Shown here: one piece after another, positions 1 to 64,000 of the stretch | Position numbering within the stretch: the first letter of the stretch is position 1 | Layout: every line of letters begins with the position of its first letter | Assembly (NCBI GenBank): GCA_965243065.1 | Contig: CBDETO010000005.1 | Location: 387,323 to 451,322, forward strand | Length of the DNA stretch: 64,000 nucleotides | Reading direction: 5' to 3' | Source: Bdellovibrionales bacterium | GTDB lineage: Bacteria; Bdellovibrionota; Bdellovibrionia; Bdellovibrionales; UBA1609 | The notes under the pieces: model-generated | The model's input: the letters and a program-made list of their open reading frames with translations, nothing else | What the model was told of the DNA's origin: nothing | The model's database searches: none | Translations under genes and position numbers: made by a program

Positions 1-1
1 T

Positions 2-109
2 AGAGATAGTCCCTCTGTGGAAAAATTCTACAGAACTATTCATCAGTATCAACTGAGGGAAGAAGCTTATAAAGCCGCCATCGAGATTTATCTCAATCGG
101 AAAAAATAG
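2..109 (+). CDS. 3' end of an unidentified CDS cut by the window edge
   Basis: Frame 2 is open from the first base to TAG at 107-109 (...EEAYKAAIEIYLNRKK*). It is too short to name. Confidence 0.3.
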   Translation, partial: RDSPSVEKFYRTIHQYQLREEAYKAAIEIYLNRKK

Positions 110-285
110 TTTTTTGCCATTTGACTTTTCTTGTGGTTCGAAATTAGGTTTTTTTATTATACTTCTTTAGTTTTATATTTTGAGATTTATTTGTAATAAG
201 AAAATATAACTTCCTTTATCAAAGTAAAGAATCTTAAAGTTCAAAATCAAGCGGTATTAAAAAAATATTTAAAAATATAAAAGTT

Positions 286-1656
286 ATGTTTCGATCTATA
301 AATCCTTTTACGGAAGAACAATTTGGTGAAGTCTCATCTCTTTCTCCTTTACAAATAGAGGAAAAACTTTCTCTTTCCACTCAAGCCTTTGATAAATGGG
401 ACCAAATGAGTGTGGAAAAAAGAGCAAGTTATGTTCCCAATCTGGTTACCCTTTTAGAAAAAGAAAAAAAGAATCTAGCCACTCTTATCACAAAAGAGAT
501 GGGTAAGCCCATTACACAGTCGGTAGCGGAGATCGAAAAGTGCCAGATTCTTTGTGAGTTTGTTTCAAAACAGGCTCCTTGTTTTTTGGCTGATCAAAAA
601 AATCTTTCATCGGCCTCTTCAAAGTCTTATGTTATTTATAAACCTCTGGGGGTGATTTTGGGGATTATGCCCTGGAATTTTCCTTTTTGGCAGGTGTTTC
701 GCTTTGCTTTGCCCACCCTTCTGGGTGGAAATGCTGTTTTAATCAAACAAGCCCCTAATGTCATGCTCTGTGGTGTTGAGTTAGAAAAATTATTTATTAA
801 AGCCGGCTTTCCTCTGGGAGTTTGCCAAAACCTCCCTACCTCTATAGAGCAGATAGAAAAGATAATAGCAGACAGATGTGTTAAAGGGGTGTCTCTAACA
901 GGGAGTGTGAAAGCCGGTAGGGCTGTGTCGGCTTTGGCTGGAAGGTATTTAAAAAAGAGTGTGCTGGAGTTGGGAGGCAGTGATCCTTATATAATTTTAG
1001 ATTCAGCAGATCTAAAAAAAGCGGCTAGAGAATGTGTCCTGTCTCGACTAAATAATAGTGGGCAAAGTTGTATTGCTGCCAAACGTCTTATTGTGACTAA
1101 AAAAAATGAAAAAAATTTTATATCTCTTTTAACAACAGAAATGCAAAAATATAAAATGAATGATCCTATGTTGCCGGATACCAAGTTAGGCCCTTTAGCT
1201 CGTAAGGATTTGAGGGATCATTTACATAATCAAGTGGAAGGTTTAATTAAAAAAGGAGCCCAAATTTTATTAGGGGCGAAGTTTCCAAAAAATAAAAAAG
1301 GCTACTTTTATCCTCCGACGGTATTACATGCTGTAGGGGGTTCAGAGGCTTCTTTTTTTGAAGAGGAGTTATTTGGCCCTGTTGTCTTGGTTATTACAGT
1401 ATCTAATGAGAAAGAGGCTTTATTTGTTAGTAATGCCTCCCCCTATGGTTTGGGAGCGGCTGTTTTTAGTCAAGATGAAGCACAGGCGGAACAATGGGCG
1501 CGTGATAAAATACATTCTGGTTCCTGTGCTGTTAATCGGGCTTTGCACTCCCATCCGGCTCTTCCTTTTGGTGGCATTAAAGATTCAGGGTATGGGAGAG
1601 AGCTTTCTGCCTGGGGCTTTTATGAGTTTGTTAATATAAAAACTATTTTTCGGTAA
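286..1656 (+). CDS. NAD(P)-dependent aldehyde dehydrogenase, succinate-semialdehyde dehydrogenase-like
   Basis: 456 aa. ALDH hallmarks are present: LELGGSDP (catalytic Glu context), NSGQSCIAAKR (catalytic Cys context) and C-terminal PFGGIKDSGYGRE. Confidence 0.9.
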   Translation: MFRSINPFTEEQFGEVSSLSPLQIEEKLSLSTQAFDKWDQMSVEKRASYVPNLVTLLEKEKKNLATLITKEMGKPITQSVAEIEKCQILCEFVSKQAPCFLADQKNLSSASSKSYVIYKPLGVILGIMPWNFPFWQVFRFALPTLLGGNAVLIKQAPNVMLCGVELEKLFIKAGFPLGVCQNLPTSIEQIEKIIADRCVKGVSLTGSVKAGRAVSALAGRYLKKSVLELGGSDPYIILDSADLKKAARECVLSRLNNSGQSCIAAKRLIVTKKNEKNFISLLTTEMQKYKMNDPMLPDTKLGPLARKDLRDHLHNQVEGLIKKGAQILLGAKFPKNKKGYFYPPTVLHAVGGSEASFFEEELFGPVVLVITVSNEKEALFVSNASPYGLGAAVFSQDEAQAEQWARDKIHSGSCAVNRALHSHPALPFGGIKDSGYGRELSAWGFYEFVNIKTIFR

Positions 1657-1703
1657 AGTGGATTACCTTCTCTGCCTTTGTGCTTAGATCGTGATTGATC
1701 CCT

Positions 1704-2756
1704 TTATAAATTTAAGTTATACCATACACCACGACCATGACCTTGTTTTATTAAGTAACCTTTCTTAATTAATGTACGAAAATGTTCTTTGAGAGTGTTT
1801 CTGCTCACTCCTGTAATTTTAATCATATCACCCATTGTTACACGACCTTGCTCTCTAGCATGTTCAAGAATTTTTACAGAAAGAGAGGGTAAGTTAGAAA
1901 GAATAGTTTTTTCATATTCTATCTTTTTTGTTAATCGCTTCACCTGTTTTTGAAGCACTCGAAGAAAAAACAATACCCAAGGTTGCCAATTAGGAGTTTT
2001 AGCATATATTGTTTTTTGAGTTTTTCTCAAAGTAGAGTAATAGTTTTCTTTATTGTGTTCAATGATATTTTCTAAAGAACTATATGGAACATAAGTATAG
2101 CCTGAACGGAGTAAAAGTAAAATTGTTAATATACGACTTAAACGACCATTACCATCTTGAAACGGGTGAATTTGTAAAAATACGACAACAAAGATAGCTA
2201 TTGCCAGAAGAGGGTGTAAAGATTCCTCTGTCAAAATTTCTTTAAACCATACAACTAACTCCTTCATTAATCGAGGTGTATCAAATGGAGTTGCTGTTTT
2301 AAAAATAACTCCTATTTGGATTCCTTTTGCATCAAAAGCTATCACCTCATTTGAAGATGTCTTGTATTTCCCACGATGATAAGCATCCTTTTTACTATAC
2401 CGGAGAAGATCCCGATGAAGTTGTTTGATATGATTTTCACTAATAGGAATACTGTCCCAGGATTGAAAAACCAGTTTCATTGATTCAGCGTAGCCAGCTA
2501 CTTCCTGCTCACTTCGAGTTTTAAGAGACTTTATATTGATATTACTAAGCAGGGTTTCTACATCACGATCTGATAAATCACTACCTTCAATACGAGTGGA
2601 AGAACCAACACTTTCAATAGTGGCTACTTTTTTTAATGCCAACAATCTTTCCGGTTCTAACACACCTAAAGTTTTCCATGCTCCCTTAAATTCATCAATC
2701 TCCGCAATAAGAGATAGCACTTCATGAGTGATTTTTAAACTGTGTATTCTTATCAT
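1704..2756 (-). CDS. Fic/DOC family protein with C-terminal winged-helix-like region
   Basis: Canonical Fic motif HPFQDGNGRLSR. The ORF track starts at 2786, but those codons lie in a tandem ACCCATTTAC x2, so ATG at 2756 (MIRIHSLK...) is preferred. Confidence 0.85.
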   Translation of the reverse strand: MIRIHSLKITHEVLSLIAEIDEFKGAWKTLGVLEPERLLALKKVATIESVGSSTRIEGSDLSDRDVETLLSNINIKSLKTRSEQEVAGYAESMKLVFQSWDSIPISENHIKQLHRDLLRYSKKDAYHRGKYKTSSNEVIAFDAKGIQIGVIFKTATPFDTPRLMKELVVWFKEILTEESLHPLLAIAIFVVVFLQIHPFQDGNGRLSRILTILLLLRSGYTYVPYSSLENIIEHNKENYYSTLRKTQKTIYAKTPNWQPWVLFFLRVLQKQVKRLTKKIEYEKTILSNLPSLSVKILEHAREQGRVTMGDMIKITGVSRNTLKEHFRTLIKKGYLIKQGHGRGVWYNLNL

Positions 2757-3271
2757 ACACCTATTTTTACACCCATTTACACCCATTTACAATCTTTATT
2801 CTTCAAGTGGTGGATTATAGTAAAGAGCTGCGTCAAATTAACTGGCTTTCAGTCGCTTTGTACTCAAGGGCTTAACTCACTTTTGCATCTTAATTCTCTC
2901 TTGAAAAAATAAGCTTATTTATGTGGGAAATCAGAAAGCTTCAAAGCGCGATTGGTATATTTTGGGAAAGATTGTTCTCTTATTTTGAAAAAAATACTCT
3001 TTTTTAGTGGAGATCAAAAAAATATCTAATTTTTTTCAAAATATTTGTCAAACAACTTATTATCTCTTATATATCTGATCTTATATAGCTGATGAATTTA
3101 TTTAAACTCAGAGTGTTTACTTCTGAAAGGACGGTGTTCCCATTTTTACGGGGACCAGTTTTTCTACAGGAGTTTCAACCTGTGAATAAATGAATAATTA
3201 CACAGAAAGCCTCAAACATAACCAATATAAATACAATGGTTTAAAACATAAGGATATAAGGATAAACAATT

Positions 3272-4081
3272 ATGAACAAAAAACCTTTATTAGTCAGTAT
3301 TCCTCATAGTGGAGAGAAGATAGTAGATGAATGTACTTGGCTTAAAGAACTGGATGAAGTGACTTTAATGTATGATGTGGATCGTTTTGTAGATCAGATG
3401 TACGAACCGGTACTAAATAAATACGACATACCGAAGGTAGTAGCAGAGTATCACCGCTATGTAGTGGATTGCAATCGTTGGCCTACTGATGTGGATTGTG
3501 ATTCCGTGGAAGGAAGTAAAAATCCTTCCGGTTCTCACCCTACGGGGCTTCATTGGAGGAAGACAACAGCTGGATATATTTTGTTTAAAAAACCTCTTAG
3601 TCAAAATCTCCATGAGAGTATTATTAAAAAATATTATACCGATTTTTTTGAAGCCATTGACTCTATATACGAAAATTTTCGGCAGAGAGGAGAAAAAAAT
3701 ATTTATCATTTAGACCTTCATAGTATGCCTTCTCGTGGTACGGAAGCTCATAGAGACCCGGGAGAGGATAGGGCGGATATAGTTATTGGTAATGAAAAAG
3801 GAAAAACAGCGACAGAAAAATGGACAGAGCAGGTGAGTGCGGCTTATCGTAATCAGGGCTTTCATGTGCGGCTTAATGATCCTTATACGGGAGGCACCAT
3901 TGTTGAAAAATATGGAGACCCTCAACAAGGTCGCCAGGCCTTGATGATTGAATTGAATCGTAAACTTTATATGGATGAGAAAACTAAAAAATGGATTCCT
4001 GATAAAGCCGAAGCCATAAAAGAAAGATTAAATAAAGTTATATCTGAGATCTATCACCATCTTCCCCTCGCGGTAGAGTAG
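3272..4081 (+). CDS. N-formylglutamate amidohydrolase (FGase) family protein
   Basis: 269 aa. The N-terminal LLVSIPHSGEKI and the central YHLDLHSMPSRG motifs are typical of the FGase family. Confidence 0.7.
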   Translation: MNKKPLLVSIPHSGEKIVDECTWLKELDEVTLMYDVDRFVDQMYEPVLNKYDIPKVVAEYHRYVVDCNRWPTDVDCDSVEGSKNPSGSHPTGLHWRKTTAGYILFKKPLSQNLHESIIKKYYTDFFEAIDSIYENFRQRGEKNIYHLDLHSMPSRGTEAHRDPGEDRADIVIGNEKGKTATEKWTEQVSAAYRNQGFHVRLNDPYTGGTIVEKYGDPQQGRQALMIELNRKLYMDEKTKKWIPDKAEAIKERLNKVISEIYHHLPLAVE

Positions 4082-4365
4082 CACAAGTGAGAAATAGGCT
4101 ACATGGGGCTACATATTTGGCTACACGGATTTTTACTTGGTTGGAAAATTTCCTTGAGTGATGACCTTAAAAGGTTAAAAAGCCTTCTCTTTATTTGAAA
4201 TAAAATTATGCAAAGCAAAATAATTCAAATTTTTTGCTGTTAGTTATATGTTAATAAGGTTATTTCTGAGTTCTTAATAACGGATAAAATATTAAAATAG
4301 AATGTAATGAACAAAAAACTTAACAATAACGATAAAATGTTGATTTTTTTACTTTAGGAAAAAGA

Positions 4366-5505
4366 ATGTCTTACGAGTCTGTCGATATATTACAAAAAGC
4401 CCTTACAAAAAATGTTTTTAATTATGCAAAAAGCCCGAAGAAAGCGGCGGGCAGAGCTTTAGGAACATTAGTTGAAATTATTAATTTCTATTTATTAAAA
4501 TCATGGGGATATGAAGATTATACTATTATTGAGCGTTCTATACCAGAATATGGAAATGATAATATTACTCACAATGTTGAATTTAGTCTACATCCAAAAG
4601 AGTTTGTTGAAAATATAAACTTAACAACCGACAACTTACCATTTACATCTAAAAAAATAATAAAATTGATAAAAGATAATGAACAACTAGACAATGCGAA
4701 AATTAAAGGAACTCAGTTACTCTCACAGTCAAATTTACTCCGTAACTCTTGTATAATATATGAAGATGATAAAAAAATTCTTGTTGCTTCACTTAGAGAA
4801 GAAATAAATAGTATATGGAACATCTCTATAAAAAAATTATATATCCAGCCTTTTATTATATTTGAATGTAAAAGAGTTGGAGTTGAAGAAGGGGTAAAAA
4901 AAGGTCCTCAAACAATTGAGAAAGCAAAACAAGGAGCTTATGTTGCAAGAAGTGTTTCATCATTACAAAAAATTAGAATAAATGATGGTACTTTGTGTGG
5001 AGTTTTGCAGTTACCTAGTGGAGAATTAAAATATGAACCTTATAATCAATTCCTTAAGCATATAATCAAATCAAATGCTCCTGATCTATTAAGAGATTTT
5101 ATTTTAACAGTAGGAATTGTAAGTAATCATGGTAACTGGTTTACTTCCGAAGATCATAACAAAGAGTTAAAAGTATTAGCTCAATCGTATGACTGGTTAT
5201 TATTTTTAACTGATGAGGGGTTATCTCAATTTGTAGAGAATTTGTTGTTAAATCCTACTACAAAATATGAATCTGTTCGAAAAGCATTTGTAAGTAGTTA
5301 TCAAAGTCAAAGAACAAGTAACAGTTTTACAAAAGTAAAAATTTCACTATTAGCAGATAGAGCTATTCAAGAATATTTTAAAGCGAATTTACCAAAGATT
5401 GAGAGCTGGTTTAACATTATCTCGCCGGTTAATAAGAGTATTCAAAATCTAAAGTTAGATATTAATTCTCTGACACAAAAAAAGTGGAAGGAGATACTTA
5501 CATGA
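4366..5505 (+). CDS. putative type II restriction endonuclease (PD-(D/E)XK)
   Basis: 379 aa with no recognisable family. It has an ...IIFECKRVG... (E-x-K) core. Its stop overlaps the start of the downstream methyltransferase as ATGA (5502-5505). The codon usage is very AT-rich. Confidence 0.5.
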   Translation: MSYESVDILQKALTKNVFNYAKSPKKAAGRALGTLVEIINFYLLKSWGYEDYTIIERSIPEYGNDNITHNVEFSLHPKEFVENINLTTDNLPFTSKKIIKLIKDNEQLDNAKIKGTQLLSQSNLLRNSCIIYEDDKKILVASLREEINSIWNISIKKLYIQPFIIFECKRVGVEEGVKKGPQTIEKAKQGAYVARSVSSLQKIRINDGTLCGVLQLPSGELKYEPYNQFLKHIIKSNAPDLLRDFILTVGIVSNHGNWFTSEDHNKELKVLAQSYDWLLFLTDEGLSQFVENLLLNPTTKYESVRKAFVSSYQSQRTSNSFTKVKISLLADRAIQEYFKANLPKIESWFNIISPVNKSIQNLKLDINSLTQKKWKEILT

Positions 5506-6146
5506 CAGCAGGTCGTACTGTTAATTCTCAAAATGTTAATTGGTGTACTCCCAGAAGATATGTAAAAGCAGTTAAACAGGTGTTTGGAGGTGTAATAGAA
5601 CTTGATCCTTGTTCTAACAAGTGGTCAATAGTAGAAGCAAATACAGAATTTTCTTTACCTAAACACGATGGTTTAGTTGAATCTTGGAAATATAAAACCA
5701 TATATGTCAATCCTCCTTATGGAGCAGATCGGGAAAAAGGAACTACCATAAAACATTGGCTATATAAATGTGCTGATGCAAATAATCGCTTTCATTCAGA
5801 AATTTTAGCTTTGATTCCAGTGGCTACTAATACGAGCCACTGGAAAGAATATATATGGGGAAAAGCTACTGCTGTATGTTTTTTATATGAGACTAGATTG
5901 AAATTTTTAGAAAATGGTAATATGGAAGGAAAAGGTGCTCCGATGTCTTGTGCAATGGTTTATTGGGGTAAAAGTTATACAATTTTTTTCAATATATTTT
6001 TGAAATTTGGAGCCGTGATTGACTTAAGGAAATTGAAAGACAAAACAATAGGAGAGGAAATTATCATTAAAAAAAGAAGAAAAGTATTTTCACAAGACAC
6101 TGTATTTGATATCGAAAACAATAGTAACCAATTAGATTTATTATAA
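5502..6146 (+). CDS. DNA N6-adenine methyltransferase (phage Dam-like family)
   Basis: WCTPRRYV...ELDPCSN...IYVNPPYG motif set. GAAGGAGA lies 7 nt before ATG 5502, and the gene is translationally coupled to the upstream ORF. Confidence 0.85.
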   Translation: MTAGRTVNSQNVNWCTPRRYVKAVKQVFGGVIELDPCSNKWSIVEANTEFSLPKHDGLVESWKYKTIYVNPPYGADREKGTTIKHWLYKCADANNRFHSEILALIPVATNTSHWKEYIWGKATAVCFLYETRLKFLENGNMEGKGAPMSCAMVYWGKSYTIFFNIFLKFGAVIDLRKLKDKTIGEEIIIKKRRKVFSQDTVFDIENNSNQLDLL

Positions 6147-6169
6147 GCTATAGTAGTTAATACGGACTG

Positions 6170-6388
6170 TTGAAAAACCCTAAAGTGGACTATTTAATTT
6201 TAGAAGTGAAAGGAATTAAAAAGAAAAGAGATATTCAGAAATGGGATTTTATGAAAAACTGGTTCAAAGCTGTTTCAGATGATTTAGAACAAAACTGGCA
6301 TTTCAAAATCTCTCAAGATTCTACCGGTGGTCAAGTCCATAGAATAATAGATGAGATTTTAAAAAAGAAATTAAACATAAAAAAATAA
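6170..6388 (+). pseudogene. C-terminal remnant of a nuclease/helicase-type restriction subunit (EVKG motif)
   Basis: 72 codons starting at TTG with no RBS. DYLILEVKGIKKKRDIQKWDF...NW resembles the extreme C-terminus of PD-(D/E)XK restriction subunits, but no N-terminal part is present. Confidence 0.35.
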
Positions 6389-6439
6389 ATCACTCCTTTT
6401 TATACCGGTTTGGTATAAAACTCTATTGGGGTTCAAAAG

Positions 6440-7909
6440 ATGAAAATTCTTATTTATATTTATAGTTTTTTTTGCTCTCTGAAACTGGCTATTTTCACTT
6501 TGTCTGCTTTAATTATTTTATTTGCTGTAGGTACTTTTTATGAATCTGCTCAAGGACGTTTAGCTGCACAAGAGGTTATTTATCGCTCCATAGTGATGAC
6601 TCTACTGGTATCTCTTTTGGCTTTAAATATTATTGCTGTGATGATAGATCGTTGGCCTTGGAAAAAACGGCATATTGGATTTTTGCTAGCTCACTTTGGC
6701 ATTATATTTGTGATAGTGGGTTCTTTGATGACGCGATTTTACGGAGTGGATGGAAACTTGCGATTAGCTTTGGGGGAAAAGGGAGGAGAATTGACTACTT
6801 CCTCTGTCTTTCTTATGGTTTATTCCTCTTTTGATGCAAAAAATTTAACGGAGCTTTATCGGGAACCTGTTTATTTTTTTCGTCATTCACCAACACCAAA
6901 AAAGCCTCATTTGGTACAAATAGGTTCTGATGTTTTAAAAATAAATGATTTTTATCCTTCTGCTACTGTTCGTGAGAGTTATCAGGCAGCTTTACGAGGG
7001 GGGCCAGCTTTGCGATTTCAAATAGAAGGAAGCCGTGCTCAGATAGTCAGGTGGATGTTTAAACCTCCTTGGATGGATAAGGTGGAACTCCCTTTAGGGC
7101 CAGCTCAAGTTCTTTTATTAAAATCTTTTCCCGCTGTTGAAAAAGAAAAGAAAAAGGAAAAAAATAAGGTGGTTCTCTTTTCTTTACAAAAAGGAAAAGA
7201 AATAGAAAATCGCCCTAGTTTGTTGTTAGTACCTAAAGAAAACCAGATACAATACCAACTGCGGAAGCCAGGGTTACAAGAGGTAAAACAAGGTGTTTTA
7301 GAAATAGGTTCCGTGTTAAAAACAGGCTGGATGGATTTTCAGTTTCGTGTTATTGAATATTTACCTAAGGCTTTGCCAAATGCGATATTCACACCTCAAA
7401 AAAGAGCTAATGATCGGACTAACTCTGCTATTCAAGTGGAGTTTAAAGGGGAAAGTAGATGGATGGGGCTAAACTCTCATCTTTTTTTCTTTGATGAAGA
7501 TAAGGTGTATGTTGTGGCTTATGTGAATGAAAGAAAAAATCTGGGTTTTCAGTTAAAATTAAAAAACTTTAAAGTGGTTCGTTATCCCTCCAGCTTTAAG
7601 GCCGCCTCTTATGAAAGTGAAGTGCAGGTAGAGTCAGGTGGTACGCAAGGCTTATCTTCTGTTGATCCTATAGATCAAAAAGAAGATACCCATCTGATTT
7701 CTATGAACCATCCTTTGAAATGGGCTGGTTACACCATTTATCAATCCGGTTTTGAGGAAGACGATAGTGGGAAGCCAGTGGCTTCTGTTTTTGCCATAAA
7801 TAAGGACCCTGGGCGGTTTATAAAATATTTTGGATCTTTATTGATTGTATTAGGTTCTTTTATTTTATTTTTAAGAAGAAATTTGCGTAGCAGAATAAAA
7901 AGTAAATAA
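6440..7909 (+). CDS. resB: cytochrome c biogenesis protein ResB/Ccs1 (system II)
   Basis: 489 aa. It has N-terminal TM helices, a large soluble loop and a C-terminal TM with YQSGF...INKDPG. It lies directly upstream of ccsA. Confidence 0.8.
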   Translation: MKILIYIYSFFCSLKLAIFTLSALIILFAVGTFYESAQGRLAAQEVIYRSIVMTLLVSLLALNIIAVMIDRWPWKKRHIGFLLAHFGIIFVIVGSLMTRFYGVDGNLRLALGEKGGELTTSSVFLMVYSSFDAKNLTELYREPVYFFRHSPTPKKPHLVQIGSDVLKINDFYPSATVRESYQAALRGGPALRFQIEGSRAQIVRWMFKPPWMDKVELPLGPAQVLLLKSFPAVEKEKKKEKNKVVLFSLQKGKEIENRPSLLLVPKENQIQYQLRKPGLQEVKQGVLEIGSVLKTGWMDFQFRVIEYLPKALPNAIFTPQKRANDRTNSAIQVEFKGESRWMGLNSHLFFFDEDKVYVVAYVNERKNLGFQLKLKNFKVVRYPSSFKAASYESEVQVESGGTQGLSSVDPIDQKEDTHLISMNHPLKWAGYTIYQSGFEEDDSGKPVASVFAINKDPGRFIKYFGSLLIVLGSFILFLRRNLRSRIKSK

Positions 7910-7933
7910 AGGGTTTGTTAATTTTTTTCTTGT

Positions 7934-8027
7934 TATACTAATCGTGTTTGAAAAATCCAGTTATTTTCGCGCTTATTCAAAAGTTAGAGCTCCTGTAAGG
8001 CTCGAAAAAATCAAACCCTCTGGGTTT
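7934..8027. repeat. family-C repeat (TATAC..GATCGTGTTTGAAAA ... AAACCCnnnGGGTTT)
   Basis: TATACTAATCGTGTTTGAAAAATCCAG...AAATCAAACCCTCTGGGTTT, between resB and ccsA. Confidence 0.7.
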
Positions 8028-8154
8028 ATTTTATTGAGAAAATAAAAAATATAATGTATTTGCTCTGTAATTTGTAAGAAGGTAAGTTAAGTGATAATGG
8101 GGTTCTTAACCGGTAGTTTAAAAAAATCTCTATTATGGGCAGTGTTATAAACAA

Positions 8155-9900
8155 ATGATTCGTTTTTACTTATTTATTTTTCTTTTTTCTGGTTTTTCTG
8201 TTTTTGTTTCAGCAGATAAGGACATAGGGGGGCCACTTAAAGTTTTGCCGGTGCAAAGTGGAGGCAGGGTGCAGCCTTTTGACACTTTTGCTCGTAACAG
8301 CCTGCGCTTTATATATGGAAAGACCCAATTTAATAAAAAATCGGCGGTGGATATTCTTATGTCTTGGGTGTTACTGCCAGAACATTGGAATGAGACTGAT
8401 TTTGTTCAAGTTAAGGAATCTGTACTTAAAAAAGTGCTTAAACTGAACATGGACAAAAGCCATTTCAGTCCAAGCGAGTTATTAAACAACAAAGCTTTTG
8501 CTCAGGAGATAGAGGAACTTCGGGTAAAACAACAGAATAAAGAGTCTTTGGATGATTATTTTAAGTCTGTTCAGAATTTGGAAAACCGTTTAGTTCTCTA
8601 TCAGGCTTTTTATAGAGGGGACTTGCCGGGTTGGGTTCCGGATTTTGTAAAAGATATACCGGTCGAGTTTGAAAATTCTGGATTTGAAGACATGGCTGCC
8701 CAGAGTAAAGAACCTAAAAATTATGGAAAAAAAATACCCGATGAATATAGTAAAAAAAGCTGGCTTGTTTTTTCAAAAATGGCAAAGGAGGAACAAGAGC
8801 TTTTTCAAAAAGTAGTGAGAGCTTATGTGTTAGCTGTTTCACCAGAAGGGCAGTTATCAGGCAGCAAAGAAAGGCAGGATCTAAAAAAAGCAGTTATTAA
8901 TTTTCAGCAGAAAATACAATCAAAATATCCTTCTTACAAAGCGTCTTCTTCTAAAATATCTGTTGAACTGCATTACAATAAATTAAATCCTTTTCGTTGG
9001 GCCTGGGTTTTGTATCTATTAGGTTTTTTGTTTTTATTTATATATTTTCTATTTCGTAAAAAAACTCTTTTTTATATTTCTTTGTCTGTATTAACTGTGG
9101 CATTTTGTTTGCAAGGGTATGGGATGGCCTTGCGTTCTTTTATTATGGGGCGTCCTCCGGTGACTAATATGTATGAAACAGTGATTTGGGTTCCCTGGGT
9201 GGCTGTTATTTTTGGTGCTATGCTTTGGTGGCGACAAAAAATCTTTGCTGTTTTTGCTTGTGCTTGTGCGGTGGCTTTGTTTTGTTTGCTCTTAGCGGAT
9301 TCGGCTCCTACTTTGTTAGATGGACGCTTAGAGCCTTTGGAAGCGGTTTTGCGCTCTAACTTTTGGCTCACTACTCATGTACTGATTATCACCATGAGTT
9401 ATTCCGCTTTTTTTCTAGCCTTTGCTATAGGTGATGTACTGTTATTTATGTTCCTGTATCCAAAGGGGGTTTTACCGAACAAAATAAAATCTTATGCTAG
9501 ATGTATTGATCGTTCCATTCAAGTGGGGGTGGTATTATTAGCGGCAGGAACCATATTAGGAGGTATATGGGCGGATTATTCTTGGGGGCGATTTTGGGGA
9601 TGGGATCCTAAGGAAACATGGGCTTTAATTAGTCTCCTGGGTTATTTAGCTCTTTTACATGGACGCTTAGTGGGTTGGGTAAAAGAGTTTGGTTTGGCTG
9701 TTGGTTCGGTGTTGATCTTTTTTTTGGTTGTCATGGCCTGGTATGGTGTGAATTATGTTCTAGGCCAAGGATTACACTCTTATGGATTTGGATCAGGAGG
9801 GGTGGAGTATGTAGCTGGTTTTGCTTTTTTTCACTTAATGTATGTTCTGCTGGTGTATTTTTTACGCTCGCGAAAGAAAGGGGATAACAACAAACAGTGA
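8155..9900 (+). CDS. ccsA: cytochrome c biogenesis protein CcsA/ResC (heme exporter, WWD domain) with long N-terminal extension
   Basis: 581 aa. The Trp-rich motif WADYSWGRFWGWDPKETWA and multiple TM helices are present. Confidence 0.9.
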   Translation: MIRFYLFIFLFSGFSVFVSADKDIGGPLKVLPVQSGGRVQPFDTFARNSLRFIYGKTQFNKKSAVDILMSWVLLPEHWNETDFVQVKESVLKKVLKLNMDKSHFSPSELLNNKAFAQEIEELRVKQQNKESLDDYFKSVQNLENRLVLYQAFYRGDLPGWVPDFVKDIPVEFENSGFEDMAAQSKEPKNYGKKIPDEYSKKSWLVFSKMAKEEQELFQKVVRAYVLAVSPEGQLSGSKERQDLKKAVINFQQKIQSKYPSYKASSSKISVELHYNKLNPFRWAWVLYLLGFLFLFIYFLFRKKTLFYISLSVLTVAFCLQGYGMALRSFIMGRPPVTNMYETVIWVPWVAVIFGAMLWWRQKIFAVFACACAVALFCLLLADSAPTLLDGRLEPLEAVLRSNFWLTTHVLIITMSYSAFFLAFAIGDVLLFMFLYPKGVLPNKIKSYARCIDRSIQVGVVLLAAGTILGGIWADYSWGRFWGWDPKETWALISLLGYLALLHGRLVGWVKEFGLAVGSVLIFFLVVMAWYGVNYVLGQGLHSYGFGSGGVEYVAGFAFFHLMYVLLVYFLRSRKKGDNNKQ

Positions 9901-9908
9901 CCTTCAGT

Positions 9909-9995
9909 TATACCGAATGGGTATAGAGTTTGCGCCCCTCTGTCCTTTTGGCAGCCTGGTCTTTCCATCCGGAACTTTCACACCCGATCAGTATA
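9909..9995. repeat. family-C repeat (inverted orientation)
   Basis: TATACCGAATGGGTATAG...CTTTCACACCCGATCAGTATA, immediately after the ccsA stop. Confidence 0.7.
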
Positions 9996-10197
9996 AGTTC
10001 AGGATGACTTAAGTTCAGTATTATTATAATTAACTTGTTAAAAAATTAAGTGATTCTAAATAGATACATACTTTTTCTTGAAAAAATATAAGGTTTATAT
10101 AAAACAGGAATATTAAAAAAATAGCATTGCTGATCTTGTTGGTATGGATTTTGCATAACATAGTTTTGAAAAAACTATGTTATTATAAAGAAAGGAG

Positions 10198-10827
10198 ATG
10201 AAAATGAATAAACCCACAATATCGCCAGCAGATAAGATTTGGAGTATTTTAGAAAGAGTTTCTGCCAGTCATGAAGAGGCCAAGCGGGAAATGAAAGAAA
10301 TCCGTGCCAGCCACAAAGAACTTCGTGCCAGTCAAACGGAAACCGACCGGCAAATGAAAGAAACCGACCGGCAAATACAAAAAATAGGGGGCCGGTTTAA
10401 TCAACGATGGGGAGCTTTAGTGGAGTCTTTAGTTGAGGGGAAACTTGTAAAAATTTTTCAAGGTCATGGGATAGATATAACACAAACTCATACTCGTTCT
10501 AAATCAGAGTGGAGAAAACCGGATGGTCGTATTGAAAGACGGGAGTTTGATATTATTGTGGCTAATGGAACAGAGGTTGTGGTTGTAGAAGTAAAAACCA
10601 CTTTAGTTCCCAAAGATGTCACTGTTTTTTTAGAAACCCTCCGGGACTTTAGAAATTATTTTCGAAGATATAAGACGGAAACCATCTATGGGGCGGTAGC
10701 CTATCTAGCCAGTGAGAGTAGGGCGCATTTGCTTGCGGAAGAAGAAGGTTTATTTCTTATCCGAGCTACAGGGGACAGTGCCAGCCTGGTTAATAAGAAA
10801 GATTTTAAACCTAAAGCCTTTAACTGA
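10198..10827 (+). CDS. coiled-coil + PD-(D/E)XK nuclease-fold protein (DUF3782-like), paralogue A
   Basis: 209 aa. The N-terminal part is heptad-repeat coiled coil. The C-terminal part reads ...REFDIIVANGTEVVVVEVKTTL (D...EVK). It is near-identical to 23668-24321 except for the coiled-coil segment. Confidence 0.5.
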   Translation: MKMNKPTISPADKIWSILERVSASHEEAKREMKEIRASHKELRASQTETDRQMKETDRQIQKIGGRFNQRWGALVESLVEGKLVKIFQGHGIDITQTHTRSKSEWRKPDGRIERREFDIIVANGTEVVVVEVKTTLVPKDVTVFLETLRDFRNYFRRYKTETIYGAVAYLASESRAHLLAEEEGLFLIRATGDSASLVNKKDFKPKAFN

Positions 10828-10866
10828 AAAATCATTTTTCAGTGTGGAGCTTATCTCCGTAGAGCT

Positions 10867-10913
10867 GTCATTCCCGTGAAGCTTGTCCCCGTGGAAGCGG
10901 GGAGCGGGAATCC
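10867..10913. repeat. ATTCCC...GGGAAT hairpin repeat with a second hairpin nested in its loop
   Basis: GTCATTCCCG[TGAAGCTTGTCCCCGTGGAAGCGGGGAG]CGGGAATCC. The same compound form occurs at 63927-63972. Confidence 0.8.
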
Positions 10914-11051
10914 AGAAAGGTAAAGCTGTTTTTCCTGAAGGATGTATTTACTTATAGATCATTACTTCTCTTAGCCGATGAGATGCCCGCTTTTGCGGAC
11001 ATGACAAGGGTTGTAGGTATGACAAGGTTCACGCTTCCGCTCAATATCCAG

Positions 11052-12323
11052 TTACTGGTTTAATTTTTCTTCTATGACAGACCATGTTTGTTCTAGCTCT
11101 TTATTACTAGTGCAATAAGGGGGGAGAATATAAACGATATTACCCAAAGGGCGTAAAAACACTCCTTTTTGAAAAGCTTTCTTACTAAATTCTTCAGCAA
11201 AAGAGGAGCTGTATCCTTGGCTCTTTACACGAAACTCCATAGCGGCTATAGTGCCACAGCCTCGTATATCTATTAGATTTTTATGTCCTTTGAGAACCTG
11301 TATTTTTTTTTGGTGGAAAGACTCTATTCTACGCCATTGCTTTTTCCATTTTGTTTTTTTTATTTCTTTAATGTTAGCTGCCGCTGCCGCACAGGAAATA
11401 GGATTACCTGTAAAACTGTGACCATGAAAGAAAAGATGCTTTTTTTCATCAGACAAAAAGCTGTCATAGATTGTTTTATTAGCTACAGTTAAAGCTAACG
11501 GAAGGAAGCCTCCTGTTAATCCTTTGGAGAGGCATAAAAGATCAGGAACCATTCCTAATTTTTGAAAAGCAAACAGCTCTCCAGTTCTTCCAAAGCCGGT
11601 CATTACTTCATCAAAAATAAGGTATAATCCCTTTTTTTTGCTTATAGAGCAAATCTCCTTAAGGGCTTGTTTAGGCCACATAATCATCCCTCCCGCTCCT
11701 TGAATAAAAGGTTCGATAATCACTCCGGCTAAATTAGCATGATACTTTTTAACCTTTTCTGAAAAATCAGAAACATAAGCGGACACAGGGTCATTGGATC
11801 GTGTTCCTTGCTTCACTCTAATAACAGAAAATAACAACTCTTTGTAAGGGTGAGTAAATAGGTTTCTTCCGCTGACACTCATGGCCCCTACAGTGTCCCC
11901 GTGATAAGAATTTTTAAAGGAGATAAACCTATTCCTTTGTGTTTCCCCCTTTGTTTGTTTCCAACTTTGTATGGCCATTTTAAGAGCAGACTCCACAGCC
12001 GTAGAGCCATTATCAGAAAAAAATATGTAAGGTAATTCTTTTGGCAAAATACCTTGTAGTTCTTTTAATAACTTTTTTGCAGGGGGATGATGGAAGTTGG
12101 CAAATAAAACCTGGTCCATTTCCTGGGCTTGTTCTTGTACCGCTTTTACAATAGAGGGTTCGCAGTGTCCAAGAGCAATCACCCACCAGGAGGAAATAGC
12201 GTCAATCACCTCTTTTCCATTTTTTAGATGGATAATACTGCCTTTGGCAGACACTGCCTCCGGCAGTGTTTTTATTTTTTTCATTTGGGTATAAGGGAGC
12301 CAGATTTTAGCTTGTGTTTTCAT
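11052..12323 (-). CDS. bioA: adenosylmethionine-8-amino-7-oxononanoate aminotransferase
   Basis: 423 aa class III aminotransferase with FDEVMTGFGRTG and a PLP-Lys context LCLSKGLTGG. It sits in the bio cluster. Confidence 0.93.
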   Translation of the reverse strand: MKTQAKIWLPYTQMKKIKTLPEAVSAKGSIIHLKNGKEVIDAISSWWVIALGHCEPSIVKAVQEQAQEMDQVLFANFHHPPAKKLLKELQGILPKELPYIFFSDNGSTAVESALKMAIQSWKQTKGETQRNRFISFKNSYHGDTVGAMSVSGRNLFTHPYKELLFSVIRVKQGTRSNDPVSAYVSDFSEKVKKYHANLAGVIIEPFIQGAGGMIMWPKQALKEICSISKKKGLYLIFDEVMTGFGRTGELFAFQKLGMVPDLLCLSKGLTGGFLPLALTVANKTIYDSFLSDEKKHLFFHGHSFTGNPISCAAAAANIKEIKKTKWKKQWRRIESFHQKKIQVLKGHKNLIDIRGCGTIAAMEFRVKSQGYSSSFAEEFSKKAFQKGVFLRPLGNIVYILPPYCTSNKELEQTWSVIEEKLNQ

Positions 12324-12342
12324 ATCCTCTATCTTTTATACA

Positions 12343-12981
12343 TTACTTTTTTATCGAAATCGTCATCAGCCATTCTTTAACTAGAGAAGAAAAAGCCATT
12401 CTTTCATAATCAAAAAGCCGTGTGGCTCGCTCTTTAAAGTCCGGGTCTTTTTTTTGAATCATTTGTATTACTGTTTTAAGGTGATGGTCTTCCTCTCTGA
12501 GTATGGCATTTAAGTTAAAAGACAGCTTATTTGACTTTAGAACTTGATTATAAAGTTCGTATAACATGAGAGCGCGTTCTTCTATCAGCCATGTTGTGTA
12601 AAAATAGTTTAATATATTTTTGGAAGGGACATTGGTTAGGTCTTCTTCTGCTTTGTGGTCAATGGCCTGGAAGTAATCTTCAGAGGCGGATCCTTTTATA
12701 AGATAAATATCTTCAAATGTGGGACAGTCCACAGGAGATAGTTTATGGGCCAAATGTTTGAAATAAAAGGCGTGACGGGCCTCTTCACTAATATGTTGGA
12801 GTATAAAGTGATCTAGTTTTGTAGAGTCTTGACTTTTAATTATTTTTCGAGATCCGATATGTTCCATAAAAGCTAATGTGTTTAACCAATAGGTATGTCG
12901 TTTTTTATCTTGGACAATATTTTGTAAAAAAGACAAAAGGTCTTTTCTTATACTTGTTTCTTTTTCAAGGGATAAAGGCAT
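12343..12981 (-). CDS. ferritin-like diiron-carboxylate protein of unknown function, co-oriented 19 bp upstream of bioA
   Basis: 212 aa with duplicated E-(x~27-29)-ExxH ligand sets: E40, E67-A-R-H70, E134/135, E163-E-D-H166. Confidence 0.6.
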   Translation of the reverse strand: MPLSLEKETSIRKDLLSFLQNIVQDKKRHTYWLNTLAFMEHIGSRKIIKSQDSTKLDHFILQHISEEARHAFYFKHLAHKLSPVDCPTFEDIYLIKGSASEDYFQAIDHKAEEDLTNVPSKNILNYFYTTWLIEERALMLYELYNQVLKSNKLSFNLNAILREEDHHLKTVIQMIQKKDPDFKERATRLFDYERMAFSSLVKEWLMTISIKK

Positions 12982-13093
12982 AATTGGTTCTTATTTTTTA
13001 ATATATTATTTTTTTCTAACCTATAAGTGAATGTAACTAATACCACACCGGTATAGAATCTGCAAATTTTGTTCATTTATCAGTAAATATGTC

Positions 13094-13197
13094 CTTCAGG
13101 AAAACAGCTTTGCCTCTATCGGGACGGTCCTTGTCTTTCTTAGGTAGAAAGCCAAGGTCCTTGGACCCTCTGCCGGCAAACTGTTTTCCTGAAGAAG
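13094..13197. repeat. PAL-family palindromic repeat, variant 2
   Basis: TIRs are CTTCAGGAAAACAG...CTGTTTTCCTGAAGAAG, with a central GGTCCTTG...CAAGGTCC hairpin. Confidence 0.7.
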
Positions 13198-13253
13198 TAC
13201 AATATACAGACAAGCAAGTTGTTATCTTCTTGTCCTGTAAAGTATGTCATTCC

Positions 13254-13528
13254 TGTAAATGTTCACTAATTCGCTGACAAAATGGAGTTTATAAGAGAGT
13301 GTTGTCAGCCCCGATGAGGAGGGGGACTCTTTCATTTACTGGATTCCCGTTTTCACGGGAATGACAGAGAGATAAGTTCTTCAGGAGAGAATAGGGGGCA
13401 AAAGCGAGTTCGGATTTGAGCACAGAGCAACCAAAGGTTGCTTCTGTGGCAAACCGCATGTCTGAGACTTTTGACTCCTATTCTCTCCTGAAGAAGTGAT
13501 TTTGTCAGCGAATTAGTGAACATTTACA
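13254..13528. repeat. IS481-derived MITE (275 bp) carrying a hairpin repeat and a PAL copy
   Basis: The first ~48 bp and the last ~37 bp match the ends of the IS at 26172-27283 (TGTAAATGTTCACTAATTCGCTGACAAAATGGAGTTTATAAG... / ...GAAGAAGTGATTTTGTCAGCGAATTAGTGAACATTTACA). There is no transposase. Confidence 0.85.
13379..13496. repeat. PAL palindromic repeat (inverted orientation), nested in MITE
   Basis: CTTCAGGAGAGAATAGG...CCTATTCTCTCCTGAAGAAG, with a central CACAGAGCAACC-AAA-GGTTGCTTCTGTG hairpin. Confidence 0.85.
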
Positions 13529-13802
13529 ATCCGCGCCAGCGGGAATCTCATACTGACAGGAATTTTCAAACCCGATCATTATAAGTTCAGATAAAAATAA
13601 TGAATAAAAAATGACAGTTGTTTGAAATGTTGTAAAGTTTTTGTCTCTATATGAGAATTTTTAATAAAAATAGCTTAAGCAAGATATTTTTTAATCATTT
13701 TATTATGTATCTCCAATAAAATATCTATAATAAGCTCTATAGGTTTTAAGACTAATGACCGATAAATGAGGGACATTCCAAAATTCAATAACAGGAGGTA
13801 GT

Positions 13803-14138
13803 ATGATGATAGAAAAGAAAAGAAAAATAAATGGTTTATTATTAAATTCGGGTTTTCTATGTTTATTGTTGGGGTTTTCTATGTTTTTAGAAGCGAGAGT
13901 TACTGTTGAACAGCAGCTTCAAAGTGCGATTGAAGGCAATTTGCATAAGTTGGATAAACAGATATATGATCTCACGGTAGGATCGAACTCTGTCTTTCCG
14001 GCGATAACTCAAGATTTAAGAAAGATTTTTCAATATTGGGAAGAAGACAAAATTAAGCTTAAAGAAGTAAGACAACTTTTGAAAGAGTGTGAAGCACCAG
14101 CTCGCGACGCGTCTTCAAACAGGTTATTAGGGCAGTAA
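13803..14138 (+). CDS. small exported/membrane-anchored protein, unknown function
   Basis: AGGAGG lies 6 nt upstream of the ATG. It has a hydrophobic N-terminal segment (LLLNSGFLCLLLGFSMFLEA) and no recognisable family. Confidence 0.45.
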   Translation: MMIEKKRKINGLLLNSGFLCLLLGFSMFLEARVTVEQQLQSAIEGNLHKLDKQIYDLTVGSNSVFPAITQDLRKIFQYWEEDKIKLKEVRQLLKECEAPARDASSNRLLGQ

Positions 14139-14162
14139 GACAACTTTTGAGACAGGGTGAAG

Positions 14163-14924
14163 CTAATAATTAATAAACAAAGAGGTTTTTTTAAAGTAGG
14201 GTCGTAAAGTTTCAGGAGACAGCGTATCCAAAAGAGGTAATTCCAGTAGAACGGAAATTTTACCTTTTGTTTCAATATCTTTTTTATTTTTTGCGTGGAG
14301 GGGACCCACCATAATCACTCCCATAAGGGGAATGTTTTTTGATCTTAAAACAGATAAGGTTAAAAAAGTGTGATTAAGGGTTCCTAAAGTGCTTTTAGCA
14401 ACAATAATGACCGGGCAATCCATTTTTTTCATTAGATCAGTCATGTCTTCTTTTTCGTTAAAGGGAACCAAAGCCCCGCCAGCTCCTTCAATTATTAAAT
14501 TAGCCGTACCCTCTGGGCAGTTAATTTTTTCTTTTTGAAGGTTCACTCCTTCCATTTTTGCGGCTTGGTTGGGAGAGAGAGGATTTTTTAAAGTATAAAT
14601 AGAAGGATGAATATTTTGTTCGGGAATAAACCGACTTATAACTTCATTATCTGTTCCAGGAAGTATTTTATTTAGGACAGGTTCAGAGGGTTTAGGAACA
14701 TTTGTAGAAGAAAGCTGTACTGTATTTATTGGTGAAGGTGGAGCAGGCGGGGACGACGAAGGGATATTTGCAGAGGAAAGCTGTGTTGCATTCCCTCCCT
14801 TTGGAACTTGGTAGCCAGCCTGGATAGGTTTCCAGTAATGAGCCGGCCAGGTCATACATAAACCGGCGGCAACAATAGTTTTACCTACATCCGTATCCGT
14901 TCCTGTGATAAAGATTTTTTTCAT
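14163..14924 (-). CDS. bioD: dethiobiotin synthase with ~50-aa Pro/Ser-rich insertion
   Basis: It has the P-loop ITGTDTDVGKT, KPIQAG, EGAGG and GTLNH motifs. There is extra low-complexity sequence between KPIQAG and TDNEV. Confidence 0.85.
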   Translation of the reverse strand: MKKIFITGTDTDVGKTIVAAGLCMTWPAHYWKPIQAGYQVPKGGNATQLSSANIPSSSPPAPPSPINTVQLSSTNVPKPSEPVLNKILPGTDNEVISRFIPEQNIHPSIYTLKNPLSPNQAAKMEGVNLQKEKINCPEGTANLIIEGAGGALVPFNEKEDMTDLMKKMDCPVIIVAKSTLGTLNHTFLTLSVLRSKNIPLMGVIMVGPLHAKNKKDIETKGKISVLLELPLLDTLSPETLRPYFKKTSLFINY

Positions 14925-14964
14925 TTTTTCCTGCCTTCCTGTCCCTCGCCGTCCCTGTCATTCC

Positions 14965-15194
14965 TGTACGTGTTCACTAATTCGCTGACAGAATCACTTC
15001 TTCAGTAGAGAATAGGAGTCAAAAGGCTCAGACATGCGTTTTGCCACAGAGCAACCTTTGGTTGCTCATGTGTCAAATCCGAACTCGCTTTTGCCCCCTA
15101 TTCTCTCCTGAAGAGCTTATCTCTATCCTGCTTTGTATGTCATCCCTATAGCTAACGGGAAGCCATTTTGTCAGCGAATTAGTGAACACGTACA
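14965..15194. repeat. IS481-derived MITE (230 bp) between bioF and bioD
   Basis: The ends are TGTACGTGTTCACTAATTCGCTGACAG... and ...TTTTGTCAGCGAATTAGTGAACACGTACA. The flanks are GTCATTCC | ... | ...GCGGGAATC. Confidence 0.85.
15000..15115. repeat. PAL palindromic repeat, nested in MITE
   Basis: This is the reference copy: CTTCAGTAGAGAATAGGAGTCAAAAGGCTCAGACATGCGTTTTGCCACAGAGCAACCTTTGGTTGCTC...CCTATTCTCTCCTGAAGAG. Confidence 0.85.
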
Positions 15195-15243
15195 CTTCTC
15201 CCGGGAGCGGGAATCTCATCCTGGCAGTAATTTTCAAACCCGA

Positions 15244-16386
15244 TCAGTATAATAAAAGTTTTAAAACATGGATTAATTCTTTCAATTGTTTATAAGTATG
15301 ATTGTAATGGATACAAATTCTCAATCTTTCTTTTCCTTTGGCAACGGTAGGATAACGAATGGCCCTTATATCGTAGCCTTTTTTTTGCAAAGTTTTTTCT
15401 ATAGCTAGAGCGGAAGTGGTACTTTCGGTGATAATCGGAATAATCATACTTTCCGAATCTCCGATAGGGGCTAAATTTTTTATTTTATTTCTAAAAAAAT
15501 CTGCTTTTTTCTTTAATAATTCTCTTCTTTTAGCTTCTTTTTTTAACACATTTAATACACATTTTATATAAAATAGAAGAACAGGTGAGGGGGCTGTTGT
15601 ATAGATAAAAGCGCGGCATTTATTAATAAGATACTTTTTTAAAATAGCCGGTCCGGCTATAAAAGCTCCATTAGCGGCCATAGCTTTTCCGCAAGGATGA
15701 ATGCTGATTATATGCTCTTTTTCTCTTAAAGGACCACATAAACCATTTCCTTTTGGACCATAGATCCCTGTGGCATGAGCTTCATCTACGATTAATAAGG
15801 CTTGATATTTTAAAGCCAGTTCAGATAATTCCTGTAAAGGAGCAAAATCCCCATCCATACTGAAAAGGCTTTCCGTAATAATCATTTTGTTTTTTTGTCT
15901 TTCTTTTTTTAATAAATGTTCCAATGTATTCATATCTTTGTGAGGATAAATATGACAAGGGCTGCGACTGAGTCGGCACCCATCAATAAGGCTCGCGTGG
16001 TTCATTTGATCGGAAAAGATGACAGAATTTTTACAAAGAGTTTGAATTAGCCCTAGGTTAGCCATATAACCGGAGCTAAAAAATAGGGCAGATTTTCTAC
16101 CTACATACCGTTGGAACAATTGTTCTGTTTCTTTGTGCCAGGGGGTGTGGCCTCTAATCAATCGAGAAGCTCCTGCACTTAACGGGAGATCTTTTTTTAA
16201 GGCTTGAATCAAGGATTTTCGTATGCCAGCATGATGAGTTAAGGATAAATAATCATTAGAGCTAAAATCAAGACCTTCCGGTGTTTTTAGTTTTCTGTTT
16301 AGATTTTGATGAGCAAGCTGTGTTAGTTCTTTTTCCCATTTAGTAAGATAGAAGGAAATATTTTTTGTCATTTCTTTTTGTTTCAT
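15244..16386 (-). CDS. bioF: 8-amino-7-oxononanoate synthase
   Basis: 380 aa alpha-oxoamine synthase with LIVDEAHATG and a PLP-Lys context (HPCGKAMA). Confidence 0.93.
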   Translation of the reverse strand: MKQKEMTKNISFYLTKWEKELTQLAHQNLNRKLKTPEGLDFSSNDYLSLTHHAGIRKSLIQALKKDLPLSAGASRLIRGHTPWHKETEQLFQRYVGRKSALFFSSGYMANLGLIQTLCKNSVIFSDQMNHASLIDGCRLSRSPCHIYPHKDMNTLEHLLKKERQKNKMIITESLFSMDGDFAPLQELSELALKYQALLIVDEAHATGIYGPKGNGLCGPLREKEHIISIHPCGKAMAANGAFIAGPAILKKYLINKCRAFIYTTAPSPVLLFYIKCVLNVLKKEAKRRELLKKKADFFRNKIKNLAPIGDSESMIIPIITESTTSALAIEKTLQKKGYDIRAIRYPTVAKGKERLRICIHYNHTYKQLKELIHVLKLLLY

Positions 16387-16428
16387 ATTTTTATCTATAA
16401 TGCGACTATTTAAAAGTCTGAGTTTTTA

Positions 16429-17409
16429 CTAGATTCCTGCCTGTTTTCGCGGGAATGATGGTTTTGCGATCAAGCCTAAGTTTTCAAGCATTTTTTTATC
16501 TTGCGGTAGTTCGGGATTGGAAGAAGTAAGCAGTTTTTCTCCAATAAAAATGGAATTGGCTCCGGCAAAAAAACAAAGGAACTGATCCGATTCTGTCATA
16601 CCTGTGCGACCGGCACTGAGGCGGATCATCGCCTTTGGCATAATCAGGCGGGCGGTGGAAATCACTCGTACAATTTCCATTGTGGAAATTGGTTTTTGTT
16701 TAGCCAGAGGAGTTCCAGGGATGGGAATAAGTTTATTAATAGTCACACTCTCCGGCTGAGGGTCAAATATGGCTAGCTGATGTAAAAAATCAATTCTATC
16801 CTGCTCTGTTTCCCCCATCCCTAAAATACCTCCTGTGCAGACAGTGATACCCGCTTCCCGGACATGGTGGATGGTTTGAATCCGATCTTTATAGGAACGG
16901 GTGGTGATAATGTTAGGATAAAAATTTTCAGAACAATCTATATTGTGATTGTAGGCATAGAGGCCAGCTTGTTTTAATTTTTTAGCTTGTGACTTGGAGA
17001 TCATCCCCAGTGTGCAGCATACTTCCATATCCAGTTTATGAACAGCAGACACCATTTCCAATACCTGGTCAAACTGAGGACCATCTCTTACTTCTCTCCA
17101 GGCGGCACCCATACAAAAGCGTGTAGCCCCTTCCTCCTTGGCTTTTTTAGCGGCGGATATAACTTGATTCAGGTCCATGAGCTTTTCTTTCTCCACTCCC
17201 GTTTTGTAGTGAGCCGACTGAGGGCAATAAGAGCAATTTTCTGGGCAGCCCCCTGTTTTAATGGACAGGAGCTTACTGGTTTGTATTTTTTTGGGATCAA
17301 AATGTTTTCGGTGGGTACTATGCGCTCTATACAGTAATTCTATCATAGTTAGATGATATATCTTTTTTACTTCATGGATAGATAAGTTGGAAGATTGAGA
17401 TGAAGACAT
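16429..17409 (-). CDS. bioB: biotin synthase (radical SAM)
   Basis: CPENCSYCPQS radical-SAM motif and YNHNIDC. The last ~9 codons (SFPRKQAGI*) are encoded by a degenerate ATTCCC...GGGAAT hairpin repeat. Confidence 0.95.
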   Translation of the reverse strand: MSSSQSSNLSIHEVKKIYHLTMIELLYRAHSTHRKHFDPKKIQTSKLLSIKTGGCPENCSYCPQSAHYKTGVEKEKLMDLNQVISAAKKAKEEGATRFCMGAAWREVRDGPQFDQVLEMVSAVHKLDMEVCCTLGMISKSQAKKLKQAGLYAYNHNIDCSENFYPNIITTRSYKDRIQTIHHVREAGITVCTGGILGMGETEQDRIDFLHQLAIFDPQPESVTINKLIPIPGTPLAKQKPISTMEIVRVISTARLIMPKAMIRLSAGRTGMTESDQFLCFFAGANSIFIGEKLLTSSNPELPQDKKMLENLGLIAKPSFPRKQAGI

Positions 17410-17790
17410 AAATTAACCTGCTCCAGATTTGATTGTCTCAGACTGTGAAAGCACTTTAAGCGGAAAGGCAAGTTGTTGCCTTCCCGTCCCGCGAAAGCGG
17501 GAATCCATTCTCTCCTGAAGATCCTAATCTCTATCCCGCTTTGTCTGTCCTACTTATCCCGACGAAAATGAAAGCCACTTTGGTGGCTTCCCATCCAGCT
17601 TGCACTATCATTCCCATTCCAGAGGGAATCTTATCCTGACGGGGATTTTCAAACACAATCAGTATAACATAATATGAGGATATTCAAGTAGAGTCAGTAT
17701 AAGCTCCAAAAACAGGTTACACAAGGTTTTTCCTTTACAATTTTTCAAACAATCAGTATAAGCGAGTATCAAACCGAAGGGGTGTAGATT

Positions 17791-18717
17791 ATGAAAATTT
17801 TTACAGGTAAGGCTAATCCTGAGTTTGCACAGAAAGTGGCTTCTCATTTAGATATTCCTTTAGGTCATTGTGAAGTGTCCCGCTTTGCGGATGGGGAAGT
17901 GCAGGTTTCTATAAAGGAAAATGTGCGAGGTTCGGATATATTTATCATTCAAAGCACCTCTTCTCCCGTAAATGAGAATTATATGGAGTTGTTTATATTG
18001 ATGGATGCTGTAAAAAGGGCCTCTGCACGGGAGATCACTTTAGTGATGCCCTACTATGGTTATGCCCGCCAAGATCGAAAAGCCGAGCCGCGTGCTCCTA
18101 TATCCGCCCGTTGTATCGCGGACCTTTGCCAGGTCTCTGGTGCTAAAAGGTTGCTTGTTGTAGATCTGCATGCCCCTCAAATTCAAGGTTTTTTTAATGG
18201 CCCTGTGGATAACCTGTTTGCTTTTCCGGTAATGGCTCAAGCTTGGTTGGAAAAAAAGAAAGATATTCAAAATATTGTTTGTGTCAGTCCTGATACGGGA
18301 GCGGTGGAAAGGACCAGAGCTTTCGCGAAAAGAATCAAAAGCCCTATAGCCATTATAGATAAAAGACGGGACCGCCCGAACGAGGCTAAAGCTTTCCATG
18401 TGATTGGAGATATAAAGGGTAAAACGGCTCTTATCGTGGATGATATGATTGATACGGCAGGCACTCTTTGTGTTGCTGTAGATCATTTGATAAAAAAAGG
18501 AGCTAGGGAAGTATATGCGATTGTCACTCATGCTGTTTTTTCTGGCTCGGCGGTGGAAAGAATTAAAAATAGCCGCTTGAAAGAAGTGTGGGTCACTGAT
18601 ACGATTGCTTTAAAACAGAATAGTGAGAAAATACATTGTGTTTCTGTGGCTCCTTTGGTGGCGGAAGCTATGAAGCGCATTTACTCTAAAGGTTCTGTAA
18701 GTGCCCTTTTTGATTAA
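17791..18717 (+). CDS. prs: ribose-phosphate diphosphokinase
   Basis: 308 aa with YYGYARQDRK and the PRPP-binding loop ALIVDDMIDTAGT. Confidence 0.95.
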   Translation: MKIFTGKANPEFAQKVASHLDIPLGHCEVSRFADGEVQVSIKENVRGSDIFIIQSTSSPVNENYMELFILMDAVKRASAREITLVMPYYGYARQDRKAEPRAPISARCIADLCQVSGAKRLLVVDLHAPQIQGFFNGPVDNLFAFPVMAQAWLEKKKDIQNIVCVSPDTGAVERTRAFAKRIKSPIAIIDKRRDRPNEAKAFHVIGDIKGKTALIVDDMIDTAGTLCVAVDHLIKKGAREVYAIVTHAVFSGSAVERIKNSRLKEVWVTDTIALKQNSEKIHCVSVAPLVAEAMKRIYSKGSVSALFD

Positions 18718-18869
18718 CTATATCGGATCCTTATAAAAAAAGGGGGAGGAGGGCTTTAGAATCTCTCCCTTTCCTTTGGGAAGAAGCTTCCCTTGGGAGA
18801 AAACAAGGAGACAACGGGAAAACGCAAACTGTACTGGATAAATATATTAAGATAGAAGGAGAAATATAA

Positions 18870-19547
18870 ATGTCTGAGAAAAAAACTTTGGAGTTTGAAG
18901 TCTATTTTAGAAAGCCAGGTAGTTCCCTCTCCCGACAACTAAGAAAAAAGCAGCTTATTCCTGCTGTTGTGTACGGTCCTGGGCAAAAATCCATGGCTTT
19001 ATCTTTGGATATTCGGTCTGTGGAAAAGTACGCTAAAAAGGAATATGAAAATAAAATATTTACTTTTAAATCAGATGAAAAAGATTTGAATGGTTTAAAA
19101 GTGTTAAAAAAAGATATTAGCTATGATAAGGTGACACGAAACCCTTTGCATATAGATTTTCTTTCATTGGATATGGCTAAAGCTGTTCGTGTTAATGTGG
19201 AAGTGCATTTCACTGGTAAATCAAAAGGGGTTAAAGAGTCTGGCGGTGTGTTTAATATCATTCGCAGAAATGTGGAAGTGGAATGTTTTCCATCGGAAAT
19301 TCCAGAATCTTTTTCCATAGATATAAGTTCTTTGGACATTAACCAGAACTTTCATGTGTCTGATTTAAAAGTGCCAGAAAACATTAAGTTGATTACCAGT
19401 CCTCAGGCTTCTCTTTGTATGGTGAGTGAAATTGCAGAAGAGGAAAGTAAGGCGGAGGAAGCGGATGAGTCGGCTCCTGCCTCTACTGGATCTGCGGAGA
19501 GTGCCAGCAAAGGTGGTAAAAAAGAGGATAGTGCAGCTAAAAAATGA
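18870..19547 (+). CDS. rplY: 50S ribosomal protein L25 / general stress protein Ctc (long form)
   Basis: LRKKQLIPAVVYG..., HIDF... and a C-terminal acidic/Lys tail. It is in prs-ctc-pth synteny. Confidence 0.9.
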   Translation: MSEKKTLEFEVYFRKPGSSLSRQLRKKQLIPAVVYGPGQKSMALSLDIRSVEKYAKKEYENKIFTFKSDEKDLNGLKVLKKDISYDKVTRNPLHIDFLSLDMAKAVRVNVEVHFTGKSKGVKESGGVFNIIRRNVEVECFPSEIPESFSIDISSLDINQNFHVSDLKVPENIKLITSPQASLCMVSEIAEEESKAEEADESAPASTGSAESASKGGKKEDSAAKK

Positions 19548-20233
19548 AATTAATTGTGGGCCTGGGAAATCCAGGAAAAAAATATCTTTTAACTCCTCAC
19601 AATATTGGTTGGATAGTTTTAGATGCTTTGGCTTGTCATTGGGATCTTAAGTGGCGTGCTAAAACAAAACTTCAATCTCAAGTCACTTCTGTTGAGCAAA
19701 AAAATATTTTACTTGTGAAACCTCTTACATATATGAACCTCTCGGGATCTGCCATTAAGAATATAATACATTACTATAAGATAAATCTGGATGATGTTTT
19801 GGTCATCCATGATGATACAGACCTTCCTTTTTTATCTCTTCGTTTTCATAAAAACCGAGGCCCGGCTGGCCATAATGGGCTGAAGAGTATTAATAAAGAG
19901 TTGGGAAGCCAAGATTATGCTAGAATGAGGGTTGGGATGGGACACAATACGATACCCTTTGATAAACAACAAAAGGAGCAAGAATCGGCTGTCAAAAAAA
20001 GTGCTAATAAAAAAAAATCAGGCTGGTTACCTTCCTTACCAGCTATAAAAATAGCTGGTGTGTCGTTTCCTATAAACCCCATTGCTGGACAAAGACTGGT
20101 GTTAAAGCCTTTTACAAAAGAGGAACAGAAACAGTTACCAAATTTTTTAAGTAAATCTATTGAAGCCATTGAGTATTTTTTATCAGAAGGACTGGAGAAG
20201 TCCGCCAATCGCTACAACTCCGAAGCTTTATAA
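19544..20233 (+). CDS. pth: peptidyl-tRNA hydrolase with ~45-aa internal insertion
   Basis: MKLIVGLGNPG..., the YMNLSG and HDD motifs, and GHNGLKS. It has an ATGA overlap with rplY. Confidence 0.9.
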   Translation: MKLIVGLGNPGKKYLLTPHNIGWIVLDALACHWDLKWRAKTKLQSQVTSVEQKNILLVKPLTYMNLSGSAIKNIIHYYKINLDDVLVIHDDTDLPFLSLRFHKNRGPAGHNGLKSINKELGSQDYARMRVGMGHNTIPFDKQQKEQESAVKKSANKKKSGWLPSLPAIKIAGVSFPINPIAGQRLVLKPFTKEEQKQLPNFLSKSIEAIEYFLSEGLEKSANRYNSEAL

Positions 20234-20280
20234 AAAGAATGATATTTTAGTGTGGAGATCAGATCAGAGGAGTATAACAA

Positions 20281-21378
20281 ATGAAATGTGGTATTATCGG
20301 GCTTCCGAATGTAGGGAAGAGCACTTTATTTAATTGTCTAACTTCTTTAAGGGTGTCGGCAGAGAATTACCCGTTTTGTACTGTTAATCCTAATATTGGG
20401 CGGGTGAATGTTCCCGATTTACGCTTGACGAAACTAGCTCGTATTTTTGAACCGGAAAAAGTCACTCCAACCAGCATAGAGTTTGTGGATATTGCCGGTC
20501 TCCTACCTGGGGCGCATAAAGGAGAAGGCTTGGGTAATCGCTTCCTTAGTCATATCAGGGAGGTGGATGCTTTAATTCATGTTGTGCGGGTGTTTAGGGA
20601 TAAAAATATTTCTCATGTGCAAGGTGATGTTGATCCTATTCGGGATATTCAATTAATTGAGACAGAATTGCTTTTAGCAGATGTGGAATCTTTAGAAAAT
20701 AAAAAAGAAAAACTCATTAAGTTATCTAAAGGGTCAAAAGAGAAGGAACTAAAAATAGAATTGTCTTTAACGGAAAAACTATTGCGATTATTGTTGGATG
20801 AGGAAACCCCAGCCCTTCAATATAAACCGGAAAAAGAGGAAAAAATACATTTTCGGAATCTGCGGTTATTAACATCTAAACCCTGTCTTTATATATGTAA
20901 TGTGGATGAATCTTTTAATGAAATAGACGATTCACAATCTCTCATTAAAGGTATTAAAGATAAATATGGTTCTAATGTCGTATTGTCTATTTGCGCTTCT
21001 TTAGAAGCACAGATTGCTGAGTTGGACTCAGAAGAGGAAAAGCAAGAATTTTTAACTACTTTAAATTTAGCAGAGTCGGGTTTAAGTCGTTTAATTAAAT
21101 GCTCTTACCGAAGGCTCAATCTTATTACTTTTTTTACGGCTGGTAAAAAAGAGGTGCGTGCCTGGACTGTTTCAAAAGGCAGTTCAGCACCTATCGCTGC
21201 CGGTAAAATCCACAGTGATTTTCAAAAAGGCTTTATTCAAGCAGAAGTTTATTCTTTCGCGGATATGCAGACAGCCTTATCAGAAAAAGTGCTGAAAGAA
21301 TCGGGTAAATACAGACAGGAAGGAAAAGAATATATTGTCCAGGATGGAGATATTATGTTGTTTCGTTTTTCCTTATAA
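20281..21378 (+). CDS. ychF: ribosome-binding ATPase YchF (Obg-like)
   Basis: GLPNVGKSTLFN P-loop, DIAGL, and the C-terminal TGS-like ...IHSDFQKGFI...GKEYIVQDGDI. Confidence 0.95.
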   Translation: MKCGIIGLPNVGKSTLFNCLTSLRVSAENYPFCTVNPNIGRVNVPDLRLTKLARIFEPEKVTPTSIEFVDIAGLLPGAHKGEGLGNRFLSHIREVDALIHVVRVFRDKNISHVQGDVDPIRDIQLIETELLLADVESLENKKEKLIKLSKGSKEKELKIELSLTEKLLRLLLDEETPALQYKPEKEEKIHFRNLRLLTSKPCLYICNVDESFNEIDDSQSLIKGIKDKYGSNVVLSICASLEAQIAELDSEEEKQEFLTTLNLAESGLSRLIKCSYRRLNLITFFTAGKKEVRAWTVSKGSSAPIAAGKIHSDFQKGFIQAEVYSFADMQTALSEKVLKESGKYRQEGKEYIVQDGDIMLFRFSL

Positions 21379-21438
21379 GTCTGTAAACCATCTAAACGCC
21401 AGTCCTGTCATTCATCCTCGCGCCAGCCCTGTCATTCC

Positions 21439-21490
21439 TGTAAATGTTCACAAATTCGCTGATAAAATAACTTCTCCAGGAGAGAATAGG
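21439..21490. repeat. truncated MITE left end
   Basis: TGTAAATGTTCACAAATTCGCTGATAAAA...CCAGGAGAGAATAGG, abutting the 62-bp tandem array. Confidence 0.7.
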
Positions 21491-21601
21491 ATTTAGAAGA
21501 GTGGTAAATTTATCATAGTTTTCCTGAAGTTCACCGTTTTCCTGAAGTTCGCCAAATAAAACCCTTTGGGTTTAGAAGAGTGGTAAATTTATCATAGTTT
21601 T
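21491..21601. repeat. 62-bp-unit tandem repeat array (part left of IS1634)
   Basis: Units read TTTAGAAGAGTGGTAAATTTATCATAGTTTTCCTGAAGTTCGCCAAATAAAACCCTTTGGG and contain the palindrome AAACCCTTTGGGTTT. Confidence 0.8.
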
Positions 21602-23531
21602 CCCGACTTCGACACAACACGATGCAATAAATGAGTAATCTTATATACTTATGATTCTCTGGTGCCACACATTTTTAAGATTATGTTAAGAAATAGGGGT
21701 TATCTGAGAGACTCTTTTAAGATTAAAAGCCTCATATATTTGCTTTATCGGTTCACTGTACTTAGATGGCATACGGTAAAGCTTTTTATGAGCATCCTCT
21801 ATAAGTGAGTATTGATCCCTCTTTAAAACCTCTCTCATCTTCTGTAGGCTGAACTTAAGCCCCCTTTGCTCCATACGATGCTTCATCGTATAGGAAAGGG
21901 AGTAAGCTAAAAAACATATTGCTATATGCGCCTGTATCCTCTTTTTTTTCCAATGATAGACGGGTCTCATTTTAAGGCTGTGTTTGCACACACGAAAAGC
22001 TTCCTCTATCTTCCAAAGTTGTCTGTAACGGGTTAAGAGTGCATGAGCAGACTGATTATCTATGTTGGTTATCACTCCATGAAGACCATCCCACCTGCTG
22101 TCCTCTTCTATCTTTTGCTCATTTAAGCGGGCCTTGGTCCTTTCCACTGTGATGTATTTTTTAGTTCCATAATTACTGATAAGGCTTTTTATAGGTATCC
22201 TATTGTTTTTTACCTTTTTCATAAGACGATCAATGAGCTTTTGTCTGTCACTTTTGCTCTTCTTAGCTCTCCTCTGGGAGTAACTCACTATGAGCCTTCT
22301 TTGTTTATGCTCAAGCTCCTTTACCCATTGAAACTCCTGTGCGACGGAAGCCTCCTGCCTATACTCCTCACTTAATATCTCCTCTCTTTTGGCTTTAGGA
22401 AGAGACTTTATCTTAGCCGCCACCACATACTGAAGACCCTCCTCTTCCATAAGCTTAAGGTTTTGCTCATTAAACATAGCTCTATCCGCCACAATAACAG
22501 CCTTGTTGACGGTAAATCTTTGTTTTAGTTTTTTGATGACGGTAATAAGGGTGTTCCCCTCAGAAGTTCTGCCAGGAAAAAGCTCATAACTTAAAGGATG
22601 ACCCTCTTGATTAGTGACCAAAGCCAATACCACTTGAGTCTGGTTAAACTTCAAATCCTTACTAAAACCAAACTGCCTTATGTCATCTTCATCAAAACTT
22701 TCAAAGTAAAGAGTTGTTACATCAAAAAACAACACATCCACTTCTTGGTTAAAAAGACTTAAAGTGTTCTTGGCCACTAGGTCCTTTACTTTAGCTATGT
22801 TAGGATGAAGACGATCCATCATCCGATACATCTTCTCTAAAGGGACTGTTTCGTTATAATCCTCTCGTAAGGTCTCCACTGTCTTTCTTTTAGAATCAGG
22901 ATGAGCTATACGGGAGAGCACACAGCACTTTAAAATATCATTCCATTGCTCATCTTTTCTAGTACCTTCTATAATGGTATGGAACTTAAGTTGCTCATAC
23001 ACAGCCCCACACACGCCCTTAATGCCATAGTGCACTCTCTCCTTCTCTCTGGGGCTTTTTAGAGAAAAAATAGAAAGAGGCTTCGTTTTTTTCTTCTTCT
23101 TAAGTTTAGACTCAGACTTCTTATTTACATACTCAGGTTCTTTGCTGTAAATGATCTTTTCCATACCTGGTAAAACAGGCTGCCTTTCGTTACTAAGCTT
23201 TACAAGAATCTCCCCAGCGGCCTTCTCTAAAGCTCTTATCCCTTCCTGTGTTTTAGAACTACCTACACAATGCAGAGTTTTTTGAATCACCTTATCTTGG
23301 TGTCGTACGGACTCCATAACACGCACAAAAGAAGAACCATTGGGTTTTTTAGTGACTTTGATGAACATGCTTTTACTGTGTCAGAACAGATAAGAGAAGT
23401 AAATAGGGCCAGTGCCACACAACCTTTATTTTGGGGGTATTTTAACTATCAAAAGTAACCAAAAACACATCTACTCAACCTAAAAACTATCAAAATATTT
23501 TTTTAACCCATAGTGTTGTGTCGAAGTCGGG
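21602..23531 (-). mobile_element. IS1634-family (IS4-like) insertion sequence, ~1.93 kb
   Basis: Terminal inverted repeats are CCCGACTTCGACACAACAC (21602-21620) and GTGTTGTGTCGAAGTCGGG (23513-23531). A perfect 41-bp direct repeat abuts both ends (21561-21601 = 23532-23572). Confidence 0.85.
21686..23368 (-). CDS. IS1634-family DDE transposase
   Basis: 560 aa. The N-terminus MFIKVTKKPNGSSFVRVMESVRHQDKVIQKTL is typical of the IS1634/IS1549 group, and the C-terminal third is DDE-like. Confidence 0.8.
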   Translation of the reverse strand: MFIKVTKKPNGSSFVRVMESVRHQDKVIQKTLHCVGSSKTQEGIRALEKAAGEILVKLSNERQPVLPGMEKIIYSKEPEYVNKKSESKLKKKKKTKPLSIFSLKSPREKERVHYGIKGVCGAVYEQLKFHTIIEGTRKDEQWNDILKCCVLSRIAHPDSKRKTVETLREDYNETVPLEKMYRMMDRLHPNIAKVKDLVAKNTLSLFNQEVDVLFFDVTTLYFESFDEDDIRQFGFSKDLKFNQTQVVLALVTNQEGHPLSYELFPGRTSEGNTLITVIKKLKQRFTVNKAVIVADRAMFNEQNLKLMEEEGLQYVVAAKIKSLPKAKREEILSEEYRQEASVAQEFQWVKELEHKQRRLIVSYSQRRAKKSKSDRQKLIDRLMKKVKNNRIPIKSLISNYGTKKYITVERTKARLNEQKIEEDSRWDGLHGVITNIDNQSAHALLTRYRQLWKIEEAFRVCKHSLKMRPVYHWKKKRIQAHIAICFLAYSLSYTMKHRMEQRGLKFSLQKMREVLKRDQYSLIEDAHKKLYRMPSKYSEPIKQIYEAFNLKRVSQITPIS

Positions 23532-23605
23532 ACCCTTTGGGTTTAGAAGAGTGGTAAATTTATCATAGTTTTCCTGAAGTTCGCCAAATAAAACCCTTTG
23601 GGTTT
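23532..23605. repeat. 62-bp-unit tandem repeat array (part right of IS1634)
   Basis: Same unit as 21491-21601. Confidence 0.8.
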
Positions 23606-23667
23606 AAATCTGGTATGGATTTTGCATAGCTTATTTTTAAAAAACTATGATACTATAAAGAAAGGAG

Positions 23668-24321
23668 ATGAAGATGAGTAAATCCATAATATCACCAGCA
23701 GATGAGATTTGGGCACTTATAAAAGAGACTCAAAGAAATTTAGAGCGGTTTTCGGCAGAAGCAGAGAAGCGGCAAGCAGAAGCAGAGAAGCAAAGGGCAG
23801 AGGAAAAGAAGCAGCAGGCTAAGCGATGGGCTGAAGCAGAGAAACGTAGTGCTGAAATAGATCGGCAGATACAAAAAATAGGGGGCCGTTTTAATGAACG
23901 ATGGGGAGCTTTAGTGGAGTCTTTAGTTGAGGGAAAGCTGGTAAAGATTTTTCAAGGTCATGGGATAGATATAACACAAACTCATACTCGTTCTAAATCA
24001 GAGTGGAGAAAACCGGATGGTCGTATTAAAAGACGGGAGTTTGATATTATTGTGGCTAATGGAACAGAGGTTGTGGTTGTAGAAGTAAAAACCACTTTAG
24101 TTCCTAAAGATGTTACTGTTTTTTTAGAAACACTTAGGGATTTTAGAAATTACTTTCGAAGATATAAGACGGAAATCATCTATGGGGCGGTAGCCTATCT
24201 AGCCAGTGAGAGTAGGGCGCATTTGCTTGCGGAGGAAGAGGGTTTATTTCTTATCCGAGCTACAGGGGACAGTGCCAGCCTGGTTAATAGAAAAGACTTT
24301 AAACCCAAAGCTTTTAGCTGA
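23668..24321 (+). CDS. coiled-coil + PD-(D/E)XK nuclease-fold protein (DUF3782-like), paralogue B
   Basis: 217 aa. The 5' leader, the first 14 codons and the last ~150 codons are nearly identical to 10198-10827. The coiled-coil segment is unrelated in sequence. Confidence 0.5.
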   Translation: MKMSKSIISPADEIWALIKETQRNLERFSAEAEKRQAEAEKQRAEEKKQQAKRWAEAEKRSAEIDRQIQKIGGRFNERWGALVESLVEGKLVKIFQGHGIDITQTHTRSKSEWRKPDGRIKRREFDIIVANGTEVVVVEVKTTLVPKDVTVFLETLRDFRNYFRRYKTEIIYGAVAYLASESRAHLLAEEEGLFLIRATGDSASLVNRKDFKPKAFS

Positions 24322-24423
24322 AGAATCATTTTTCAGTGTGGAGCTGATCTCCATAGATCTGTCATTCCTGTAAAGCTTGAACTTTGTCATTCCCGCGCAA
24401 GCGGGAATCTCATTGCTCTTGCT

Positions 24424-24454
24424 CTTCAGTAGAGAATAGAGAGCAAAAGACTCA
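24424..24454. repeat. PAL repeat, left arm (interrupted by IS110-type element)
   Basis: CTTCAGTAGAGAATAGAGAGCAAAAGACTCA, then unrelated IS sequence. Confidence 0.8.
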
Positions 24455-24856
24455 CCTATGGAAAAAGTAATGTCAAGAGTATAGTATCCCATTCGCAAAC
24501 AAAACATCTTCTTGCGTTACGGTCTCCTGAAGGAAGGGCATAACACCTTATCAATACCACTCATCAATCAATCACTCGCTCACCTTACTTTATTGTCTCA
24601 AAAAAATGAATCAGTATCTTCACATTCACCTATCCAAACTCTTACTGTATAACAGCAGGTTATAATAAATTTGGAAAAATAGAGCAGAGGCTAATCAAAC
24701 ATTAGACTGTAACTATGTTACCTCTGTTTTTATGGTAATCATAGTCCGTCACTGAGCCTTAAGCTTTCTTCTGCTCATTTCCAGGAGAGCTTTCTTACTC
24801 TTTAGCTTCTTTGATAAAGTATAAAAAAACTTTATATACCCAACCTGAAAATCTGA
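24455..24856 (-). ncRNA. candidate IS110-family guide (bridge/seek) RNA region; hypothesis only
   Basis: This is 402 nt of non-coding DNA 3' of the transposase inside the IS, which is the IS1111-like layout. It contains CTGAGCCTT (24752-24760), the reverse complement of the PAL consensus AAGGCTCAG that abuts the insertion point. No structure was computed. Confidence 0.25.
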
Positions 24857-25864
24857 TTACTTTTTGTTTTTCTCTCTCAACTCCTTCTCCCTTCTATTAG
24901 GATCATATTTTTTACCACTTTTTAATACTCCGTAAACTAAAATAGCTAACTTCCTACTGACATTATGTTTTGCCATTAAGGCTGGTTTTTTCTCTATATA
25001 ATACTCATAAAGACCTTTTAAAGAATTATTACATCTATTCTGTGTTACACTATGAGAGGCCATTTTAAATATCTGTTTAAGTGGACGATAACACCTAGAA
25101 AATTTCCTTCCATAACTTCTTCCCCCACTTATCTTCTCATGCTTGATTAAACCACAGTAACTTAAAAAATGTCCCTTGCTTGGGAAACGACCTATATCCA
25201 CTACAGCAGCCATGATCTGCACTGCATGAATGTCACTGATCCCTGGAATACTCTTTAATAACCTCATCTCTTTGTGTTTCATCGAAAGCTTTTTAAACTC
25301 CTTAATATACTCCCCCTTCACCTTCTCATGTAGAGCCAGTAACTGCTTTGAACGAAATAATACAAAATCATCACAAGCAGGAACTGGAGAAAACTCATCT
25401 TTCTTATGATCTAAACCCACAGAAGCAAAAACAGCACTCCTCTGGTTCTTTAAACGAACTATACTTTTTACAACATCATTGTAGCCACTAACCAGTTTCC
25501 TTAAATATATAAAATCTTTCCCACTATGATATACTTCCTTCAATAATCCCGCCTGACTTAAACGCACTAACTTTGTAGCATCTATCTTGTCATTTTTGGC
25601 CCCCTCGGACAGAAGCCTATTACGATAAGGGTCACATACTAAAAGCTTGTTGACGCAATATCTCAACTCTGAGTAAAGCCATTGGGAAGAAGTACTCTCT
25701 TCAAAAGTGAGGATTTTCTTTCCTTTCAGACTTTTTAGATAGTCTTTTAGATAAGAAATATTGCTGGGAATATCTTCTACATTCACTTTTTTACCTTTTT
25801 TTGTTACTCTGGCTATGGCCATATTGTTCTTTGACCAATCTAAAGCTATATAATGTTCATACAT
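24857..25864 (-). CDS. IS110-family (DEDD) transposase
   Basis: 335 aa. The N-terminal YIALDWSKNNMAIA is DEDD_Tnp-like. The C-terminal IPGISDIHAVQIMAAVVDIGRFPSKGHFLSYCGL is the Transposase_20 motif. Confidence 0.85.
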   Translation of the reverse strand: MYEHYIALDWSKNNMAIARVTKKGKKVNVEDIPSNISYLKDYLKSLKGKKILTFEESTSSQWLYSELRYCVNKLLVCDPYRNRLLSEGAKNDKIDATKLVRLSQAGLLKEVYHSGKDFIYLRKLVSGYNDVVKSIVRLKNQRSAVFASVGLDHKKDEFSPVPACDDFVLFRSKQLLALHEKVKGEYIKEFKKLSMKHKEMRLLKSIPGISDIHAVQIMAAVVDIGRFPSKGHFLSYCGLIKHEKISGGRSYGRKFSRCYRPLKQIFKMASHSVTQNRCNNSLKGLYEYYIEKKPALMAKHNVSRKLAILVYGVLKSGKKYDPNRREKELREKNKK

Positions 25865-25960
25865 AGGGTCTCCTCCTTTTTTAATATATTTTATATATTT
25901 ATTGACCTTCCTACTTTACATGCAGGAAAGAGTCTTGAGGAGACCTTCTTTTTCCATTTA

Positions 25961-26069
25961 TCAAACATGCGGTTTGCCACAGAGCAACCTTTGGTTGCTC
26001 TATGTCAAGCTTGTCCCCGCGAAAGCGGGGATCCGAACTCGCTTTTGCCCCCTATTCTCTCCTGAAGAG
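25961..26069. repeat. PAL repeat, right arm, with a nested CTTGTCCCCGCGAAAGCGGGGAT mini-hairpin
   Basis: TCAAACATGCGGTTTGCCACAGAGCAACCTTTGGTTGCTC...CCTATTCTCTCCTGAAGAG. Confidence 0.8.
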
Positions 26070-26148
26070 TCTATCTCTATCCTGCTTTGTATGTCATCCC
26101 CATAGCTAACGGGAAGCCATTTTGTCAGCGAATTTGTGAACATTTACA
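26070..26148. repeat. MITE right-end segment abutting the IS481-type element
   Basis: ...ATCTCTATCCTGCTTTGTATGTCATCCCCATAGCTAACGGGAAGCCATTTTGTCAGCGAATTTGTGAACATTTACA. Confidence 0.75.
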
Positions 26149-26171
26149 ATTCCCGCAAAGTATGTCATTCC

Positions 26172-27283
26172 TGTAAATGTTCACAAATTCGCTGACAAAA
26201 TTGAGTTTATAAGGGAGCGTTAGAAAGCTCTAAATAACCCAAGATAAGGAGGCGAGTTATGAGGGATAACACACAAGATAAGACCCTATACAGGAACTAT
26301 ATTAGTAAGTGGCAGTATATGATAAAAGACTATGAGTTAGTAAAGAGGAAGAAACATCCAAAGTTTCGATTTGTAAGTGATTTTTACAAATTCCATAAAA
26401 CTAATCGTCAGACTTTTTTAAAATACTATCATCGCTATTTAAGTCATCCTACAGAGGGGAGTCTTGTTCCTCGTAAGAGAGGTCCTAGATGGAGGTTAAG
26501 AAGGGGGGATAATAATAGCTATATTGAGCAGGAGGTGCTAAAACACAGGGAAAATGGTGTTAATAGATACGAGATGTGTCATATACTAAACCCTCTTCTT
26601 AAGCAAAGGGGAGAGGTTCCGATATCGGCTAGTACGGTATATCGTATATTCAGGAGGAAGGGGGTAAATAAGTTGAAGCCGAAGATGATAGAGAATAAGC
26701 GCAAGATAATAAAGGAGAAGGCGGGGGAGTTAGGTCACATAGACTGCCATCATTTGGGTAAGGACATGATAGTGAAGTCAGGGGGTAAGAGGTACTATTT
26801 GGTGTGTGTTATAGATGATTGCACGAGGATAGCTTGGGCTGAAGTGGTGGAGGATATAAAGAGTCTTACGGTGATGTTTTCGTGTTTAAAGATTTTTAAT
26901 GTATTGAGCAAGAAGTATAAGATGGAGTTTAAGGAGGTTATGAGTGATAATGGTTCAGAGTTTTCTTCTCGTAATAATCAGTTATCGCATCCGTTTGAGA
27001 GGATGTTGTTGGAGTTGGGGGTAAGGCATAGATATACAAGGCCGTATAGGCCACAGACGAATGGGAAGGTGGAGAGATTTTGGAGGAGTTTAAATGAGGA
27101 TTTAATAGAGGGGAGTGTATTTGAGACGATAGAGGAGTTCAAGGATGAATTGGAGCAGTATTTGATATACTATAATGAGTTTAGACCTCATCAGGGTTTG
27201 AATCAGAAAACACCTCGGCAAATGAATAACTCTTGTGAAAGAGTGAAGAAGTGATTTTGTCAGCGAATTAGTGAACACGTACA
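26172..27283 (+). mobile_element. IS481-family insertion sequence (~1.1 kb), likely master copy of the local MITEs
   Basis: The 29-bp IRs are TGTAAATGTTCACAAATTCGCTGACAAAA (26172-26200) and TTTTGTCAGCGAATTAGTGAACACGTACA (27255-27283). The flanks read GTCATTCC | IS | ATTCCCGCGGAAGCGGGAATCC, which suggests an ATTCC duplication within a hairpin repeat. Confidence 0.85.
26259..27254 (+). CDS. IS481-family transposase (rve integrase core)
   Basis: 331 aa with GHIDCHHLG, VIDDCTR, SDNGSEF and RPYRPQTNGKVERFWRSL (DDE triad context). Confidence 0.9.
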   Translation: MRDNTQDKTLYRNYISKWQYMIKDYELVKRKKHPKFRFVSDFYKFHKTNRQTFLKYYHRYLSHPTEGSLVPRKRGPRWRLRRGDNNSYIEQEVLKHRENGVNRYEMCHILNPLLKQRGEVPISASTVYRIFRRKGVNKLKPKMIENKRKIIKEKAGELGHIDCHHLGKDMIVKSGGKRYYLVCVIDDCTRIAWAEVVEDIKSLTVMFSCLKIFNVLSKKYKMEFKEVMSDNGSEFSSRNNQLSHPFERMLLELGVRHRYTRPYRPQTNGKVERFWRSLNEDLIEGSVFETIEEFKDELEQYLIYYNEFRPHQGLNQKTPRQMNNSCERVKK

Positions 27284-27701
27284 ATTCCCGCGGAAGCGGG
27301 AATCCAGTAGATGAACAAGACCCCCGCTTTCGCGGGGGTGACAATACTCCCGCAACGCTGTCATTACTCCCGCAACGCTGTCATTCCTGTACGCGCTCAC
27401 TTAGTTTTTAACAGGCTTTGAAGTGTCTTGTAATGTTTCTCTTTCTTTCCGTTCCCCGGAAGCGGGAACTAGTCGCTTCTGTATCAAGCTTGTTCTAGTA
27501 GAAACGGGGATCGAAACATTCAGTACCATAAGTATATCTTTTGTAAGCTCTATAAAATTCTTATGCTAAAGAAGTGAAAAGACTTTAAACACTTATGAAA
27601 TCTTTACACGGGATGTAAAAATCTCTTTTATTTTTAAATGAAATACTTTATACGCTATAGAAAAAGTAAGACCTAACGAAACATAAAAAGAGGAGATAAG
27701 A

Positions 27702-28496
27702 ATGAAATTACTTTTAACTGTTTTATTGTGCATGCCGTTTTTAAGTTTGGCCTCTATTAATTTAGAGACACAAAACCAGCTAGGCTCCGGTGATCCTGAC
27801 GAACCTTTCATACCTTACATTAAGTTAGAGGTACAAAAACTATCTTATGGTACTGGACTGCCTAACGATGTTACAGACTTACCTTTTATTAGGCCGGTTG
27901 ATGATCCTTATGATCCTGTTTTTCCGGAACCTTTAACTGTATTAGATAAAAAGGCAAAAGAAGCGGCGGTTGATTTTTGCATAAATGATGCGGAAGGGAT
28001 GCAGAATGATTGCATTCAACTTCTGACTTCTCGTATTGAACAGTGCGGAAGAGCGGAATCGTTCCAGGCGACTATAAAATTTTTTAGTAGAGATGATTAC
28101 CTTACGAAACTTCTAGATGCCTATGATTCGCAAATTAAATGTCTTAACAGAAGTGGTTTCCTTATAGAGAAAATGGAAATGGCTGTTAGACCATGGGATC
28201 CTGATGCTTGGCCTTACCTGCTTGTGCCTGAGCTGCCCCCCCCCCTGGAGGACCCCTCAGAGGACTTAGATGATGATGATGATAAGGACTTATCGAGCCT
28301 CCACACAGCCCCGCTTGAGTATGCTTCGAAAGATGATGATGAAGAAATTGTCCCTTTTTTAGAGCCTCGTCCTGAACTCATAAAACCTTGCTCTCCCGAC
28401 GGTCACGGTGCTGGCCCTAACTCTGGTAGTGGTCTTGGTTCCGGTGGTGGTGGGCCTGCTTTTGGTGATAGTTATGATGGACCTTGCTTTTTTTAA
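27702..28496 (+). CDS. secreted acidic protein, unknown function, Gly-rich Cys-containing C-terminus
   Basis: It has a signal peptide (MKLLLTVLLCMPFLSLAS), a poly-Asp tract and a C-terminal ...GSGLGSGGGGPAFGDSYDGPCFF. No family was recognised. Confidence 0.5.
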   Translation: MKLLLTVLLCMPFLSLASINLETQNQLGSGDPDEPFIPYIKLEVQKLSYGTGLPNDVTDLPFIRPVDDPYDPVFPEPLTVLDKKAKEAAVDFCINDAEGMQNDCIQLLTSRIEQCGRAESFQATIKFFSRDDYLTKLLDAYDSQIKCLNRSGFLIEKMEMAVRPWDPDAWPYLLVPELPPPLEDPSEDLDDDDDKDLSSLHTAPLEYASKDDDEEIVPFLEPRPELIKPCSPDGHGAGPNSGSGLGSGGGGPAFGDSYDGPCFF

Positions 28497-28545
28497 GTCA
28501 GGGTTCCTTTTACAAGCGTTTGTTACTACTAATCAAGATATTTTT

Positions 28546-28731
28546 TCAGTTATGAGCGAGTTTTGACTCAATTAACTTGTCCAGCTTTTTTTCTATTCTA
28601 TCCATACGTTTTTCTAAACGAACTTGTCCAGTTTTGACCGGACCTAAAAGAAGATTAAAGACAAGGCCCAACCCGGTAAGAACAGCGACAAAAGCTATTA
28701 CTGCTTGAAAAAGGGGGGTAAATTGTTTCAT
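28546..28731 (-). CDS. small single-pass membrane protein, unknown function
   Basis: 61 aa from the internal ATG (MKQFTPLFQAVIAFVAVLTGLGLVF...), followed by a short coiled coil. Support is weak. Confidence 0.3.
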   Translation of the reverse strand: MKQFTPLFQAVIAFVAVLTGLGLVFNLLLGPVKTGQVRLEKRMDRIEKKLDKLIESKLAHN

Positions 28732-28815
28732 GCGTATTATGATAATAAAAAATCTTATCATACGCAAGAGACTAGCTTAAAAAACTAAAAGATGTCGTTT
28801 GTTTTAATTGGAAAG

Positions 28816-28965
28816 TTCACCAATAAAAACCCTTTGGGTTTGAAGTAGAGGATAAATTTGTCATAGATTTTACCGTAGTTCACCAATAAAAACCCTTTGG
28901 GTTTAAAAGAGTGGTAAATTTGTCATAGATTTTACCGTAGTTCACCAATAAAAACCCTTTGGGTT
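28816..28965. repeat. 62-bp tandem repeat array (2.5 units)
   Basis: TTCACCAATAAAAACCCTTTGGGTTTAAAAGAGTGGTAAATTTGTCATAGATTTTACCGTAG repeats at 28816, 28879 and 28941. Confidence 0.85.
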
Positions 28966-28978
28966 AATGATGAATCTG

Positions 28979-29088
28979 TCGGAAGAGAATAGGGCTTAAA
29001 AGGCTCGGACATGCGGTTTGCCACAGAGCAACCTTTGGTTGCTCGTATGTCAAATCCGAACTCGCTTTTAAGCCCTATTCTCTTCCGA
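28979..29088. repeat. PAL palindromic repeat inserted in the 62-bp array
   Basis: TCGGAAGAGAATAGGGCTTAAAAGGCTCGGACATGCGG...CTTTTAAGCCCTATTCTCTTCCGA. Confidence 0.8.
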
Positions 29089-29112
29089 AAGAAGCTTTTT
29101 TCTTTATGTGAG

Positions 29113-29214
29113 AGATTTTACCAAAGTTTATCAAATAAAACCCTTTGGGTTTAAAAGAGTGGTAAATTTGTCATAGATTTTACCGTAGTTCACCAATAAA
29201 AACCCTTTGGGTTT
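29113..29214. repeat. 62-bp tandem repeat array (continuation); last hairpin overlaps the S8 peptidase stop codon
   Basis: Same unit as 28816-28965. AAACCCTTTGGGTTT at 29200-29214 includes the TAA (complement of 29213-29215). Confidence 0.8.
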
Positions 29215-30658
29215 AGTTTTTGTTGAAGAACCATCGTTTTAGAATAGATTGTTTTTTTTGGTTTTTGGAAGAAGGGTTACGCCCTAGGTTTTCCTTGTTT
29301 TTTACAGTTTCTTTTTTTGATGAATTTATTACTTCAGTTGGTTTTCCTTGTAGAACTTCATTAACCATTTTTATTTCCGATAAATCTTTTAGACTGAGAG
29401 GGCCTCCTTGGACAAAAGAAGAAATATCTCTGTCGGATTCGAATATTTTTCCGCTGGGATCTACCACAGTCTCATCCATGAAATTGAGGTTTTTTCCTCG
29501 GGCTTGTAATGCTTTAAAAATGTTAAGCCGTCTTCTTTGGCTGGTTTTTCCAACTAAACTTTGTTTAATATCTCCTGTCATCTTTAGCTGCTTTATAACA
29601 AAATGGGCTGTTTTATTTTTGTAATAATCCATCACGAGCACAGCCGCTCCCGTGGCTACGGCTGTTGCCTGGGAAGTTCCTGTCATGCGTCCGTATTTTC
29701 CTCCTGGGAGAGTGGATAAGATGTTGTAACCGGGAGCTGATTTGTGGACGGTCTTTTGCCCCCAGTTGCTGCTTCTTAAAACTTTATCTGAATGATCTGT
29801 AGCCGTTACAGGGAGGATGTTGCTTAGTTCGTATTTAGCCGGGTAATAACCGCTTTTATCCATGTTTGATTTTTCATTTCCGGAAGCGGCCACAAAAAGA
29901 ATACCTTTTCGTTCTGCCTCTTGAATAGCTTGTTTTTCTCTTTCATTTCCATTTAGCCCGCCGCCGGAGTAGTTTATGATATGTGCCCCGTTTTGAATAG
30001 CATAATGGATGGCTTTAATTGTATTATTTAAGTTATTTTTTCCATTATCATTTATATCATAATACTTAAGCGTCATTAGACTAACTTTAGGGGCCACTCC
30101 ACTGATACCAATACCATTTCCTCCTTCGGCTCCGATAATCCCGGCTATGTGGGTGCCGTGTCCATGAGTGTCTTTAATATTGTTGTTGTTTTTAACAAAG
30201 TTCCAGCCGTTTATATCATCTATATAACCGTTTTTGTCATCGTCTAGGCCATTTCCTGGAATTTCCTTTTTGTTGACCCATATATTTGCTTTGAGATCAG
30301 GATGATTTATATCCGTACCTGTATCTATAATAGCTACAATAATATCTTTGCTTCCTTTAGAAAACTTAAGCCAGGCGTCTTTTACATTGGTTTTTTGTAA
30401 ATCCCACTTTTTTTTCATCAGAGGGTCGCTCATAATGAGTTGCACTTCTTTTTCCGGCTCTTTTTCCTGTTTGGCTGTGCCTAGACTAATATGTCTTTTA
30501 GGTGGTGTGCCAGTTGTGGCATTTTCTTCCCCTTTTTGTTGTATTTTATGGGCGGCTTTTTGTTTCTCTTTGCTGTTTTGAAATAGAGTGTTTTTATTTT
30601 TTTCCGCCAGGGCTAAAGGAATAAAAAGGCTAAAAACGACTAGTAGAATCTTATTCAT
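29213..30658 (-). CDS. secreted subtilisin-like serine peptidase (S8 family)
   Basis: The catalytic triad contexts are AIIDTGTD, HGTHIAGIIG and GTSQATAVATGAA. The start is set at MNKILLVVFSLFIPLALA (signal peptide) rather than the track start at 30715. Confidence 0.9.
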   Translation of the reverse strand: MNKILLVVFSLFIPLALAEKNKNTLFQNSKEKQKAAHKIQQKGEENATTGTPPKRHISLGTAKQEKEPEKEVQLIMSDPLMKKKWDLQKTNVKDAWLKFSKGSKDIIVAIIDTGTDINHPDLKANIWVNKKEIPGNGLDDDKNGYIDDINGWNFVKNNNNIKDTHGHGTHIAGIIGAEGGNGIGISGVAPKVSLMTLKYYDINDNGKNNLNNTIKAIHYAIQNGAHIINYSGGGLNGNEREKQAIQEAERKGILFVAASGNEKSNMDKSGYYPAKYELSNILPVTATDHSDKVLRSSNWGQKTVHKSAPGYNILSTLPGGKYGRMTGTSQATAVATGAAVLVMDYYKNKTAHFVIKQLKMTGDIKQSLVGKTSQRRRLNIFKALQARGKNLNFMDETVVDPSGKIFESDRDISSFVQGGPLSLKDLSEIKMVNEVLQGKPTEVINSSKKETVKNKENLGRNPSSKNQKKQSILKRWFFNKN

Positions 30659-30727
30659 AATATTTTCTGTATCGGCTGTTTTGTGTCTGACTTCAATTTT
30701 TATATGTCCCGGCAATTAATTAGGGCT

Positions 30728-30843
30728 AGATTCCCGCTTTTGCCTCCTATTCTCTCCTGAAGAGCTGATCTCTATCCTGCTTTGTATGTCATCCCCATAG
30801 CTAACAGGAAGCCATTTTGTCAGCGAATTAGTGAACATTTACA
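30728..30843. repeat. MITE right-arm segment upstream of the S8 peptidase gene
   Basis: GATTCCCGCTTTTGCCTCCTATTCTCTCCTGAAGAGCTGATCTCTATCC...TTTTGTCAGCGAATTAGTGAACATTTACA. Confidence 0.75.
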
Positions 30844-30987
30844 GGGGGGGATGACACGAAAAAATAGGTGAAATAAGTAAAAAGGAAAGCCGGGGTAAGA
30901 AATAAGAATTGACAATTTGACTCTCACCCCACTTTCATTTAACTTTAGTCTTAGAGGAAAACTTTAAATATTTTGGAAGCTTCAAAC

Positions 30988-31302
30988 ATGGTGTCTATTT
31001 CAAAAAATCCATTAAAAACTTACGAAGTACGAATTGGAGACTGCTCTTTACGAGTAAAATCTGCCCATAATTCTAATACTTTGAATGAAATTATTCAAGT
31101 GGTTGAGCAGCAGATCCGTTCTTCAAGAGCAAATAATCGGGCTTTATCCATGCAAAAAACATTTGCTCTATCTTGCCTGAATATGGCTGAAGAATTGGTT
31201 TGTCTCAAAAAAGCTGTACGGCTGAAATTAGATCATTTGGAATCTTCCGCTCAATCTGTTTTTTCTGAATTGAAGTCTTCCTCTGTAAGCGTATCAAAAT
31301 AA
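30988..31302 (+). CDS. zapA: cell division protein ZapA
   Basis: 104 aa of ZapA-like size and pattern (YEVRIGDCSLRVKS...LNMAEEL...), upstream of a 5-formyl-THF cyclo-ligase as in many bacteria. Confidence 0.7.
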   Translation: MVSISKNPLKTYEVRIGDCSLRVKSAHNSNTLNEIIQVVEQQIRSSRANNRALSMQKTFALSCLNMAEELVCLKKAVRLKLDHLESSAQSVFSELKSSSVSVSK

Positions 31303-31359
31303 CAAATTTAAAATCTTGTTATTTTTTAATTCGCTTATTTATAAAAAAGGGGGGAGATC

Positions 31360-32013
31360 TTGTCTCAGGTTATTCATCTAAAGAAAAAAGTTCATTTTTC
31401 AAATAAATCCTCAAAAATGAAGTTGAGAGGCGCGTTTCGAGAGAAAATCCAACAGCATGATAAAAAGGAAAACTGTAATCAGCAAGCTGATAGGCAGCTA
31501 TCGGAGATCTTATCTCGATTGGATATTTGGGAAAACGGATTAACTGTAGCGAGTTATTATGCTCTGCCGGGGGAGATATCCCCCTCTGTGTTTCAACAGA
31601 AATACCACCAGAAATTAAAATTTGTTTTCCCTCAAATGCGAGAAGGAAAGCACAGCTTTGTTTCAGCCGTTTTGGATAAAGGCGAAGATTGGGAAAAAAG
31701 CCCCTGGGGAGGATGGCAGCCTTCTGGTGCAAAACAGGTTTCTTTATCTGAAATTGATGTGTGTTTTGTACCGGCATTGGCCTTTGATCGGGAGGGTCGT
31801 AGGTTAGGACGGGGTAAGGGTTTTTATGATCGTATTTTGTCTCAGTTCACGGGGTTAAAGCTGGGTTTAGCTCATGTTTTTCAAATATGTAACTCTACTT
31901 TACCGGAGGAGAGTCACGATATCAGAGTGGATGCTGTTTTGACCAGTCATTTTATGTTTGTCCTCTCCGACCGATGGTCCCTGTTTAATGTGAAGAAGAA
32001 AGTGAAGGTATAA
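31360..32013 (+). CDS. 5-formyltetrahydrofolate cyclo-ligase
   Basis: VPALAFDREGRRLGRGKGFYDR motif. It has a TTG start. Confidence 0.8.
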   Translation: MSQVIHLKKKVHFSNKSSKMKLRGAFREKIQQHDKKENCNQQADRQLSEILSRLDIWENGLTVASYYALPGEISPSVFQQKYHQKLKFVFPQMREGKHSFVSAVLDKGEDWEKSPWGGWQPSGAKQVSLSEIDVCFVPALAFDREGRRLGRGKGFYDRILSQFTGLKLGLAHVFQICNSTLPEESHDIRVDAVLTSHFMFVLSDRWSLFNVKKKVKV

Positions 32014-32017
32014 TTTA

Positions 32018-33595
32018 ATGATAGATTCATTTTGGATGTTGATGAGTGCTTTATCAGGTTTTCTCCTGGGTTCTTTTGTTTTTCTTTTTTATCTACGGCT
32101 TTTTCAAAAGCGTAGAAAAAAGCACCTTAAAAAAGAAGTCAACTTTATTATTAATCAGGCTAAATCTAAAGCGATGCGAATGGAAAAGAGTGCGCTTTCT
32201 AGGGCCAGAGATATGGAACGAAAGATGAAAAGCAAGGTGGAAGCCGAAATCCGTAAGGAAAAGAAACAAATAGAGGATATAAAATATCAGGCAGAGAGGC
32301 GTAAAGCTCGTTTGGAAAGAGACCTAAGAAGAAAAACAGAAGAGATGGAGAGTCAGATTAAAGACCTGGAAAAACAAAAAGAAGTATCTCATATAATGGA
32401 ACAGCAGCTGGAAAAAGCGACAAAAAAAACAAATGAAAAGTGGGAGGAGCTAAATACTATAATGGAAAAGGCGGCCAGTTTGACCAAGGAACAGGCAAGG
32501 GAAGAGATAAAAAGAAACATGAAAGAGGAAGTGCAAAAGGAAATTCTGCCCCAATTAATAGATATGGAAAAGAAACTAAAAGAAGAGTCAGAGAAAAAAG
32601 CCAGATTAATTCTATCTCAAGCTATAGCTCGTTTTGCTTCGGAAGTTTCTACAGAAAGAACCACCACTTCCATCCCGATAAAAGGGGAGGAGACAAAAGG
32701 AAAAATTATTGGCCGGGAAGGCCGTAATATAAGAGCTTTAGAGGCGGCTTGTGGTGTGGATATTATTATTGATGAAAGCCAGGAAATTATTTTGATCTCT
32801 GGCTTTGACTCTGTTCGGAGAGAGGTGGCCGTGCGATCTATTCATCAATTGTTGGAAGAGGGGCGTGTGCATCCCGCCCGTATTGAAGAGGTCGTTGGAA
32901 AAAGCAAAAGAAATATATTTGTCTCTATGGGGGAAGAGGGCAGGCAAGTGTGTTTTGATTTAGGTATTCATGATGTAAAACCGGCTCTTATAGAGGTTTT
33001 AGGTTCTTTAAAGTATCGGTTTATAGAAGGGAATACCGTTCTTAAGAGTAGTATTGAAGTGGCTCATTTAGCGGGTCTTATTGCCAATGAGTTGGGTTCT
33101 GACGAAAAAATAGCAAAGAGAGCCGGTCTCTTTCATGCTGTCGGTTTGGGTGTGGATCATCGTATAGAAGGTAGTTATTCCTTGGTAGGAGCGGAATATG
33201 CCAGGAAACACGGAGAGTCACCAGCCGTGTGTCAGGCTATCCGCTGTCATAGAGGGGAAGTTCCTGCCCAGTCTATTGTAGATCATATTGTACAGTCTGC
33301 TCATAATCTCTTTCGTGAACGACCAGGGGCACGAAGAGAGGTTATAGAAAATTATATTAACAGGATGAAGGATATGGAGTCTGTAGCTAATAGTTTTGAT
33401 GGAGTGATCAGGAGTTTTGCTATTAGAATCGGAAAAGAAATTAGAGTATTAGTGGATAGTGGAAAAGTAACGGATGAGCAGTCTTTTATGTTGAGTCGTG
33501 ACATAGCTGAGAAAATAACAAAAGAAATGGACGAACCTGGTCAGCTCACAGTTAGTGTGGTGCGGGAGTGCCGAATGGTGGAGCAAGCCAGATAG
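32018..33595 (+). CDS. rny: ribonuclease Y
   Basis: It has an N-terminal TM helix, a long coiled coil, a KH domain ([12 protein letters not shown]) and an HD domain (SIEVAHLAG...FHAVG). Confidence 0.93.
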
Positions 33596-33599
33596 GTGT

Positions 33600-34829
33600 A
33601 TGGGTATGCAGATGAGTCCTGAAGAGCAAGTGAAGAAAATCCGCTTTGGATCTGTGGATTTTGTTTCAGAAGAAGAACTTTTAAAAAAACTGGTAAAGAG
33701 TTTTACGCAAAAAAAACCTTTAAAAATTAAAGCGGGTTTTGATCCCAGTCGGCCTGACCTGCATTTAGGGCATGCTGTATTATTAAACAAACTTAAGCAG
33801 TTTCAGGATTTAGGGCATCAGGTTATTTTTCTTATTGGGGATTTTACAGCGCGGATAGGAGACCCTTCTGGTTCGGATAAAACGCGTCCGGTTTTAAGCT
33901 CAGCCCAGGTAAAGGAGAATGCAAAAACCTATTCCAGACAGGTGTTTAAAATTTTGGATCGAGATAAGACAACTGTGTGTTTTAATTCTCAATGGATGGA
34001 TAAAATGCTAGCCGGAGAGCTTATTTCTGTAGCAAGTAAATATACCATTGCGCGTATGTTGGAGAGGGACGATTTTTCTAACCGTTTTAAGACAAATAAA
34101 TCTATCTGTGTTCATGAGTTTTTATACCCTCTTGTGCAGGGTTATGATTCTGTTGTTTTAAAAGCGGATGTGGAGTTGGGGGGTACAGATCAGTTGTTTA
34201 ATCTCCTGGTAGGGCGGGAATTGCAAAAAAGAAGCGGACAGGAACCACAGTGTGTTTTAACAGTACCGGTTTTAGAAGGTACGGATGGAGTGCAAAAAAT
34301 GTCCAAAAGTTATGATAACTATATTGCTATTGAAAATTCCCCCAGGGAGATCTTTGGTAAAACAATGAAGCTCAGTGACCCATTGATGATTCGTTATTAC
34401 AAGCTTCTTACGGATAAAACAAATGAGGAAATAAGGAAATTAAAGGAGGATTTGAAATCGGGGAAAGCTCATCCTATGGCGGTTAAAAAAGAGTTGGCTT
34501 GTTTTTTTGTTGAGCGGTTTTACAGTGCCTCTCAGGCGGAAAAAGAAAAAGAGCATTTTGAAAATATTTTTTCCAGACAGGGCATGCCTTCTGATATTCA
34601 AGAGCATATTTTTTCTCCCAAAGAGGAAGGTGTATGGATCTGTCATCTTATTCGTGAAGTGGGATTTTCATCCTCTACAAGTGAGGCCCGGCGGCTTGTT
34701 CAAGGTTTAGCCGTGGAGATTAATGGGAAAAAGGTTCGGGATGATAATTTAAAAATGGATTTAAAAAAAGGAGACGAATTTATTCTCAAGGCGGGAAAGA
34801 GAAGGTTTGCTAAAATAAAAGTAATGTAG
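33600..34829 (+). CDS. tyrS: tyrosine-tRNA ligase (type 2)
   Basis: HLGH and KMSKS signatures with a C-terminal S4-like domain. The start is moved to ATG 33600, just after the rny stop. Confidence 0.92.
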
Positions 34830-34892
34830 TGTTAGTGGGGAGTTTAAAAGTTTGGCTAATCAAAAAATAATACCCAATGGGATATAGTGCTT

Positions 34893-35027
34893 TTCCTAAG
34901 AGAATAGGAGTCAAAGGGCTTCAAACATGCGTTTTGCCACAGAGCAACCTTTGGTTGCTCGTGTGTCAAGCTTGTCCCCGCGAAAGCGGGGATCCGAACT
35001 CGCTTTTGACCCCTATTCTCTTAGGAA
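34893..35027. repeat. PAL palindromic repeat with nested mini-hairpin
   Basis: TTCCTAAGAGAATAGGAGTCAAAGGG...CAAGCTTGTCCCCGCGAAAGCGGGGATCCGAACTCG...CCTATTCTCTTAGGAA. Confidence 0.8.
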
Positions 35028-35066
35028 GATAGACATATAGGTTTTTATTTTATGTAAACATTAAGG

Positions 35067-35185
35067 TATATCGATCGTGTTTGAAAACTCTGGATGGAAA
35101 GGCTTGGTTACGTCGGAGGAAAGAACCAAAAAGTTATGCAAAAAACTTGTCCCTTTGGAAACAGGGATAATACCCTCCGGGTATA
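35067..35185. repeat. family-C repeat upstream of fdx
   Basis: TATATCGATCGTGTTTGAAAACTCTGG...GGAGGAAAGAACCAAAAAGTTATGCAAAAAA...ATAATACCCTCCGGGTATA. Confidence 0.75.
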
Positions 35186-35198
35186 GGGAGTTTAAAAA

Positions 35199-35744
35199 AT
35201 GAAGGTTAAATTTTTACCTCAGAATATGTCTTTGGAGATAAAACCGGGGCAGAGTGTGATGGACTTAGCAAAGGAAAACAAACTACCGGTGAGTTCATCC
35301 TGTAACGGCATGTGCGCCTGTGCAGAATGTCGTGTCTATATTGTAAAAGGAGAGGCCCATATTCTTCCCCCTTCCTCCCGGGAAGTGGAACTGATAGGGG
35401 GAGGGTATTTTATTGATAACAGGCGCTTATCCTGTCAGTTATTTTGTTTTGGTGATGTGACTGTTGACTTATCGGAGCAGGTGGAAAGGCACAAACAGGG
35501 TGGGGCTGTTAAAAAACAACTTTTAAAACAACTTTCTAAAGATAAAACAGAAGGCAGTTCTTCTGTAGGGGGGATATTGGTTGAACAGGATCAGGAGATC
35601 AATAAAATACAAGTTCCTGAGACAGATGAAAAGAAAACAAGGGAAAAGAAAAGAAAAACCGGTTCTGGTAAAAACAGAAAGTTTCATTATGGAAGAAAAA
35701 GAAGACACTCTTTTAAAAAAAACCAAAAAGTTACGGAAAAATAA
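35199..35744 (+). CDS. 2Fe-2S ferredoxin (adrenodoxin-type) with Lys-rich C-terminal tail
   Basis: CNGMCACAEC (C-x5-C-x2-C) plus the distal RLSCQ Cys. The last codons (KVTEK*) lie inside a family-C repeat. Confidence 0.75.
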   Translation: MKVKFLPQNMSLEIKPGQSVMDLAKENKLPVSSSCNGMCACAECRVYIVKGEAHILPPSSREVELIGGGYFIDNRRLSCQLFCFGDVTVDLSEQVERHKQGGAVKKQLLKQLSKDKTEGSSSVGGILVEQDQEINKIQVPETDEKKTREKKRKTGSGKNRKFHYGRKRRHSFKKNQKVTEK

Positions 35745-35758
35745 TATCCTTTGGATAT
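35721..35758. repeat. family-C repeat right end shared by the 3' ends of fdx and the acyl-CoA dehydrogenase gene
   Basis: AACCAAAAAGTTACGGAAAAATAATATCCTTTGGATAT. Compare 38529-38563 and 58600-58632. Confidence 0.7.
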
Positions 35759-36924
35759 AATTCTTTTGTTATGTTTTTTTCTAAGGCTTCGTTGGTGCCG
35801 CCGCCTATTTCCATGAGTTTGGCATCCCGCCACAATCGTTCTACATTATACTCTCCCACATAGCCAAAGCCACCTAGCACCTGAATGGCTCTGTCGGCCA
35901 CTCTTTTTCCCATCTGTGCGCAAATCAGTTTTGCTGCATCAGAAGGCAATCTTTGTCCCGATTGATTCAGGTTCATGGTTCTGGCAATGTTATAAACATA
36001 AGTTCTACAAGCCATGTACTCTGCATAGCTTTCGGCCAGATATTTTTGAATTTGTCCGAATTTCCTTAGACTTTGTCCGAAAGACTGTCGTTCGCTGGCG
36101 TATTTATTCATTTCATTCAAACATCTTTTAGCAATACCCAGGCTCATGGCCGCCAGGCTCAGTCTTTCTATCTCCAGATTTTTCATCATGTGGACAAGTG
36201 ACTGGCCTTCCTTGCCAATAAGGTTTTCTTTTGGAATTTGACATTGAGTGAATACAAGCTCTGCTGTGTTGGAAGATCTCATTCCTGTCTTGTCTCTAAT
36301 TTTTTGTCCCACTTTATAACCTGTAAAATCTCTTTGTATAAGAAAGGTGGATATTTCTTTTTTATTGGATTGGGCGTAAAGGAGGACGCAGTCAGCAGGT
36401 GTGTTATTTTCGTCTTGAGTGCCATTAGTGATCCACATTTTTTGGCCGTTTAAAATAAAATGTTCTTTTTCTCTTGTAAATCGGGATTGCATTCCAAAAA
36501 CATCGGTACCGGCAGAGGCTTCTGACATGGCCATAGCCCCTATCCATTCTCCTGAGCAGAGTTTGGGCAGCCAGCGTTTTTTTTGTTCTTCATTGGCGTT
36601 TTGGGAAATATTATGGGTACAGAGCATAGCATGGGCCAGATAAGCCAGGCAAAAACCAGGGTCAGAGCTGCTTAATTCTTCATGTGCGATCACGGCAGAT
36701 AAAGCATCCATGCCAGCCCCTCCCCATTCTGGATCCACGGTTATACCTAAAAGCCCTAAAGTTCCTATTTTTTTGAATAATTTTAAATTAAACCGCTCTT
36801 CCCGGTCATGTTGGAGGGCTTGTGTTTCCACTTCTTCTTTTATAAATGAGGCTAGAGTTTGCCGGAGCATTTGGTGTTCTTCTGTAGGTTGAAATAAATC
36901 GTATTTTTTCCAATCTGATGCCAT
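35731..36924 (-). CDS. acyl-CoA dehydrogenase, isovaleryl-CoA dehydrogenase-like
   Basis: 397 aa from the internal ATG. ACAD motifs are present. MEIGGGTNE has Gly at the MCAD-type catalytic Glu position, as in IVD. The C-terminal YPKDIIFP* is encoded by the repeat hairpin ATATCCTTTGGATAT. Confidence 0.85.
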   Translation of the reverse strand: MASDWKKYDLFQPTEEHQMLRQTLASFIKEEVETQALQHDREERFNLKLFKKIGTLGLLGITVDPEWGGAGMDALSAVIAHEELSSSDPGFCLAYLAHAMLCTHNISQNANEEQKKRWLPKLCSGEWIGAMAMSEASAGTDVFGMQSRFTREKEHFILNGQKMWITNGTQDENNTPADCVLLYAQSNKKEISTFLIQRDFTGYKVGQKIRDKTGMRSSNTAELVFTQCQIPKENLIGKEGQSLVHMMKNLEIERLSLAAMSLGIAKRCLNEMNKYASERQSFGQSLRKFGQIQKYLAESYAEYMACRTYVYNIARTMNLNQSGQRLPSDAAKLICAQMGKRVADRAIQVLGGFGYVGEYNVERLWRDAKLMEIGGGTNEALEKNITKELYPKDIIFP

Positions 36925-37202
36925 TAAAATACCGCTCTTTTCTGGTAGAAGTTTATATATAACTATGAAAAGTTTAGCATATTTTGCCAAAAAAACCTAC
37001 TATGGTGAAGAGAACCTCCATCCTGTTTGATTTTTGAAACCCTGTTTTTTACCTAAATAAGGAGTCAACAGAGCCATATTAAGCTGATTTTTTATTGGAG
37101 ATTTTATTGTTTATGGTATAATTCTTTATGCTAGAATTTTTATATCGGAGGAAAGAACTAAAAAGTTACGGAAAAATAAAGCTCTTTTGATATATTTTAC
37201 TT

Positions 37203-37314
37203 TTCATAAGAGAATAGGAGTCAAAAGGCTCAGACATGCGTTTTGCCACAGAGCAACCTTTGGTTGCTCGTGTGTCAAATCCGAACTCGCTTTTTCCTCC
37301 TATTCTCTTATGAA
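37203..37314. repeat. PAL palindromic repeat upstream of erpA
   Basis: TTCATAAGAGAATAGGAGTCAAAAGGCTCAGACATGCGTTTTGCCACAGAGCAACCTTTGGTTGCTC...CCTATTCTCTTATGAA. Confidence 0.85.
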
Positions 37315-37411
37315 AAAGGATATATAGTTTTTTATTTATCCTTGTTTAGATCTCAGAAAATTTTGCAAAGTTCGGAGCAATAAAACCCTTTGGGTAAGGA
37401 GATTAAAAGTA

Positions 37412-37738
37412 ATGATTCAGGTATCTGATATAGCCGCCAGGCAAATTCAGTTTTTGAAAGAAAGAGACCAATTAACCGAGAGGGACTTTTTACGGGTTTC
37501 TGTTAATGAAGGAGGCTGTTCTGGTTTTTCCTATAAACTGGATTTTGATACAGAAAAAAAAGAAAGTGATAAAACTTTTGATTGTAAGGGAGTGCAAATT
37601 GTTGTGGATTCTAAAAGCTTGCTTTATCTCATGGGTATGACTTTAAATTTTGATGGAGGATTAAATGGCAAAGGCTTTACCTTTTCCAATCCTAATGCTT
37701 CTAAAACCTGTGGATGTGGTTTTTCCTTTAATGTTTAA
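37412..37738 (+). CDS. erpA: iron-sulfur cluster insertion protein (HesB/IscA/ErpA family)
   Basis: 108 aa with GGCSGFSY and a C-terminal CGCGFSF. Confidence 0.9.
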   Translation: MIQVSDIAARQIQFLKERDQLTERDFLRVSVNEGGCSGFSYKLDFDTEKKESDKTFDCKGVQIVVDSKSLLYLMGMTLNFDGGLNGKGFTFSNPNASKTCGCGFSFNV

Positions 37739-37855
37739 AAAACCTATTTAGAGTTTATACATATTTTTGCCTATTTTTTTTGCTATTCTCTACTGAAGAA
37801 GTATCTCTCTATTAGTTCGGTATAATGATTTCTAAATAAATAGAAACTAAACTTC

Positions 37856-38548
37856 ATGGGTTATATGTCCAAATCATCTTGTTCAAATATTATTTTTTTC
37901 TACAATTCTCCTATAGGAAATCTAGAAATTTGTTTAAAAAAAGCTCAAATTTATTCCTTATCAAGGGTGAGTGTACAAAACCGGGTTCATTCCAAAAATA
38001 CCTTTGTCTTTCATCCTCGTTTTTCGTCTCTTAGGAAAGAAAAAGAACTGACTACAAAACCTTTTTCTTGCGGAACCAAGGGGCAAAAACCGGATAGGTA
38101 TAATTCTCGTTTTTTAATCGGTCAAAATCTAAAAACATCAGAGTTAATTTATAAGCTGCTTTTGTTTTTGGAGGCTTACTTTTCCAAGGATGAAATCCAC
38201 ACCCATCATTTTTCTTTATTTTCCAGAGGGACTGCATTTCAGAAAAAAGTATGGAGGCATTTAAGAAAAATACCTTATGGACACACTCGTTCTTATGGGG
38301 AAGTAGCCAATATGATGGATGCTCCCGGGGCAGCCCGGGCGGTGGGTTTGGCTTGCGCTAAAAACCCCTGGTTGATTTTAGTTCCCTGTCATCGGGTTGT
38401 GGCTCAAAAAGGTTTGGGTGGTTTTGCCTTGGGGCTATCAAAAAAAAAGTGGCTTTTAAACCATGAAAAAAAATTATACCAATCGGGTTTGAAAATTCCT
38501 AAAGGCCCTTCTGCCGGAGGAAAGAACCGGAAAGTTACGGAAAAATAG
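37856..38548 (+). CDS. ogt: methylated-DNA-protein-cysteine methyltransferase
   Basis: Active-site PCHRV (LVPCHRVVAQKG), preceded by RSYGEVANMM...AVGLACAKNP. The last ~24 codons run into a family-C repeat and end KVTEK*. Confidence 0.85.
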   Translation: MGYMSKSSCSNIIFFYNSPIGNLEICLKKAQIYSLSRVSVQNRVHSKNTFVFHPRFSSLRKEKELTTKPFSCGTKGQKPDRYNSRFLIGQNLKTSELIYKLLLFLEAYFSKDEIHTHHFSLFSRGTAFQKKVWRHLRKIPYGHTRSYGEVANMMDAPGAARAVGLACAKNPWLILVPCHRVVAQKGLGGFALGLSKKKWLLNHEKKLYQSGLKIPKGPSAGGKNRKVTEK

Positions 38549-38563
38549 AAGCTTATGGGTATA
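38475..38563. repeat. family-C repeat forming the 3' end of ogt
   Basis: TATACCAATCGGGTTTGAAAATTCC...GGAGGAAAGAACCGGAAAGTTACGGAAAAATAG...TATGGGTATA. Confidence 0.75.
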
Positions 38564-38568
38564 GCTTG

Positions 38569-38829
38569 TTAAAGGCTATTAACTAAGGAGGCTATCTGGG
38601 ATTTTTTTCTACTGACTTTATTTTGATGTTGATGGCCTTTTTGAACGGAGCGATCCATTTTACTGTTAAATATTTTTAGTTGTTCTAAAGCTTGGTTTTT
38701 ATCTTTTTTTTCAATAACTTCACGCAGGTTCTTTTCCAAGGTGCGCAAGTTATTAATGGCCCTTTTGTTGACTTGTCTTCGTTTAGCTGTTTGACGATTT
38801 CTTTTTTTTGCTGATTTATGATTAGCCAC
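38569..38829 (-). CDS. rpsT: 30S ribosomal protein S20
   Basis: GTG start after GGAG. (V)ANHKSAKKRNRQTAKRRQVNK is a typical S20 N-terminus. The track ORF is over-extended. Confidence 0.9.
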   Translation of the reverse strand: MANHKSAKKRNRQTAKRRQVNKRAINNLRTLEKNLREVIEKKDKNQALEQLKIFNSKMDRSVQKGHQHQNKVSRKKSQIASLVNSL

Positions 38830-39011
38830 AGTTATACTCCTTCTGCTATAGATATACTTATCTGGTTTAATCCCCGCTTTCGCGAGGACATGTTTTGTGT
38901 TTTCTGTAAGCTTTTTTCCAAGGGCAAACAGAGTTCGGAGTGCGCAATTTCTATACCGGTTCAGTATAGTGTGATAATTATCATGGTTTCTTCTTATTAG
39001 CAAGAGGTATT

Positions 39012-40640
39012 ATGGCGGCATCCCTTTCAGGAAAACAAAATGAGAAGCAAGTGGTAGTACGATCTGCCTTGTTTATGTCGGCGGGCACTTTTGTATCCCG
39101 GGTGCTGGGTTTGGTCAGAGATATGGTCATAGGTTCTTTTTTTTCCAGAACGGAAACGGACGCTTTTTTTGTTGCTTTTAGGATTCCCAATTTTTTTCGT
39201 CGGTTTTTAGGGGAAGGAGCTTTATCTATCAGCTTTATTCCCATATTTATCCAATGCCTTTCCGATTCTGCGGAAAAGGACTCTGAGAGAAGAGCCAGGA
39301 ATTTTATGAACAGTGTTTATACCATTTTATTGGTTTGTGTTTCTATATTGACGGTTTTAGGCATTATTTTAATGGAACCTCTTTTAAGTGTTCTGTTTTC
39401 CGGCACTCCTTTTGCAGAAGTAGAGGGAAAACTGCATATAGCAGTGGTGATGGCTCGCCTTTTATTTGTGTATTTATTTTTAGTCATTATCTATGCTTAT
39501 TTTATGGGAGTGGCCAATGCTTTGGGACACTTTTTTATTCCTGCTCTGGCCCCGGCATTTTTAAACTTTTTTATGATTGTTTTTTCTTTTTTACCAAAGA
39601 GCCTGGTGTCCTTCCCTCCTTTGCTTTTATGTTGGGGGGTTTTAGTGGGGGGGGTGATGCAGGTTTTTTTAACAGCTACTGTACTTTTTCGGCTTGGTTT
39701 TTTACCTCGTATTCGGTTCTCTTTTTTTACAGGTGATTTAAAACTCATGGGGAGCCGTTTTCTTCCTGGTATTTTTGGAGTGGGAGGATTAGCTCTTATA
39801 GGTCTTTTAAACCTTTATTTTGCTGGATGGTTGGAAGAAGGAGCGCACACCTATATTTATTATGGAGATCGTTTATTGGAGCTTCCCAGGGCTTTGATAG
39901 CCATTAGTTTGGGGACAGCTCTTTTGCCTAATCTTTCTTACTTTGCTGTGGTAGGAGAAAGAGAACGAATGTTGAAAACAGCGGCAGATCAAAGGGATAT
40001 ACTGTTATTTTTGATTTTACCATGTGCTTTGGCTTTTTATTTTTTAGGTCTTCCTATTATAGAGGTCTTATTCAAAAGAGGAAACTTTGATGCTTTTACA
40101 GCTAATAAAACGGCCCTGGTGTTAAAAATTTACTCATTATTGCTTGTGAGTGCTTCTCTTTCTCAGGTATTAGCCACTTGTTTTTATGCCGTTAAAAACA
40201 CCTGGTATCCAGCCTTATGCTCCTGTTTATATGTTTTGTTTCATTGGCTTCTCACGCCTTACATGATACGGGCTTTTGAGTTAGAAGGACTTGTAGGCGC
40301 TACGGTTATTTCTAATGTTTTCTTTATGCTTCTTTTAACAGGGGCTTACCCTTTTTTTATAGGTCCCTTTTATTTATGGAGAACTTTAAGAAGGGTGATA
40401 TACTCTTTGCCTGTTTTAGTAGTTCTATCTGTGTATATGTATGTTGCTTTTGATTTTTTATGTGACAGTCTAAGTATTTTTATGGGTGAAAGAGAATCTC
40501 TTATTTCCACTTTGGCTCTTATAGTTGTTATTTTTTCCTCTATCATTTTATACTTTGGGTTGGGATATTTACTCTATCTACCTCAGGCAAGAGAATGTTT
40601 AAGTCTGATAAGTCGTAAAGTAAAACAAAAAAAACATTGA
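39012..40640 (+). CDS. murJ: lipid II flippase MurJ
   Basis: 542 aa, polytopic, with an N-terminal ...SRVLGLVRDMVIGSFF. Confidence 0.9.
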   Translation: MAASLSGKQNEKQVVVRSALFMSAGTFVSRVLGLVRDMVIGSFFSRTETDAFFVAFRIPNFFRRFLGEGALSISFIPIFIQCLSDSAEKDSERRARNFMNSVYTILLVCVSILTVLGIILMEPLLSVLFSGTPFAEVEGKLHIAVVMARLLFVYLFLVIIYAYFMGVANALGHFFIPALAPAFLNFFMIVFSFLPKSLVSFPPLLLCWGVLVGGVMQVFLTATVLFRLGFLPRIRFSFFTGDLKLMGSRFLPGIFGVGGLALIGLLNLYFAGWLEEGAHTYIYYGDRLLELPRALIAISLGTALLPNLSYFAVVGERERMLKTAADQRDILLFLILPCALAFYFLGLPIIEVLFKRGNFDAFTANKTALVLKIYSLLLVSASLSQVLATCFYAVKNTWYPALCSCLYVLFHWLLTPYMIRAFELEGLVGATVISNVFFMLLLTGAYPFFIGPFYLWRTLRRVIYSLPVLVVLSVYMYVAFDFLCDSLSIFMGERESLISTLALIVVIFSSIILYFGLGYLLYLPQARECLSLISRKVKQKKH

Positions 40641-41243
40641 TTATGGTGGTGTTTCGGTGAGTTTTTTTATTTTATTTTTCCATTCTAAGGAGTCCCACTG
40701 CCGTGGACCGATAATTTTTTCGACTAATTTACCTTTTTTATTCAAAATATAAGTTTCAGGAACGGCCTGAATACTAAAGGTGGCTTGCATTTGCTCTTTT
40801 CCTACATTGGCGGGGATAAAATTGGCATGAAATTGGGGAAAAGCCATTAAAAAATTTTTAATATTATCTGTTTTCTCATTAGATACAGCCAGGATAACCA
40901 GGTTTTTAGGATAATACCCTGCCAATTTATTTAAAGAGGGTAGTTCTGTAACACAGGGAGCGCACCATGTCGCCCAAAAATTGATAAGTACCACTTTATT
41001 TTTGAAGGAAGATAGAGTTATAGGTTGCGTATTTAAGTCATATACCGTGAATTCGGTGCTTTGCATTTCTATTTTTTGTTTTTTTATAACATGTTCAGGT
41101 AAGTTTTGTTTTTTACTTACATATTTAATAATAGTAAAAAGACCGGTACCCCCTATCAAGCTTATTAAAATGATTCCTGTAACGGTTCTCATAGAGTTTT
41201 TTTGCCTTTCTTGAAGAGTTCTAGAAAAAGCACATTTACTCAA
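40641..41243 (-). CDS. TlpA/ResA-like periplasmic thiol:disulfide oxidoreductase
   Basis: It has an N-terminal TM anchor and the thioredoxin motif WATWCAPC. It overlaps the upstream cytochrome gene by 8 nt. Confidence 0.85.
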   Translation of the reverse strand: MSKCAFSRTLQERQKNSMRTVTGIILISLIGGTGLFTIIKYVSKKQNLPEHVIKKQKIEMQSTEFTVYDLNTQPITLSSFKNKVVLINFWATWCAPCVTELPSLNKLAGYYPKNLVILAVSNEKTDNIKNFLMAFPQFHANFIPANVGKEQMQATFSIQAVPETYILNKKGKLVEKIIGPRQWDSLEWKNKIKKLTETPP

Positions 41244-41820
41244 GACCTCCGTCTTCTATCCACTTCTTGATTAGGCTTCTTTCTTTATCCGTCATTTGTG
41301 TAGCGTTACCCATAGGCATCCCTTTTACAGGGTCATCTTTTAAAGTCCATATTCTGTTAAGAAACTCCCCATTATCCACTCGTGATTTAGAGGTAGCATA
41401 GTCCAGCCAATCAGAAGTTGGTTGCATTTTTCCAGGACCATGACATAGAGTGCATCTTTGTTGAAGAATAGGTTTTACCTCTGCAAACCTGGTTTTATTT
41501 TGTTGAACAACAGTAGTAGAAGTGGTGCCAGCGACGGCGGTAGAGGTAGTAGAAAAGGAGGGGGGGGGAGGAGTGGTGCCAGCCAGGGAAGAGGGGGTAT
41601 TGGCGGCAGAAGTGACATTGCTACCAGATGCTTCTGCATTATTTGTGTTTCCTGAGGCATCTCCTTCTGTGGCGATGTTTTCCGCAGGACTGGCAGCTAT
41701 TGATGAGGCTGGCCTTTGTTTGCCTCCACAGCTAATAAACCAGGGCGAAAGAGCTAGAGCAAGCAATATTGTATAACGATCGGGTTTGAAACTGACATAT
41801 TTAAAGGCTTGGCAGCTCAT
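41236..41820 (-). CDS. c-type cytochrome domain lipoprotein with Thr/Ser/Pro-rich linker
   Basis: It has a lipobox-like LSPWFISCGG and a heme motif CTLCHG in a PSCyt-like context (ILQQRCTLCHGPG...MP). The start is set at the internal ATG. Confidence 0.65.
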   Translation of the reverse strand: MSCQAFKYVSFKPDRYTILLALALSPWFISCGGKQRPASSIAASPAENIATEGDASGNTNNAEASGSNVTSAANTPSSLAGTTPPPPSFSTTSTAVAGTTSTTVVQQNKTRFAEVKPILQQRCTLCHGPGKMQPTSDWLDYATSKSRVDNGEFLNRIWTLKDDPVKGMPMGNATQMTDKERSLIKKWIEDGGLE

Positions 41821-42141
41821 TATATAATGGAATGGATTTATATCATTTAACTTTACAACTTTTCTTTTTATTGTGTGTTCTTTTTGCACTGTTTTTCCTC
41901 CTTACTTATCGGTAAATTTCTTTCCTATTTCTATTTTCTATATCGGATCGGTATAAATAAAAGTTTGGTTCATTTAGGCTTATGGAATAGCTGAAAATAA
42001 AATATTTTTATGTTGTTACAATTTTATACATAGCGTTATCAAGCAGAAGTGCATATAATTAATACCTGATGGGTATATGTATAAAACTCTTTGCTTATAA
42101 TTATTGGCATTTTCTGTTTTTTCTGTAATGATGGTTTTAAT

Positions 42142-43359
42142 ATGAAAAAGCTATTTCCTGTTTTAATGTTTCTTTTTTTTCTTTCAGAAGAGTTACTGGC
42201 TAGACCGGAGTATGCTGTTAGGATTCGTGCAAATCGCTGTACAACCTGCCATTCTAACCCGGCAGGAGGGGGGCATAGAAATCTCACCGGAAAAGCCTTT
42301 GGTCCTAAATCCGCTCCCTTAAAATCTTTTTCCGAACAGGATATTTTTGGTTTTGATTTAAGGGCTATAGCCTATACTCCCTTAAAAGATTTAAAAGATG
42401 TAGAGAAGGAACAAAACGGCCTGGGGATTATGGCGGCGATTCCCTCTATTAGTGTTCCCTTTCATTCTAACGATAAAGGGCTGGAGTGGCGGCTGGTTTA
42501 TTCTCAGAATATAGGAGGTTTTGGAGGATTTACGACCCCTAGGGATGCTTACTTAAGAATTAAGCTCTATGATGATTATCGTGCTCTCCCGCAGTTTATT
42601 ACGATAGGCCGTTTTTCTCCTCCTTTTGGTTTAATGACAGATGAGCATCGCACTTATGTTCGTCAACAAACTAAGACTTCCTGGAATGAACAAGAAATGG
42701 GCATCTTACTATCAGGTGATTGGTCCTATAAGCTGCATTATGATATAGCTTTTGTTAACGGAGAACAGACAAAGGGGCAAAGTTTTGGAGAAGGGCTTCT
42801 TTATGAGTGGGGAGCCATTGCCAATATCAGATATTTAGCTAATTGGGGATGGATGGCAGGGGTCAGTGGTTCGGCCCATAACTGTTTGCCAGTTCGTGAA
42901 GAAGGAAAAAAATGTGCAGCAGCAGCTTCTCTTTATCAGGTGCTTTCTTTAGATAGCTTAACAAATAATTGGCTTCCTGGGGATATCTTAGCGGAAGCGG
43001 TAGCAGGATATAATACCAATTCTCGCCTTCAGGGTACTAGGTTTGTTTCCAATCTGAACTATTTAACATTTGTGTTGGAAGATAAATATTCTGTAGGTGC
43101 TCATGTACAGTGGAACTATAATTTTTTCTCCGATTGGACCTTTGTTGTTAAGTACGACTATCTTACTTTGGATTGGGAATATAGGAAAGATGCTTACTAT
43201 CGAGTGGGTGTTGGGTTAAATCATTTTTTCAATAATCAAACTTCTCTTCAAGTGCGGTATGAGAAAGCTTTTGCCACGCCTGTTGATGAAGTACATGCCG
43301 AAAAAAAGGGCCTTGCCGCTCAAGATGTTATTTGGCTGCTCCTCCAAGTAAAAATTTAA
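42142..43359 (+). CDS. Cyc2-like fused monoheme cytochrome-porin (candidate outer-membrane electron-transfer protein)
   Basis: It has a signal peptide (MKKLFPVLMFLFFLSEELLA), a single CTTCH heme motif ~30 aa into the mature protein, and then ~370 aa of alternating amphipathic strands typical of an outer-membrane beta-barrel. Confidence 0.55.
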   Translation: MKKLFPVLMFLFFLSEELLARPEYAVRIRANRCTTCHSNPAGGGHRNLTGKAFGPKSAPLKSFSEQDIFGFDLRAIAYTPLKDLKDVEKEQNGLGIMAAIPSISVPFHSNDKGLEWRLVYSQNIGGFGGFTTPRDAYLRIKLYDDYRALPQFITIGRFSPPFGLMTDEHRTYVRQQTKTSWNEQEMGILLSGDWSYKLHYDIAFVNGEQTKGQSFGEGLLYEWGAIANIRYLANWGWMAGVSGSAHNCLPVREEGKKCAAAASLYQVLSLDSLTNNWLPGDILAEAVAGYNTNSRLQGTRFVSNLNYLTFVLEDKYSVGAHVQWNYNFFSDWTFVVKYDYLTLDWEYRKDAYYRVGVGLNHFFNNQTSLQVRYEKAFATPVDEVHAEKKGLAAQDVIWLLLQVKI

Positions 43360-43595
43360 ACAATCCGTATTATATAACCTGGTCTCCCCCTTCCCTTTAA
43401 TCATTGTCCTTCCCGTGGAAACGGGAATACTACCCGATGGGTATATTTCCATTTTATTATTGTAATGTTTGTATTATTGTGTAAAACAGCGAATACACCT
43501 TACCAGGAAAAAATGAAAAGCTCATTTTTTAAATGAAGGTAGTCACTTTCTTCAGAGGAGAATAGGAAAACTCAAACATAACCAGAAGGTATAAT

Positions 43596-45023
43596 ATGGT
43601 TCTATTTTTACTTTTATTTTTTTCTATTTCTGTGGAAGCTCAGTCTATGCCTCCATTTTCATACGGTGCAAAGTTATCCGCAATAACAAAAGCAGAAATA
43701 CAGCTGACAGATAATCTGTTAAATCGGCTGGTTCCAGACATGATATCTGGGAAAGAGAGAGAGATAAGAAAAGCTGTTAGTACACTTAAATCTTTACCTA
43801 ATGTAGGTAAAAGGATGAGTGTTTACGAGACAGACTCTCAAGTGGTTGAAGCAGGAAATATCTATTTTCAATCTGGGTTAAAAAGTTATAAAAATTTAAC
43901 CGCAGATATTAATAGTCCAAATTGGGTTTCTTTGATATTTGATCCATCCTTAAAAAAAGAAGAGGAGATGAAAGCGATAGTCAGAGATTTACGATTATCT
44001 CTTGTTTTTTTTAGTTTAGCCGGGTTTGACTCTCTTGATGGAAAAAATAAGTACCTGGAAGTCTTTCATCAATTTCAGGTATTACTTGCCACTCTTTTTG
44101 AACTATATAGAAAATCTACAATAGAACAGGATACTTCTATAAAAGAGCCTTTCGTAAGTTCTTACTCAGAAAAAGTTAGATACCTACAATCTATCAGAAA
44201 ATTTCAACATTTTTATAAACAGTTAATGGAAATGTATTTTCAAGTTATGGAACCATCTTTTCGGCATTTGTCATGGTTGCGAGATAACTTAGTAGATATT
44301 TCTTTTAAAGCAAAACATGAAACATTATTAAATAATAGTAACAAAATAGAAAGGATAATGAAAGAGATCATGGCTTCTAAAAATGGCGCGAGTAAGTCTT
44401 TGTACCAAACTGGTATAGAAAATGGGGCCACTAGCAGAGCTTCTCTCCCCATGAGAGAAAAACAGAAACAACCAGAAAAGCCTACCTTTGCACAGGAGGA
44501 GAGCAACTGGACTGGTATAGCTTCTGAAGAGCCAGCAGGTAGAGCAGGAAATCAGATAAACGGGAAGAGAGTAAGAAGTTTTACGGTTACTAAGAGTGGC
44601 TATGAAGGTGAGCGGTTAGTTTCTGAAGAATTAGCAGGAAAGGACAAAGTAAGCAGAGAGAGAGTAAGAGATTTGACGGCAACTGAGATAGAGGAGGGTG
44701 AGCGGTTAGTTTCTAAAGAACGAGCAGGGGTTACTGAGATAAACGACGGGGGATTAAAAGGCTTAGTAGTGGCAAGTGATCCGATGAATATGGACTCTCT
44801 GAAGGGCTTGAACCCTAATGAGAAAATGGAGAGCACGCCTTCTCTTCCTGAGACATTTATAGCAGATGATAAAATAGATATGGAGATGCTCAGAGGGTTC
44901 ACAGCTACTAAAAGTAGTGATACCTCTGCTAAAGATAGTGATATAACTACTAAAGATAGTGGTGATAATCTTTCCATTCTTAAAAGGTTGAATATTTTTT
45001 GTAAAAGAGCGTTTTCAGAATAA
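43596..45023 (+). CDS. secreted protein, unknown function
   Basis: 475 aa with a signal peptide and C-terminal internal repeats (GERLVSEELAG / GERLVSKERAG). Its last 14 codons lie in the 110-bp duplication. Confidence 0.6.
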   Translation: MVLFLLLFFSISVEAQSMPPFSYGAKLSAITKAEIQLTDNLLNRLVPDMISGKEREIRKAVSTLKSLPNVGKRMSVYETDSQVVEAGNIYFQSGLKSYKNLTADINSPNWVSLIFDPSLKKEEEMKAIVRDLRLSLVFFSLAGFDSLDGKNKYLEVFHQFQVLLATLFELYRKSTIEQDTSIKEPFVSSYSEKVRYLQSIRKFQHFYKQLMEMYFQVMEPSFRHLSWLRDNLVDISFKAKHETLLNNSNKIERIMKEIMASKNGASKSLYQTGIENGATSRASLPMREKQKQPEKPTFAQEESNWTGIASEEPAGRAGNQINGKRVRSFTVTKSGYEGERLVSEELAGKDKVSRERVRDLTATEIEEGERLVSKERAGVTEINDGGLKGLVVASDPMNMDSLKGLNPNEKMESTPSLPETFIADDKIDMEMLRGFTATKSSDTSAKDSDITTKDSGDNLSILKRLNIFCKRAFSE

Positions 45024-45089
45024 AATTATTGAGATGTTTTTTTATTAGATAAAAGCTCAGAAAGAACAGGTTCCATTTCTTCAATAGAA
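44980..45089. repeat. 110-bp direct repeat, copy 1 (left flank of the C-R-M cassette)
   Basis: It is identical to 47123-47232 except for one base (G/A at TTTTCAGAATAAA). It contains the true 3' end of the 475-aa gene and a pseudo-copy of the TlpA-like gene's 3' end. Confidence 0.9.
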
Positions 45090-45167
45090 CCCATCAAGAG
45101 ACCGAACCGGTTTTGCTTGCTGCCCTCTTAAATAAAGAAAATCAGAATCATTATTAAAAATTATAAA

Positions 45168-45200
45168 TGCTAACTTTAGTATGTAGAACTAAAATTAGCA
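45168..45200. promoter_or_regulatory. C-box-like operator palindrome upstream of the controller gene
   Basis: TGCTAACTTTAGT-ATGTAGA-ACTAAAATTAGCA has 13-bp arms matching 12/13. It lies 36 bp upstream of the C-protein ATG. Confidence 0.6.
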
Positions 45201-45235
45201 AATCTTTATACTCAAAACAAATTGATGCGTTCTTT

Positions 45236-45463
45236 ATGAAGTATATGAGTAACAATATATTAAAAAAATTTGGAAAACGAGTTCGGCAAGAACGAGTAAA
45301 ACAAAACCTTTCCCAAGAAGAACTGGCTGAAAAAGCTGGTGTTCATCGCACTTATATCGGAATGGTAGAAAGAGCAGAAAAAAATATTACTCTTCAAAAT
45401 ATAGAAAAGATTGCCAAAGCTCTTAAAACCTCTATCAATAATTTGATGAAACTGGAGAAATAA
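45236..45463 (+). CDS. R-M controller (C) protein, XRE-type HTH
   Basis: LSQEELAEKAGVHRTYIGMVERAEKNITLQNIEKIAKAL is typical of C proteins. The alternative start is ATG 45245. The track start at 45167 lies inside the operator palindrome. Confidence 0.8.
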   Translation: MKYMSNNILKKFGKRVRQERVKQNLSQEELAEKAGVHRTYIGMVERAEKNITLQNIEKIAKALKTSINNLMKLEK

Positions 45464-45469
45464 ATAACT

Positions 45470-46066
45470 GTGGGAAAAAAAGAATTAAGAAAAAGAGACA
45501 AATGGCAAGATTCCAGTGGAGAAAAAGCTGGAGTTGCAGAAAAAACTTTTTATGAAGTTTTCTTGAAAGAATTCAAAGATTCAGATTTAAGAATACGAGC
45601 AAAGCCAAAAGAATTTAAAAATATCTATTCTAATATAGAACTCGATAAAAAAATATTAGAAGATATATATAACCCACATAAAGAATGGGTGCATGGTGTA
45701 CATCCAGATTTTGCTATAGATAATATAAAAACAAAAAAAACACTGTATGTAGAAGTTAAAAGACAAGATGGTTGGGTAGAAGGAAAACCCCCTAGTGTTG
45801 GTAGAGGAAATGCACATGAGAGATCATGCAAATTTTTTACACCAGGATTATTAAAAATATTAAGAAAACAAGGAAGACTTGGCGATAAAATCTTACCATT
45901 TTGGGTAGTTTTTCAAGGTGATATTGCGCGTGATCCAAAAAGAGTAAGAGAAATAACTTATTGGTACGCTGAATACTCTGCTCATTTCTTCATGTGGAGT
46001 AATTCAACAAGCGATAAATTACTGATTAAACATTTTAATAATGACCTTAAGTATCTTCTAGATTAA
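45470..46066 (+). CDS. type II restriction endonuclease (PD-(D/E)XK)
   Basis: 198 aa with a GTG start 6 nt after the C-gene stop. It has HPDFAI...LYVEVKRQ (D...ExK). It is positioned between a C gene and a convergent methyltransferase. Confidence 0.6.
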   Translation: MGKKELRKRDKWQDSSGEKAGVAEKTFYEVFLKEFKDSDLRIRAKPKEFKNIYSNIELDKKILEDIYNPHKEWVHGVHPDFAIDNIKTKKTLYVEVKRQDGWVEGKPPSVGRGNAHERSCKFFTPGLLKILRKQGRLGDKILPFWVVFQGDIARDPKRVREITYWYAEYSAHFFMWSNSTSDKLLIKHFNNDLKYLLD

Positions 46067-46130
46067 AAACCAGTTTCTCATTTTATATTTCTTCTAGAAA
46101 ATTATTTCATTAAATAATGAAAAGTTGTCA

Positions 46131-46886
46131 TTAGATATTAAGGAAAGGGAATCTTTTCTGCCCCTCATTTTCAAAGATACTTTGGTTTCTTTTTTTTTCT
46201 GTGGTTTGATTTGAAAAAGAGCTATCTAATGACGACCTAATCACATCTAAACCCCAAGCTGACCAACCCTTAATTTTTTTTCTTGCAAATAATTCAATAC
46301 GCTCCTGATTTGGAAACATTTTTTCTATTCTTTTCATTACTTCTATAGGTTTTTTACTATGTTCCTGTCTTGGACTCCGTATTAACTGTTGGACATTTCT
46401 CGCGCCTCTAGGTTTAGGTATTCTACCTCGCTTAAATACTAAACATAACTCACAATTTGAAAGAGTGTATTGTCCAGGATTATGATTCATTTTATCCCAA
46501 ACAAATGCAACTGTTCTATAATCAAATCCCCAAGCTTTTCCCAATTCTATAGCTTGAGCTAAATGAGGATTTGTTACCCACATAAATAAAAGACAGTCAT
46601 CTTTTGAAATTTTATTAATAGGTATTATCATTAATTCATTTGTTTTTAGTGTTGGATATTTAAAATCAGCTGTACTAATGAATATCTTTTTTGATAGGTC
46701 AATTTTTTCTTTATTTTTGCTACTTTTATCGTATTGTAGTTTTCCATTATAATTCCATGGTGGGTCAGCGTAGATAATATCAAATTTTTTATTTGGTAAC
46801 TTGGGATAAGTACCAGGTAGAGTATTTTTTACTATCCTCCGCTTAGTCTCCTTATTGTAAATTGAATACCCAGTTTTTTTATTCAT
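46131..46886 (-). CDS. MT-A70-family DNA adenine methyltransferase
   Basis: DIIYADPPWNY catalytic motif, then ...LFMWVTNP...GFDY...VWDK... and SKKP. Confidence 0.85.
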   Translation of the reverse strand: MNKKTGYSIYNKETKRRIVKNTLPGTYPKLPNKKFDIIYADPPWNYNGKLQYDKSSKNKEKIDLSKKIFISTADFKYPTLKTNELMIIPINKISKDDCLLFMWVTNPHLAQAIELGKAWGFDYRTVAFVWDKMNHNPGQYTLSNCELCLVFKRGRIPKPRGARNVQQLIRSPRQEHSKKPIEVMKRIEKMFPNQERIELFARKKIKGWSAWGLDVIRSSLDSSFSNQTTEKKRNQSIFENEGQKRFPFLNI

Positions 46887-47122
46887 AAAATAAATTTAGC
46901 CTATAAATTTTTTAAAACTTACATTTAGATAACTATAGTATGTATAGATTATATTTTTTATGCAACAAAAAATGGTATCTTCTAAAAAGGATTAACGCAA
47001 AATTCCATCCGATTATTTTAATGGGAATGTTTGCTTGAAATATTGTCCTTGACCCTCAATAATAGGATACCTCCTAAAAAAGGGGGAAAGTAGAAAAATT
47101 CTATGAAAGAGCCTTTTATATT

Positions 47123-47232
47123 TTAAAAGGTTGAATATTTTTTGTAAAAGAGCGTTTTCAAAATAAAATTATTGAGATGTTTTTTTATTAGATAAAAGCT
47201 CAGAAAGAACAGGTTCCATTTCTTCAATAGAA
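47123..47232. repeat. 110-bp direct repeat, copy 2 (right flank of the C-R-M cassette)
   Basis: It contains the true 3' end of the TlpA-like gene and a pseudo-copy of the last 14 codons of the 475-aa gene. Confidence 0.9.
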
Positions 47233-47750
47233 AACACTCCTGCTTGCTTTTTTACAATCTGCAGGTTCTGGTCTAAAATAAATGTTTCAGGCCACTTTGC
47301 TACATTAAATTTTTTTGAAACTTCAAACTCAGAGTCCCAAAGGATATAGGTGTTGTTATTATTGAAATTAACTCCTTCCCTTTTTAAATTTTTTAGAAAT
47401 TCCTGAATATCTGTTTTTGAAGAGTCATTAGATACAGCCAGAAGTATCACATCTCCCTGGAACCGCTCTACAGTGGAAATAAGATCAGGAAATTCTTTTC
47501 GGCACGGCAGGCACCAGGAAGCCCAAAAATTTAAAATAACTGGTTTTCCTTTGAGGTTTTCGAGGGAAAAATCTTTCCCTTTAAGATCTTTTATATTTAT
47601 TTGAGGAGCGGGAGAGGAATCCCAGGAGGAGGAATCTTTGTTAAAAGAAGGAGATATAGTGTCTTCAGAAAATAAACGGATAAAGCCTGTATAATGCAGG
47701 CTTAGAACCATCATTCCCACTATAAAAAAGAAAATAAGCCCTTTTATCAT
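47169..47750 (-). CDS. TlpA-like thiol:disulfide oxidoreductase (second copy)
   Basis: It has a TM anchor and WASWCLPC. The start is moved to ATG 47750. Its last 21 codons lie in the 110-bp duplication. Confidence 0.8.
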   Translation of the reverse strand: MIKGLIFFFIVGMMVLSLHYTGFIRLFSEDTISPSFNKDSSSWDSSPAPQINIKDLKGKDFSLENLKGKPVILNFWASWCLPCRKEFPDLISTVERFQGDVILLAVSNDSSKTDIQEFLKNLKREGVNFNNNNTYILWDSEFEVSKKFNVAKWPETFILDQNLQIVKKQAGVFSIEEMEPVLSELLSNKKTSQ

Positions 47751-47787
47751 AGTTAGTTGATCCTGAAAAAGTTTCTTTCGCTCACAA

Positions 47788-47964
47788 TTTTTCAAAACTA
47801 AGAGAGAAAAATTTCGGACATGCGGTTTGCCACAAAGCGACTTTTAAAGGGGCTTTTGCTCCTATTTCAAACTAAGAGATAGAATCTTATTTTATCATAA
47901 GGTGAAGCTTTCTGTCGCATTGTGCTCAAATCCGAACTCATTTTTCCCTCTTAGTTTTGAAAAA
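47788..47964. repeat. degenerate/compound PAL repeat
   Basis: TTTTTCAAAACTAAGAGAG...CGGACATGCGGTTTGCCACA...CAAATCCGAACTCA...CTCTTAGTTTTGAAAAA, with ~60 bp of extra internal sequence. Confidence 0.6.
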
Positions 47965-48000
47965 TTTTAAATAAGAAAACTTTTTTCATGGACGACTAAT

Positions 48001-49791
48001 TTAGAGTAGGGCAAGGGCTAGTGTTTTAATATTTTCGTTAGAGTGCTCATGCCATTTTTTGTCCAAAATAGTTTTTTTTATATCTGTAAGGTGAGAGGCC
48101 ATATAGTATAAGGCCTTTAAACCTTCCTGAATAATATCCTCATCTGTACTGGAATGGATACAGTTAGCCAGTGTTTGATTGGCTAAAGGGTCTTTTGATT
48201 TTAAGTGTCCTAAAGCTAAAATGGATTGTTTTTGAATGGCCTTTCTATCTTTGTAGTTTAATTTTTGAAACCAGCTTTCCTGATTGTTGCAATGATAAGC
48301 TATGGCTTGATGTGAGGAGCTCAACTGCGCTCCTGAATAAGCCAACCCGTATAAGGAGTAATAAACCAGGCCAGCGTGAGGTATCTTTGAAAATTCCACC
48401 ATTTTATCAATAATGGCCATATCACTGACATGGAGATGCCCCAGGCTTTTAAAAACCTGATAACAGTTGACAGGGTCTTTGCTTACTTGGGCTATGCAGG
48501 CTTGGTTCATGAGTTTTCGTTGAGCTTTATAATCTGTTACACAAAAAGTTTCTAAAATGAGAGCACTCCATAGGTTTTTATAAAAACCATTGGGGAAGTC
48601 TTGTGCTGTTAACTTAAACTGTTGACAGGGCATTCGTTCATCATAGATAAGAGCAGTAGCATAATCGTAGCCTTCTGAAGTAGGGCGACGGATCATGTCC
48701 AAAACATTGGCTCTTAATTCTTTGTTATAAAAATCAGCAGTAATCCAATCAAAGGAGTTTAAAAAGTTTAAAAACTGAACTCTCACATAAGGAAGCAAAG
48801 GGCTTATTTTTTGGTATAGAGGAAAGAATTCACCTCTAAATCTTTTATTGTTTTTAATGCGGTTAAAAGTATTCAAGCTCTGGCCACGGAAGGGTTGGTT
48901 TGCAGACATGAAAGCCTTAATAGCGGAGTAGGAATCCGGCCCCTTACCGGAATTGATTAAATCCCATACTACTTGCATGCCCTTTGCCTTATCTATGTCA
49001 TCTTGGTATAAATCACACATTTTTTGAAATTGCTGGTCGTTAGGGCCAACTCCTTTTGCCTCTGAAATAGTCCCTCCTATTGTTCTATAGATAGTAGGAT
49101 TCAGTAGTTCTGGATCTATCTGATCTATATAAGCACTGTAACTTCCATATTGTGCAGTCATTTCTTGGAAATAATGGCTGAGGGGTTGACGAATATCTTT
49201 TCCTAAAGGGCTTAAGGAGGTAAATCCGTAAATACCATTTAAAAATACCAATCTCATTTGATCTTTGAAGGAGAGGCCAAAAGGAAGATACCGGGCCGCT
49301 ACCACTGTTTCTGCCATATCTCTAGCCATATTATGATCTAAAAGCACTTGTAAATAAGCTTCTGGTGATCTATGATCGGGCTGCTTTCCCGCTAGGGTAT
49401 TACATCCAAAAAGGAATACTTCTTTTACATTAGATAATAGGCCGGGGCAGGATCGGGAGCAGGATTGTTTTTCCATAATATTGACAGGGAGGATATAGGT
49501 GTGTTTTTCACCAAAGAATAGCCCTCCAAAGTGCCCTGAGATAACCAAGATATCACAGCTATAGCCTTTTTTACAGGCTTCTGTGAACCAATGTGTGTCG
49601 TTTGGTGTGGCCTCTTCAGATAGAGGGACTAACTCGACGAATTCAAAATCCCTGGAACCAGATAAATATTTTTTGAATATTTCAATTTCATCAGAGGAGT
49701 TAATAGTAATAGAGCATACCTGGTACTTGGCTAAAGCCAGATAAGACCAAAAAGCAAAAAGTAAAAAAATAATAAGTTGCTTCATTGCCAT
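48001..49791 (-). CDS. secreted protein with possible caspase-fold (clan CD-like) His/Cys dyad and C-terminal HEAT-like repeats
   Basis: It has a signal peptide. YQVCSITIN, CDILVISGHFGG and, 43 aa later, VKEVFLFGCNTLAG follow the strand-His / strand-Cys pattern of clan CD peptidases. No family could be confirmed. Confidence 0.35.
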   Translation of the reverse strand: MAMKQLIIFLLFAFWSYLALAKYQVCSITINSSDEIEIFKKYLSGSRDFEFVELVPLSEEATPNDTHWFTEACKKGYSCDILVISGHFGGLFFGEKHTYILPVNIMEKQSCSRSCPGLLSNVKEVFLFGCNTLAGKQPDHRSPEAYLQVLLDHNMARDMAETVVAARYLPFGLSFKDQMRLVFLNGIYGFTSLSPLGKDIRQPLSHYFQEMTAQYGSYSAYIDQIDPELLNPTIYRTIGGTISEAKGVGPNDQQFQKMCDLYQDDIDKAKGMQVVWDLINSGKGPDSYSAIKAFMSANQPFRGQSLNTFNRIKNNKRFRGEFFPLYQKISPLLPYVRVQFLNFLNSFDWITADFYNKELRANVLDMIRRPTSEGYDYATALIYDERMPCQQFKLTAQDFPNGFYKNLWSALILETFCVTDYKAQRKLMNQACIAQVSKDPVNCYQVFKSLGHLHVSDMAIIDKMVEFSKIPHAGLVYYSLYGLAYSGAQLSSSHQAIAYHCNNQESWFQKLNYKDRKAIQKQSILALGHLKSKDPLANQTLANCIHSSTDEDIIQEGLKALYYMASHLTDIKKTILDKKWHEHSNENIKTLALALL

Positions 49792-49894
49792 TAAGATAAG
49801 CTGGAAAATTCAAACATGATAAGTATAATTCTATACAAAAAAGTAAAGTAGGTATTGAACTATTGTGTTAAAAACTCGCCAAAGGTTTTGATTG

Positions 49895-50839
49895 ATGACA
49901 AAAAAGTGTGCATCGCAGCCCTCTTCTTTTAGAGTGATTTTCTTACTAGGCCCCACGGCTGTCGGGAAAACAGATCTTTCTTTTTATTTAGCTGAAAAAT
50001 TATCGGCTTCTATTTTAAACTGTGACAGTATTTCCATGTATAAGGGTATGGATGTTGGTTCGGCCAAGCCTCGGTTTCGTATAAAAAACACCCCTGCTTT
50101 TTTATTTGATGAATGGGAACCTCCTTTTACCTGCACGGCAGGCTTATTTAGGGAAAAAGCCTTGTCTATTTTAGAAAAAGAGCTGAGTTACCGATCTGTG
50201 TTAGCTGTGGGAGGTAGTGGTTTTTATATTCAAGCTTTAGAAAAGGGAATGTACCCTATTAAGGAGGTCAAACCGGAGATCAAACAGCAGGTTCAAAAAA
50301 TACATAAGGAAAAAGGTTTAGAGCATTTATATAAATTGCTACAGTTTTTGGATCCAGAATATGCTAAACAAATATCGGCTCAAGATACATATAGAATTTT
50401 TAGGGGCACTTGTATTATTCTCTCTGAAGAGAAACCTATGTCTTTCCTTCGTTCTTCCTTTAAAGAGCAAAAGCTGCCTTGGCCTTATTTGAAAGTGGGT
50501 TTGTGCCTTCCTCGTGAGGTCTTACTAAAAAATGTTCAGAAAAGAACAAGTCAAATGATTAAAGAAGGTTTATTGGAAGAGACGCAGACCTTATTAAATA
50601 AGGGACTAAAAGATTGGCCTTTAATGAAAAGTGTGGGATATAAAGAAGCCGTGTTGTGTTTAAGTAACCAGCTTTCCAAAGAAGAGTTGAAAAACAAAAT
50701 TGTTCATCGCACAATGAAGTTAGCAAAAAGACAAATGTCGTGGTTTAAAAGAGATAAAAGCATTCATTGGTATTTATATACAACAGAAAATAGATTAAAA
50801 ATTTATAATTTGATTAAAGAAAAACAGGAAGGAGCTTGA
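49895..50839 (+). CDS. miaA: tRNA dimethylallyltransferase
   Basis: P-loop LLGPTAVGKT and typical MiaA length and pattern. Confidence 0.9.
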   Translation: MTKKCASQPSSFRVIFLLGPTAVGKTDLSFYLAEKLSASILNCDSISMYKGMDVGSAKPRFRIKNTPAFLFDEWEPPFTCTAGLFREKALSILEKELSYRSVLAVGGSGFYIQALEKGMYPIKEVKPEIKQQVQKIHKEKGLEHLYKLLQFLDPEYAKQISAQDTYRIFRGTCIILSEEKPMSFLRSSFKEQKLPWPYLKVGLCLPREVLLKNVQKRTSQMIKEGLLEETQTLLNKGLKDWPLMKSVGYKEAVLCLSNQLSKEELKNKIVHRTMKLAKRQMSWFKRDKSIHWYLYTTENRLKIYNLIKEKQEGA

Positions 50840-50842
50840 ATA

Positions 50843-51832
50843 ATGAACAGTATGACGGGATGTGGTATTAGTCGTTGGAAATCCAAAGATTGTTATATAG
50901 AAGTGGTGGTGCAGTCTTATAATAGTAAGCACTTTGAGTCGCGTGTGCAGATTCCTCCTTTTTATGCTTCTTTAGAGGGGGAATTGAGAAAATATTTGCA
51001 GAAAAAATTTAACAGAGGATTTGTGAGCTTATTGGTTACCCGTAGTCCCTCCTGGCCTATAAAAAAGACAAAAATAAAATGTAATAAGGAACAAGCTTTG
51101 AAATGGAAAGCTCTTTATAATCAGTTAGCCTGGTTTTTACACCGAACAGGTATGGAATTTGCGGACTCCGAACTCCCTTCTCCTTTAAGGAGAAGCTCAC
51201 AGAAAACACAAAATCTGTCCTCAAGAAAGAAGGGGTCAAGCAAAATGAGTATAAAGCTGGAAAATAGTTTGGATTTGGTGACTCTAGCGCAGCAACCGGG
51301 TGTGATGGAGACATTGTCTGAGCCTTCTCTTATTTCCGCTAAAGAAAAAAACAAACTAAAAACTTTAACAATGAAAGCAATGGATTTGTGTAGCAAAGAG
51401 AGAGTCCGGGAAGGTTTGTCTTTAAAAAAAGATTTTCAAAAAAATATAAAACATCTTTCTTTGTGTATTCATAAAATCAAATCTCATTCTCTTAAGCAAA
51501 ATGAAAAAGCCAATAAAAATGTAAAAGAGAGAGCTCGTTCTATTGATATTATGGATGATCAAAATACAGTACAGGATATGATGGTGGCCTTAATTAATCG
51601 GATGGATAACAGTGAAGAAATAAGTCGAATGGAAGAGCATATTCAGGTTTTTCGCACTCTTATTCTTTCTAAAGGAGTGGTAGGAAAAAAAATATCTTTT
51701 TATCTTCAAGAAATGATAAGAGAGATTAATACAATAGGATCTAAATCACAGGATTTTAAATTAACACAAGAGGTAGTGCAGGCTAAAACTCTTATTGAAA
51801 GAATGCGAGAGCAAGTTCATAATGTGGAATAG
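50843..51832 (+). CDS. yicC: YicC-family stress-induced protein
   Basis: It has an N-terminal MTGCG...SYNSKHFE and a C-terminal EINTIGSKSQD...AKTLIERMREQVHNVE, with an extra basic/Ser-rich insert mid-protein. Confidence 0.85.
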   Translation: MNSMTGCGISRWKSKDCYIEVVVQSYNSKHFESRVQIPPFYASLEGELRKYLQKKFNRGFVSLLVTRSPSWPIKKTKIKCNKEQALKWKALYNQLAWFLHRTGMEFADSELPSPLRRSSQKTQNLSSRKKGSSKMSIKLENSLDLVTLAQQPGVMETLSEPSLISAKEKNKLKTLTMKAMDLCSKERVREGLSLKKDFQKNIKHLSLCIHKIKSHSLKQNEKANKNVKERARSIDIMDDQNTVQDMMVALINRMDNSEEISRMEEHIQVFRTLILSKGVVGKKISFYLQEMIREINTIGSKSQDFKLTQEVVQAKTLIERMREQVHNVE

Positions 51833-52415
51833 TACAATTCAGTATAAGAAAAAAGCTTTTATTGTTATGTCCGGCCCTAGTGGAGCGGGAAAATCCACCC
51901 TCATCCGGGAAATTTTATCCTTGTATGGTTCCAAAGCTATGACCACCACTGTTTCTTATACCACTCGCCCCCCCAGGGGAGAAGAGCAAGAGGGGCGTGA
52001 CTATCATTTTGTAAGTAAAGAGCAGTTTCTGGCTTTTAAGGAGCGGCATTTTTTTGCGGAATGGGCTTGTGTTTATAATTACTATTATGCCACGGCTGTT
52101 GAGCAGATAGAAAAATGTTGGGCGGAGGGTAAAGCCATAATTAAGGATTTAGACTTGCAGGGTGCGGATCAAATCAAAAAAAAATACCCCCAAGCCTTAA
52201 GAGTATTTATTGCTCCTCCCTCTGTGGAGGAGTTAGTCCATCGTGTCCGTAAAAGGAAGGAAAACAGCAAAGAGGAATTGGAAGTGAGGAAAGAACAAGC
52301 TTTAAAAGAAATGGAATACGGAAATCACTTTGAGCATTATCTGGCCAATGTGGATCTTCAAGAAACTATCAAAAAGTTAAAGAAAGTTATTGATGAATAT
52401 TTAAAGGTAGTATAA
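51822..52415 (+). CDS. gmk: guanylate kinase
   Basis: SGPSGAGKSTL P-loop and TTRPPRGEEQEGRDYHFV. Confidence 0.93.
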   Translation: MWNSTIQYKKKAFIVMSGPSGAGKSTLIREILSLYGSKAMTTTVSYTTRPPRGEEQEGRDYHFVSKEQFLAFKERHFFAEWACVYNYYYATAVEQIEKCWAEGKAIIKDLDLQGADQIKKKYPQALRVFIAPPSVEELVHRVRKRKENSKEELEVRKEQALKEMEYGNHFEHYLANVDLQETIKKLKKVIDEYLKVV

Positions 52416-52536
52416 CATGCTTCCATCCGGTTTGCTCCTCGACTCCATCAGCTGCCATTCCTGCGAAAGCGGGAATCTATACCGGTTTAATATAGCAGGA
52501 TTAAAACTGTTCTATCAGTTAAAAAAAGGAGGGAAT

Positions 52537-52800
52537 ATGGCTCGCGTAACAGTAGAAGATTGTTTAACAAAGGTATCTAATCGTTTTGCTCTGGTTTTGC
52601 TGGTTACTAAACGAGTAAAGCAATTTTTAAAAGGGGATAAATGTTTGGTGGGTGAAAAGAACAACAATGTGGTAAATGCTTTAAGGGAAGTGGCGGCAGA
52701 TAAAATTAGCTTTGATTGTGGAAGTCAGATGCCCGAAGAGCAGCTGGAACAAGATTTACGGGTAGAAAGAGAAATACCTAAGCATTTATCCGCTGACTAA
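52537..52800 (+). CDS. rpoZ: DNA-directed RNA polymerase subunit omega
   Basis: GGAGGG RBS. MARVTVEDCLTKVSNRFALVLLVTKRVKQ is a typical omega N-terminus. The upstream part of the track ORF is a hairpin repeat. Confidence 0.9.
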   Translation: MARVTVEDCLTKVSNRFALVLLVTKRVKQFLKGDKCLVGEKNNNVVNALREVAADKISFDCGSQMPEEQLEQDLRVEREIPKHLSAD

Positions 52801-52815
52801 AAAACCTATTTCTCT

Positions 52816-52839
52816 GTCATTCCCGCGAAAGCGGGAATC
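52816..52839. repeat. ATTCCC-N8-GGGAAT hairpin repeat, canonical copy, 16 bp after the rpoZ stop
   Basis: GTCATTCCCGCGAAAGCGGGAATC. More than 20 related copies occur in the window, for example at 17489, 24388, 27284, 52455, 54887, 57738, 58223 and 58431. Confidence 0.85.
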
Positions 52840-52900
52840 AAATCAGATCGGTATAAAAAAAGAGTTTAAGTTTAGTCCTGACATAACCGAATGATAAACA

Positions 52901-53554
52901 ATGAATTTTTTAAATAGGATTTGGCGGAAAATAAGTTCCTTTTGTGCTCGGCTTTTAAGGAGTTTGTTTCACTTTAAGGGGGGAGTTCATCGTTATGTCC
53001 TCCGATATTACCTTTTATCTATACTCGTATTGAGTCTCTTTTTGGGTAGTATATTATTTTATTGGTCCTGGCTTAAATCAAGTGTAAGCCGTCTTTCCCC
53101 CGTTACCCTTTATTGTTTAGAAAACAAAGATGATACAATATGCAGGGGGAGATTTTTAAGATATACAAGTTTGAAAAATAGGAAAATCAAAGATATCATA
53201 TTTAAAAAATGCTTCTGCAAGAATACTTATTTATTTAATGTAGAAGTGAGTGATTCTGATTTCAGAGACAGCCGGTTCGATAGATCTTATATAAAAAACA
53301 GTTCTTTTGTTGATGTAGATCTGTTTAAAGCTTCTTTTTACGGGGCTATTTTAGATAATGTGGTTTTTGAAAAAAGTGAGTTAACAGGAGTGCTATTTAA
53401 TTTTGCCACTGTTCGGAATGTTTATTTTAAAAATGTAGATCTCAGTTCTACTGTGTTTATTGGTACCCGATTTGAAAATGCCTATTATGATAAAAATACA
53501 AAGCTGCCTTTTTCTAGGGAACAGGCCAGCCGAATGGGTTTTTTACTTAAATAG
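52901..53554 (+). CDS. membrane-anchored pentapeptide-repeat protein
   Basis: It has an N-terminal TM helix and then consecutive pentapeptide-like units (SDFRDSRFDRSYIKNSSFVDVDLFKASFYGAILDNVVFEKSELTGVLFNFATV...). Confidence 0.7.
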   Translation: MNFLNRIWRKISSFCARLLRSLFHFKGGVHRYVLRYYLLSILVLSLFLGSILFYWSWLKSSVSRLSPVTLYCLENKDDTICRGRFLRYTSLKNRKIKDIIFKKCFCKNTYLFNVEVSDSDFRDSRFDRSYIKNSSFVDVDLFKASFYGAILDNVVFEKSELTGVLFNFATVRNVYFKNVDLSSTVFIGTRFENAYYDKNTKLPFSREQASRMGFLLK

Positions 53555-53562
53555 AGAAGAAT

Positions 53563-54783
53563 ATGATTTTAAAAAACTATATTCAAGATCAGATTAAAGA
53601 GATTGGTTCCTATAAAAGCCTTAGGTGGTATGGTTTTTTTCTATCTCTAACCCATGTTGTTACTTTTTTTTTCTGGCACCATAATGGCACCATTTATCAA
53701 AATACGATTAAAAACGCTAATACAGTTTGTTGGCCACAAATTCCTTTTTGTGAGTCTTTACGGGTTCTCTCGCCTTTTGGAGTGGAAGTCTTGTTATATG
53801 TCTATTTATGTCTAGCTTTTTTTACAGCCTTTATATTTTTAAATAAAAAATTTGTTACTTTGGCTTATTGGTTGTTTCTAACAGTTAATGTAATAAAATT
53901 TTATCTCTTTTTTTTAGACTACCTTATGATGGGGAATTATCATTATATGCCTTTTTTGGTTTCTTTTTGTTTTTTATTTATTCGGCAAAAGCTTTTTTTT
54001 ATTCCCATATTGATTACCAGTTTTTATTTTTTTGCCGGTCTTTTAAAGATCAGTAATTTAGATTGGTTAACGGGTTTGGCTTTTTCACAAAATTTAAACT
54101 TCCCTCTTTTTTTTAATGAAGAGGTAAAACTGACTCTTTGTTTTTATGTTGTTTGTTTGGAAATAATAGGGTCCTGGTTTCTTATTTTAAAAACACGATG
54201 GAAAGCGGCGGTCCTTGTGCAATTTGTTTTATTTCATATCATGTCTTATTTTTTTACCGGCTATTTTTACCCTTTAGTTATGTTGTGCTTGCTTTCTTTA
54301 TTTTTTCTTATCTTTGTTTTTCAGGAAAGGGTTTTTATTTCCCTCGATATAAAAAAGCTATGGCCTGGTATTTTGTTTATGTGTTTGGTCGTAGCGGGAA
54401 ATCTGTTGTCTTTTTTTATTCCGGGAAGAGAGGGATTAACAGGGGAAGGGCGTCTTTGGGGTGTGAATATGTATGATGCCCATACACAATGCAACAGCCA
54501 GATTTTTTTAAAGTTTAAAAATCAAACAATTCAGGAGTCTTTTACATCCCATGCAGAGTATTCTATGCGTATTCACTGTGACCCTTATATTGATTTTAAT
54601 ACGGTCAAAAAAGCCTGTGACTTTTATAAAGATGAGCCGGAGTTTATAGATATAGACTGGTCTCTTTACATTAAATTGAGATCCGATTTGGAATATAAAA
54701 AAATAGTGAACGAAGAAAATGTTTGCAGTAAAAACTTAAAATACTCGTCTTTAAGGAAGAACCCTTGGATTAAGAGTTATTGA
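53563..54783 (+). CDS. polytopic membrane protein, possibly HTTM (vitamin-K gamma-carboxylase-like) domain, with Cys-containing C-terminal domain
   Basis: It has ~8 hydrophobic segments. DYLMMGNYHYMPFLVSFCFLF resembles the conserved HTTM core. This assignment is tentative. Confidence 0.35.
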   Translation: MILKNYIQDQIKEIGSYKSLRWYGFFLSLTHVVTFFFWHHNGTIYQNTIKNANTVCWPQIPFCESLRVLSPFGVEVLLYVYLCLAFFTAFIFLNKKFVTLAYWLFLTVNVIKFYLFFLDYLMMGNYHYMPFLVSFCFLFIRQKLFFIPILITSFYFFAGLLKISNLDWLTGLAFSQNLNFPLFFNEEVKLTLCFYVVCLEIIGSWFLILKTRWKAAVLVQFVLFHIMSYFFTGYFYPLVMLCLLSLFFLIFVFQERVFISLDIKKLWPGILFMCLVVAGNLLSFFIPGREGLTGEGRLWGVNMYDAHTQCNSQIFLKFKNQTIQESFTSHAEYSMRIHCDPYIDFNTVKKACDFYKDEPEFIDIDWSLYIKLRSDLEYKKIVNEENVCSKNLKYSSLRKNPWIKSY

Positions 54784-54833
54784 TTTATATTGTTTGTATT
54801 TGAAATTCTATTTTTAGAGGGATTATTTATCAC

Positions 54834-54969
54834 TAAGAGAGGAAAGAAGGAAATATAAAATCTCAGACATGCGTTTTGCCACACATTTGTCATTCCCGCG
54901 AAAGCGGGAATCTAGTTGCTCTTGTGCTCAAAGCCGAACTCGTTTTATATTTCCTTCTTTCCTCTCTTA
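54834..54969. repeat. PAL repeat whose central hairpin is replaced by an ATTCCC-N8-GGGAAT hairpin
   Basis: TAAGAGAGGAAAGAAGG...CTCAGACATGCGTTTTGCCACA[CATTTGTCATTCCCGCGAAAGCGGGAATCTAG]TTGCTC...CCTTCTTTCCTCTCTTA. Confidence 0.8.
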
Positions 54970-55093
54970 ATAAGAATGTCTTAACATCTATTAGATCTCA
55001 GTCCAGGGATTATATAGGGGGCTAAAGAGGTACAATTAGAGATAACAGTTATGTATAAACTGCATTGAAGAAAACAAAATAAAGGCAGGGGTT

Positions 55094-56395
55094 ATGAAAC
55101 AAGTATCTATGATTAATATACAAGAAAAGCATAAGAAAGTTTTTTTTATTTGTATAACTTTTATTATGATTGGAGTTTTTATTTCTCTTTTTGTCTTTTT
55201 TATAAAGGCTGTAAAATATAAAAAGCATTATGAAGCCACCCGGACGCATTATCTCATTTTTCCTAACTGGAATAGAATAGTAGAAGAAGATCCTATTGAG
55301 ATTGTGTCTCAGTTTAGGGGTGACGATAAAAAAACAGGAGTGGTGGATGGCAAATGGAATTTAAAAGGTAAAATAGAGCCTCTTTTTGATAAAATCAATG
55401 GTTCTCTTCATGGTGCCAGCAAAGCCACACCGGCTGTAGATGAAACTGGCATATATGTGGGTTCGGATGCGGGTTGGTTTTATAAATTAGATCATAAAGG
55501 AAACATGATATGGAAAACTTATTTAGCTAAGACGGAACAGGGGGTGCACGGGACGGCCCTCCTTAGTAAAAAATACCTTTGGATAGGGGCTTATAATGGG
55601 GTTCTTTATTGTTTGAAAAAACAAACAGGAGAGGTGGTGTGGACCATCCATTTAGGGGGTGCTATTGGATCTTCTCCTTCTTTTTATAAAGGACAGATTA
55701 TTATATCCGTGGAGCTTCTTTTTCCTCATTATATGGGTTATGTGGCTTCTGTTTCTGCCAGGGATGGAAGTCTTAATTGGAAAATGCCTCTGACTTCGGC
55801 GCATATCCATTCTTCGGTGGCTATTCATAAAGAGAAAGGCTATGGAGTAACAGGGGCTAATAATAATAATTTGTTTAAAATAGATCTCAACTCTGGAAAG
55901 ATTTTATGGGCTTTACCAATGAAAGGGGATATTAAAAGCACTCCTCTTATTTACAAAGATCGTATTTATGTTACAAATTGGGGAAATCAGTTTGCCGCCG
56001 TCAGTGAAGCTGGTAAAATACTTTGGTCAACGGACATAAAAAGTGCTTCTCAAAGCTCTCCTACTTTAGTTCCTGATAAAGAGCTTTTTATTTTTGGCAC
56101 TCATAGAAAGGGGCAACTTTTTTCTGTATCCGCTAAAGACGGTGCTATTATTTGGGAAAAGCCAATAGATAATGATAGAGCTATGGCCAGTGGTGTAAGT
56201 TTTTTCTCAAAACGGTATAAAAAATATTTGTTCCTCTTTCCTTGTGAAAAAAAAGCTATCTGTCTTATTGAGCCTTCTAATGGAAATATTTTACAAAAAA
56301 TACATACGGGTTTTTTACTTACGGGCAGCTTTGCTTACTTTAAAAATCGGTTCTATATGGGATTCAATGATGGCGGAATCTCTGTTTTGTACTGA
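55094..56395 (+). CDS. membrane-anchored PQQ-like (BamB-type) beta-propeller repeat protein
   Basis: It has repeated G.lyc.lk..tGe.vW / G.ilW units (GVLYCLKKQTGEVVWT, NLFKIDLNSGKILWA, FAAVSEAGKILWS, LFSVSAKDGAIIWE). Confidence 0.75.
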   Translation: MKQVSMINIQEKHKKVFFICITFIMIGVFISLFVFFIKAVKYKKHYEATRTHYLIFPNWNRIVEEDPIEIVSQFRGDDKKTGVVDGKWNLKGKIEPLFDKINGSLHGASKATPAVDETGIYVGSDAGWFYKLDHKGNMIWKTYLAKTEQGVHGTALLSKKYLWIGAYNGVLYCLKKQTGEVVWTIHLGGAIGSSPSFYKGQIIISVELLFPHYMGYVASVSARDGSLNWKMPLTSAHIHSSVAIHKEKGYGVTGANNNNLFKIDLNSGKILWALPMKGDIKSTPLIYKDRIYVTNWGNQFAAVSEAGKILWSTDIKSASQSSPTLVPDKELFIFGTHRKGQLFSVSAKDGAIIWEKPIDNDRAMASGVSFFSKRYKKYLFLFPCEKKAICLIEPSNGNILQKIHTGFLLTGSFAYFKNRFYMGFNDGGISVLY

Positions 56396-56429
56396 TAAAA
56401 GGATGGATTCTGTTTGTTTTAGATGTCAT

Positions 56430-56477
56430 CTTCAGGAGAGAGTAAGGTCAAGAGGCTCAGACATGTGTTTTGCCACA
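56430..56477. repeat. PAL half-copy (left arm only)
   Basis: CTTCAGGAGAGAGTAAGGTCAAGAGGCTCAGACATGTGTTTTGCCACA, then unrelated sequence. Confidence 0.7.
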
Positions 56478-56697
56478 AGATAGATGTCTGTTTTTCAAGA
56501 ATAAGATCAAAAACAAGATTTAAAAAATTTGACATTTTTATTCAAACAGCTCATAAAGATTATATATCACGCTTATCTAAAATGGCAAACTGAGACCTGC
56601 GGGTCTTTGGGTCTCTTTGCTGCTTTTTTTATGAAACTTGCGTTTTTATATTGATGAACTTAATTTTTATTTATGATAAATAATCAAAGAGGAAGTT

Positions 56698-56904
56698 ATG
56701 AGACAAATTATCATTAAACCAGGAGAGGATGGGTTTTGGCTTGCCGAATGCCCTAGTTTACCTGGTTGCATTAGCCAAGGACAGTCCAAAAAAGAAGCTA
56801 TAAAAAATATTCAAGAAGCTGTTCAAGGATATATTGAAGTTTTACAACAAGATGGAGAGCCTATACCTGAAGATAATATGGAATCTGTCATTGTAGCAAT
56901 ATGA
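56698..56904 (+). CDS. hicB: HicB-family antitoxin (UPF0150)
   Basis: 68 aa. GEDGFWLAECPSLPGCISQGQSKKEAIKNIQEAVQGYIE is typical of HicB. Confidence 0.8.
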   Translation: MRQIIIKPGEDGFWLAECPSLPGCISQGQSKKEAIKNIQEAVQGYIEVLQQDGEPIPEDNMESVIVAI

Positions 56905-56972
56905 GCAAACTCCCGATCCTTTCTGGTAAAGAATGTATTCAGATACTTAAAAAACATGGAATTGCCATCTAA
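56901..56972 (+). pseudogene. hicA: truncated hicA toxin gene (first 23 codons only)
   Basis: It has an ATGA overlap with hicB. MSKLPILSGKECIQILKKHGIAI* matches a HicA N-terminus but stops before the GSH core. Confidence 0.6.
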
Positions 56973-57358
56973 ACATTTTTATCAAAGCCACCAGAGCACT
57001 GGATTCTGTAACTCCATCTTTTGTTTCAATTTGATACAAATAAGAATCTTTTTTAGAGAAAGATTTACCTTTATTTGTCCCTTTGGTATTTTCTATTTTC
57101 ATTAAAGATTAAAAGAACTTACTTATATATCTTGTTTTTAAAAATGAGGGTAGCTCAGCCTATTGAGCTTCATAAACTAAATATGGACTAAATATTTTAT
57201 TTGTTAATTAATTTTTTTATGATAGCCTTAATTATAGGGTCATGCTTTTTAAGGGTTTTCTTGTTTTAATGATGATGGGCTTTTGTGTATCTTTTTGGGG
57301 GCCAAGGACACTTTTCAGTGGAAAAGAGGAGTCAAAAAATTTAGATTGCTATAGATCT

Positions 57359-57421
57359 GTCATTCCTGCGGAAGATTGTCATTCCCGCGAAAGATTGTCA
57401 TTCCCGCGAAAGCGGGAATCC
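57359..57421. repeat. hairpin repeat with triplicated left arm
   Basis: GTCATTCCTGCGGAAGAT-TGTCATTCCCGCGAAAGAT-TGTCATTCCCGCGAAAGCGGGAATCC (19-bp period). Confidence 0.8.
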
Positions 57422-57526
57422 AGATCTGCTAAACTGAAAGCCCCTAGCTTATTCATCTCAAAAAATGGGAAAAATTTTTATAAAATAGAGTTGACAAGGA
57501 TGTTTAAAATATGAATATTGTTTTTA

Positions 57527-57642
57527 ACATACATACATACATACATACATACATACATACATACATACATACATACATACATACATACATACATACATAC
57601 ATACATACATACATACATACATACATACATACATACATACAT
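57527..57642. repeat. tetranucleotide microsatellite (ACAT)29
   Basis: There are 29 uninterrupted ACAT units, counted directly. The location is intergenic and repeat-rich. Confidence 0.95.
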
Positions 57643-57686
57643 AAAGTATATTCATTTCTTTTTCTCCCGTTTTTTTCAACATGTCC

Positions 57687-57842
57687 TTTTCAAGAGAAAA
57701 GAAGAGTCAAAAACTCAGACATGCGTTTTGCCACAAATATGTCATTCCCGCGAAAGCGGGAATCTAGTTGCTCTTGTGCTCAAGCTTGTCCCCGTGAAAA
57801 CGGGGATCCGACTCGCTTTTTCCTCTTATTCTCTTCTGAAAA
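57687..57842. repeat. PAL repeat carrying two nested hairpin insertions
   Basis: ...CTCAGACATGCGTTTTGCCACA[AATATGTCATTCCCGCGAAAGCGGGAATCTAG]TTGCTCTTGTGCTCAAG[CTTGTCCCCGTGAAAACGGGGAT]CCGACTCG... Confidence 0.8.
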
Positions 57843-58298
57843 GATGTTGTTTTCTATATACGATCGTCAGGCAGAGTACTGTGGCTTTATACCGAACTGG
57901 TATGGCTGTGGAAACCTATCTTTTCAACAGAGTTGATATAGTGAAGAAGCTCTGTTTCCATTTTTTATGTCATTTCACAAAACAAATTATACTTATCCGG
58001 TACGGGATTCCTGTTCTTTGTTTTTACGAGGACAAGCTTCACGGGAAGGACAAACATTTACAGGAATATTGTCATTTCTACAAAGTATGTCATGCCCGCG
58101 GAAGCGGGCATCTCATAAGCTACGGCTTTGTCACCTCCGCGAAAGCGAGGGTCTCATAGCTACGAGGAATAATGATCTATGAGTAAAAATATGTTCTTCA
58201 GGAAAACAGTGTTACCTTACTGGATTCCCGCTTTCGCGGGAATGACAGTGCTTTTACGGGAATGACAGTGCTGGCGCAGGCAATGACAGATGGATAAG

Positions 58299-58418
58299 CT
58301 TTTCAGGAGAGAAGTAGGGGGCAAAAGCGAGTTCGGATTTGATACAGAGCAACCGAAGGTTGCTTCTGTGGCAAACCGCATGTCTGAGACTTTTGACTCC
58401 TACTTCTCTCCTGAAGAA
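58299..58418. repeat. PAL palindromic repeat (inverted orientation)
   Basis: CTTTTCAGGAGAGAAGTAGGGGGCAAAAGCGAGTTCGGATTTGATACAGAGCAACCGAAGGTTGCTTCTGTGGCAAACCGCATGTCTGAG...CTCCTGAAGAA. Confidence 0.85.
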
Positions 58419-58534
58419 CAAGAGCGACTGGATTCCCGCTTTCGCGGGAATGACAGGGGAAGAGGAAAGGAATGCAATTAAACCAGGAAGTAATTTAGTT
58501 AAGGGATGTAAGTAATAAATTAACTAAAAAAGGG

Positions 58535-58632
58535 TATTAAACTGATCGTGTTTGAAAATTTCAGATTTAGAAGCTTGGTTAACAAGGGGAAAAAATCCTG
58601 AAAGGTACGAAAAAATAATACCCTTTGGGTAT
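58535..58632. repeat. family-C repeat upstream of the 545-aa gene
   Basis: TATTAAACTGATCGTGTTTGAAAATTTCAG...GGTACGAAAAAATAATACCCTTTGGGTAT. Confidence 0.75.
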
Positions 58633-58657
58633 TAAACAAAAACAAGGAGGATGTTAA

Positions 58658-60295
58658 GTGTCTATATACAAGAATGTAAGAAAGTTTTTGGTCAAAATAT
58701 TTAATAAAAACCAGGGTTCTGCGGCCATTATTTTATCTTTGATGGTTTCAGCAGGGGTGCTCAGCACCATTTACTTTACTCAAAAAATGACAGGGGGTTT
58801 TTTATCTGAGCATTCGCAGTCTATAGAGGAATGGGAAAAGCATTTGGTAACGGAGTCGGCTCAAACCCTGGCGGCTTACCTGGTGGCCAATAATCTTATT
58901 CTTTGTCGTCAAGATGGTTGGACGGGCAAGCAATCTAATTGTAAGTGGACTCTGGCCCCTAAGACAGAGAGTCCTGCTGATTTTCATTTATCGGATGAAG
59001 GGGACTCAGCAGAGGGGCTTTCTTATAAAGGTAAATACACTTTGGATGATGTGGAGAAGGAATATAAAGTGACTTTTCAGTTGGTGGATTGGCGGAGCAC
59101 CTCTATAGAGAATTTGATTGGTGATGTGCCGGAGGCGGTTTGCAGAGATAAGAACACTTTGGAAGTGATTAGTGATGCGTCCTGTTTAAAGTATGAGGAT
59201 TCTACTGACCCAACCAATCAGCTTTGCGAAAGAGGGGGAGCGGATGTTCCCGATACGCTTTGTGAATATATAAGACGAGTGGATGGGGACTACTGGATTG
59301 TTTTGGCCAAAGTGGAGGTGGATTATAAAGACCCTGTCTCCAATAAGGATTTAAAGCATATAGCTTTATCGGGTATTAGAAGACCTTTAAGTTCTGTTAA
59401 ATTCGGCCCGGTTGTTACAGGCCGGAAATGCTCCTTAAGCTGTAAAGTGGGAACAGTGGTTAATCCTTTTCCGGGTTGTCGGGGTTCGACAGATATACCT
59501 ACTGAGGCAGGAAAATATACAGGAAAAGCTTCCAATATTATATCTATTAAGAACAATGGTCCGGGAGCTATTTATTCTCTTTCTTTATTGAGGGAGTCTG
59601 TTGGATTGACGGGAATTCAAGATTCTTACGAGGAAGATGTGACATCGGATATAGTTAAAGAAGCCAAATCCACAGAGCAGGTGTTTTTGCCTAATGAAAC
59701 CATAACATTTGAGTATTTTTATGATTGCCCTGTAGAAGTAAGAAGATCCACTGTATATAAGACCGGGAACCAGGATCGTGTGGAGGTCACCAGTAGCACT
59801 AAAGATATTCCTTTTGAGAGTTTTTTTTATTCACTTAGTTTTAGTGCCAGTAATCCAGTAGGGGTTTGTTACAAAAATGGTGCTTCTCTTGATTTGCCAG
59901 ATAAAACACATAAAGATGTGGAGTTTGTAACGATGAGGCTTCCTCGTCTGGCTTCGGCTTCTTCTGCTTGTACTTTAGGGGCTACGGCTTGTGGAGCAGG
60001 GGGGACTTGCCAATTTGCGAGCTTAGAGCCGGCCAGAACTTTTATAATACCAGTAAAATTAGCTGTTACCCACGATAAGTTGATAAAAGAAGTTGTGACT
60101 ACCGTTTATAGTAGTGCAATACAGCGATCAGTGAATGATTCTGACGGAGCTGACGGAGGAGACGGAGGTGGTGGAGTTAGTGGAGGTCAAGGAAGTCCAC
60201 CAGGTGGTGGACCTAGTTGTTGTCCACCAGGAGGTTTAGGAGGCCCCTCTGATAATGGTACAAGTGGTCCTAGTGGTGCGCCTGCCAGTCTATAA
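58658..60295 (+). CDS. large secreted Cys-rich protein with PilX_N/TadG-like N-terminal hydrophobic helix and Gly/Pro-rich C-terminus
   Basis: AAGGAGG lies 7 nt before GTG. ...NKNQG-SAAIILSLMVSAGVLSTIYF is followed by ~500 aa of globular sequence with many Cys, ending GGDGGGGVSGGQGSPPGGGPSCCPPGG... Confidence 0.55.
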   Translation: MSIYKNVRKFLVKIFNKNQGSAAIILSLMVSAGVLSTIYFTQKMTGGFLSEHSQSIEEWEKHLVTESAQTLAAYLVANNLILCRQDGWTGKQSNCKWTLAPKTESPADFHLSDEGDSAEGLSYKGKYTLDDVEKEYKVTFQLVDWRSTSIENLIGDVPEAVCRDKNTLEVISDASCLKYEDSTDPTNQLCERGGADVPDTLCEYIRRVDGDYWIVLAKVEVDYKDPVSNKDLKHIALSGIRRPLSSVKFGPVVTGRKCSLSCKVGTVVNPFPGCRGSTDIPTEAGKYTGKASNIISIKNNGPGAIYSLSLLRESVGLTGIQDSYEEDVTSDIVKEAKSTEQVFLPNETITFEYFYDCPVEVRRSTVYKTGNQDRVEVTSSTKDIPFESFFYSLSFSASNPVGVCYKNGASLDLPDKTHKDVEFVTMRLPRLASASSACTLGATACGAGGTCQFASLEPARTFIIPVKLAVTHDKLIKEVVTTVYSSAIQRSVNDSDGADGGDGGGGVSGGQGSPPGGGPSCCPPGGLGGPSDNGTSGPSGAPASL

Positions 60296-60392
60296 CTGAA
60301 TCTTTGATAAAGGAAAATTGATTTTGAACCAAAATATTTTTTGCAAGTTTCAAGTTAAAAATAATTTGAAAAAAAGAACAAAAAATCAAGAT

Positions 60393-63300
60393 ATGCCGAC
60401 CCGGTATAGAAAGAAGGAGGATCTTCAAAACTTCTCATTTCCTTTTGGAAAAAACAAAGAGACGATTGGAAAAATCAAACTTTGGTATAACAATTTAAGT
60501 GGAATATTTTTTATAAACAATAGGGGTTCTTTTGTTGTCTCCCAGCTTGTGGCAGCCTTTATAATGGGTATTAGTGCTGTGGCCTTGCTGGCCTATATGC
60601 AAGGTCAGTCCAGACAGACCCATGAAGTCGAGCAAGAACAAGACCTATCTTTTAATATTCACTCCAATATTATATCCGATTTGCGTGCCCTATTGGTAGA
60701 GGCCAATATAGATAACACCGGGGAGAAGCAAGCCCAGAATAAAGAAGGTATTTGTTCTTTTTTAGAGCCACCCACTAAAAGTGCAGGTGTGGAACTCATC
60801 CAACTTAACATAGGTTCTAATTTAAGTTCGGAGGCTAAGAGTAGTTTTTCAGAAAGCCGATGGGAGGCTTTTTTTGACAAGAGTGAGTATGAGTTATCTT
60901 CCGATGTAAAACCTTGTGAGGCTATGGATCCTGATTTTACGGATAGTCTGTTTAGCCGCTGTTTTAAGTATATAGGTAAGCAAAACGAGACAGCGAATGA
61001 AGCCTATGTGATAGCCCGTATTATACCGAAGAAATTTCCAGAGCAAACCGATATTGATTTAAGCCAGTCTAACACTTTAGATGCAAAGGCAGTGCTGTTT
61101 GAGCTTCAGTCCTTGGTATCTGTTTTTAAAGGGGATGATTATGATGAGAAGGGCCTTTATGTGAGCAAGCAGTATAGCCTGATATGGGCTAATGCCGTGT
61201 CGGAGTGTCATGTTAAGTCTATTAATGATAGGAGTGTGGCGGTTCAGTTTTCGGGGGCTGGTCCGGGAAGGATCAGTCGCTATACTGTTATTAATACTAT
61301 AGATTTTGAGGCTAAACCAGGATGTAATGAGCTTGAGTTTCAGGAGATTACTCCCGATACATTGATGTCTTATAGTGTTGATAGTGTCGGCAATATAGGA
61401 GCAGATGCAATGCGGGCGAGGACCGCCTGTAGAAGAAATGTGTTTCGCTGTAAAGGAGAGAGCAGTGATAGTTCGGAAGATTATGAGCCTGTGATTTTTA
61501 CTATGGGGCTTTCTAATGACAGTGGAGAGTGGTTTGATCTTAAGAAAGTAGGGCTTACTTTTAAGGATGAAAATAATGCAGAGCTGGCCTCCGGCAGTCC
61601 GGGAAAGCTGACCGCAGAGGTGTATGACGGGGTTAGAGATTTTAATGCTAATGAAGCTCTTACAGATGTGCCCCTTAATGCCGATCACGCTGTTTATAAA
61701 TTTACTTTAAAAGATAAAAGCGATGGGGATAACTCTTTAAAGGGTTTTTGTGATGATATATGTGACACAAATAAAAAGGTATTTCCTTCTATTACCTTAG
61801 ATTTAGATAAAAGCCCAGGGGTAGCTTGTACTTCTTACTCCAGTAAATATGAGGAGGATGAGAAAAACCGTTTTCGCTGTATAGCTTGCCATTCTAAGAT
61901 GTGTGCTAAGTATGGGTTGGGAGCTTTTGGTCCTATTAAAGATGAGTTGGATGATAAGGGTAATTTAGTGTCGCAGGGGTTGGTGGATGAGCCTTTGGAC
62001 GGTACCATACCGGAATGCGCTTTACCTAAAAATAACAGCGGGGGTAAGTATGATTTACCAGACTTTAAAAGTAGTAGCTCTGTGGGTGGTTCTGGGGATT
62101 GTGTAGCGATAAAACTTCCTAGTATAGATTCTTTTAAAAGCTTTGATAGTGCTCAGTATGAGTTTAAAAACTGTAGTAATAATCTTCCGGTTTTATGTTT
62201 TGGTTATGGTCATTATTTACCGGCCATTAAACTTTCTTCTCCTACTTCTAAACCCACTATATTTACCGGCAGTTTTGATAAGGCTAAGGAAGCTTGTTAT
62301 AAAATGGGAAGAGAAATAATAAAGAAAACGGAATTAGGGAGCTATTTTAACTTTTGGGTTCCAGGCCTTAATTTAACAGACGCCAGAGTGGGTGAGTTTT
62401 TGGAATTTGATCTTTCCTCATCTTTTTCCGGAGATACCAGTTACTTTGACTATGTTAATAATGCAAATCGGGGGATATTTATAGCCCCTTCTTATAAAAT
62501 AGAAGAAATATCAAAACCTTTAAAAGAAGGTTATTTAAAAGAGTTTAAGAATGGGGGATACACCTCTGCCTGGGTGGCGATGAGAAAAGACGGAGGAGGC
62601 CAGGTCATAGGCTCTATTCCTTGGGCGGAGGTAGCCACCTCCGATGCGGCTATTTTTAAAAGAGAGGCACATCCTGGTCATCCCTTTCACCCTGTATTTT
62701 TAAAAAATACATATACTGTGCCCTCTTCCGGCACAGACACTATCTTAACTCACAATATTCAGTACAAAGGGGTGTATAATTTACCAGGTGGCAGTGGTAT
62801 CACAGGAAAAGCCCTTTGCCGAAAAGGCCCTGGAGACTTTGTTTTAAGCAGCAGTGCTGTTTCTGTAAAACAAGCTCCTGGAGCTTGTACTGCGAGGGGA
62901 GCTAAATTCCTTCCTCCTTTAAGTTCTTTGGAATGGGTTAAGGCCATGACCCTTATAAATGAGAACCATGAAGATTATCCTTTTCCTGACCCGGGAGAGG
63001 ATTTTTCGAACGATCATAGTTTTTTTGTTTCTGTAAATATTCCGGCCACGGGGGCTTGGGTGGCCTTAAGCAAGTCAACAGGAAAGGATGGTAAAAATAC
63101 AGAGAACTGGCGATTAAGTGACGCTTATTTTCCAGATGCAAAGTCTCTTTTTAATGCGGACAATGTAGATGAGCCTATGCCAGATAAAGGTTCCGACTAT
63201 ATCGGTGTAGTGGATTATGAAGGGACCCCTGTTGTGCCGACCAATTTAACCATAAGTAATGTCCGTGATCGTAGTTTTATTAACACTTATAAGAAGATCT

Positions 63301-63866
63301 GTTATGAGGCGCATGATAATGATCAGGTCAGCCTTAAGCCCCCGGCAGGGGTGAATGGTGCTTGTGGAAGTGGAGTAGATGCGACAGATCAAGGATTTAT
63401 AGATAAGAGGCGTAAGAGTGTGAAGTTTATGACGGAGTGGGTGGAGGAGCACACCTCTGGGGAGTTTGTGATAAACATGCAGGCAATAGATGAGTTACAG
63501 CAGCGAGCAGAGCATTTATACTGTGAGAAAGTGGGAGATGAGGATTGTGTAGCTTGTGAGGCAGATTGTGATGCGAAGGCGGCCCAATGTGTAGATGCCT
63601 GTCCTGAGGATTGTTGTACCACGAGCAACAGTTGCACAGTGCCAGGTGACCTTAGCAGTTGCACATCCACAACAACCTGTTCTAAGTGTCCGGCCTGTTT
63701 GAATGAGTGTGAAACAAAGAAGAATGAGTGTAAGAATGAGTGTCGAAAATGTGGTGGCACGGTTTATCCGAGTTGTGATGATGAGGGTTTTTGTGAATGT
63801 AAGTGGCCCCCCCTTAATTCTGAAACTTGGACCCCTTCTATCTTACCAGATGGGGCTCCTTTATAA
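60393..63866 (+). CDS. very large secreted Cys-rich protein (putative pilus-associated adhesin), degenerate pilin-like N-terminus
   Basis: 1157 aa from ATG 60393 (the track TTG at 60318 is also possible). ...NNRG-SFVVSQLVAAFIMGISAVALLAYM is followed by two weak C-type-lectin-like stretches (…SAWVAMRKDG…, …GAWVALSKSTG…). The last ~95 aa contain 20 Cys. Confidence 0.55.
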   Translation: MPTRYRKKEDLQNFSFPFGKNKETIGKIKLWYNNLSGIFFINNRGSFVVSQLVAAFIMGISAVALLAYMQGQSRQTHEVEQEQDLSFNIHSNIISDLRALLVEANIDNTGEKQAQNKEGICSFLEPPTKSAGVELIQLNIGSNLSSEAKSSFSESRWEAFFDKSEYELSSDVKPCEAMDPDFTDSLFSRCFKYIGKQNETANEAYVIARIIPKKFPEQTDIDLSQSNTLDAKAVLFELQSLVSVFKGDDYDEKGLYVSKQYSLIWANAVSECHVKSINDRSVAVQFSGAGPGRISRYTVINTIDFEAKPGCNELEFQEITPDTLMSYSVDSVGNIGADAMRARTACRRNVFRCKGESSDSSEDYEPVIFTMGLSNDSGEWFDLKKVGLTFKDENNAELASGSPGKLTAEVYDGVRDFNANEALTDVPLNADHAVYKFTLKDKSDGDNSLKGFCDDICDTNKKVFPSITLDLDKSPGVACTSYSSKYEEDEKNRFRCIACHSKMCAKYGLGAFGPIKDELDDKGNLVSQGLVDEPLDGTIPECALPKNNSGGKYDLPDFKSSSSVGGSGDCVAIKLPSIDSFKSFDSAQYEFKNCSNNLPVLCFGYGHYLPAIKLSSPTSKPTIFTGSFDKAKEACYKMGREIIKKTELGSYFNFWVPGLNLTDARVGEFLEFDLSSSFSGDTSYFDYVNNANRGIFIAPSYKIEEISKPLKEGYLKEFKNGGYTSAWVAMRKDGGGQVIGSIPWAEVATSDAAIFKREAHPGHPFHPVFLKNTYTVPSSGTDTILTHNIQYKGVYNLPGGSGITGKALCRKGPGDFVLSSSAVSVKQAPGACTARGAKFLPPLSSLEWVKAMTLINENHEDYPFPDPGEDFSNDHSFFVSVNIPATGAWVALSKSTGKDGKNTENWRLSDAYFPDAKSLFNADNVDEPMPDKGSDYIGVVDYEGTPVVPTNLTISNVRDRSFINTYKKICYEAHDNDQVSLKPPAGVNGACGSGVDATDQGFIDKRRKSVKFMTEWVEEHTSGEFVINMQAIDELQQRAEHLYCEKVGDEDCVACEADCDAKAAQCVDACPEDCCTTSNSCTVPGDLSSCTSTTTCSKCPACLNECETKKNECKNECRKCGGTVYPSCDDEGFCECKWPPLNSETWTPSILPDGAPL

Positions 63867-63926
63867 AGTGTGAGTCTTTTATTTTGGAAAAACATTTCGA
63901 AGATGAATAAATAAGGGAGGGAATTT

Positions 63927-63972
63927 GTCATTCCCGCGAAGCTTGTCCCCGTGGAAACGGGGAGCGGGAATC
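63927..63972. repeat. compound hairpin repeat after the 1157-aa gene
   Basis: GTCATTCCCGCGAAGCTTGTCCCCGTGGAAACGGGGAGCGGGAATC, followed by the start of a PAL arm (CTCTTCAGTAG) at the window edge. Confidence 0.8.
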
Positions 63973-64000
63973 TCATTGCTCTGCTCTTGCTCTTCAGTAG

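Follow-up and report, generated by a model that had tools for sequence, protein, structure and literature searches.

In this study, we analyzed a stretch of 64,000 nucleotides of genomic DNA (the window) and found one copy of a complete insertion sequence (IS) on the minus strand at positions 24455-25963. The IS is 1509 bp long and sits at one exact position inside a ~117-bp palindromic repeat (PAL). The best explanation is an RNA-guided element of the IS110 superfamily, in which an RNA of ~190 nt encoded by the element guides the recombinase. Taken jointly with the view that the IS is intact, recently active and of IS1111-type layout, we hold this explanation with high confidence. The mechanism is already known, and the lineage is distant and undescribed.

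The limits of the IS were set by comparison with intact PAL copies and with five further copies of the element, each exactly 1509 bp long if the TG core is assigned a single time, to the left end. In gene orientation, the IS starts with TGATAAATGG and ends with CCATAGG. As originally read, the left PAL arm stops at ...AAAAGACTCA (24454) and the right arm resumes with TCAAACATGCGG (25961); the letters agree with both readings. Only TG(A) was common to the two junctions, and the insertion occurred without duplication beyond this short core. The original prediction had also noted TCA at both junctions as a possible core. TCA is present at both, but comparison of relatives reduced the core to two bases, TG when read along the gene (CA on the plus strand). 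The third base belongs to the IS left end, where it is invariant, and the target happens to have it as well. A 3-nt core TGA was dropped, since the left ends of relatives always begin with TGA and their right flanks begin with TG, CG, GG or TA.

The element had been described as lacking terminal inverted repeats, which was wrong in spirit. A perfect 10-bp subterminal inverted repeat is formed by ATGGAAAAAG on the left (25948-25957, minus strand, present in all relatives) and CTTTTTCCAT on the right (24458-24467, minus strand, conserved in relatives), both given in gene orientation, and lies 6 nt and 3 nt away from the two ends. Outside it are the 6-nt left extension TGATAA (25958-25963), whose first two bases are the TG core, and the 3-nt right extension AGG (24455-24457). 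In the IS1111 family, the subterminal repeats characteristically measure 7-17 bp, usually 11-13 bp, and the extensions are 7 or 6 nt long at the left end and 3 nt long at the right end (PMC11187229, PMC11208160), a pattern that the present repeat and its extensions follow. The asymmetry reported earlier for the non-coding arms was borne out, with 402 nt on the 3' side of the gene and 96-99 nt on the 5' side.

The recombinase (transposase) gene lies at 24857-25864 on the minus strand and encodes 335 aa, with a DEDD RuvC-like domain and a Tnp domain carrying a catalytic Ser. Its proposed membership of the IS110 family was confirmed by two Pfam domains, PF01548 (41.0 bits, cut-off 29) and PF02371 (56.5 bits, cut-off 21.3). 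The NCBIfam equivalog NF033542 matched over the full length with 128.9 bits, under its 140-bit cut-off, which indicates a divergent member of the IS110 superfamily. Residues D9, E55/E56, D92, D95, G247 and G248 were invariant among 15 homologues, and S246, which aligns with S241 of IS621, was nearly invariant (at least 90%). The DEDD residues were assigned by position and conservation, as the alignment to solved IS621-type structures was significant for the C-terminal domain only (E 4e-6) and did not cover the N-terminal domain. The SG motif G--P----SG reads GLIKHEKISG in this protein, with K replacing P.

The protein was compared directly with ISLin1, ISEc11, a Klebsiella IS110-family protein and a C-terminal piece of IS621. 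ISLin1 was the best of these four references, with a full-length match of 48 bits by single sequence and 80 bits by clade profile at ~22% identity. The IS621 piece gave 30-38 bits, and ISEc11 gave 20-35 bits in the C-terminal half only. Proteins from a plasmid collection never exceeded 26.4% identity. On placement in the IS1111 clade, neither pairwise nor profile scores against the four references discriminate. By transposase sequence the element is not demonstrably a member of IS1111, ISEc11 being no closer than IS621. The earlier label "IS1111-type" holds for the architecture; the transposase sequence does not show it.

A covariance model and folding placed a candidate bridge/seek RNA of ~190 nt in the 402-nt arm, 3' of the recombinase stop codon (minus strand, 24789→24599). 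The predicted architecture consists of an outer stem P0, stems P1-P3 around a target-binding loop, stem P4 around a donor-binding loop, and a terminal hairpin P5, after which come seven consecutive U. The covariance model R1 had a single match in the window (155.6 bits, E 7e-32), and the model also detected the RNA, again 3' of the gene, in relatives absent from the seed alignment. Among 20 distinct sequences, 33 of the 36 base pairs showed compensatory change on both sides, including all 9 pairs of P4. Paired cells made up 87.8% in the same set, compared with 37-47% in slid controls, and the covariation score was 0.551, compared with 0.09-0.16 when partners were slid; the structural alignment behind these pair counts was fitted to our own model and favors it. 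Folding of the 3' arm as a single sequence, which had been proposed earlier as a check, gave the same stems as the conserved scaffold, with an unexceptional energy (z = -1.6). A conserved stem-loop with loops matching target and donor, sought in the same connection, is present.

MAFFT alignments lost the register of stems P2 and P3 because the guides differ in length, and the covariance model was therefore built and the sequences re-aligned with it. With six sequences as input, RNAalifold formed a pairing between the two donor guides (AUUUAU with AUAGGU); we took this as an artefact of invariant columns and left the positions as loop. Rfam gave no match at gathering thresholds in the whole window and nothing relevant at E <= 10 in 24300-26200, so that the RNA has no independent curated model. 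The permissive Rfam matches were chance miRNA-like hits on the neighboring hairpin repeat. A promoter scan of the minus strand found no consensus promoter directly upstream of the RNA, and in a terminator scan the P5 hairpin and U-run were too weak to be called.

The target-binding loop carries two guides. The top-strand guide AAGGCUCAG (24752-24760, minus strand), on the 5' side of the loop, pairs with C-TG-AGCCTT, that is, the core and right flank. A 9-mer at these positions had been claimed to match PAL at the insertion point, and we confirmed that CTGAGCCTT is the exact reverse complement of AAGGCTCAG. Pairing of the right target flank with the guide AAGGCUCA for the top strand involves a single G·T wobble, which falls on the T of GTC. 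The bottom-strand guide AUGUU-UG-A (24695-24702, minus strand) is on the 3' side of the loop and equals the left flank plus core, the last 5 nt of the left target flank being ATGTT. The A(U) after its core matches positions 3-4 of the IS left end in a handshake-like manner. AAGGCUCAG occupies RNA positions 97-105 and AUGUUUGA positions 155-162, so the match to the top strand comes 5' of the one to the bottom strand, as in IS1111 seekRNAs (PMC11187229).

The donor-binding loop reads across the joined ends of the IS. The 5' donor guide AUUUAUUA (24663-24670, minus strand) pairs with the left end TGATAAAT through one G·U wobble. In distant relatives this guide is AUUUAUCA, a perfect complement of TGATAAAT, yet their own left ends start with CGATAAA. 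The 3' donor guide AUAGG-UG-AA (24625-24633, minus strand) is made up of the right end's final 5 nt, then the core and then 2 more nt, and these last two tend to match target positions +3 and +4. Guide lengths are 9 + 8 nt for the target and 8 + 8 nt for the donor junction, in top-then-bottom order in both loops. The two guides overlap at the core as they do in IS621 (PMC11208160), and handshake guides have been described for that element (PMC11208158). The bottom-strand target guide and the donor-binding loop had been missed in the original prediction.

The 9-mer AAGGCUCAG was identical in all six IS copies, and relatives carry the complement of their own right flank at this place, which answers the question raised earlier of whether it is conserved. 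The 9-mer match is marginal when taken alone; it is decisive together with the six identical positions, the second guide, the donor guides and co-variation. The earlier proposal of a candidate guide RNA is supported in that the loops fit target and donor and co-vary with the flanks in relatives, all of this evidence being computational.

Donor guides are nearly invariant within the close clade and show little co-variation there, and the 5' donor guide requires its G·U wobble. Both observations are compatible with an element guided by the target loop (a short seekRNA) alone, in which the protein reads the subterminal repeats and the donor loop is scaffold. In ISEc11, an 82-nt short seekRNA with the target matches was enough for movement and moved the element even better than the long form (PMC11187229), and so a donor loop may not be essential. 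However, when clades are compared, changes in the 3' donor guide go along with changes in the right end and core, the combinations ATAGG+TG, ATAGG+CG, ATAGA+CG and ATAAA+CG each being matched. The two bases after the core of this guide track the target, and P4 is compensatory throughout. Handshake-like positions matched in 18 of 26 cases, compared with 8 expected, and only 2 of 50,000 permutations were as good. We consider guidance by the target loop alone unlikely and favor an RNA that reads both target and donor.

We next describe the repeat in which the IS lies. The window contains 6 full-length uninterrupted PAL copies and ~7 partial ones, in agreement with the 12 or more further copies claimed before, and the PAL junction 14-mer had 9 matches in the window against 1.4 expected. 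Intact copies at 15000-15116 and 37203-37314 read ...AAAAGGCTCAGACATGCG..., and GCATGTCTGAGCCTTTT is a PAL target. The target position is an asymmetric unpaired internal loop of the PAL hairpin. In the interrupted copy, the left arm (24424-24454, plus strand) is the right target flank in gene orientation, TG-AGTCTTTTGCTC..., and the right arm (25964-26069, plus strand) is the left target flank, ...CGCATGTT. A small nested palindrome lies within the right arm at 26014-26031.

Exact-protein look-ups with the window protein, P0001, P0002 and P0038 returned no record. The five further IS copies, on metagenome contigs, were traced via P0121, a member of the near-identical protein cluster. These copies were 99.7-100% identical and were all inserted at the same PAL position. 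All five follow GGCTCA on the plus strand, the position at which the original prediction expected other copies to lie. The PAL flanks of the six copies were 55-97% identical. This difference in identity between flanks and IS indicates that most of the six copies are separate insertions.

Given these copies, it is quite unlikely that the window copy is a silent relic, structurally intact and no longer moving in its genome. Such a relic would fit the finding of just one copy in the 64-kb window, where at least 8 empty PAL sites are compatible with the guides, some of them fully (for example, 15021-15037 and 37223-37239). It would also fit a ribosome-binding site locked in a strong hairpin. Nevertheless, the reading frame is intact, as are the ends, the guides and the catalytic residues, copies at different sites are 99.7-100% identical, and a second near-identical protein variant is on record on 10 contigs.

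The six sites would not be independent if PAL and IS spread together as one composite unit, through PAL mobilisation or PAL-PAL recombination. Five of the 6 occupied PALs have T at position -1 together with a nested palindrome not seen in the two intact copies (15000-15116, 37203-37314). Between the window copy and L025, the flanks are 93-97% alike, and these two could be one locus in two strains. In contrast, the flanks as a whole are far more diverged than the IS. L023 has no nested palindrome and has C at -1, and in L024 and L027 the far PAL arm is a different variant. The guide U pairs better with the T variant at -1, which explains the preference for T without co-mobilisation. Spread as a composite is very improbable, and separate RNA-guided insertions remain our reading of most of these sites.

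The scaffold and its guides were then compared across relatives with 42-83% protein identity. The scaffold is conserved in ~13 related elements that use other targets, with guides that shift along with the flanks. Complementarity at the top-strand guide position averaged 7 nt for cognate flanks, compared with 1.9 nt for non-cognate flanks. In permutation tests of each target guide, 0 of 20,000 permutations reached the observed match. At the bottom-strand guide position, relatives have their own left flank followed by (U/C)G, and the left-flank match was poor in relatives L005, L007, L036 and L037. The insertion sites of relatives include unrelated sequences other than PAL, and there too the loops track the flanks. 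In one type of relative, the donor core is TG but the target core is CG. L029 and L035 contain TGCGTGATT as a direct repeat.

It is extremely improbable that the recombinase reads the PAL hairpin by protein-DNA contacts alone (the pre-2024 view of REP-targeting elements) and that the 3'-arm matches are incidental: the target is a strongly folding palindrome (z = -6.9) and one 9-mer in 402 nt is marginally unlikely by chance (~0.05-0.1, estimated over every register, both strands and a ~30-nt target), but four separate matches lie within the loops of a conserved scaffold, and these loops change with the flanks in ~13 target types, non-PAL sites included.

By analogy with IS621 and ISEc11, guidance by both loops would operate as follows. 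The 335-aa DEDD/Ser recombinase would bind the ~190-nt RNA encoded just downstream of its gene (24789→24599). In the target loop, AAGGCUCAG would pair with the top strand across the core and right flank, and AUGUU-UG with the bottom strand over left flank plus core. In the donor loop, AUUUAUUA and AUAGG-UG would bind the junction of the two ends in the excised circle, ...CCATAGG|TGATAAATGG..., or in longer form ...TTTTTCCATAGG-TGATAAATGGAAAAAG.... Strand exchange at the TG core would then put the IS between ...CGCATGT(T/C) and TGAG(C/T)C..., always in one orientation. The two nucleotides past the core in each 3' guide are apparent "handshake" positions that match the partner DNA and may act as they do in IS621. 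In the circle, the -35 TTGACA would come to lie beside a -10-like ATAAAT, and this promoter probably drives the gene together with the downstream RNA.

A perfect -35 hexamer TTGACA can be read in the right end at 24471-24476 (minus strand). Joining of the IS ends would place it 17-18 nt upstream of GATAAA/ATAAAT of the left end. A TTGACA-like hexamer, within CTTGACA or CTTGCAT, occurs in most relatives. The joined ends would therefore form a junction promoter comparable to Pjunc of ISEc11 (PMC11187229).

The 5' UTR contains a hairpin at 25867-25945 (minus strand), in which GGUCUCCUC (25937-25945) pairs with GAGGAGACC (25867-25875) over the Shine-Dalgarno sequence. Its folding energy was -29.8 kcal/mol (z = -4.74), and none of 200 shuffled sequences folded as well. 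A 12-nt inverted repeat between 24521-24532 and 25934-25945 had been proposed previously. The pairing exists, at 11 of 12 positions, but it belongs to a GGUCUCC/GGAGACC motif that is present in three copies, one pairing of which folds over the ribosome-binding site. The third copy, CUUCAGGAGACC (24521-24532, minus strand), lies in the 3' arm, is conserved, and co-varies with the other two in relatives.

The layout resembles that of the IS1111-family elements with seekRNAs, ISEc11, ISPa11 and ISKpn4 (Siddiquee et al. 2024, PMC11187229). Shared features are the long non-coding arm downstream of the gene, the 6/3-nt extensions, a protein of 330-350 aa, and the order of the guides and their overlap at the insertion point. 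The putative junction promoter from the two ends would be a further likeness. ISPa11 also targets a REP-like palindrome, and ISEc11 and ISXne4 are close relatives that have been naturally reprogrammed, as is seen here (PMC11187229). Unlike in that family, the repeat has 10 bp in place of the usual 11-13 bp, and K replaces P in the SG motif; the protein is also very distant, and the RNA and its binding by the protein are predictions here.

IS621 and ISCro4 (Durrant et al. 2024, PMC11208160; Hiraizumi et al. 2024, PMC11208158) likewise have a bispecific RNA with target and donor loops, in each loop one guide that reads the bottom strand to the left of the core and one that reads the top strand to its right, a 2-nt core within both guides, 2-nt positions after the core that act as handshakes there and appear to do so here, a DEDD + Ser site and a REP-like target. 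They differ in that the RNA is encoded at the 5' left end there and 3' of the gene here, and the guide order within the loops is reversed. The core is CT there and TG here (CG in distant relatives), and long subterminal inverted repeats are found here. At the protein level, the likeness at ~22% identity is to ISLin1 of Leptospira, annotated as an "IS110-like element ISLin1 family transposase". ISPpu9 and ISPpu10 of Pseudomonas (PMC12288879), set side by side from their description, also insert at a constant site of repetitive extragenic palindromes, and a small RNA gene lies downstream of their transposase, whereas host, repeat family and protein lineage differ.

The relatives come from sponge-associated and other uncultured bacteria. 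It is possible, though we put it forward only tentatively, that their clade is a separate deep lineage of the IS110 superfamily, outside the canonical IS1111 and IS110 clades by protein and with an IS1111 layout. Such a lineage would be marked by a bridge-RNA scaffold of its own, by a TG/CG core with 2-nt handshakes in both loops, and by a three-copy GGUCUCC/GGAGACC switch that possibly couples translation to the state of the element. It would then represent a compact (335 aa + ~190 nt), naturally much-reprogrammed and uncharacterised recombinase system.

RNA-guided recombinases of the IS110/IS1111 type are under development as programmable tools for DNA insertion, excision and inversion. The locus leaves the concept unchanged and adds a natural example, dissected in full, from an uncultured lineage that is distant. 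The ~13 target types on one scaffold fix which RNA positions read which DNA positions, including the handshake-like positions, which so far have been structurally described for IS621 only. The locus also explains the presence of an IS inside a PAL arm in this repeat-rich genome, in which the empty PAL copies are potential landing sites.

The insertion was delimited by comparing the interrupted PAL copy (24424-26069) with the intact copies of this palindromic repeat at 15000-15116 and 37203-37314. The inserted DNA spans 24455-25963. The window has a single copy of the element; of PAL it has six uninterrupted full-length copies and some seven partial ones, and the junction 14-mer was found nine times against 1.4 expected. 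The sole long reading frame of the locus (24857-25864, minus strand) encodes a recombinase of 335 aa. Both IS110-family domains exceeded their Pfam cut-offs (PF01548, 41 bits; PF02371, 56.5 bits), and the NCBIfam IS110 model matched over its full length with 128.9 bits, slightly below the 140-bit cut-off. Residues 121-299 (24968-25504, minus strand) also matched NF052498, the "TIGR-Tas system RNA-guided endonuclease" model, with an E-value of 1.8e-10 and 41 bits, far under its 100-bit cut-off. Mobile elements crowd the neighbourhood: a 560-aa DDE_Tnp_1 transposase gene (21686-23368, minus strand) and a 331-aa rve-type integrase/transposase gene (26259-27254, plus strand) lie one on each side, at most 2 kb away.

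Four short matches, two to the target and two to the donor, lie in the 402-nt 3' arm (read in gene orientation), all on the minus strand. The top-strand target guide AAGGCTCAG (24760→24752) complements C-TG-AGCCTT, and the bottom-strand target guide ATGTTTGA (24702→24695) equals the left flank plus TGA, so that the RNA would pair with the bottom strand. The top-strand donor guide ATTTATTA (24670→24663) is complementary to TGATAAAT, the left end, apart from a single G·U wobble. The bottom-strand donor guide ATAGGTGA (24633→24626) consists of the right end's final five bases plus TGA, which is the sequence expected of the joined element ends. In each pair the top-strand guide comes first, as in IS1111 seekRNAs (PMC11187229), and it overlaps its bottom-strand partner at the core, as do the guides of the IS621 bridge RNA at the core dinucleotide (PMC11208160).

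We then collected related elements with 42-83% protein identity, from which the ends and flanks of elements with other targets could be defined; one relative is present five times (L030-L034) on a circular contig of 1.70 Mb. In the 3' arms of these relatives the scaffold was retained nearly base for base, and the loop segments varied with the element's own flanks. The top-strand guide was ATGCCTGCG for the right flank CGCAGGCAT in the L030 type, AGTCATTACG for CGTAATGACT in L009 and GGAGCATA for TATGCTCC in L037. The bottom-strand guide was GATTTT+TG in L028, where the left flank ends in GATTTT, and CATGTC+TG in L006, where it ends in CATGTC. Guide-flank agreement was assessed with one element per target type and 20,000 permutations per guide. 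Cognate pairs averaged 7 nt for the top-strand guide compared to 1.9 nt for non-cognate pairs, and 4.3 of 7 positions compared to 2.1 of 7 for the bottom-strand guide; for neither guide did any permutation reach the observed sum. The left-flank match was poor in four relatives. The target of L030-L034 (73% identical) is a different REP-like palindrome, TGCCTGC-nnn-CGCAGGCATGAC. The L029 and L035 elements are each bracketed by a direct repeat of 9-10 bp, TGCGTGATT(T) (L029, about 1388-1400 and 2917-2926; L035, about 1093-1105 and 2596-2606), which is unexpected since the IS110 family makes no target duplication. The target may have been a tandem one, or the exchange may have followed another geometry.

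The original prediction proposed TCA, TGA in gene orientation, as a possible core. The left end begins with TGATAAA in all close relatives and CGATAAA in distant ones, and both 3' guides carry UG where the left end has TG and CG where it has CG. The right flank always begins with CG in the distant clade, and with TG in six of the nine element types of the close clade; L030-L034 have the donor core TG, yet their right flank begins with CG in all five copies. The left-end, guide and right-flank starts of the two clades indicate that the shared core is a dinucleotide: the TG within the proposed trinucleotide holds as the core, whereas the A is fixed in the left end and happens to occur in this target. 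The two post-core bases of the 3' donor guide matched target positions +3/+4 in 18 of 26 cases, against about 8 expected, and only 2 of 50,000 permutations reached 18. Those of the 3' target guide (AU) match left-end positions 3-4. By analogy, such post-core bases may resemble the handshake guides of IS621 (PMC11208158).

A covariance model was built from 13 sequences and the proposed stems. Its single match in the window was 24599-24789 on the minus strand (155.6 bits), and it located a homologous RNA downstream of the gene in all relatives with sufficient sequence, including eight non-seed loci. In the model alignment of 20 distinct sequences, which was fitted to the model and is hence biased in its favour, 87.8% of cells were paired compared to 37-47% with partners slid by 1-3 columns, both sides had changed in 33 of 36 pairs, and the covariation score was 0.551 compared to 0.09-0.16 in the slid controls. 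Compensatory changes had also been seen earlier in a plain MAFFT alignment. Folded alone, the window RNA formed the stems of the model with an unremarkable energy (z = -1.6). A further motif, T(A/G)ATCAGATTTTCA(G/A)G (24841-24859, minus strand), starts at the stop codon and is conserved at the DNA level, also in L005, L006 and L028-L030, although the relatives are otherwise unconstrained in the adjoining non-coding sequence. The motif may mark a processing site, or belong to the 5' portion of a longer RNA precursor.

The exact recombinase protein was listed in a public collection of proteins, from an NCBI contig of 2,076,434 bp, and P0121, a member of the near-identical cluster, led to five metagenome contigs (L023-L027) with sample labels that we take to resemble those of sponge-microbiome studies. 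In each contig the element is exactly 1509 bp and has the same PAL position and orientation as the window copy; in gene orientation ...CGCATGT(T/C) precedes it and TGAG(T/C)(C/T)TTTT... follows. The six elements are 99.7-100% mutually identical, whereas their 100-nt and 60-nt flanks are merely 55-97% identical. These results indicate that most copies are separate insertions into already diverged PAL copies; the window copy and that of L025 may represent a single locus in two strains.

The base immediately left of the core (-1; 25964) was T in five of six occupied PALs and C in nine of ten empty window sites; at this position the bottom-strand target guide has U, which would give Watson-Crick pairing in the T variant and wobble pairing in the C variant. 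At least eight empty PAL sites in the window are still compatible with both target guides, and those at 15021-15037 and 37223-37239 give 16 Watson-Crick pairs and one wobble. Single-stranded PAL DNA forms a long hairpin (z = -6.9) whose asymmetric internal loop contains the target, in keeping with all insertions having one orientation. A GC-rich small palindrome, tccccgcgaaagcgggga, is nested in the right arm (26014-26031); it occurs in five of six occupied PALs, and the intact copies starting at 15000 and 37203 lack it. Another, attcccgcgcaagcgggaat, lies immediately outside the left arm (24389-24408).

An inverted repeat of 10 bp, without mismatches, is set back 6 nt from the left and 3 nt from the right end of the element, an arrangement that defines IS1111-type elements (PMC11187229). 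The 12-nt subterminal repeat of the original prediction proved to be something else, a 3'-arm motif copy paired with a 5' UTR copy (11 of 12 positions complementary). This motif has three copies on the minus strand: GGUCUCCUC (25937-25945), GAGGAGACC (25867-25875) and the 3'-arm copy (24521-24532), a second GGAGACC. In the 5' UTR fold, the first two of these form a stem that covers the Shine-Dalgarno ribosome-binding site (z = -4.7). All three copies co-vary in relatives (GGCCTCC/GGAGGCC in L008, GACCTCC/GGAGGTC in L013), and they may act as a translation gate tied to read-through or junction state. The right end contains a perfect TTGACA (24471-24476), which would stand 17-18 nt from the left-end GATAAA/ATAAAT once the ends are joined; most relatives keep this -35-like motif as TTGACA or TTGCAT. 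A promoter scan detected no other promoter for the guide RNA, which is therefore probably made from the transcript of the recombinase gene, as proposed for ISEc11 (PMC11187229).

Judged from sequence, the mechanism would be that of the bridge/seek RNA recombinases, with an IS1111-type layout. The protein itself is remote in sequence from characterised members: identity to plasmid-borne IS110-family genes was at most 26.4%, and scores were 20-35 bits for ISEc11, confined to the C-terminal half, 30-38 bits for the IS621 C-terminal piece and 48-80 bits for ISLin1. Against the solved structures of IS621 and ISCro4, the C-terminal domain alone aligned (E 4e-6 and 2e-5). We therefore class the element as a divergent addition to a known group; it is IS1111-type by layout, and its recombinase scores do not place it in the IS1111 clade.

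A long hairpin repeat, ttttgtcagcgaatttgtgaacatttaca..., adjoins PAL copies at 26115-26200 and about 15130-15180. Its miRNA-family matches in Rfam (E 6e-5) were chance ones, far under gathering scores, and it is probably a second palindromic-repeat family.

Follow-up and report, generated by a model that had tools for sequence, protein, structure and literature searches.

Gene content of the locus

In the window, the 64-kb stretch of DNA analysed here, a restriction-modification (R-M) cassette lies between two convergent host genes of a Bdellovibrio-like bacterium and is bracketed by two copies of the sequence at which these genes meet. The features of the locus are, in order:

43596-45023, plus strand: 475-aa host gene, an ORF with its true 3' end inside repeat copy 1
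44980-45089: direct repeat copy 1, in which the final 44 nt of the 475-aa gene are followed by a 2-nt spacer and by a pseudo-3'-end of 64 nt from the TlpA-like gene
45090-45143: left private end of the insert, absent from other cassette copies
45168-45200: C-box, a 33-nt palindrome, TGCTAACTTTAGTATGTAGAACTAAAATTAGCA, with 13-nt arms
45245-45463, plus strand: controller (C) protein gene, 72 aa (HTH_3, 3e-17; PADLOC RM Control_protein, 6e-23)
45470-46066, plus strand: type IIP restriction endonuclease (R) of the MunI family, 198 aa, GTG start (Pfam RestrictionMunI, 1.8e-69)
46131-46886, minus strand: MT-A70-family N6-adenine DNA methyltransferase (M), M.MunI-like and circularly permuted, 251 aa, convergent with R
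46925-46959: repeat in the region upstream of M with a C-box-like half-site, TATAGTATGTAT, partly conserved (present in the related cassette L084, less so in L085)
47009-47122: right private end of the insert, absent from other cassette copies
47123-47232: direct repeat copy 2, in which a pseudo-3'-end of 44 nt from the 475-aa gene is followed by the 2-nt spacer and by the genuine final 64 nt of the TlpA-like gene
47169-47750, minus strand: TlpA-family thiol-disulfide oxidoreductase host gene, 193 aa (AhpC-TSA and Redoxin matches)

The 475-aa protein had no match in Pfam or NCBIfam and was given no family assignment. Its gene is fast-evolving and contains internal repeats of 90-99 nt, and homologues of the protein (P0002, 45% identity; P0003, 37%) are syntenic in the related genomes L082 and L083. 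The maximal ORF of the TlpA-like gene reaches 47795. Based on a conserved ATG, which gives 193 aa, and on an identical 193-aa product on record, its start is most likely at 47750, which replaces the start in the initial annotation; relatives of the protein are named TlpA disulfide reductase family.

The insert proper (45090-47122) is 2033 bp long, has a GC content of 30% compared with 37% in the flanks, and contains C, R and M as its only genes, all intact. The initial annotation of an AT-rich module with a complete C-R-M set was hence borne out by composition, by the matches to HTH_3, RestrictionMunI and MT-A70, and by the conserved palindrome. Neither an integrase nor a transposase was found in the insert or, as the syntenic regions of L082 and L083 indicate, for at least 7-8 kb to its left and right, in agreement with what had been noted before, and the list of inverted repeats held no terminal inverted repeats at the insert ends (45090 and 47122). 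A transposon, an IS composite and a MITE were rejected as descriptions of the insert, given the lack of inverted repeats, ends that vary between cassette copies, and the distance to the nearest transposase (21686-23368). Of the traits that define a site-specific integrative element, neither a recombinase nor a travelling att sequence was found here.

Restriction, modification and control genes

R displays the catalytic motif P79-D80...E95-V-K97, and its segment GRGNAHERSCK is identical to residues 114-124 of R.MunI, which we take to be the recognition loop of that enzyme. Residues 1-198 of R aligned to residues 1-202 of R.MunI (PDB 1D02) with an E value of 1e-64. The predicted recognition site of R is probably CAATTG. 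This hexamer occurred 4 times in the window against 6.9 expected, a comparison that does not inform on specificity. M scored 7e-24 against Pfam MT-A70 (85.1 bits, with a cut-off of 23.9) and 4e-64 against PADLOC MTase_II, and its catalytic motif DPPW lies within IIYADPPWNY. The 90%-identity cluster of M has at least 10 members. No R or C protein was found elsewhere at 90% identity or above, and the immediate donor of the cassette is unsampled. Across three genomes dN/dS was 0.10-0.16 for R and about 0.1 for M, and the cassette genes are intact and under purifying selection in all three; dS between cassette copies was 0.5-1.0 for both genes.

The C-box consists of TGCTAAnTTTAGT, a 7-nt spacer and ACTAAAnTTAGCA, was scored as a 13-pair hairpin, and is followed on its 3' side by a -10-like TATACT (45207-45212). 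It is kept almost base for base 5' of the C gene in L084, L085 and L086, i.e. at four loci including the window. The C protein shares 89% of its amino acids with that of L084 and 75% with that of L085. Its maximal ORF begins at 45167, which had initially been taken as the start, but the start is most likely the ATG at 45245, which is conserved in relatives, and this position is preferred because an ORF from 45167 would run through the operator. The locus thus has what characterizes an R-M controller, namely a small HTH protein 5' of R and a conserved symmetric predicted operator. The half-site region upstream of M (46925-46959) is a possible candidate for a second operator.

A duplicated junction between convergent genes

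The two repeat copies (44980-45089 and 47123-47232) are 110 nt long, lie in direct orientation and are identical at 109 of 110 positions, the sole mismatch being G at 45018 in copy 1 and A at 47161 in copy 2; this is the one-base difference already reported in the initial annotation. Copy 1 carries the true stop of the 475-aa ORF, which ends at 45023, and copy 2 that of the TlpA-like ORF (47169-47171, minus strand), so that true and pseudo 3' ends are swapped between the copies as originally described. Once the repeat is reduced to a single copy, the stop codons of the two host genes are 2 nt apart. Self-BLAST of the 64-kb window returned these two copies only, and together with the comparison of relatives this disposes of an ordinary dispersed repeat, the finding that had been named as fatal to an insertion with duplication. 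Repeats of ~120 nt that resemble MITEs are abundant elsewhere in the window and are unrelated to the 110-nt repeat. The mismatched base is A in L082 and in both copies of L083, and copy 2 of the window keeps this ancestral A; by this comparison, the G at 45018, in the functional copy of the 475-aa gene end, is the derived base.

A metagenome contig from ENA (L001) matches window positions 43473-46692 at 100% identity. Because it matches independently, copy 1 with its pseudo-TlpA end and the left junction are confirmed. This independent cover stops inside M, and the right junction (47122/47123) is given by the source assembly only.

The same junction in related genomes

From ~40.6 to 54 kb the window and L082 are colinear, with a nucleotide identity of 83-89% (about 85%), and at the orthologous position L082 has a 503-aa homologue, 2 nt, and then the convergent TlpA gene. 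This empty site holds a single junction copy, and L082 positions 9467-9580 align to both repeat copies of the window (83/110 identity). A relative with an empty site and one copy of the 110-bp segment, for which the initial annotation had suggested looking, therefore exists, down to the predicted 2-nt spacer. As L082 represents a congener and not a strain, its empty site shows the orthologous state rather than the direct pre-insertion allele. In the more distant L087 and L088, a convergent pair of a TlpA gene and a ~410-aa gene was likewise present without the cassette.

In L083 the same junction is occupied by a different, non-RM cargo of 2814 bp encoding an MFS exporter, a weak HExxH-like protein and a 145-aa ORF, in which neither a defence-system match nor an integrase was found. 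This cargo is flanked by a 60-nt duplication of its own (53/60 identical), with boundaries 7 nt off those of the window on the left and 43 nt off on the right. Over 60 nt, junction copies agree at 59/60 and 53/60 positions within a genome and at 48-50/60 between genomes; since copies are closer within than between genomes, the duplications of the window and of L083 are lineage-specific. Two occupied junctions in three related genomes are more recurrence than a purely random process predicts.

Cassette copies at other loci

Close copies of the cassette, with 82-84% nucleotide identity, were located at two other loci in related bacteria. In L085 and L086 it sits between nuoI and recO without a flanking repeat, and L089, from the same sample as L086, has the empty site for this locus. 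In L084 the cassette sits in a Thoeris-containing island without the 110-bp sequence. Empty-site comparators exist for the window and for the nuoI/recO locus, and none for L084. As these cassettes lack the 110-bp flanks, the 110 bp represent host target rather than an att site or terminal repeat. A cassette found elsewhere without such flanks had been listed beforehand as evidence against an insertion with target duplication; such cassettes do occur, yet they strengthen that reading instead of refuting it. Local alignments to L084 and L085 begin at 45144 and 45152, respectively, and on the right homology stops at 46973 (L085) and ~47008 (L084). Hence, cassette homology ends 54 nt and ~115-150 nt inside the insert ends.

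Origin of the insertion

We consider it very likely that a type IIP R-M unit of the MunI family, presumably functional, was recently placed into the convergent junction by host-driven illegitimate insertion, with 110 bp of target duplicated and both genes left intact. The initial interpretation, insertion of an R-M unit at the 3'-3' junction with duplication of ~110 bp, is supported by the empty site of L082, by the complete C-R-M unit, by the lack of a nearby recombinase and by the finding that the repeat is not a dispersed one. The inserted fragment would have been ~2.03 kb of foreign DNA, made up of the cassette core with ~54 and ~115-150 nt of unrelated sequence at its ends, and the duplicated target would have comprised the final 44 nt of one gene, the final 64 nt of the other and the spacer between them. 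Because the 110-bp target was duplicated, neither host gene lost its 3' end, and both retain part of the native sequence downstream. The duplication would have been copied from the host's own DNA, with no transposase or integrase encoded by the element taking part. In the route that we infer to be most likely, the two strands broke ~110 nt apart, both ends were joined to the foreign fragment, and the single-stranded gaps were filled in; one homologous join together with one illegitimate join upstream would be an equivalent alternative. Taken alone, the sequence fits staggered-break repair, homology-facilitated illegitimate recombination and a circular single-crossover route alike. Since essentially only insertions that duplicate both stops spare both abutting convergent genes, selection would enrich them.

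M, expressed from its own promoter, would protect host DNA, and C would bind the 33-bp palindromic operator 5' of the C-R operon, by which endonuclease expression would be delayed and autoregulated. R, as a PD..ExK nuclease, would cut unmethylated sites. Post-segregational killing by the R-M unit would later work against its removal by recombination of one 110-bp repeat with the other. An older insertion could look recent if gene conversion had acted between the repeats.

Alternative explanations

Two other readings also treat the cassette as a newcomer at the junction. The repeats might represent the attL and attR sites of a cis-mobilisable element without an integrase (CIME-like or Xer/dif-dependent) whose recombinase is encoded elsewhere and whose attP carries a copy of the gene ends and thereby targets the junction. 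Such site-specific integration would account for two different cargos at one junction in related genomes, a recurrence typical of att sites, and for the common 60-nt core, spanning both stops, in which the repeats of the window and of L083 overlap. We nevertheless regard it as decidedly improbable: no integrase was found in either insert or in the syntenic flanks, the cassette occurs at two other loci without the 110-bp sequence or any flanking repeat, its ends differ between copies, and the repeats match the diverged junction of their own genome, as a shared attP would not. In addition, the window contains no match to an E. coli-type dif at up to 3 mismatches, and its GC skew is positive throughout, which places no replication terminus in it and counts against dif-dependent integration. 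Spread of the Campbell type, i.e. a RecA-dependent single crossover of a circular molecule carrying the cassette and one junction copy, acquired from a sibling genome by transformation, is unlikely, if a little less so. In that case the duplication itself would predate the crossover and stem from a different cell of the same population. A stretch of 110 bp at 99% identity is, by our estimate, enough for homologous recombination, and excision followed by re-integration through the repeats would give exactly the observed structure. This leaves the first origin of the duplication unexplained, however, and the 475-aa protein is the single member of its 90%-identity cluster, with neither a circular form nor an empty-site variant in evidence in the source sample. 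As the donor copy must be at least 99% identical to that of the recipient, spread of this kind could be at most a step within a population.

That the cassette is ancestral at the junction and was lost from L082 by precise recombination between the repeats is hardly credible, even though such recombination would restore the exact 2-nt spacer of L082. The repeats are 99% identical, against 75-83% for orthologous junction sequence, and the dS values between cassette copies (see above), the different cargo and repeat boundaries of L083, the outgroups L087 and L088 without the cassette, and an insert GC 7 points below that of the flanks all speak against this reading. Equally remote is a spurious duplication caused by a strain-variant bubble or a mis-join, which could be suspected given that the source is a metagenome-derived contig of 2.08 Mb and that L001, the only independent contig, ends inside M with junk sequence and leaves the right junction uncovered. 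Against it, the order of 475-aa gene end, pseudo-TlpA end and C-R-M is found independently in L001; the repeat copies differ at one base; L083, an unrelated long-read assembly, has an analogous structure; and both host genes read through cleanly.

Implications

The same cassette family occurs at three loci, with a 110-bp duplication in the window and without any at the nuoI/recO locus, and an unrelated cargo in L083 has a 60-nt duplication of its own; together, these cases show that such duplication belongs to the target site and to host repair. It is not attributable to the cassette or to restriction activity. The locus also shows why duplications of both stops are the insertions that survive between abutting genes. 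A broader proposal, which we put forward as speculative and rather doubtful, is that 3'-3' junctions of abutting convergent genes are recurrent, cargo-independent targets of host-driven insertions that duplicate 60-110 bp. The plus strand is the leading strand here, so it is at the junction that a replication fork first runs head-on into TlpA transcription, and breaks at this site could be mended through capture of foreign DNA and fill-in. If this were true, long target duplication would be what break repair at the ends of convergent genes generally leaves behind and not a property of R-M systems. The locus is an unusually clean natural experiment on how solitary R-M cassettes move without a transposase or integrase. 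It also points to a probable CAATTG-specific system that circulates among related uncultured predatory-type bacteria.

Comparison with known systems

The original MunI system comes from a Mycoplasma. It likewise has a C protein, C.MunI, for which binding sites have been identified by experiment. R and R.MunI (PDB 1D02) align end to end, with about half of the aligned residues identical by eye, a resemblance at the level of the family only. M falls in MT-A70, and M.MunI in the permuted N6A-methyltransferase group, a circularly permuted group related to MT-A70 (PMC4738411). As in C-controlled type II systems such as PvuII, EcoRV and AhdI (Sorokin et al, 2009, PMC2632904), a small HTH gene lies immediately 5' of R, a symmetric predicted operator of ~33-35 bp lies 5' of C, and M is on a separate convergent transcript; ten motif classes of C-protein operators have been published (Sorokin et al, 2009). 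C and R are presumably co-transcribed.

With ICE and CIME elements and with prophages in the 3' ends of tRNA or protein genes, the locus shares a gene 3' end within flanking direct repeats and an intact target. Unlike these, it has no integrase, its repeat is not carried with the cassette and reproduces the allele of its own genome, and its termini are not conserved.

The locus is a further case among the insertions with long target duplication, a class already known (Nobusato et al, 2000, Gene 259:99; Furuta, Abe & Kobayashi, 2010, NAR 38:2428, PMC2853133). According to PMC2853133, this class covers R-M types I-IV in several phyla beyond Helicobacter, and the repeats in it frequently extend across start or stop codons; PMC3457768 reports it for "other DNAs" as well. 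The traits by which Furuta et al (2010) recognise such insertions are all present here: R and M inside, an insert below 20 kb, no mobility genes, a repeat longer than 30 bp with no further copies in the 64 kb, and an empty site in a related genome. As in the cases described there, the repeat spans gene ends, the target genes are intact, and insert GC is below that of the genome. In contrast to those cases, the repeat here spans the stops of two convergent genes with a 2-nt spacer, the same cassette occurs elsewhere without duplication, an independent non-RM insertion occupies the same junction in the congener L083, and the empty site comes from another species (~85% identity) and not from a conspecific strain. 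Bdellovibrionota are not among the taxa named for the class in the available text of PMC2853133, and the locus extends insertion with long target duplication to this group.

Duplication of the gene junction around the cassette

The insert carrying the controller (C), endonuclease (R) and methyltransferase (M) genes is 2033 bp long, with a GC content of 30% compared to 37% on both flanks, and lies between two copies of a 110-nt direct repeat (44980-45089 and 47123-47232). Only these two copies were detected by self-BLAST of the whole 64-kb window. The initial annotation had described a direct duplication with one mismatch, which was confirmed, the sole difference being a G at 45018 versus an A at 47161. 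It had also proposed that each copy combines one real and one pseudo (duplicated, non-functional) gene end, in agreement with the positions of the stop codons: that of the 475-aa ORF, at 45023, lies within copy 1, and that of the minus-strand TlpA-like ORF, at 47169-47171, within copy 2. Collapsing the repeat to a single copy leaves 2 nt between the two stop codons. The G at 45018 is derived and lies in the functional copy, where it alters the last residue from K to E; the syntenic congener contig L082 and both copies in a second one, L083, have an A. A bidirectional terminator or special structure at the junction was dropped as a candidate, as no terminator-like site was found inside either repeat copy and the z-score of the junction DNA fold was only -1.7. 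A 25-nt similarity between 47092-47116 and 44128-44152 was judged to be due to chance. The 3' half of the 475-aa gene contains imperfect tandem repeats of 90-99 nt (44518-44728) and has ~67% nucleotide identity between congeners, compared to 83-89% for neighbouring genes; its last ~15 codons are conserved between congeners.

The left side of this structure was also found in L001, an independent ENA metagenome contig that is 100% identical to window positions 43473-46692 and runs from the end of the 475-aa gene through the pseudo-TlpA end into C, R and part of M. With L001, the left junction and therefore the duplication are seen in more than one assembly; the right junction is seen in this one alone. 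The 3' 118 nt of L001 were rejected as a variant junction, being low-complexity junk.

A reading of the 110-bp segment as an ordinary dispersed repeat was ruled out, since the abundant ~120-nt MITE-like repeats of the window belong to a different family. These are palindromic and intergenic, with terminal inverted repeats CTTCAGGAGAGAATAGG...CCTATTCTCTCCTGAAG, and their copies are sometimes nested or tandem.

MITE-like copies in the window and relatives in the congener L082
Window, 13360-13535
Window, 14960-15130
Window, 26025-26155
Window, 28814-29215
Window, 30735-30843
Window, 34890-35021
Window, 37195-37320
Window, 57690-57780
Window, 58275-58425
L082, 14491-14641
L082, 16044-16190

The window also holds ~210-aa genes of no known family at 10140-10885 and 23611-24379 (also 63926-63972), which are 94% identical over 526 nt including flanks. 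This 526-bp repeat pair, at 10360 and 23854, was rejected as island flanks: the genes bracket the biotin-synthesis, prs and ychF core genes and were judged to be paralogues, not island boundaries.

Host relatives and the empty site

The informative comparators were all obtained by looking up exact proteins in ENA assemblies. Scans of JGI metagenomes with the 475-aa and 596-aa flanking proteins returned no relatives, exact look-ups with the maximal TlpA ORF and P0015 gave no match, and the best TlpA match among species-representative genomes was a Bdellovibrionales MAG with 49% identity, with nothing closer. Proteins nearly identical to those of the flanks carry the annotation "Bdellovibrionales bacterium". 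Homologues of the fast-evolving 475-aa protein led to two ENA contigs, L082 and L083. Along ~18 kb, both are colinear with the window, with a nucleotide identity of 83-89%. In L082, the two genes meet at a single junction, the 503-aa homologue reaching to 9512 and the convergent TlpA gene lying from 9515 onwards. The empty site with one copy of the segment, which the initial annotation had anticipated in a relative, thus exists, and its 2-nt spacer is exactly that predicted from the repeat. The more distant contigs L087 and L088 have a convergent TlpA / ~410-aa gene pair without the cassette. No flanking duplications were found at the TlpA junctions of L002 (a 49%-identical relative), L087, L088 and L082.

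Another variable spot lies ~1.5 kb from the junction in L082, which compared to the window has a 2.77-kb insertion (5178-7944) between its 402-aa and 503-aa genes. The insertion holds a decayed type III-like R-M system, with a fragmented Mod (with DPPY) and Res/helicase ORFs that are likewise fragmented, and no long repeat flanks it. In L002, region 8612-13900 contains a TlpA paralogue, followed by genes that, judged by eye, resemble a CBASS operon, encoding a nucleotidyltransferase-like protein and a patatin-like lipase, and by an HTH/ImmA/methyltransferase trio. Within this order, the sequence downstream of TlpA is variable.

A second event at the same junction

In L083, 2814 bp of different cargo lie between a 418-aa homologue and TlpA, encoding an MFS efflux protein, a protein of 287 aa that matched an HExxH hydroxylase weakly and below threshold, and a 145-aa ORF; none of the cargo proteins had an RM or PADLOC match. 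On either side of this cargo lies one copy of a 60-nt direct repeat (9221-9280 and 12095-12154, 53/60 identical), which likewise combines one real and one pseudo gene end per copy. Relative to the window, the repeat boundaries are displaced by 7 nt at the left end and by 43 nt at the right. In the 60 columns that both repeats share, the two copies of one genome agree at 59/60 (window) or 53/60 (L083) positions, compared to 48-50/60 for copies from different genomes. Barring gene conversion, the two duplications hence arose separately, after the lineages split. Most of the L083 mismatches affect the pseudo half of a copy, which is what an older event would leave.

A MunI-family restriction-modification unit

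The initial annotation had assigned a controller, a PD-(D/E)XK endonuclease and an MT-A70 methyltransferase to the insert, and matches to the Control_protein, RestrictionMunI and MT-A70 models bore this out.

Features of the insert
45168-45200, 33-nt palindrome TGCTAACTTTAGTATGTAGAACTAAAATTAGCA, ~45 nt upstream of the C start codon
45245, ATG start of C (72 aa), conserved in the three related cassettes compared
45470-46066, R, Pfam RestrictionMunI (1.8e-69)
46131-46886, minus strand, M, MT-A70 family with DPPW, PADLOC MTase_II (4e-64)
46925-46959, C-box-like candidate half-site upstream of M, only partly conserved

R aligns end to end with R.MunI (PDB 1D02, E 1e-64) and retains the PD...ExK residues (P79-D80, E95 and K97). 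Its GRGNAHERSCK segment, which we take to hold the base-contacting residues in the MunI-DNA crystal structure, is identical in R.MunI; R is therefore likely to recognise CAATTG. C is an HTH_3 protein that matched the PADLOC R-M "Control_protein" models at 6e-23. The palindrome is almost invariant in related cassettes and is followed 3' by TATACT, a -10-like hexamer; together they form the anatomy expected of a C-box operator (PMC2632904), which we predict here. MT-A70 is related to a group of circularly permuted N6A methyltransferases, and M.MunI is placed in that group (PMC4738411). The cassette hence belongs to the MunI family of C-controlled type IIP systems. Since C, R and M are all intact in three genomes and dN/dS is low (~0.1 in R and M and 0.06-0.40 in C, which is a short gene), the unit is most likely functional.

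Avoidance of CAATTG as a sign of long residence was rejected as uninformative, with 4 sites versus 6.9 expected in the window. ATGCAT and CATATG are wholly absent from the 64 kb (~8 of each expected under a Markov model), as are several GC-rich palindromes, which may reflect site avoidance due to other restriction systems of the lineage.

The same cassette at other loci

The 90%-identity cluster of the M protein (at least 10 members) led to cassette copies in other contigs, with 82-84% nucleotide identity and a dS of 0.5-1.0 for R and M. In L085 and L086, the cassette separates recO from a nuoI-like gene and lacks direct repeats on its flanks. The matching empty site is L089, which comes from the same sample as L086, is ~90% identical and has a spacer of 71 nt; ~42 nt of it (L089 5935-5976) are replaced by 2054 nt in L085/L086 (5856-7909). 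Cassette-bearing and cassette-free populations thus coexist in one sample. Because the L085 insertion into this 71-nt spacer of co-directional genes has no duplication, duplication is not obligatory for cassette insertion. The initial annotation had regarded a cassette elsewhere without such flanks as evidence against its reading; such cassettes were indeed seen, but they are taken here as support for it, since they mark the 110 bp as target sequence.

In L084, the neighbours of the cassette are a Y1 transposase and the Thoeris genes ThsA/ThsB; an L084 protein has one relative that carries the annotation Oligoflexia. This contig also has a perfect 881-bp tandem duplication (5812-7570, with 5812-6689 identical to 6693-7570) of the M 5' region plus 107 nt of flank, yielding two MT-A70 ORFs, which could be a real amplification or a long-read assembly artefact.

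In window coordinates, the cassettes are homologous from ~45144-45152 up to 46973 (L085) or ~47008 (L084). Because homology stops inside the insert, the insert ends, ~54 nt on the left and ~115-150 nt on the right, are private DNA. From these comparisons, the 110 bp do not travel with the cassette. No inverted repeats were found at the insert ends, and a transposon was rejected, there being no terminal inverted repeats, defined termini or encoded recombinase. A site-specific integrative element was likewise rejected, with the 110 bp not travelling and neither defined termini nor a recombinase. As the initial annotation had noted, no transposase or integrase is associated with the insert, the nearest DDE_Tnp_1 being >21 kb away; this IS-type transposase (21686-23368, minus strand) is the sole recombinase among the ORFs scanned in the window. 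A plasmid or phage vehicle was rejected, with no MunI-family match in 72,556 plasmids and one unannotated phage fragment at 54% identity. The non-travelling repeat, the lack of defined termini and the lack of an encoded recombinase are what would be expected if a DNA fragment was inserted illegitimately and host sequence was duplicated.

Origin of the duplication

The insert consists of foreign DNA, what was duplicated is target sequence of this very genome, and element-encoded machinery is absent. Judged by sequence divergence, the insertion is recent, because the repeats are ~1% apart while the cassette copies are separated by a dS of 0.5-1.0 in R and M and orthologous junction sequence is only 75-83% identical between genomes. 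Host-driven illegitimate insertion with target duplication is, as a whole, a highly probable explanation; its staggered-break version specifically is possible rather than probable. In that version, a single event would have broken the two strands ~110 nt apart, and the foreign fragment would have bridged the breaks before the gaps were filled in; one homologous join combined with one illegitimate join upstream of it would be equivalent. With stops 2 nt apart, nearly any other insertion would truncate a gene, so the events that survive would carry a duplication spanning both stops. The same selection argument is made by Furuta et al (2010; PMC2853133) for repeats spanning start or stop codons. 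GC skew is positive over the whole window, so that replication enters TlpA head-on at the junction; we speculate that this could make the junction break-prone. Type II R-M systems cause post-segregational killing, which, after establishment, would oppose loss by recombination between the repeats.

The most serious rival is site-specific integration, since one junction was hit twice, but it fails because an integrase is absent, the repeat is not portable and has a genome-specific sequence, and the insert ends are not conserved. A dif/Xer site was rejected, as no match to the E. coli-type core was found and the GC skew is monotonic. Campbell-type re-integration, starting from an excised circle, could explain the spread of the structure within a population, although not its origin. 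Against an ancestral cassette lost in L082 stand the repeats, which are nearly identical, the different event in L083 and the outgroups; an assembly artefact is contradicted by L001 and by the analogous structure in L083.

Relation to known insertions

The locus shows every feature by which Furuta et al (2010; PMC2853133) define "insertion with long target duplication": R and M within an insert of <20 kb, a repeat of >30 bp, the existence of an empty site, and a lack of mobility genes. For RM types I-IV, the class is known from Helicobacter, Haemophilus, Campylobacter, Neisseria, Microcystis and others; the host phylum here is not among the taxa named in the passages of that survey consulted. 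Such insertion has been described for other DNAs too (PMC3457768). What the present locus adds is a three-way comparison of one cassette with and without a duplication and, at the same junction, of other cargo flanked by a separate duplication. The comparison locates the cause of the duplication in the target and host repair, and not in the restriction system.
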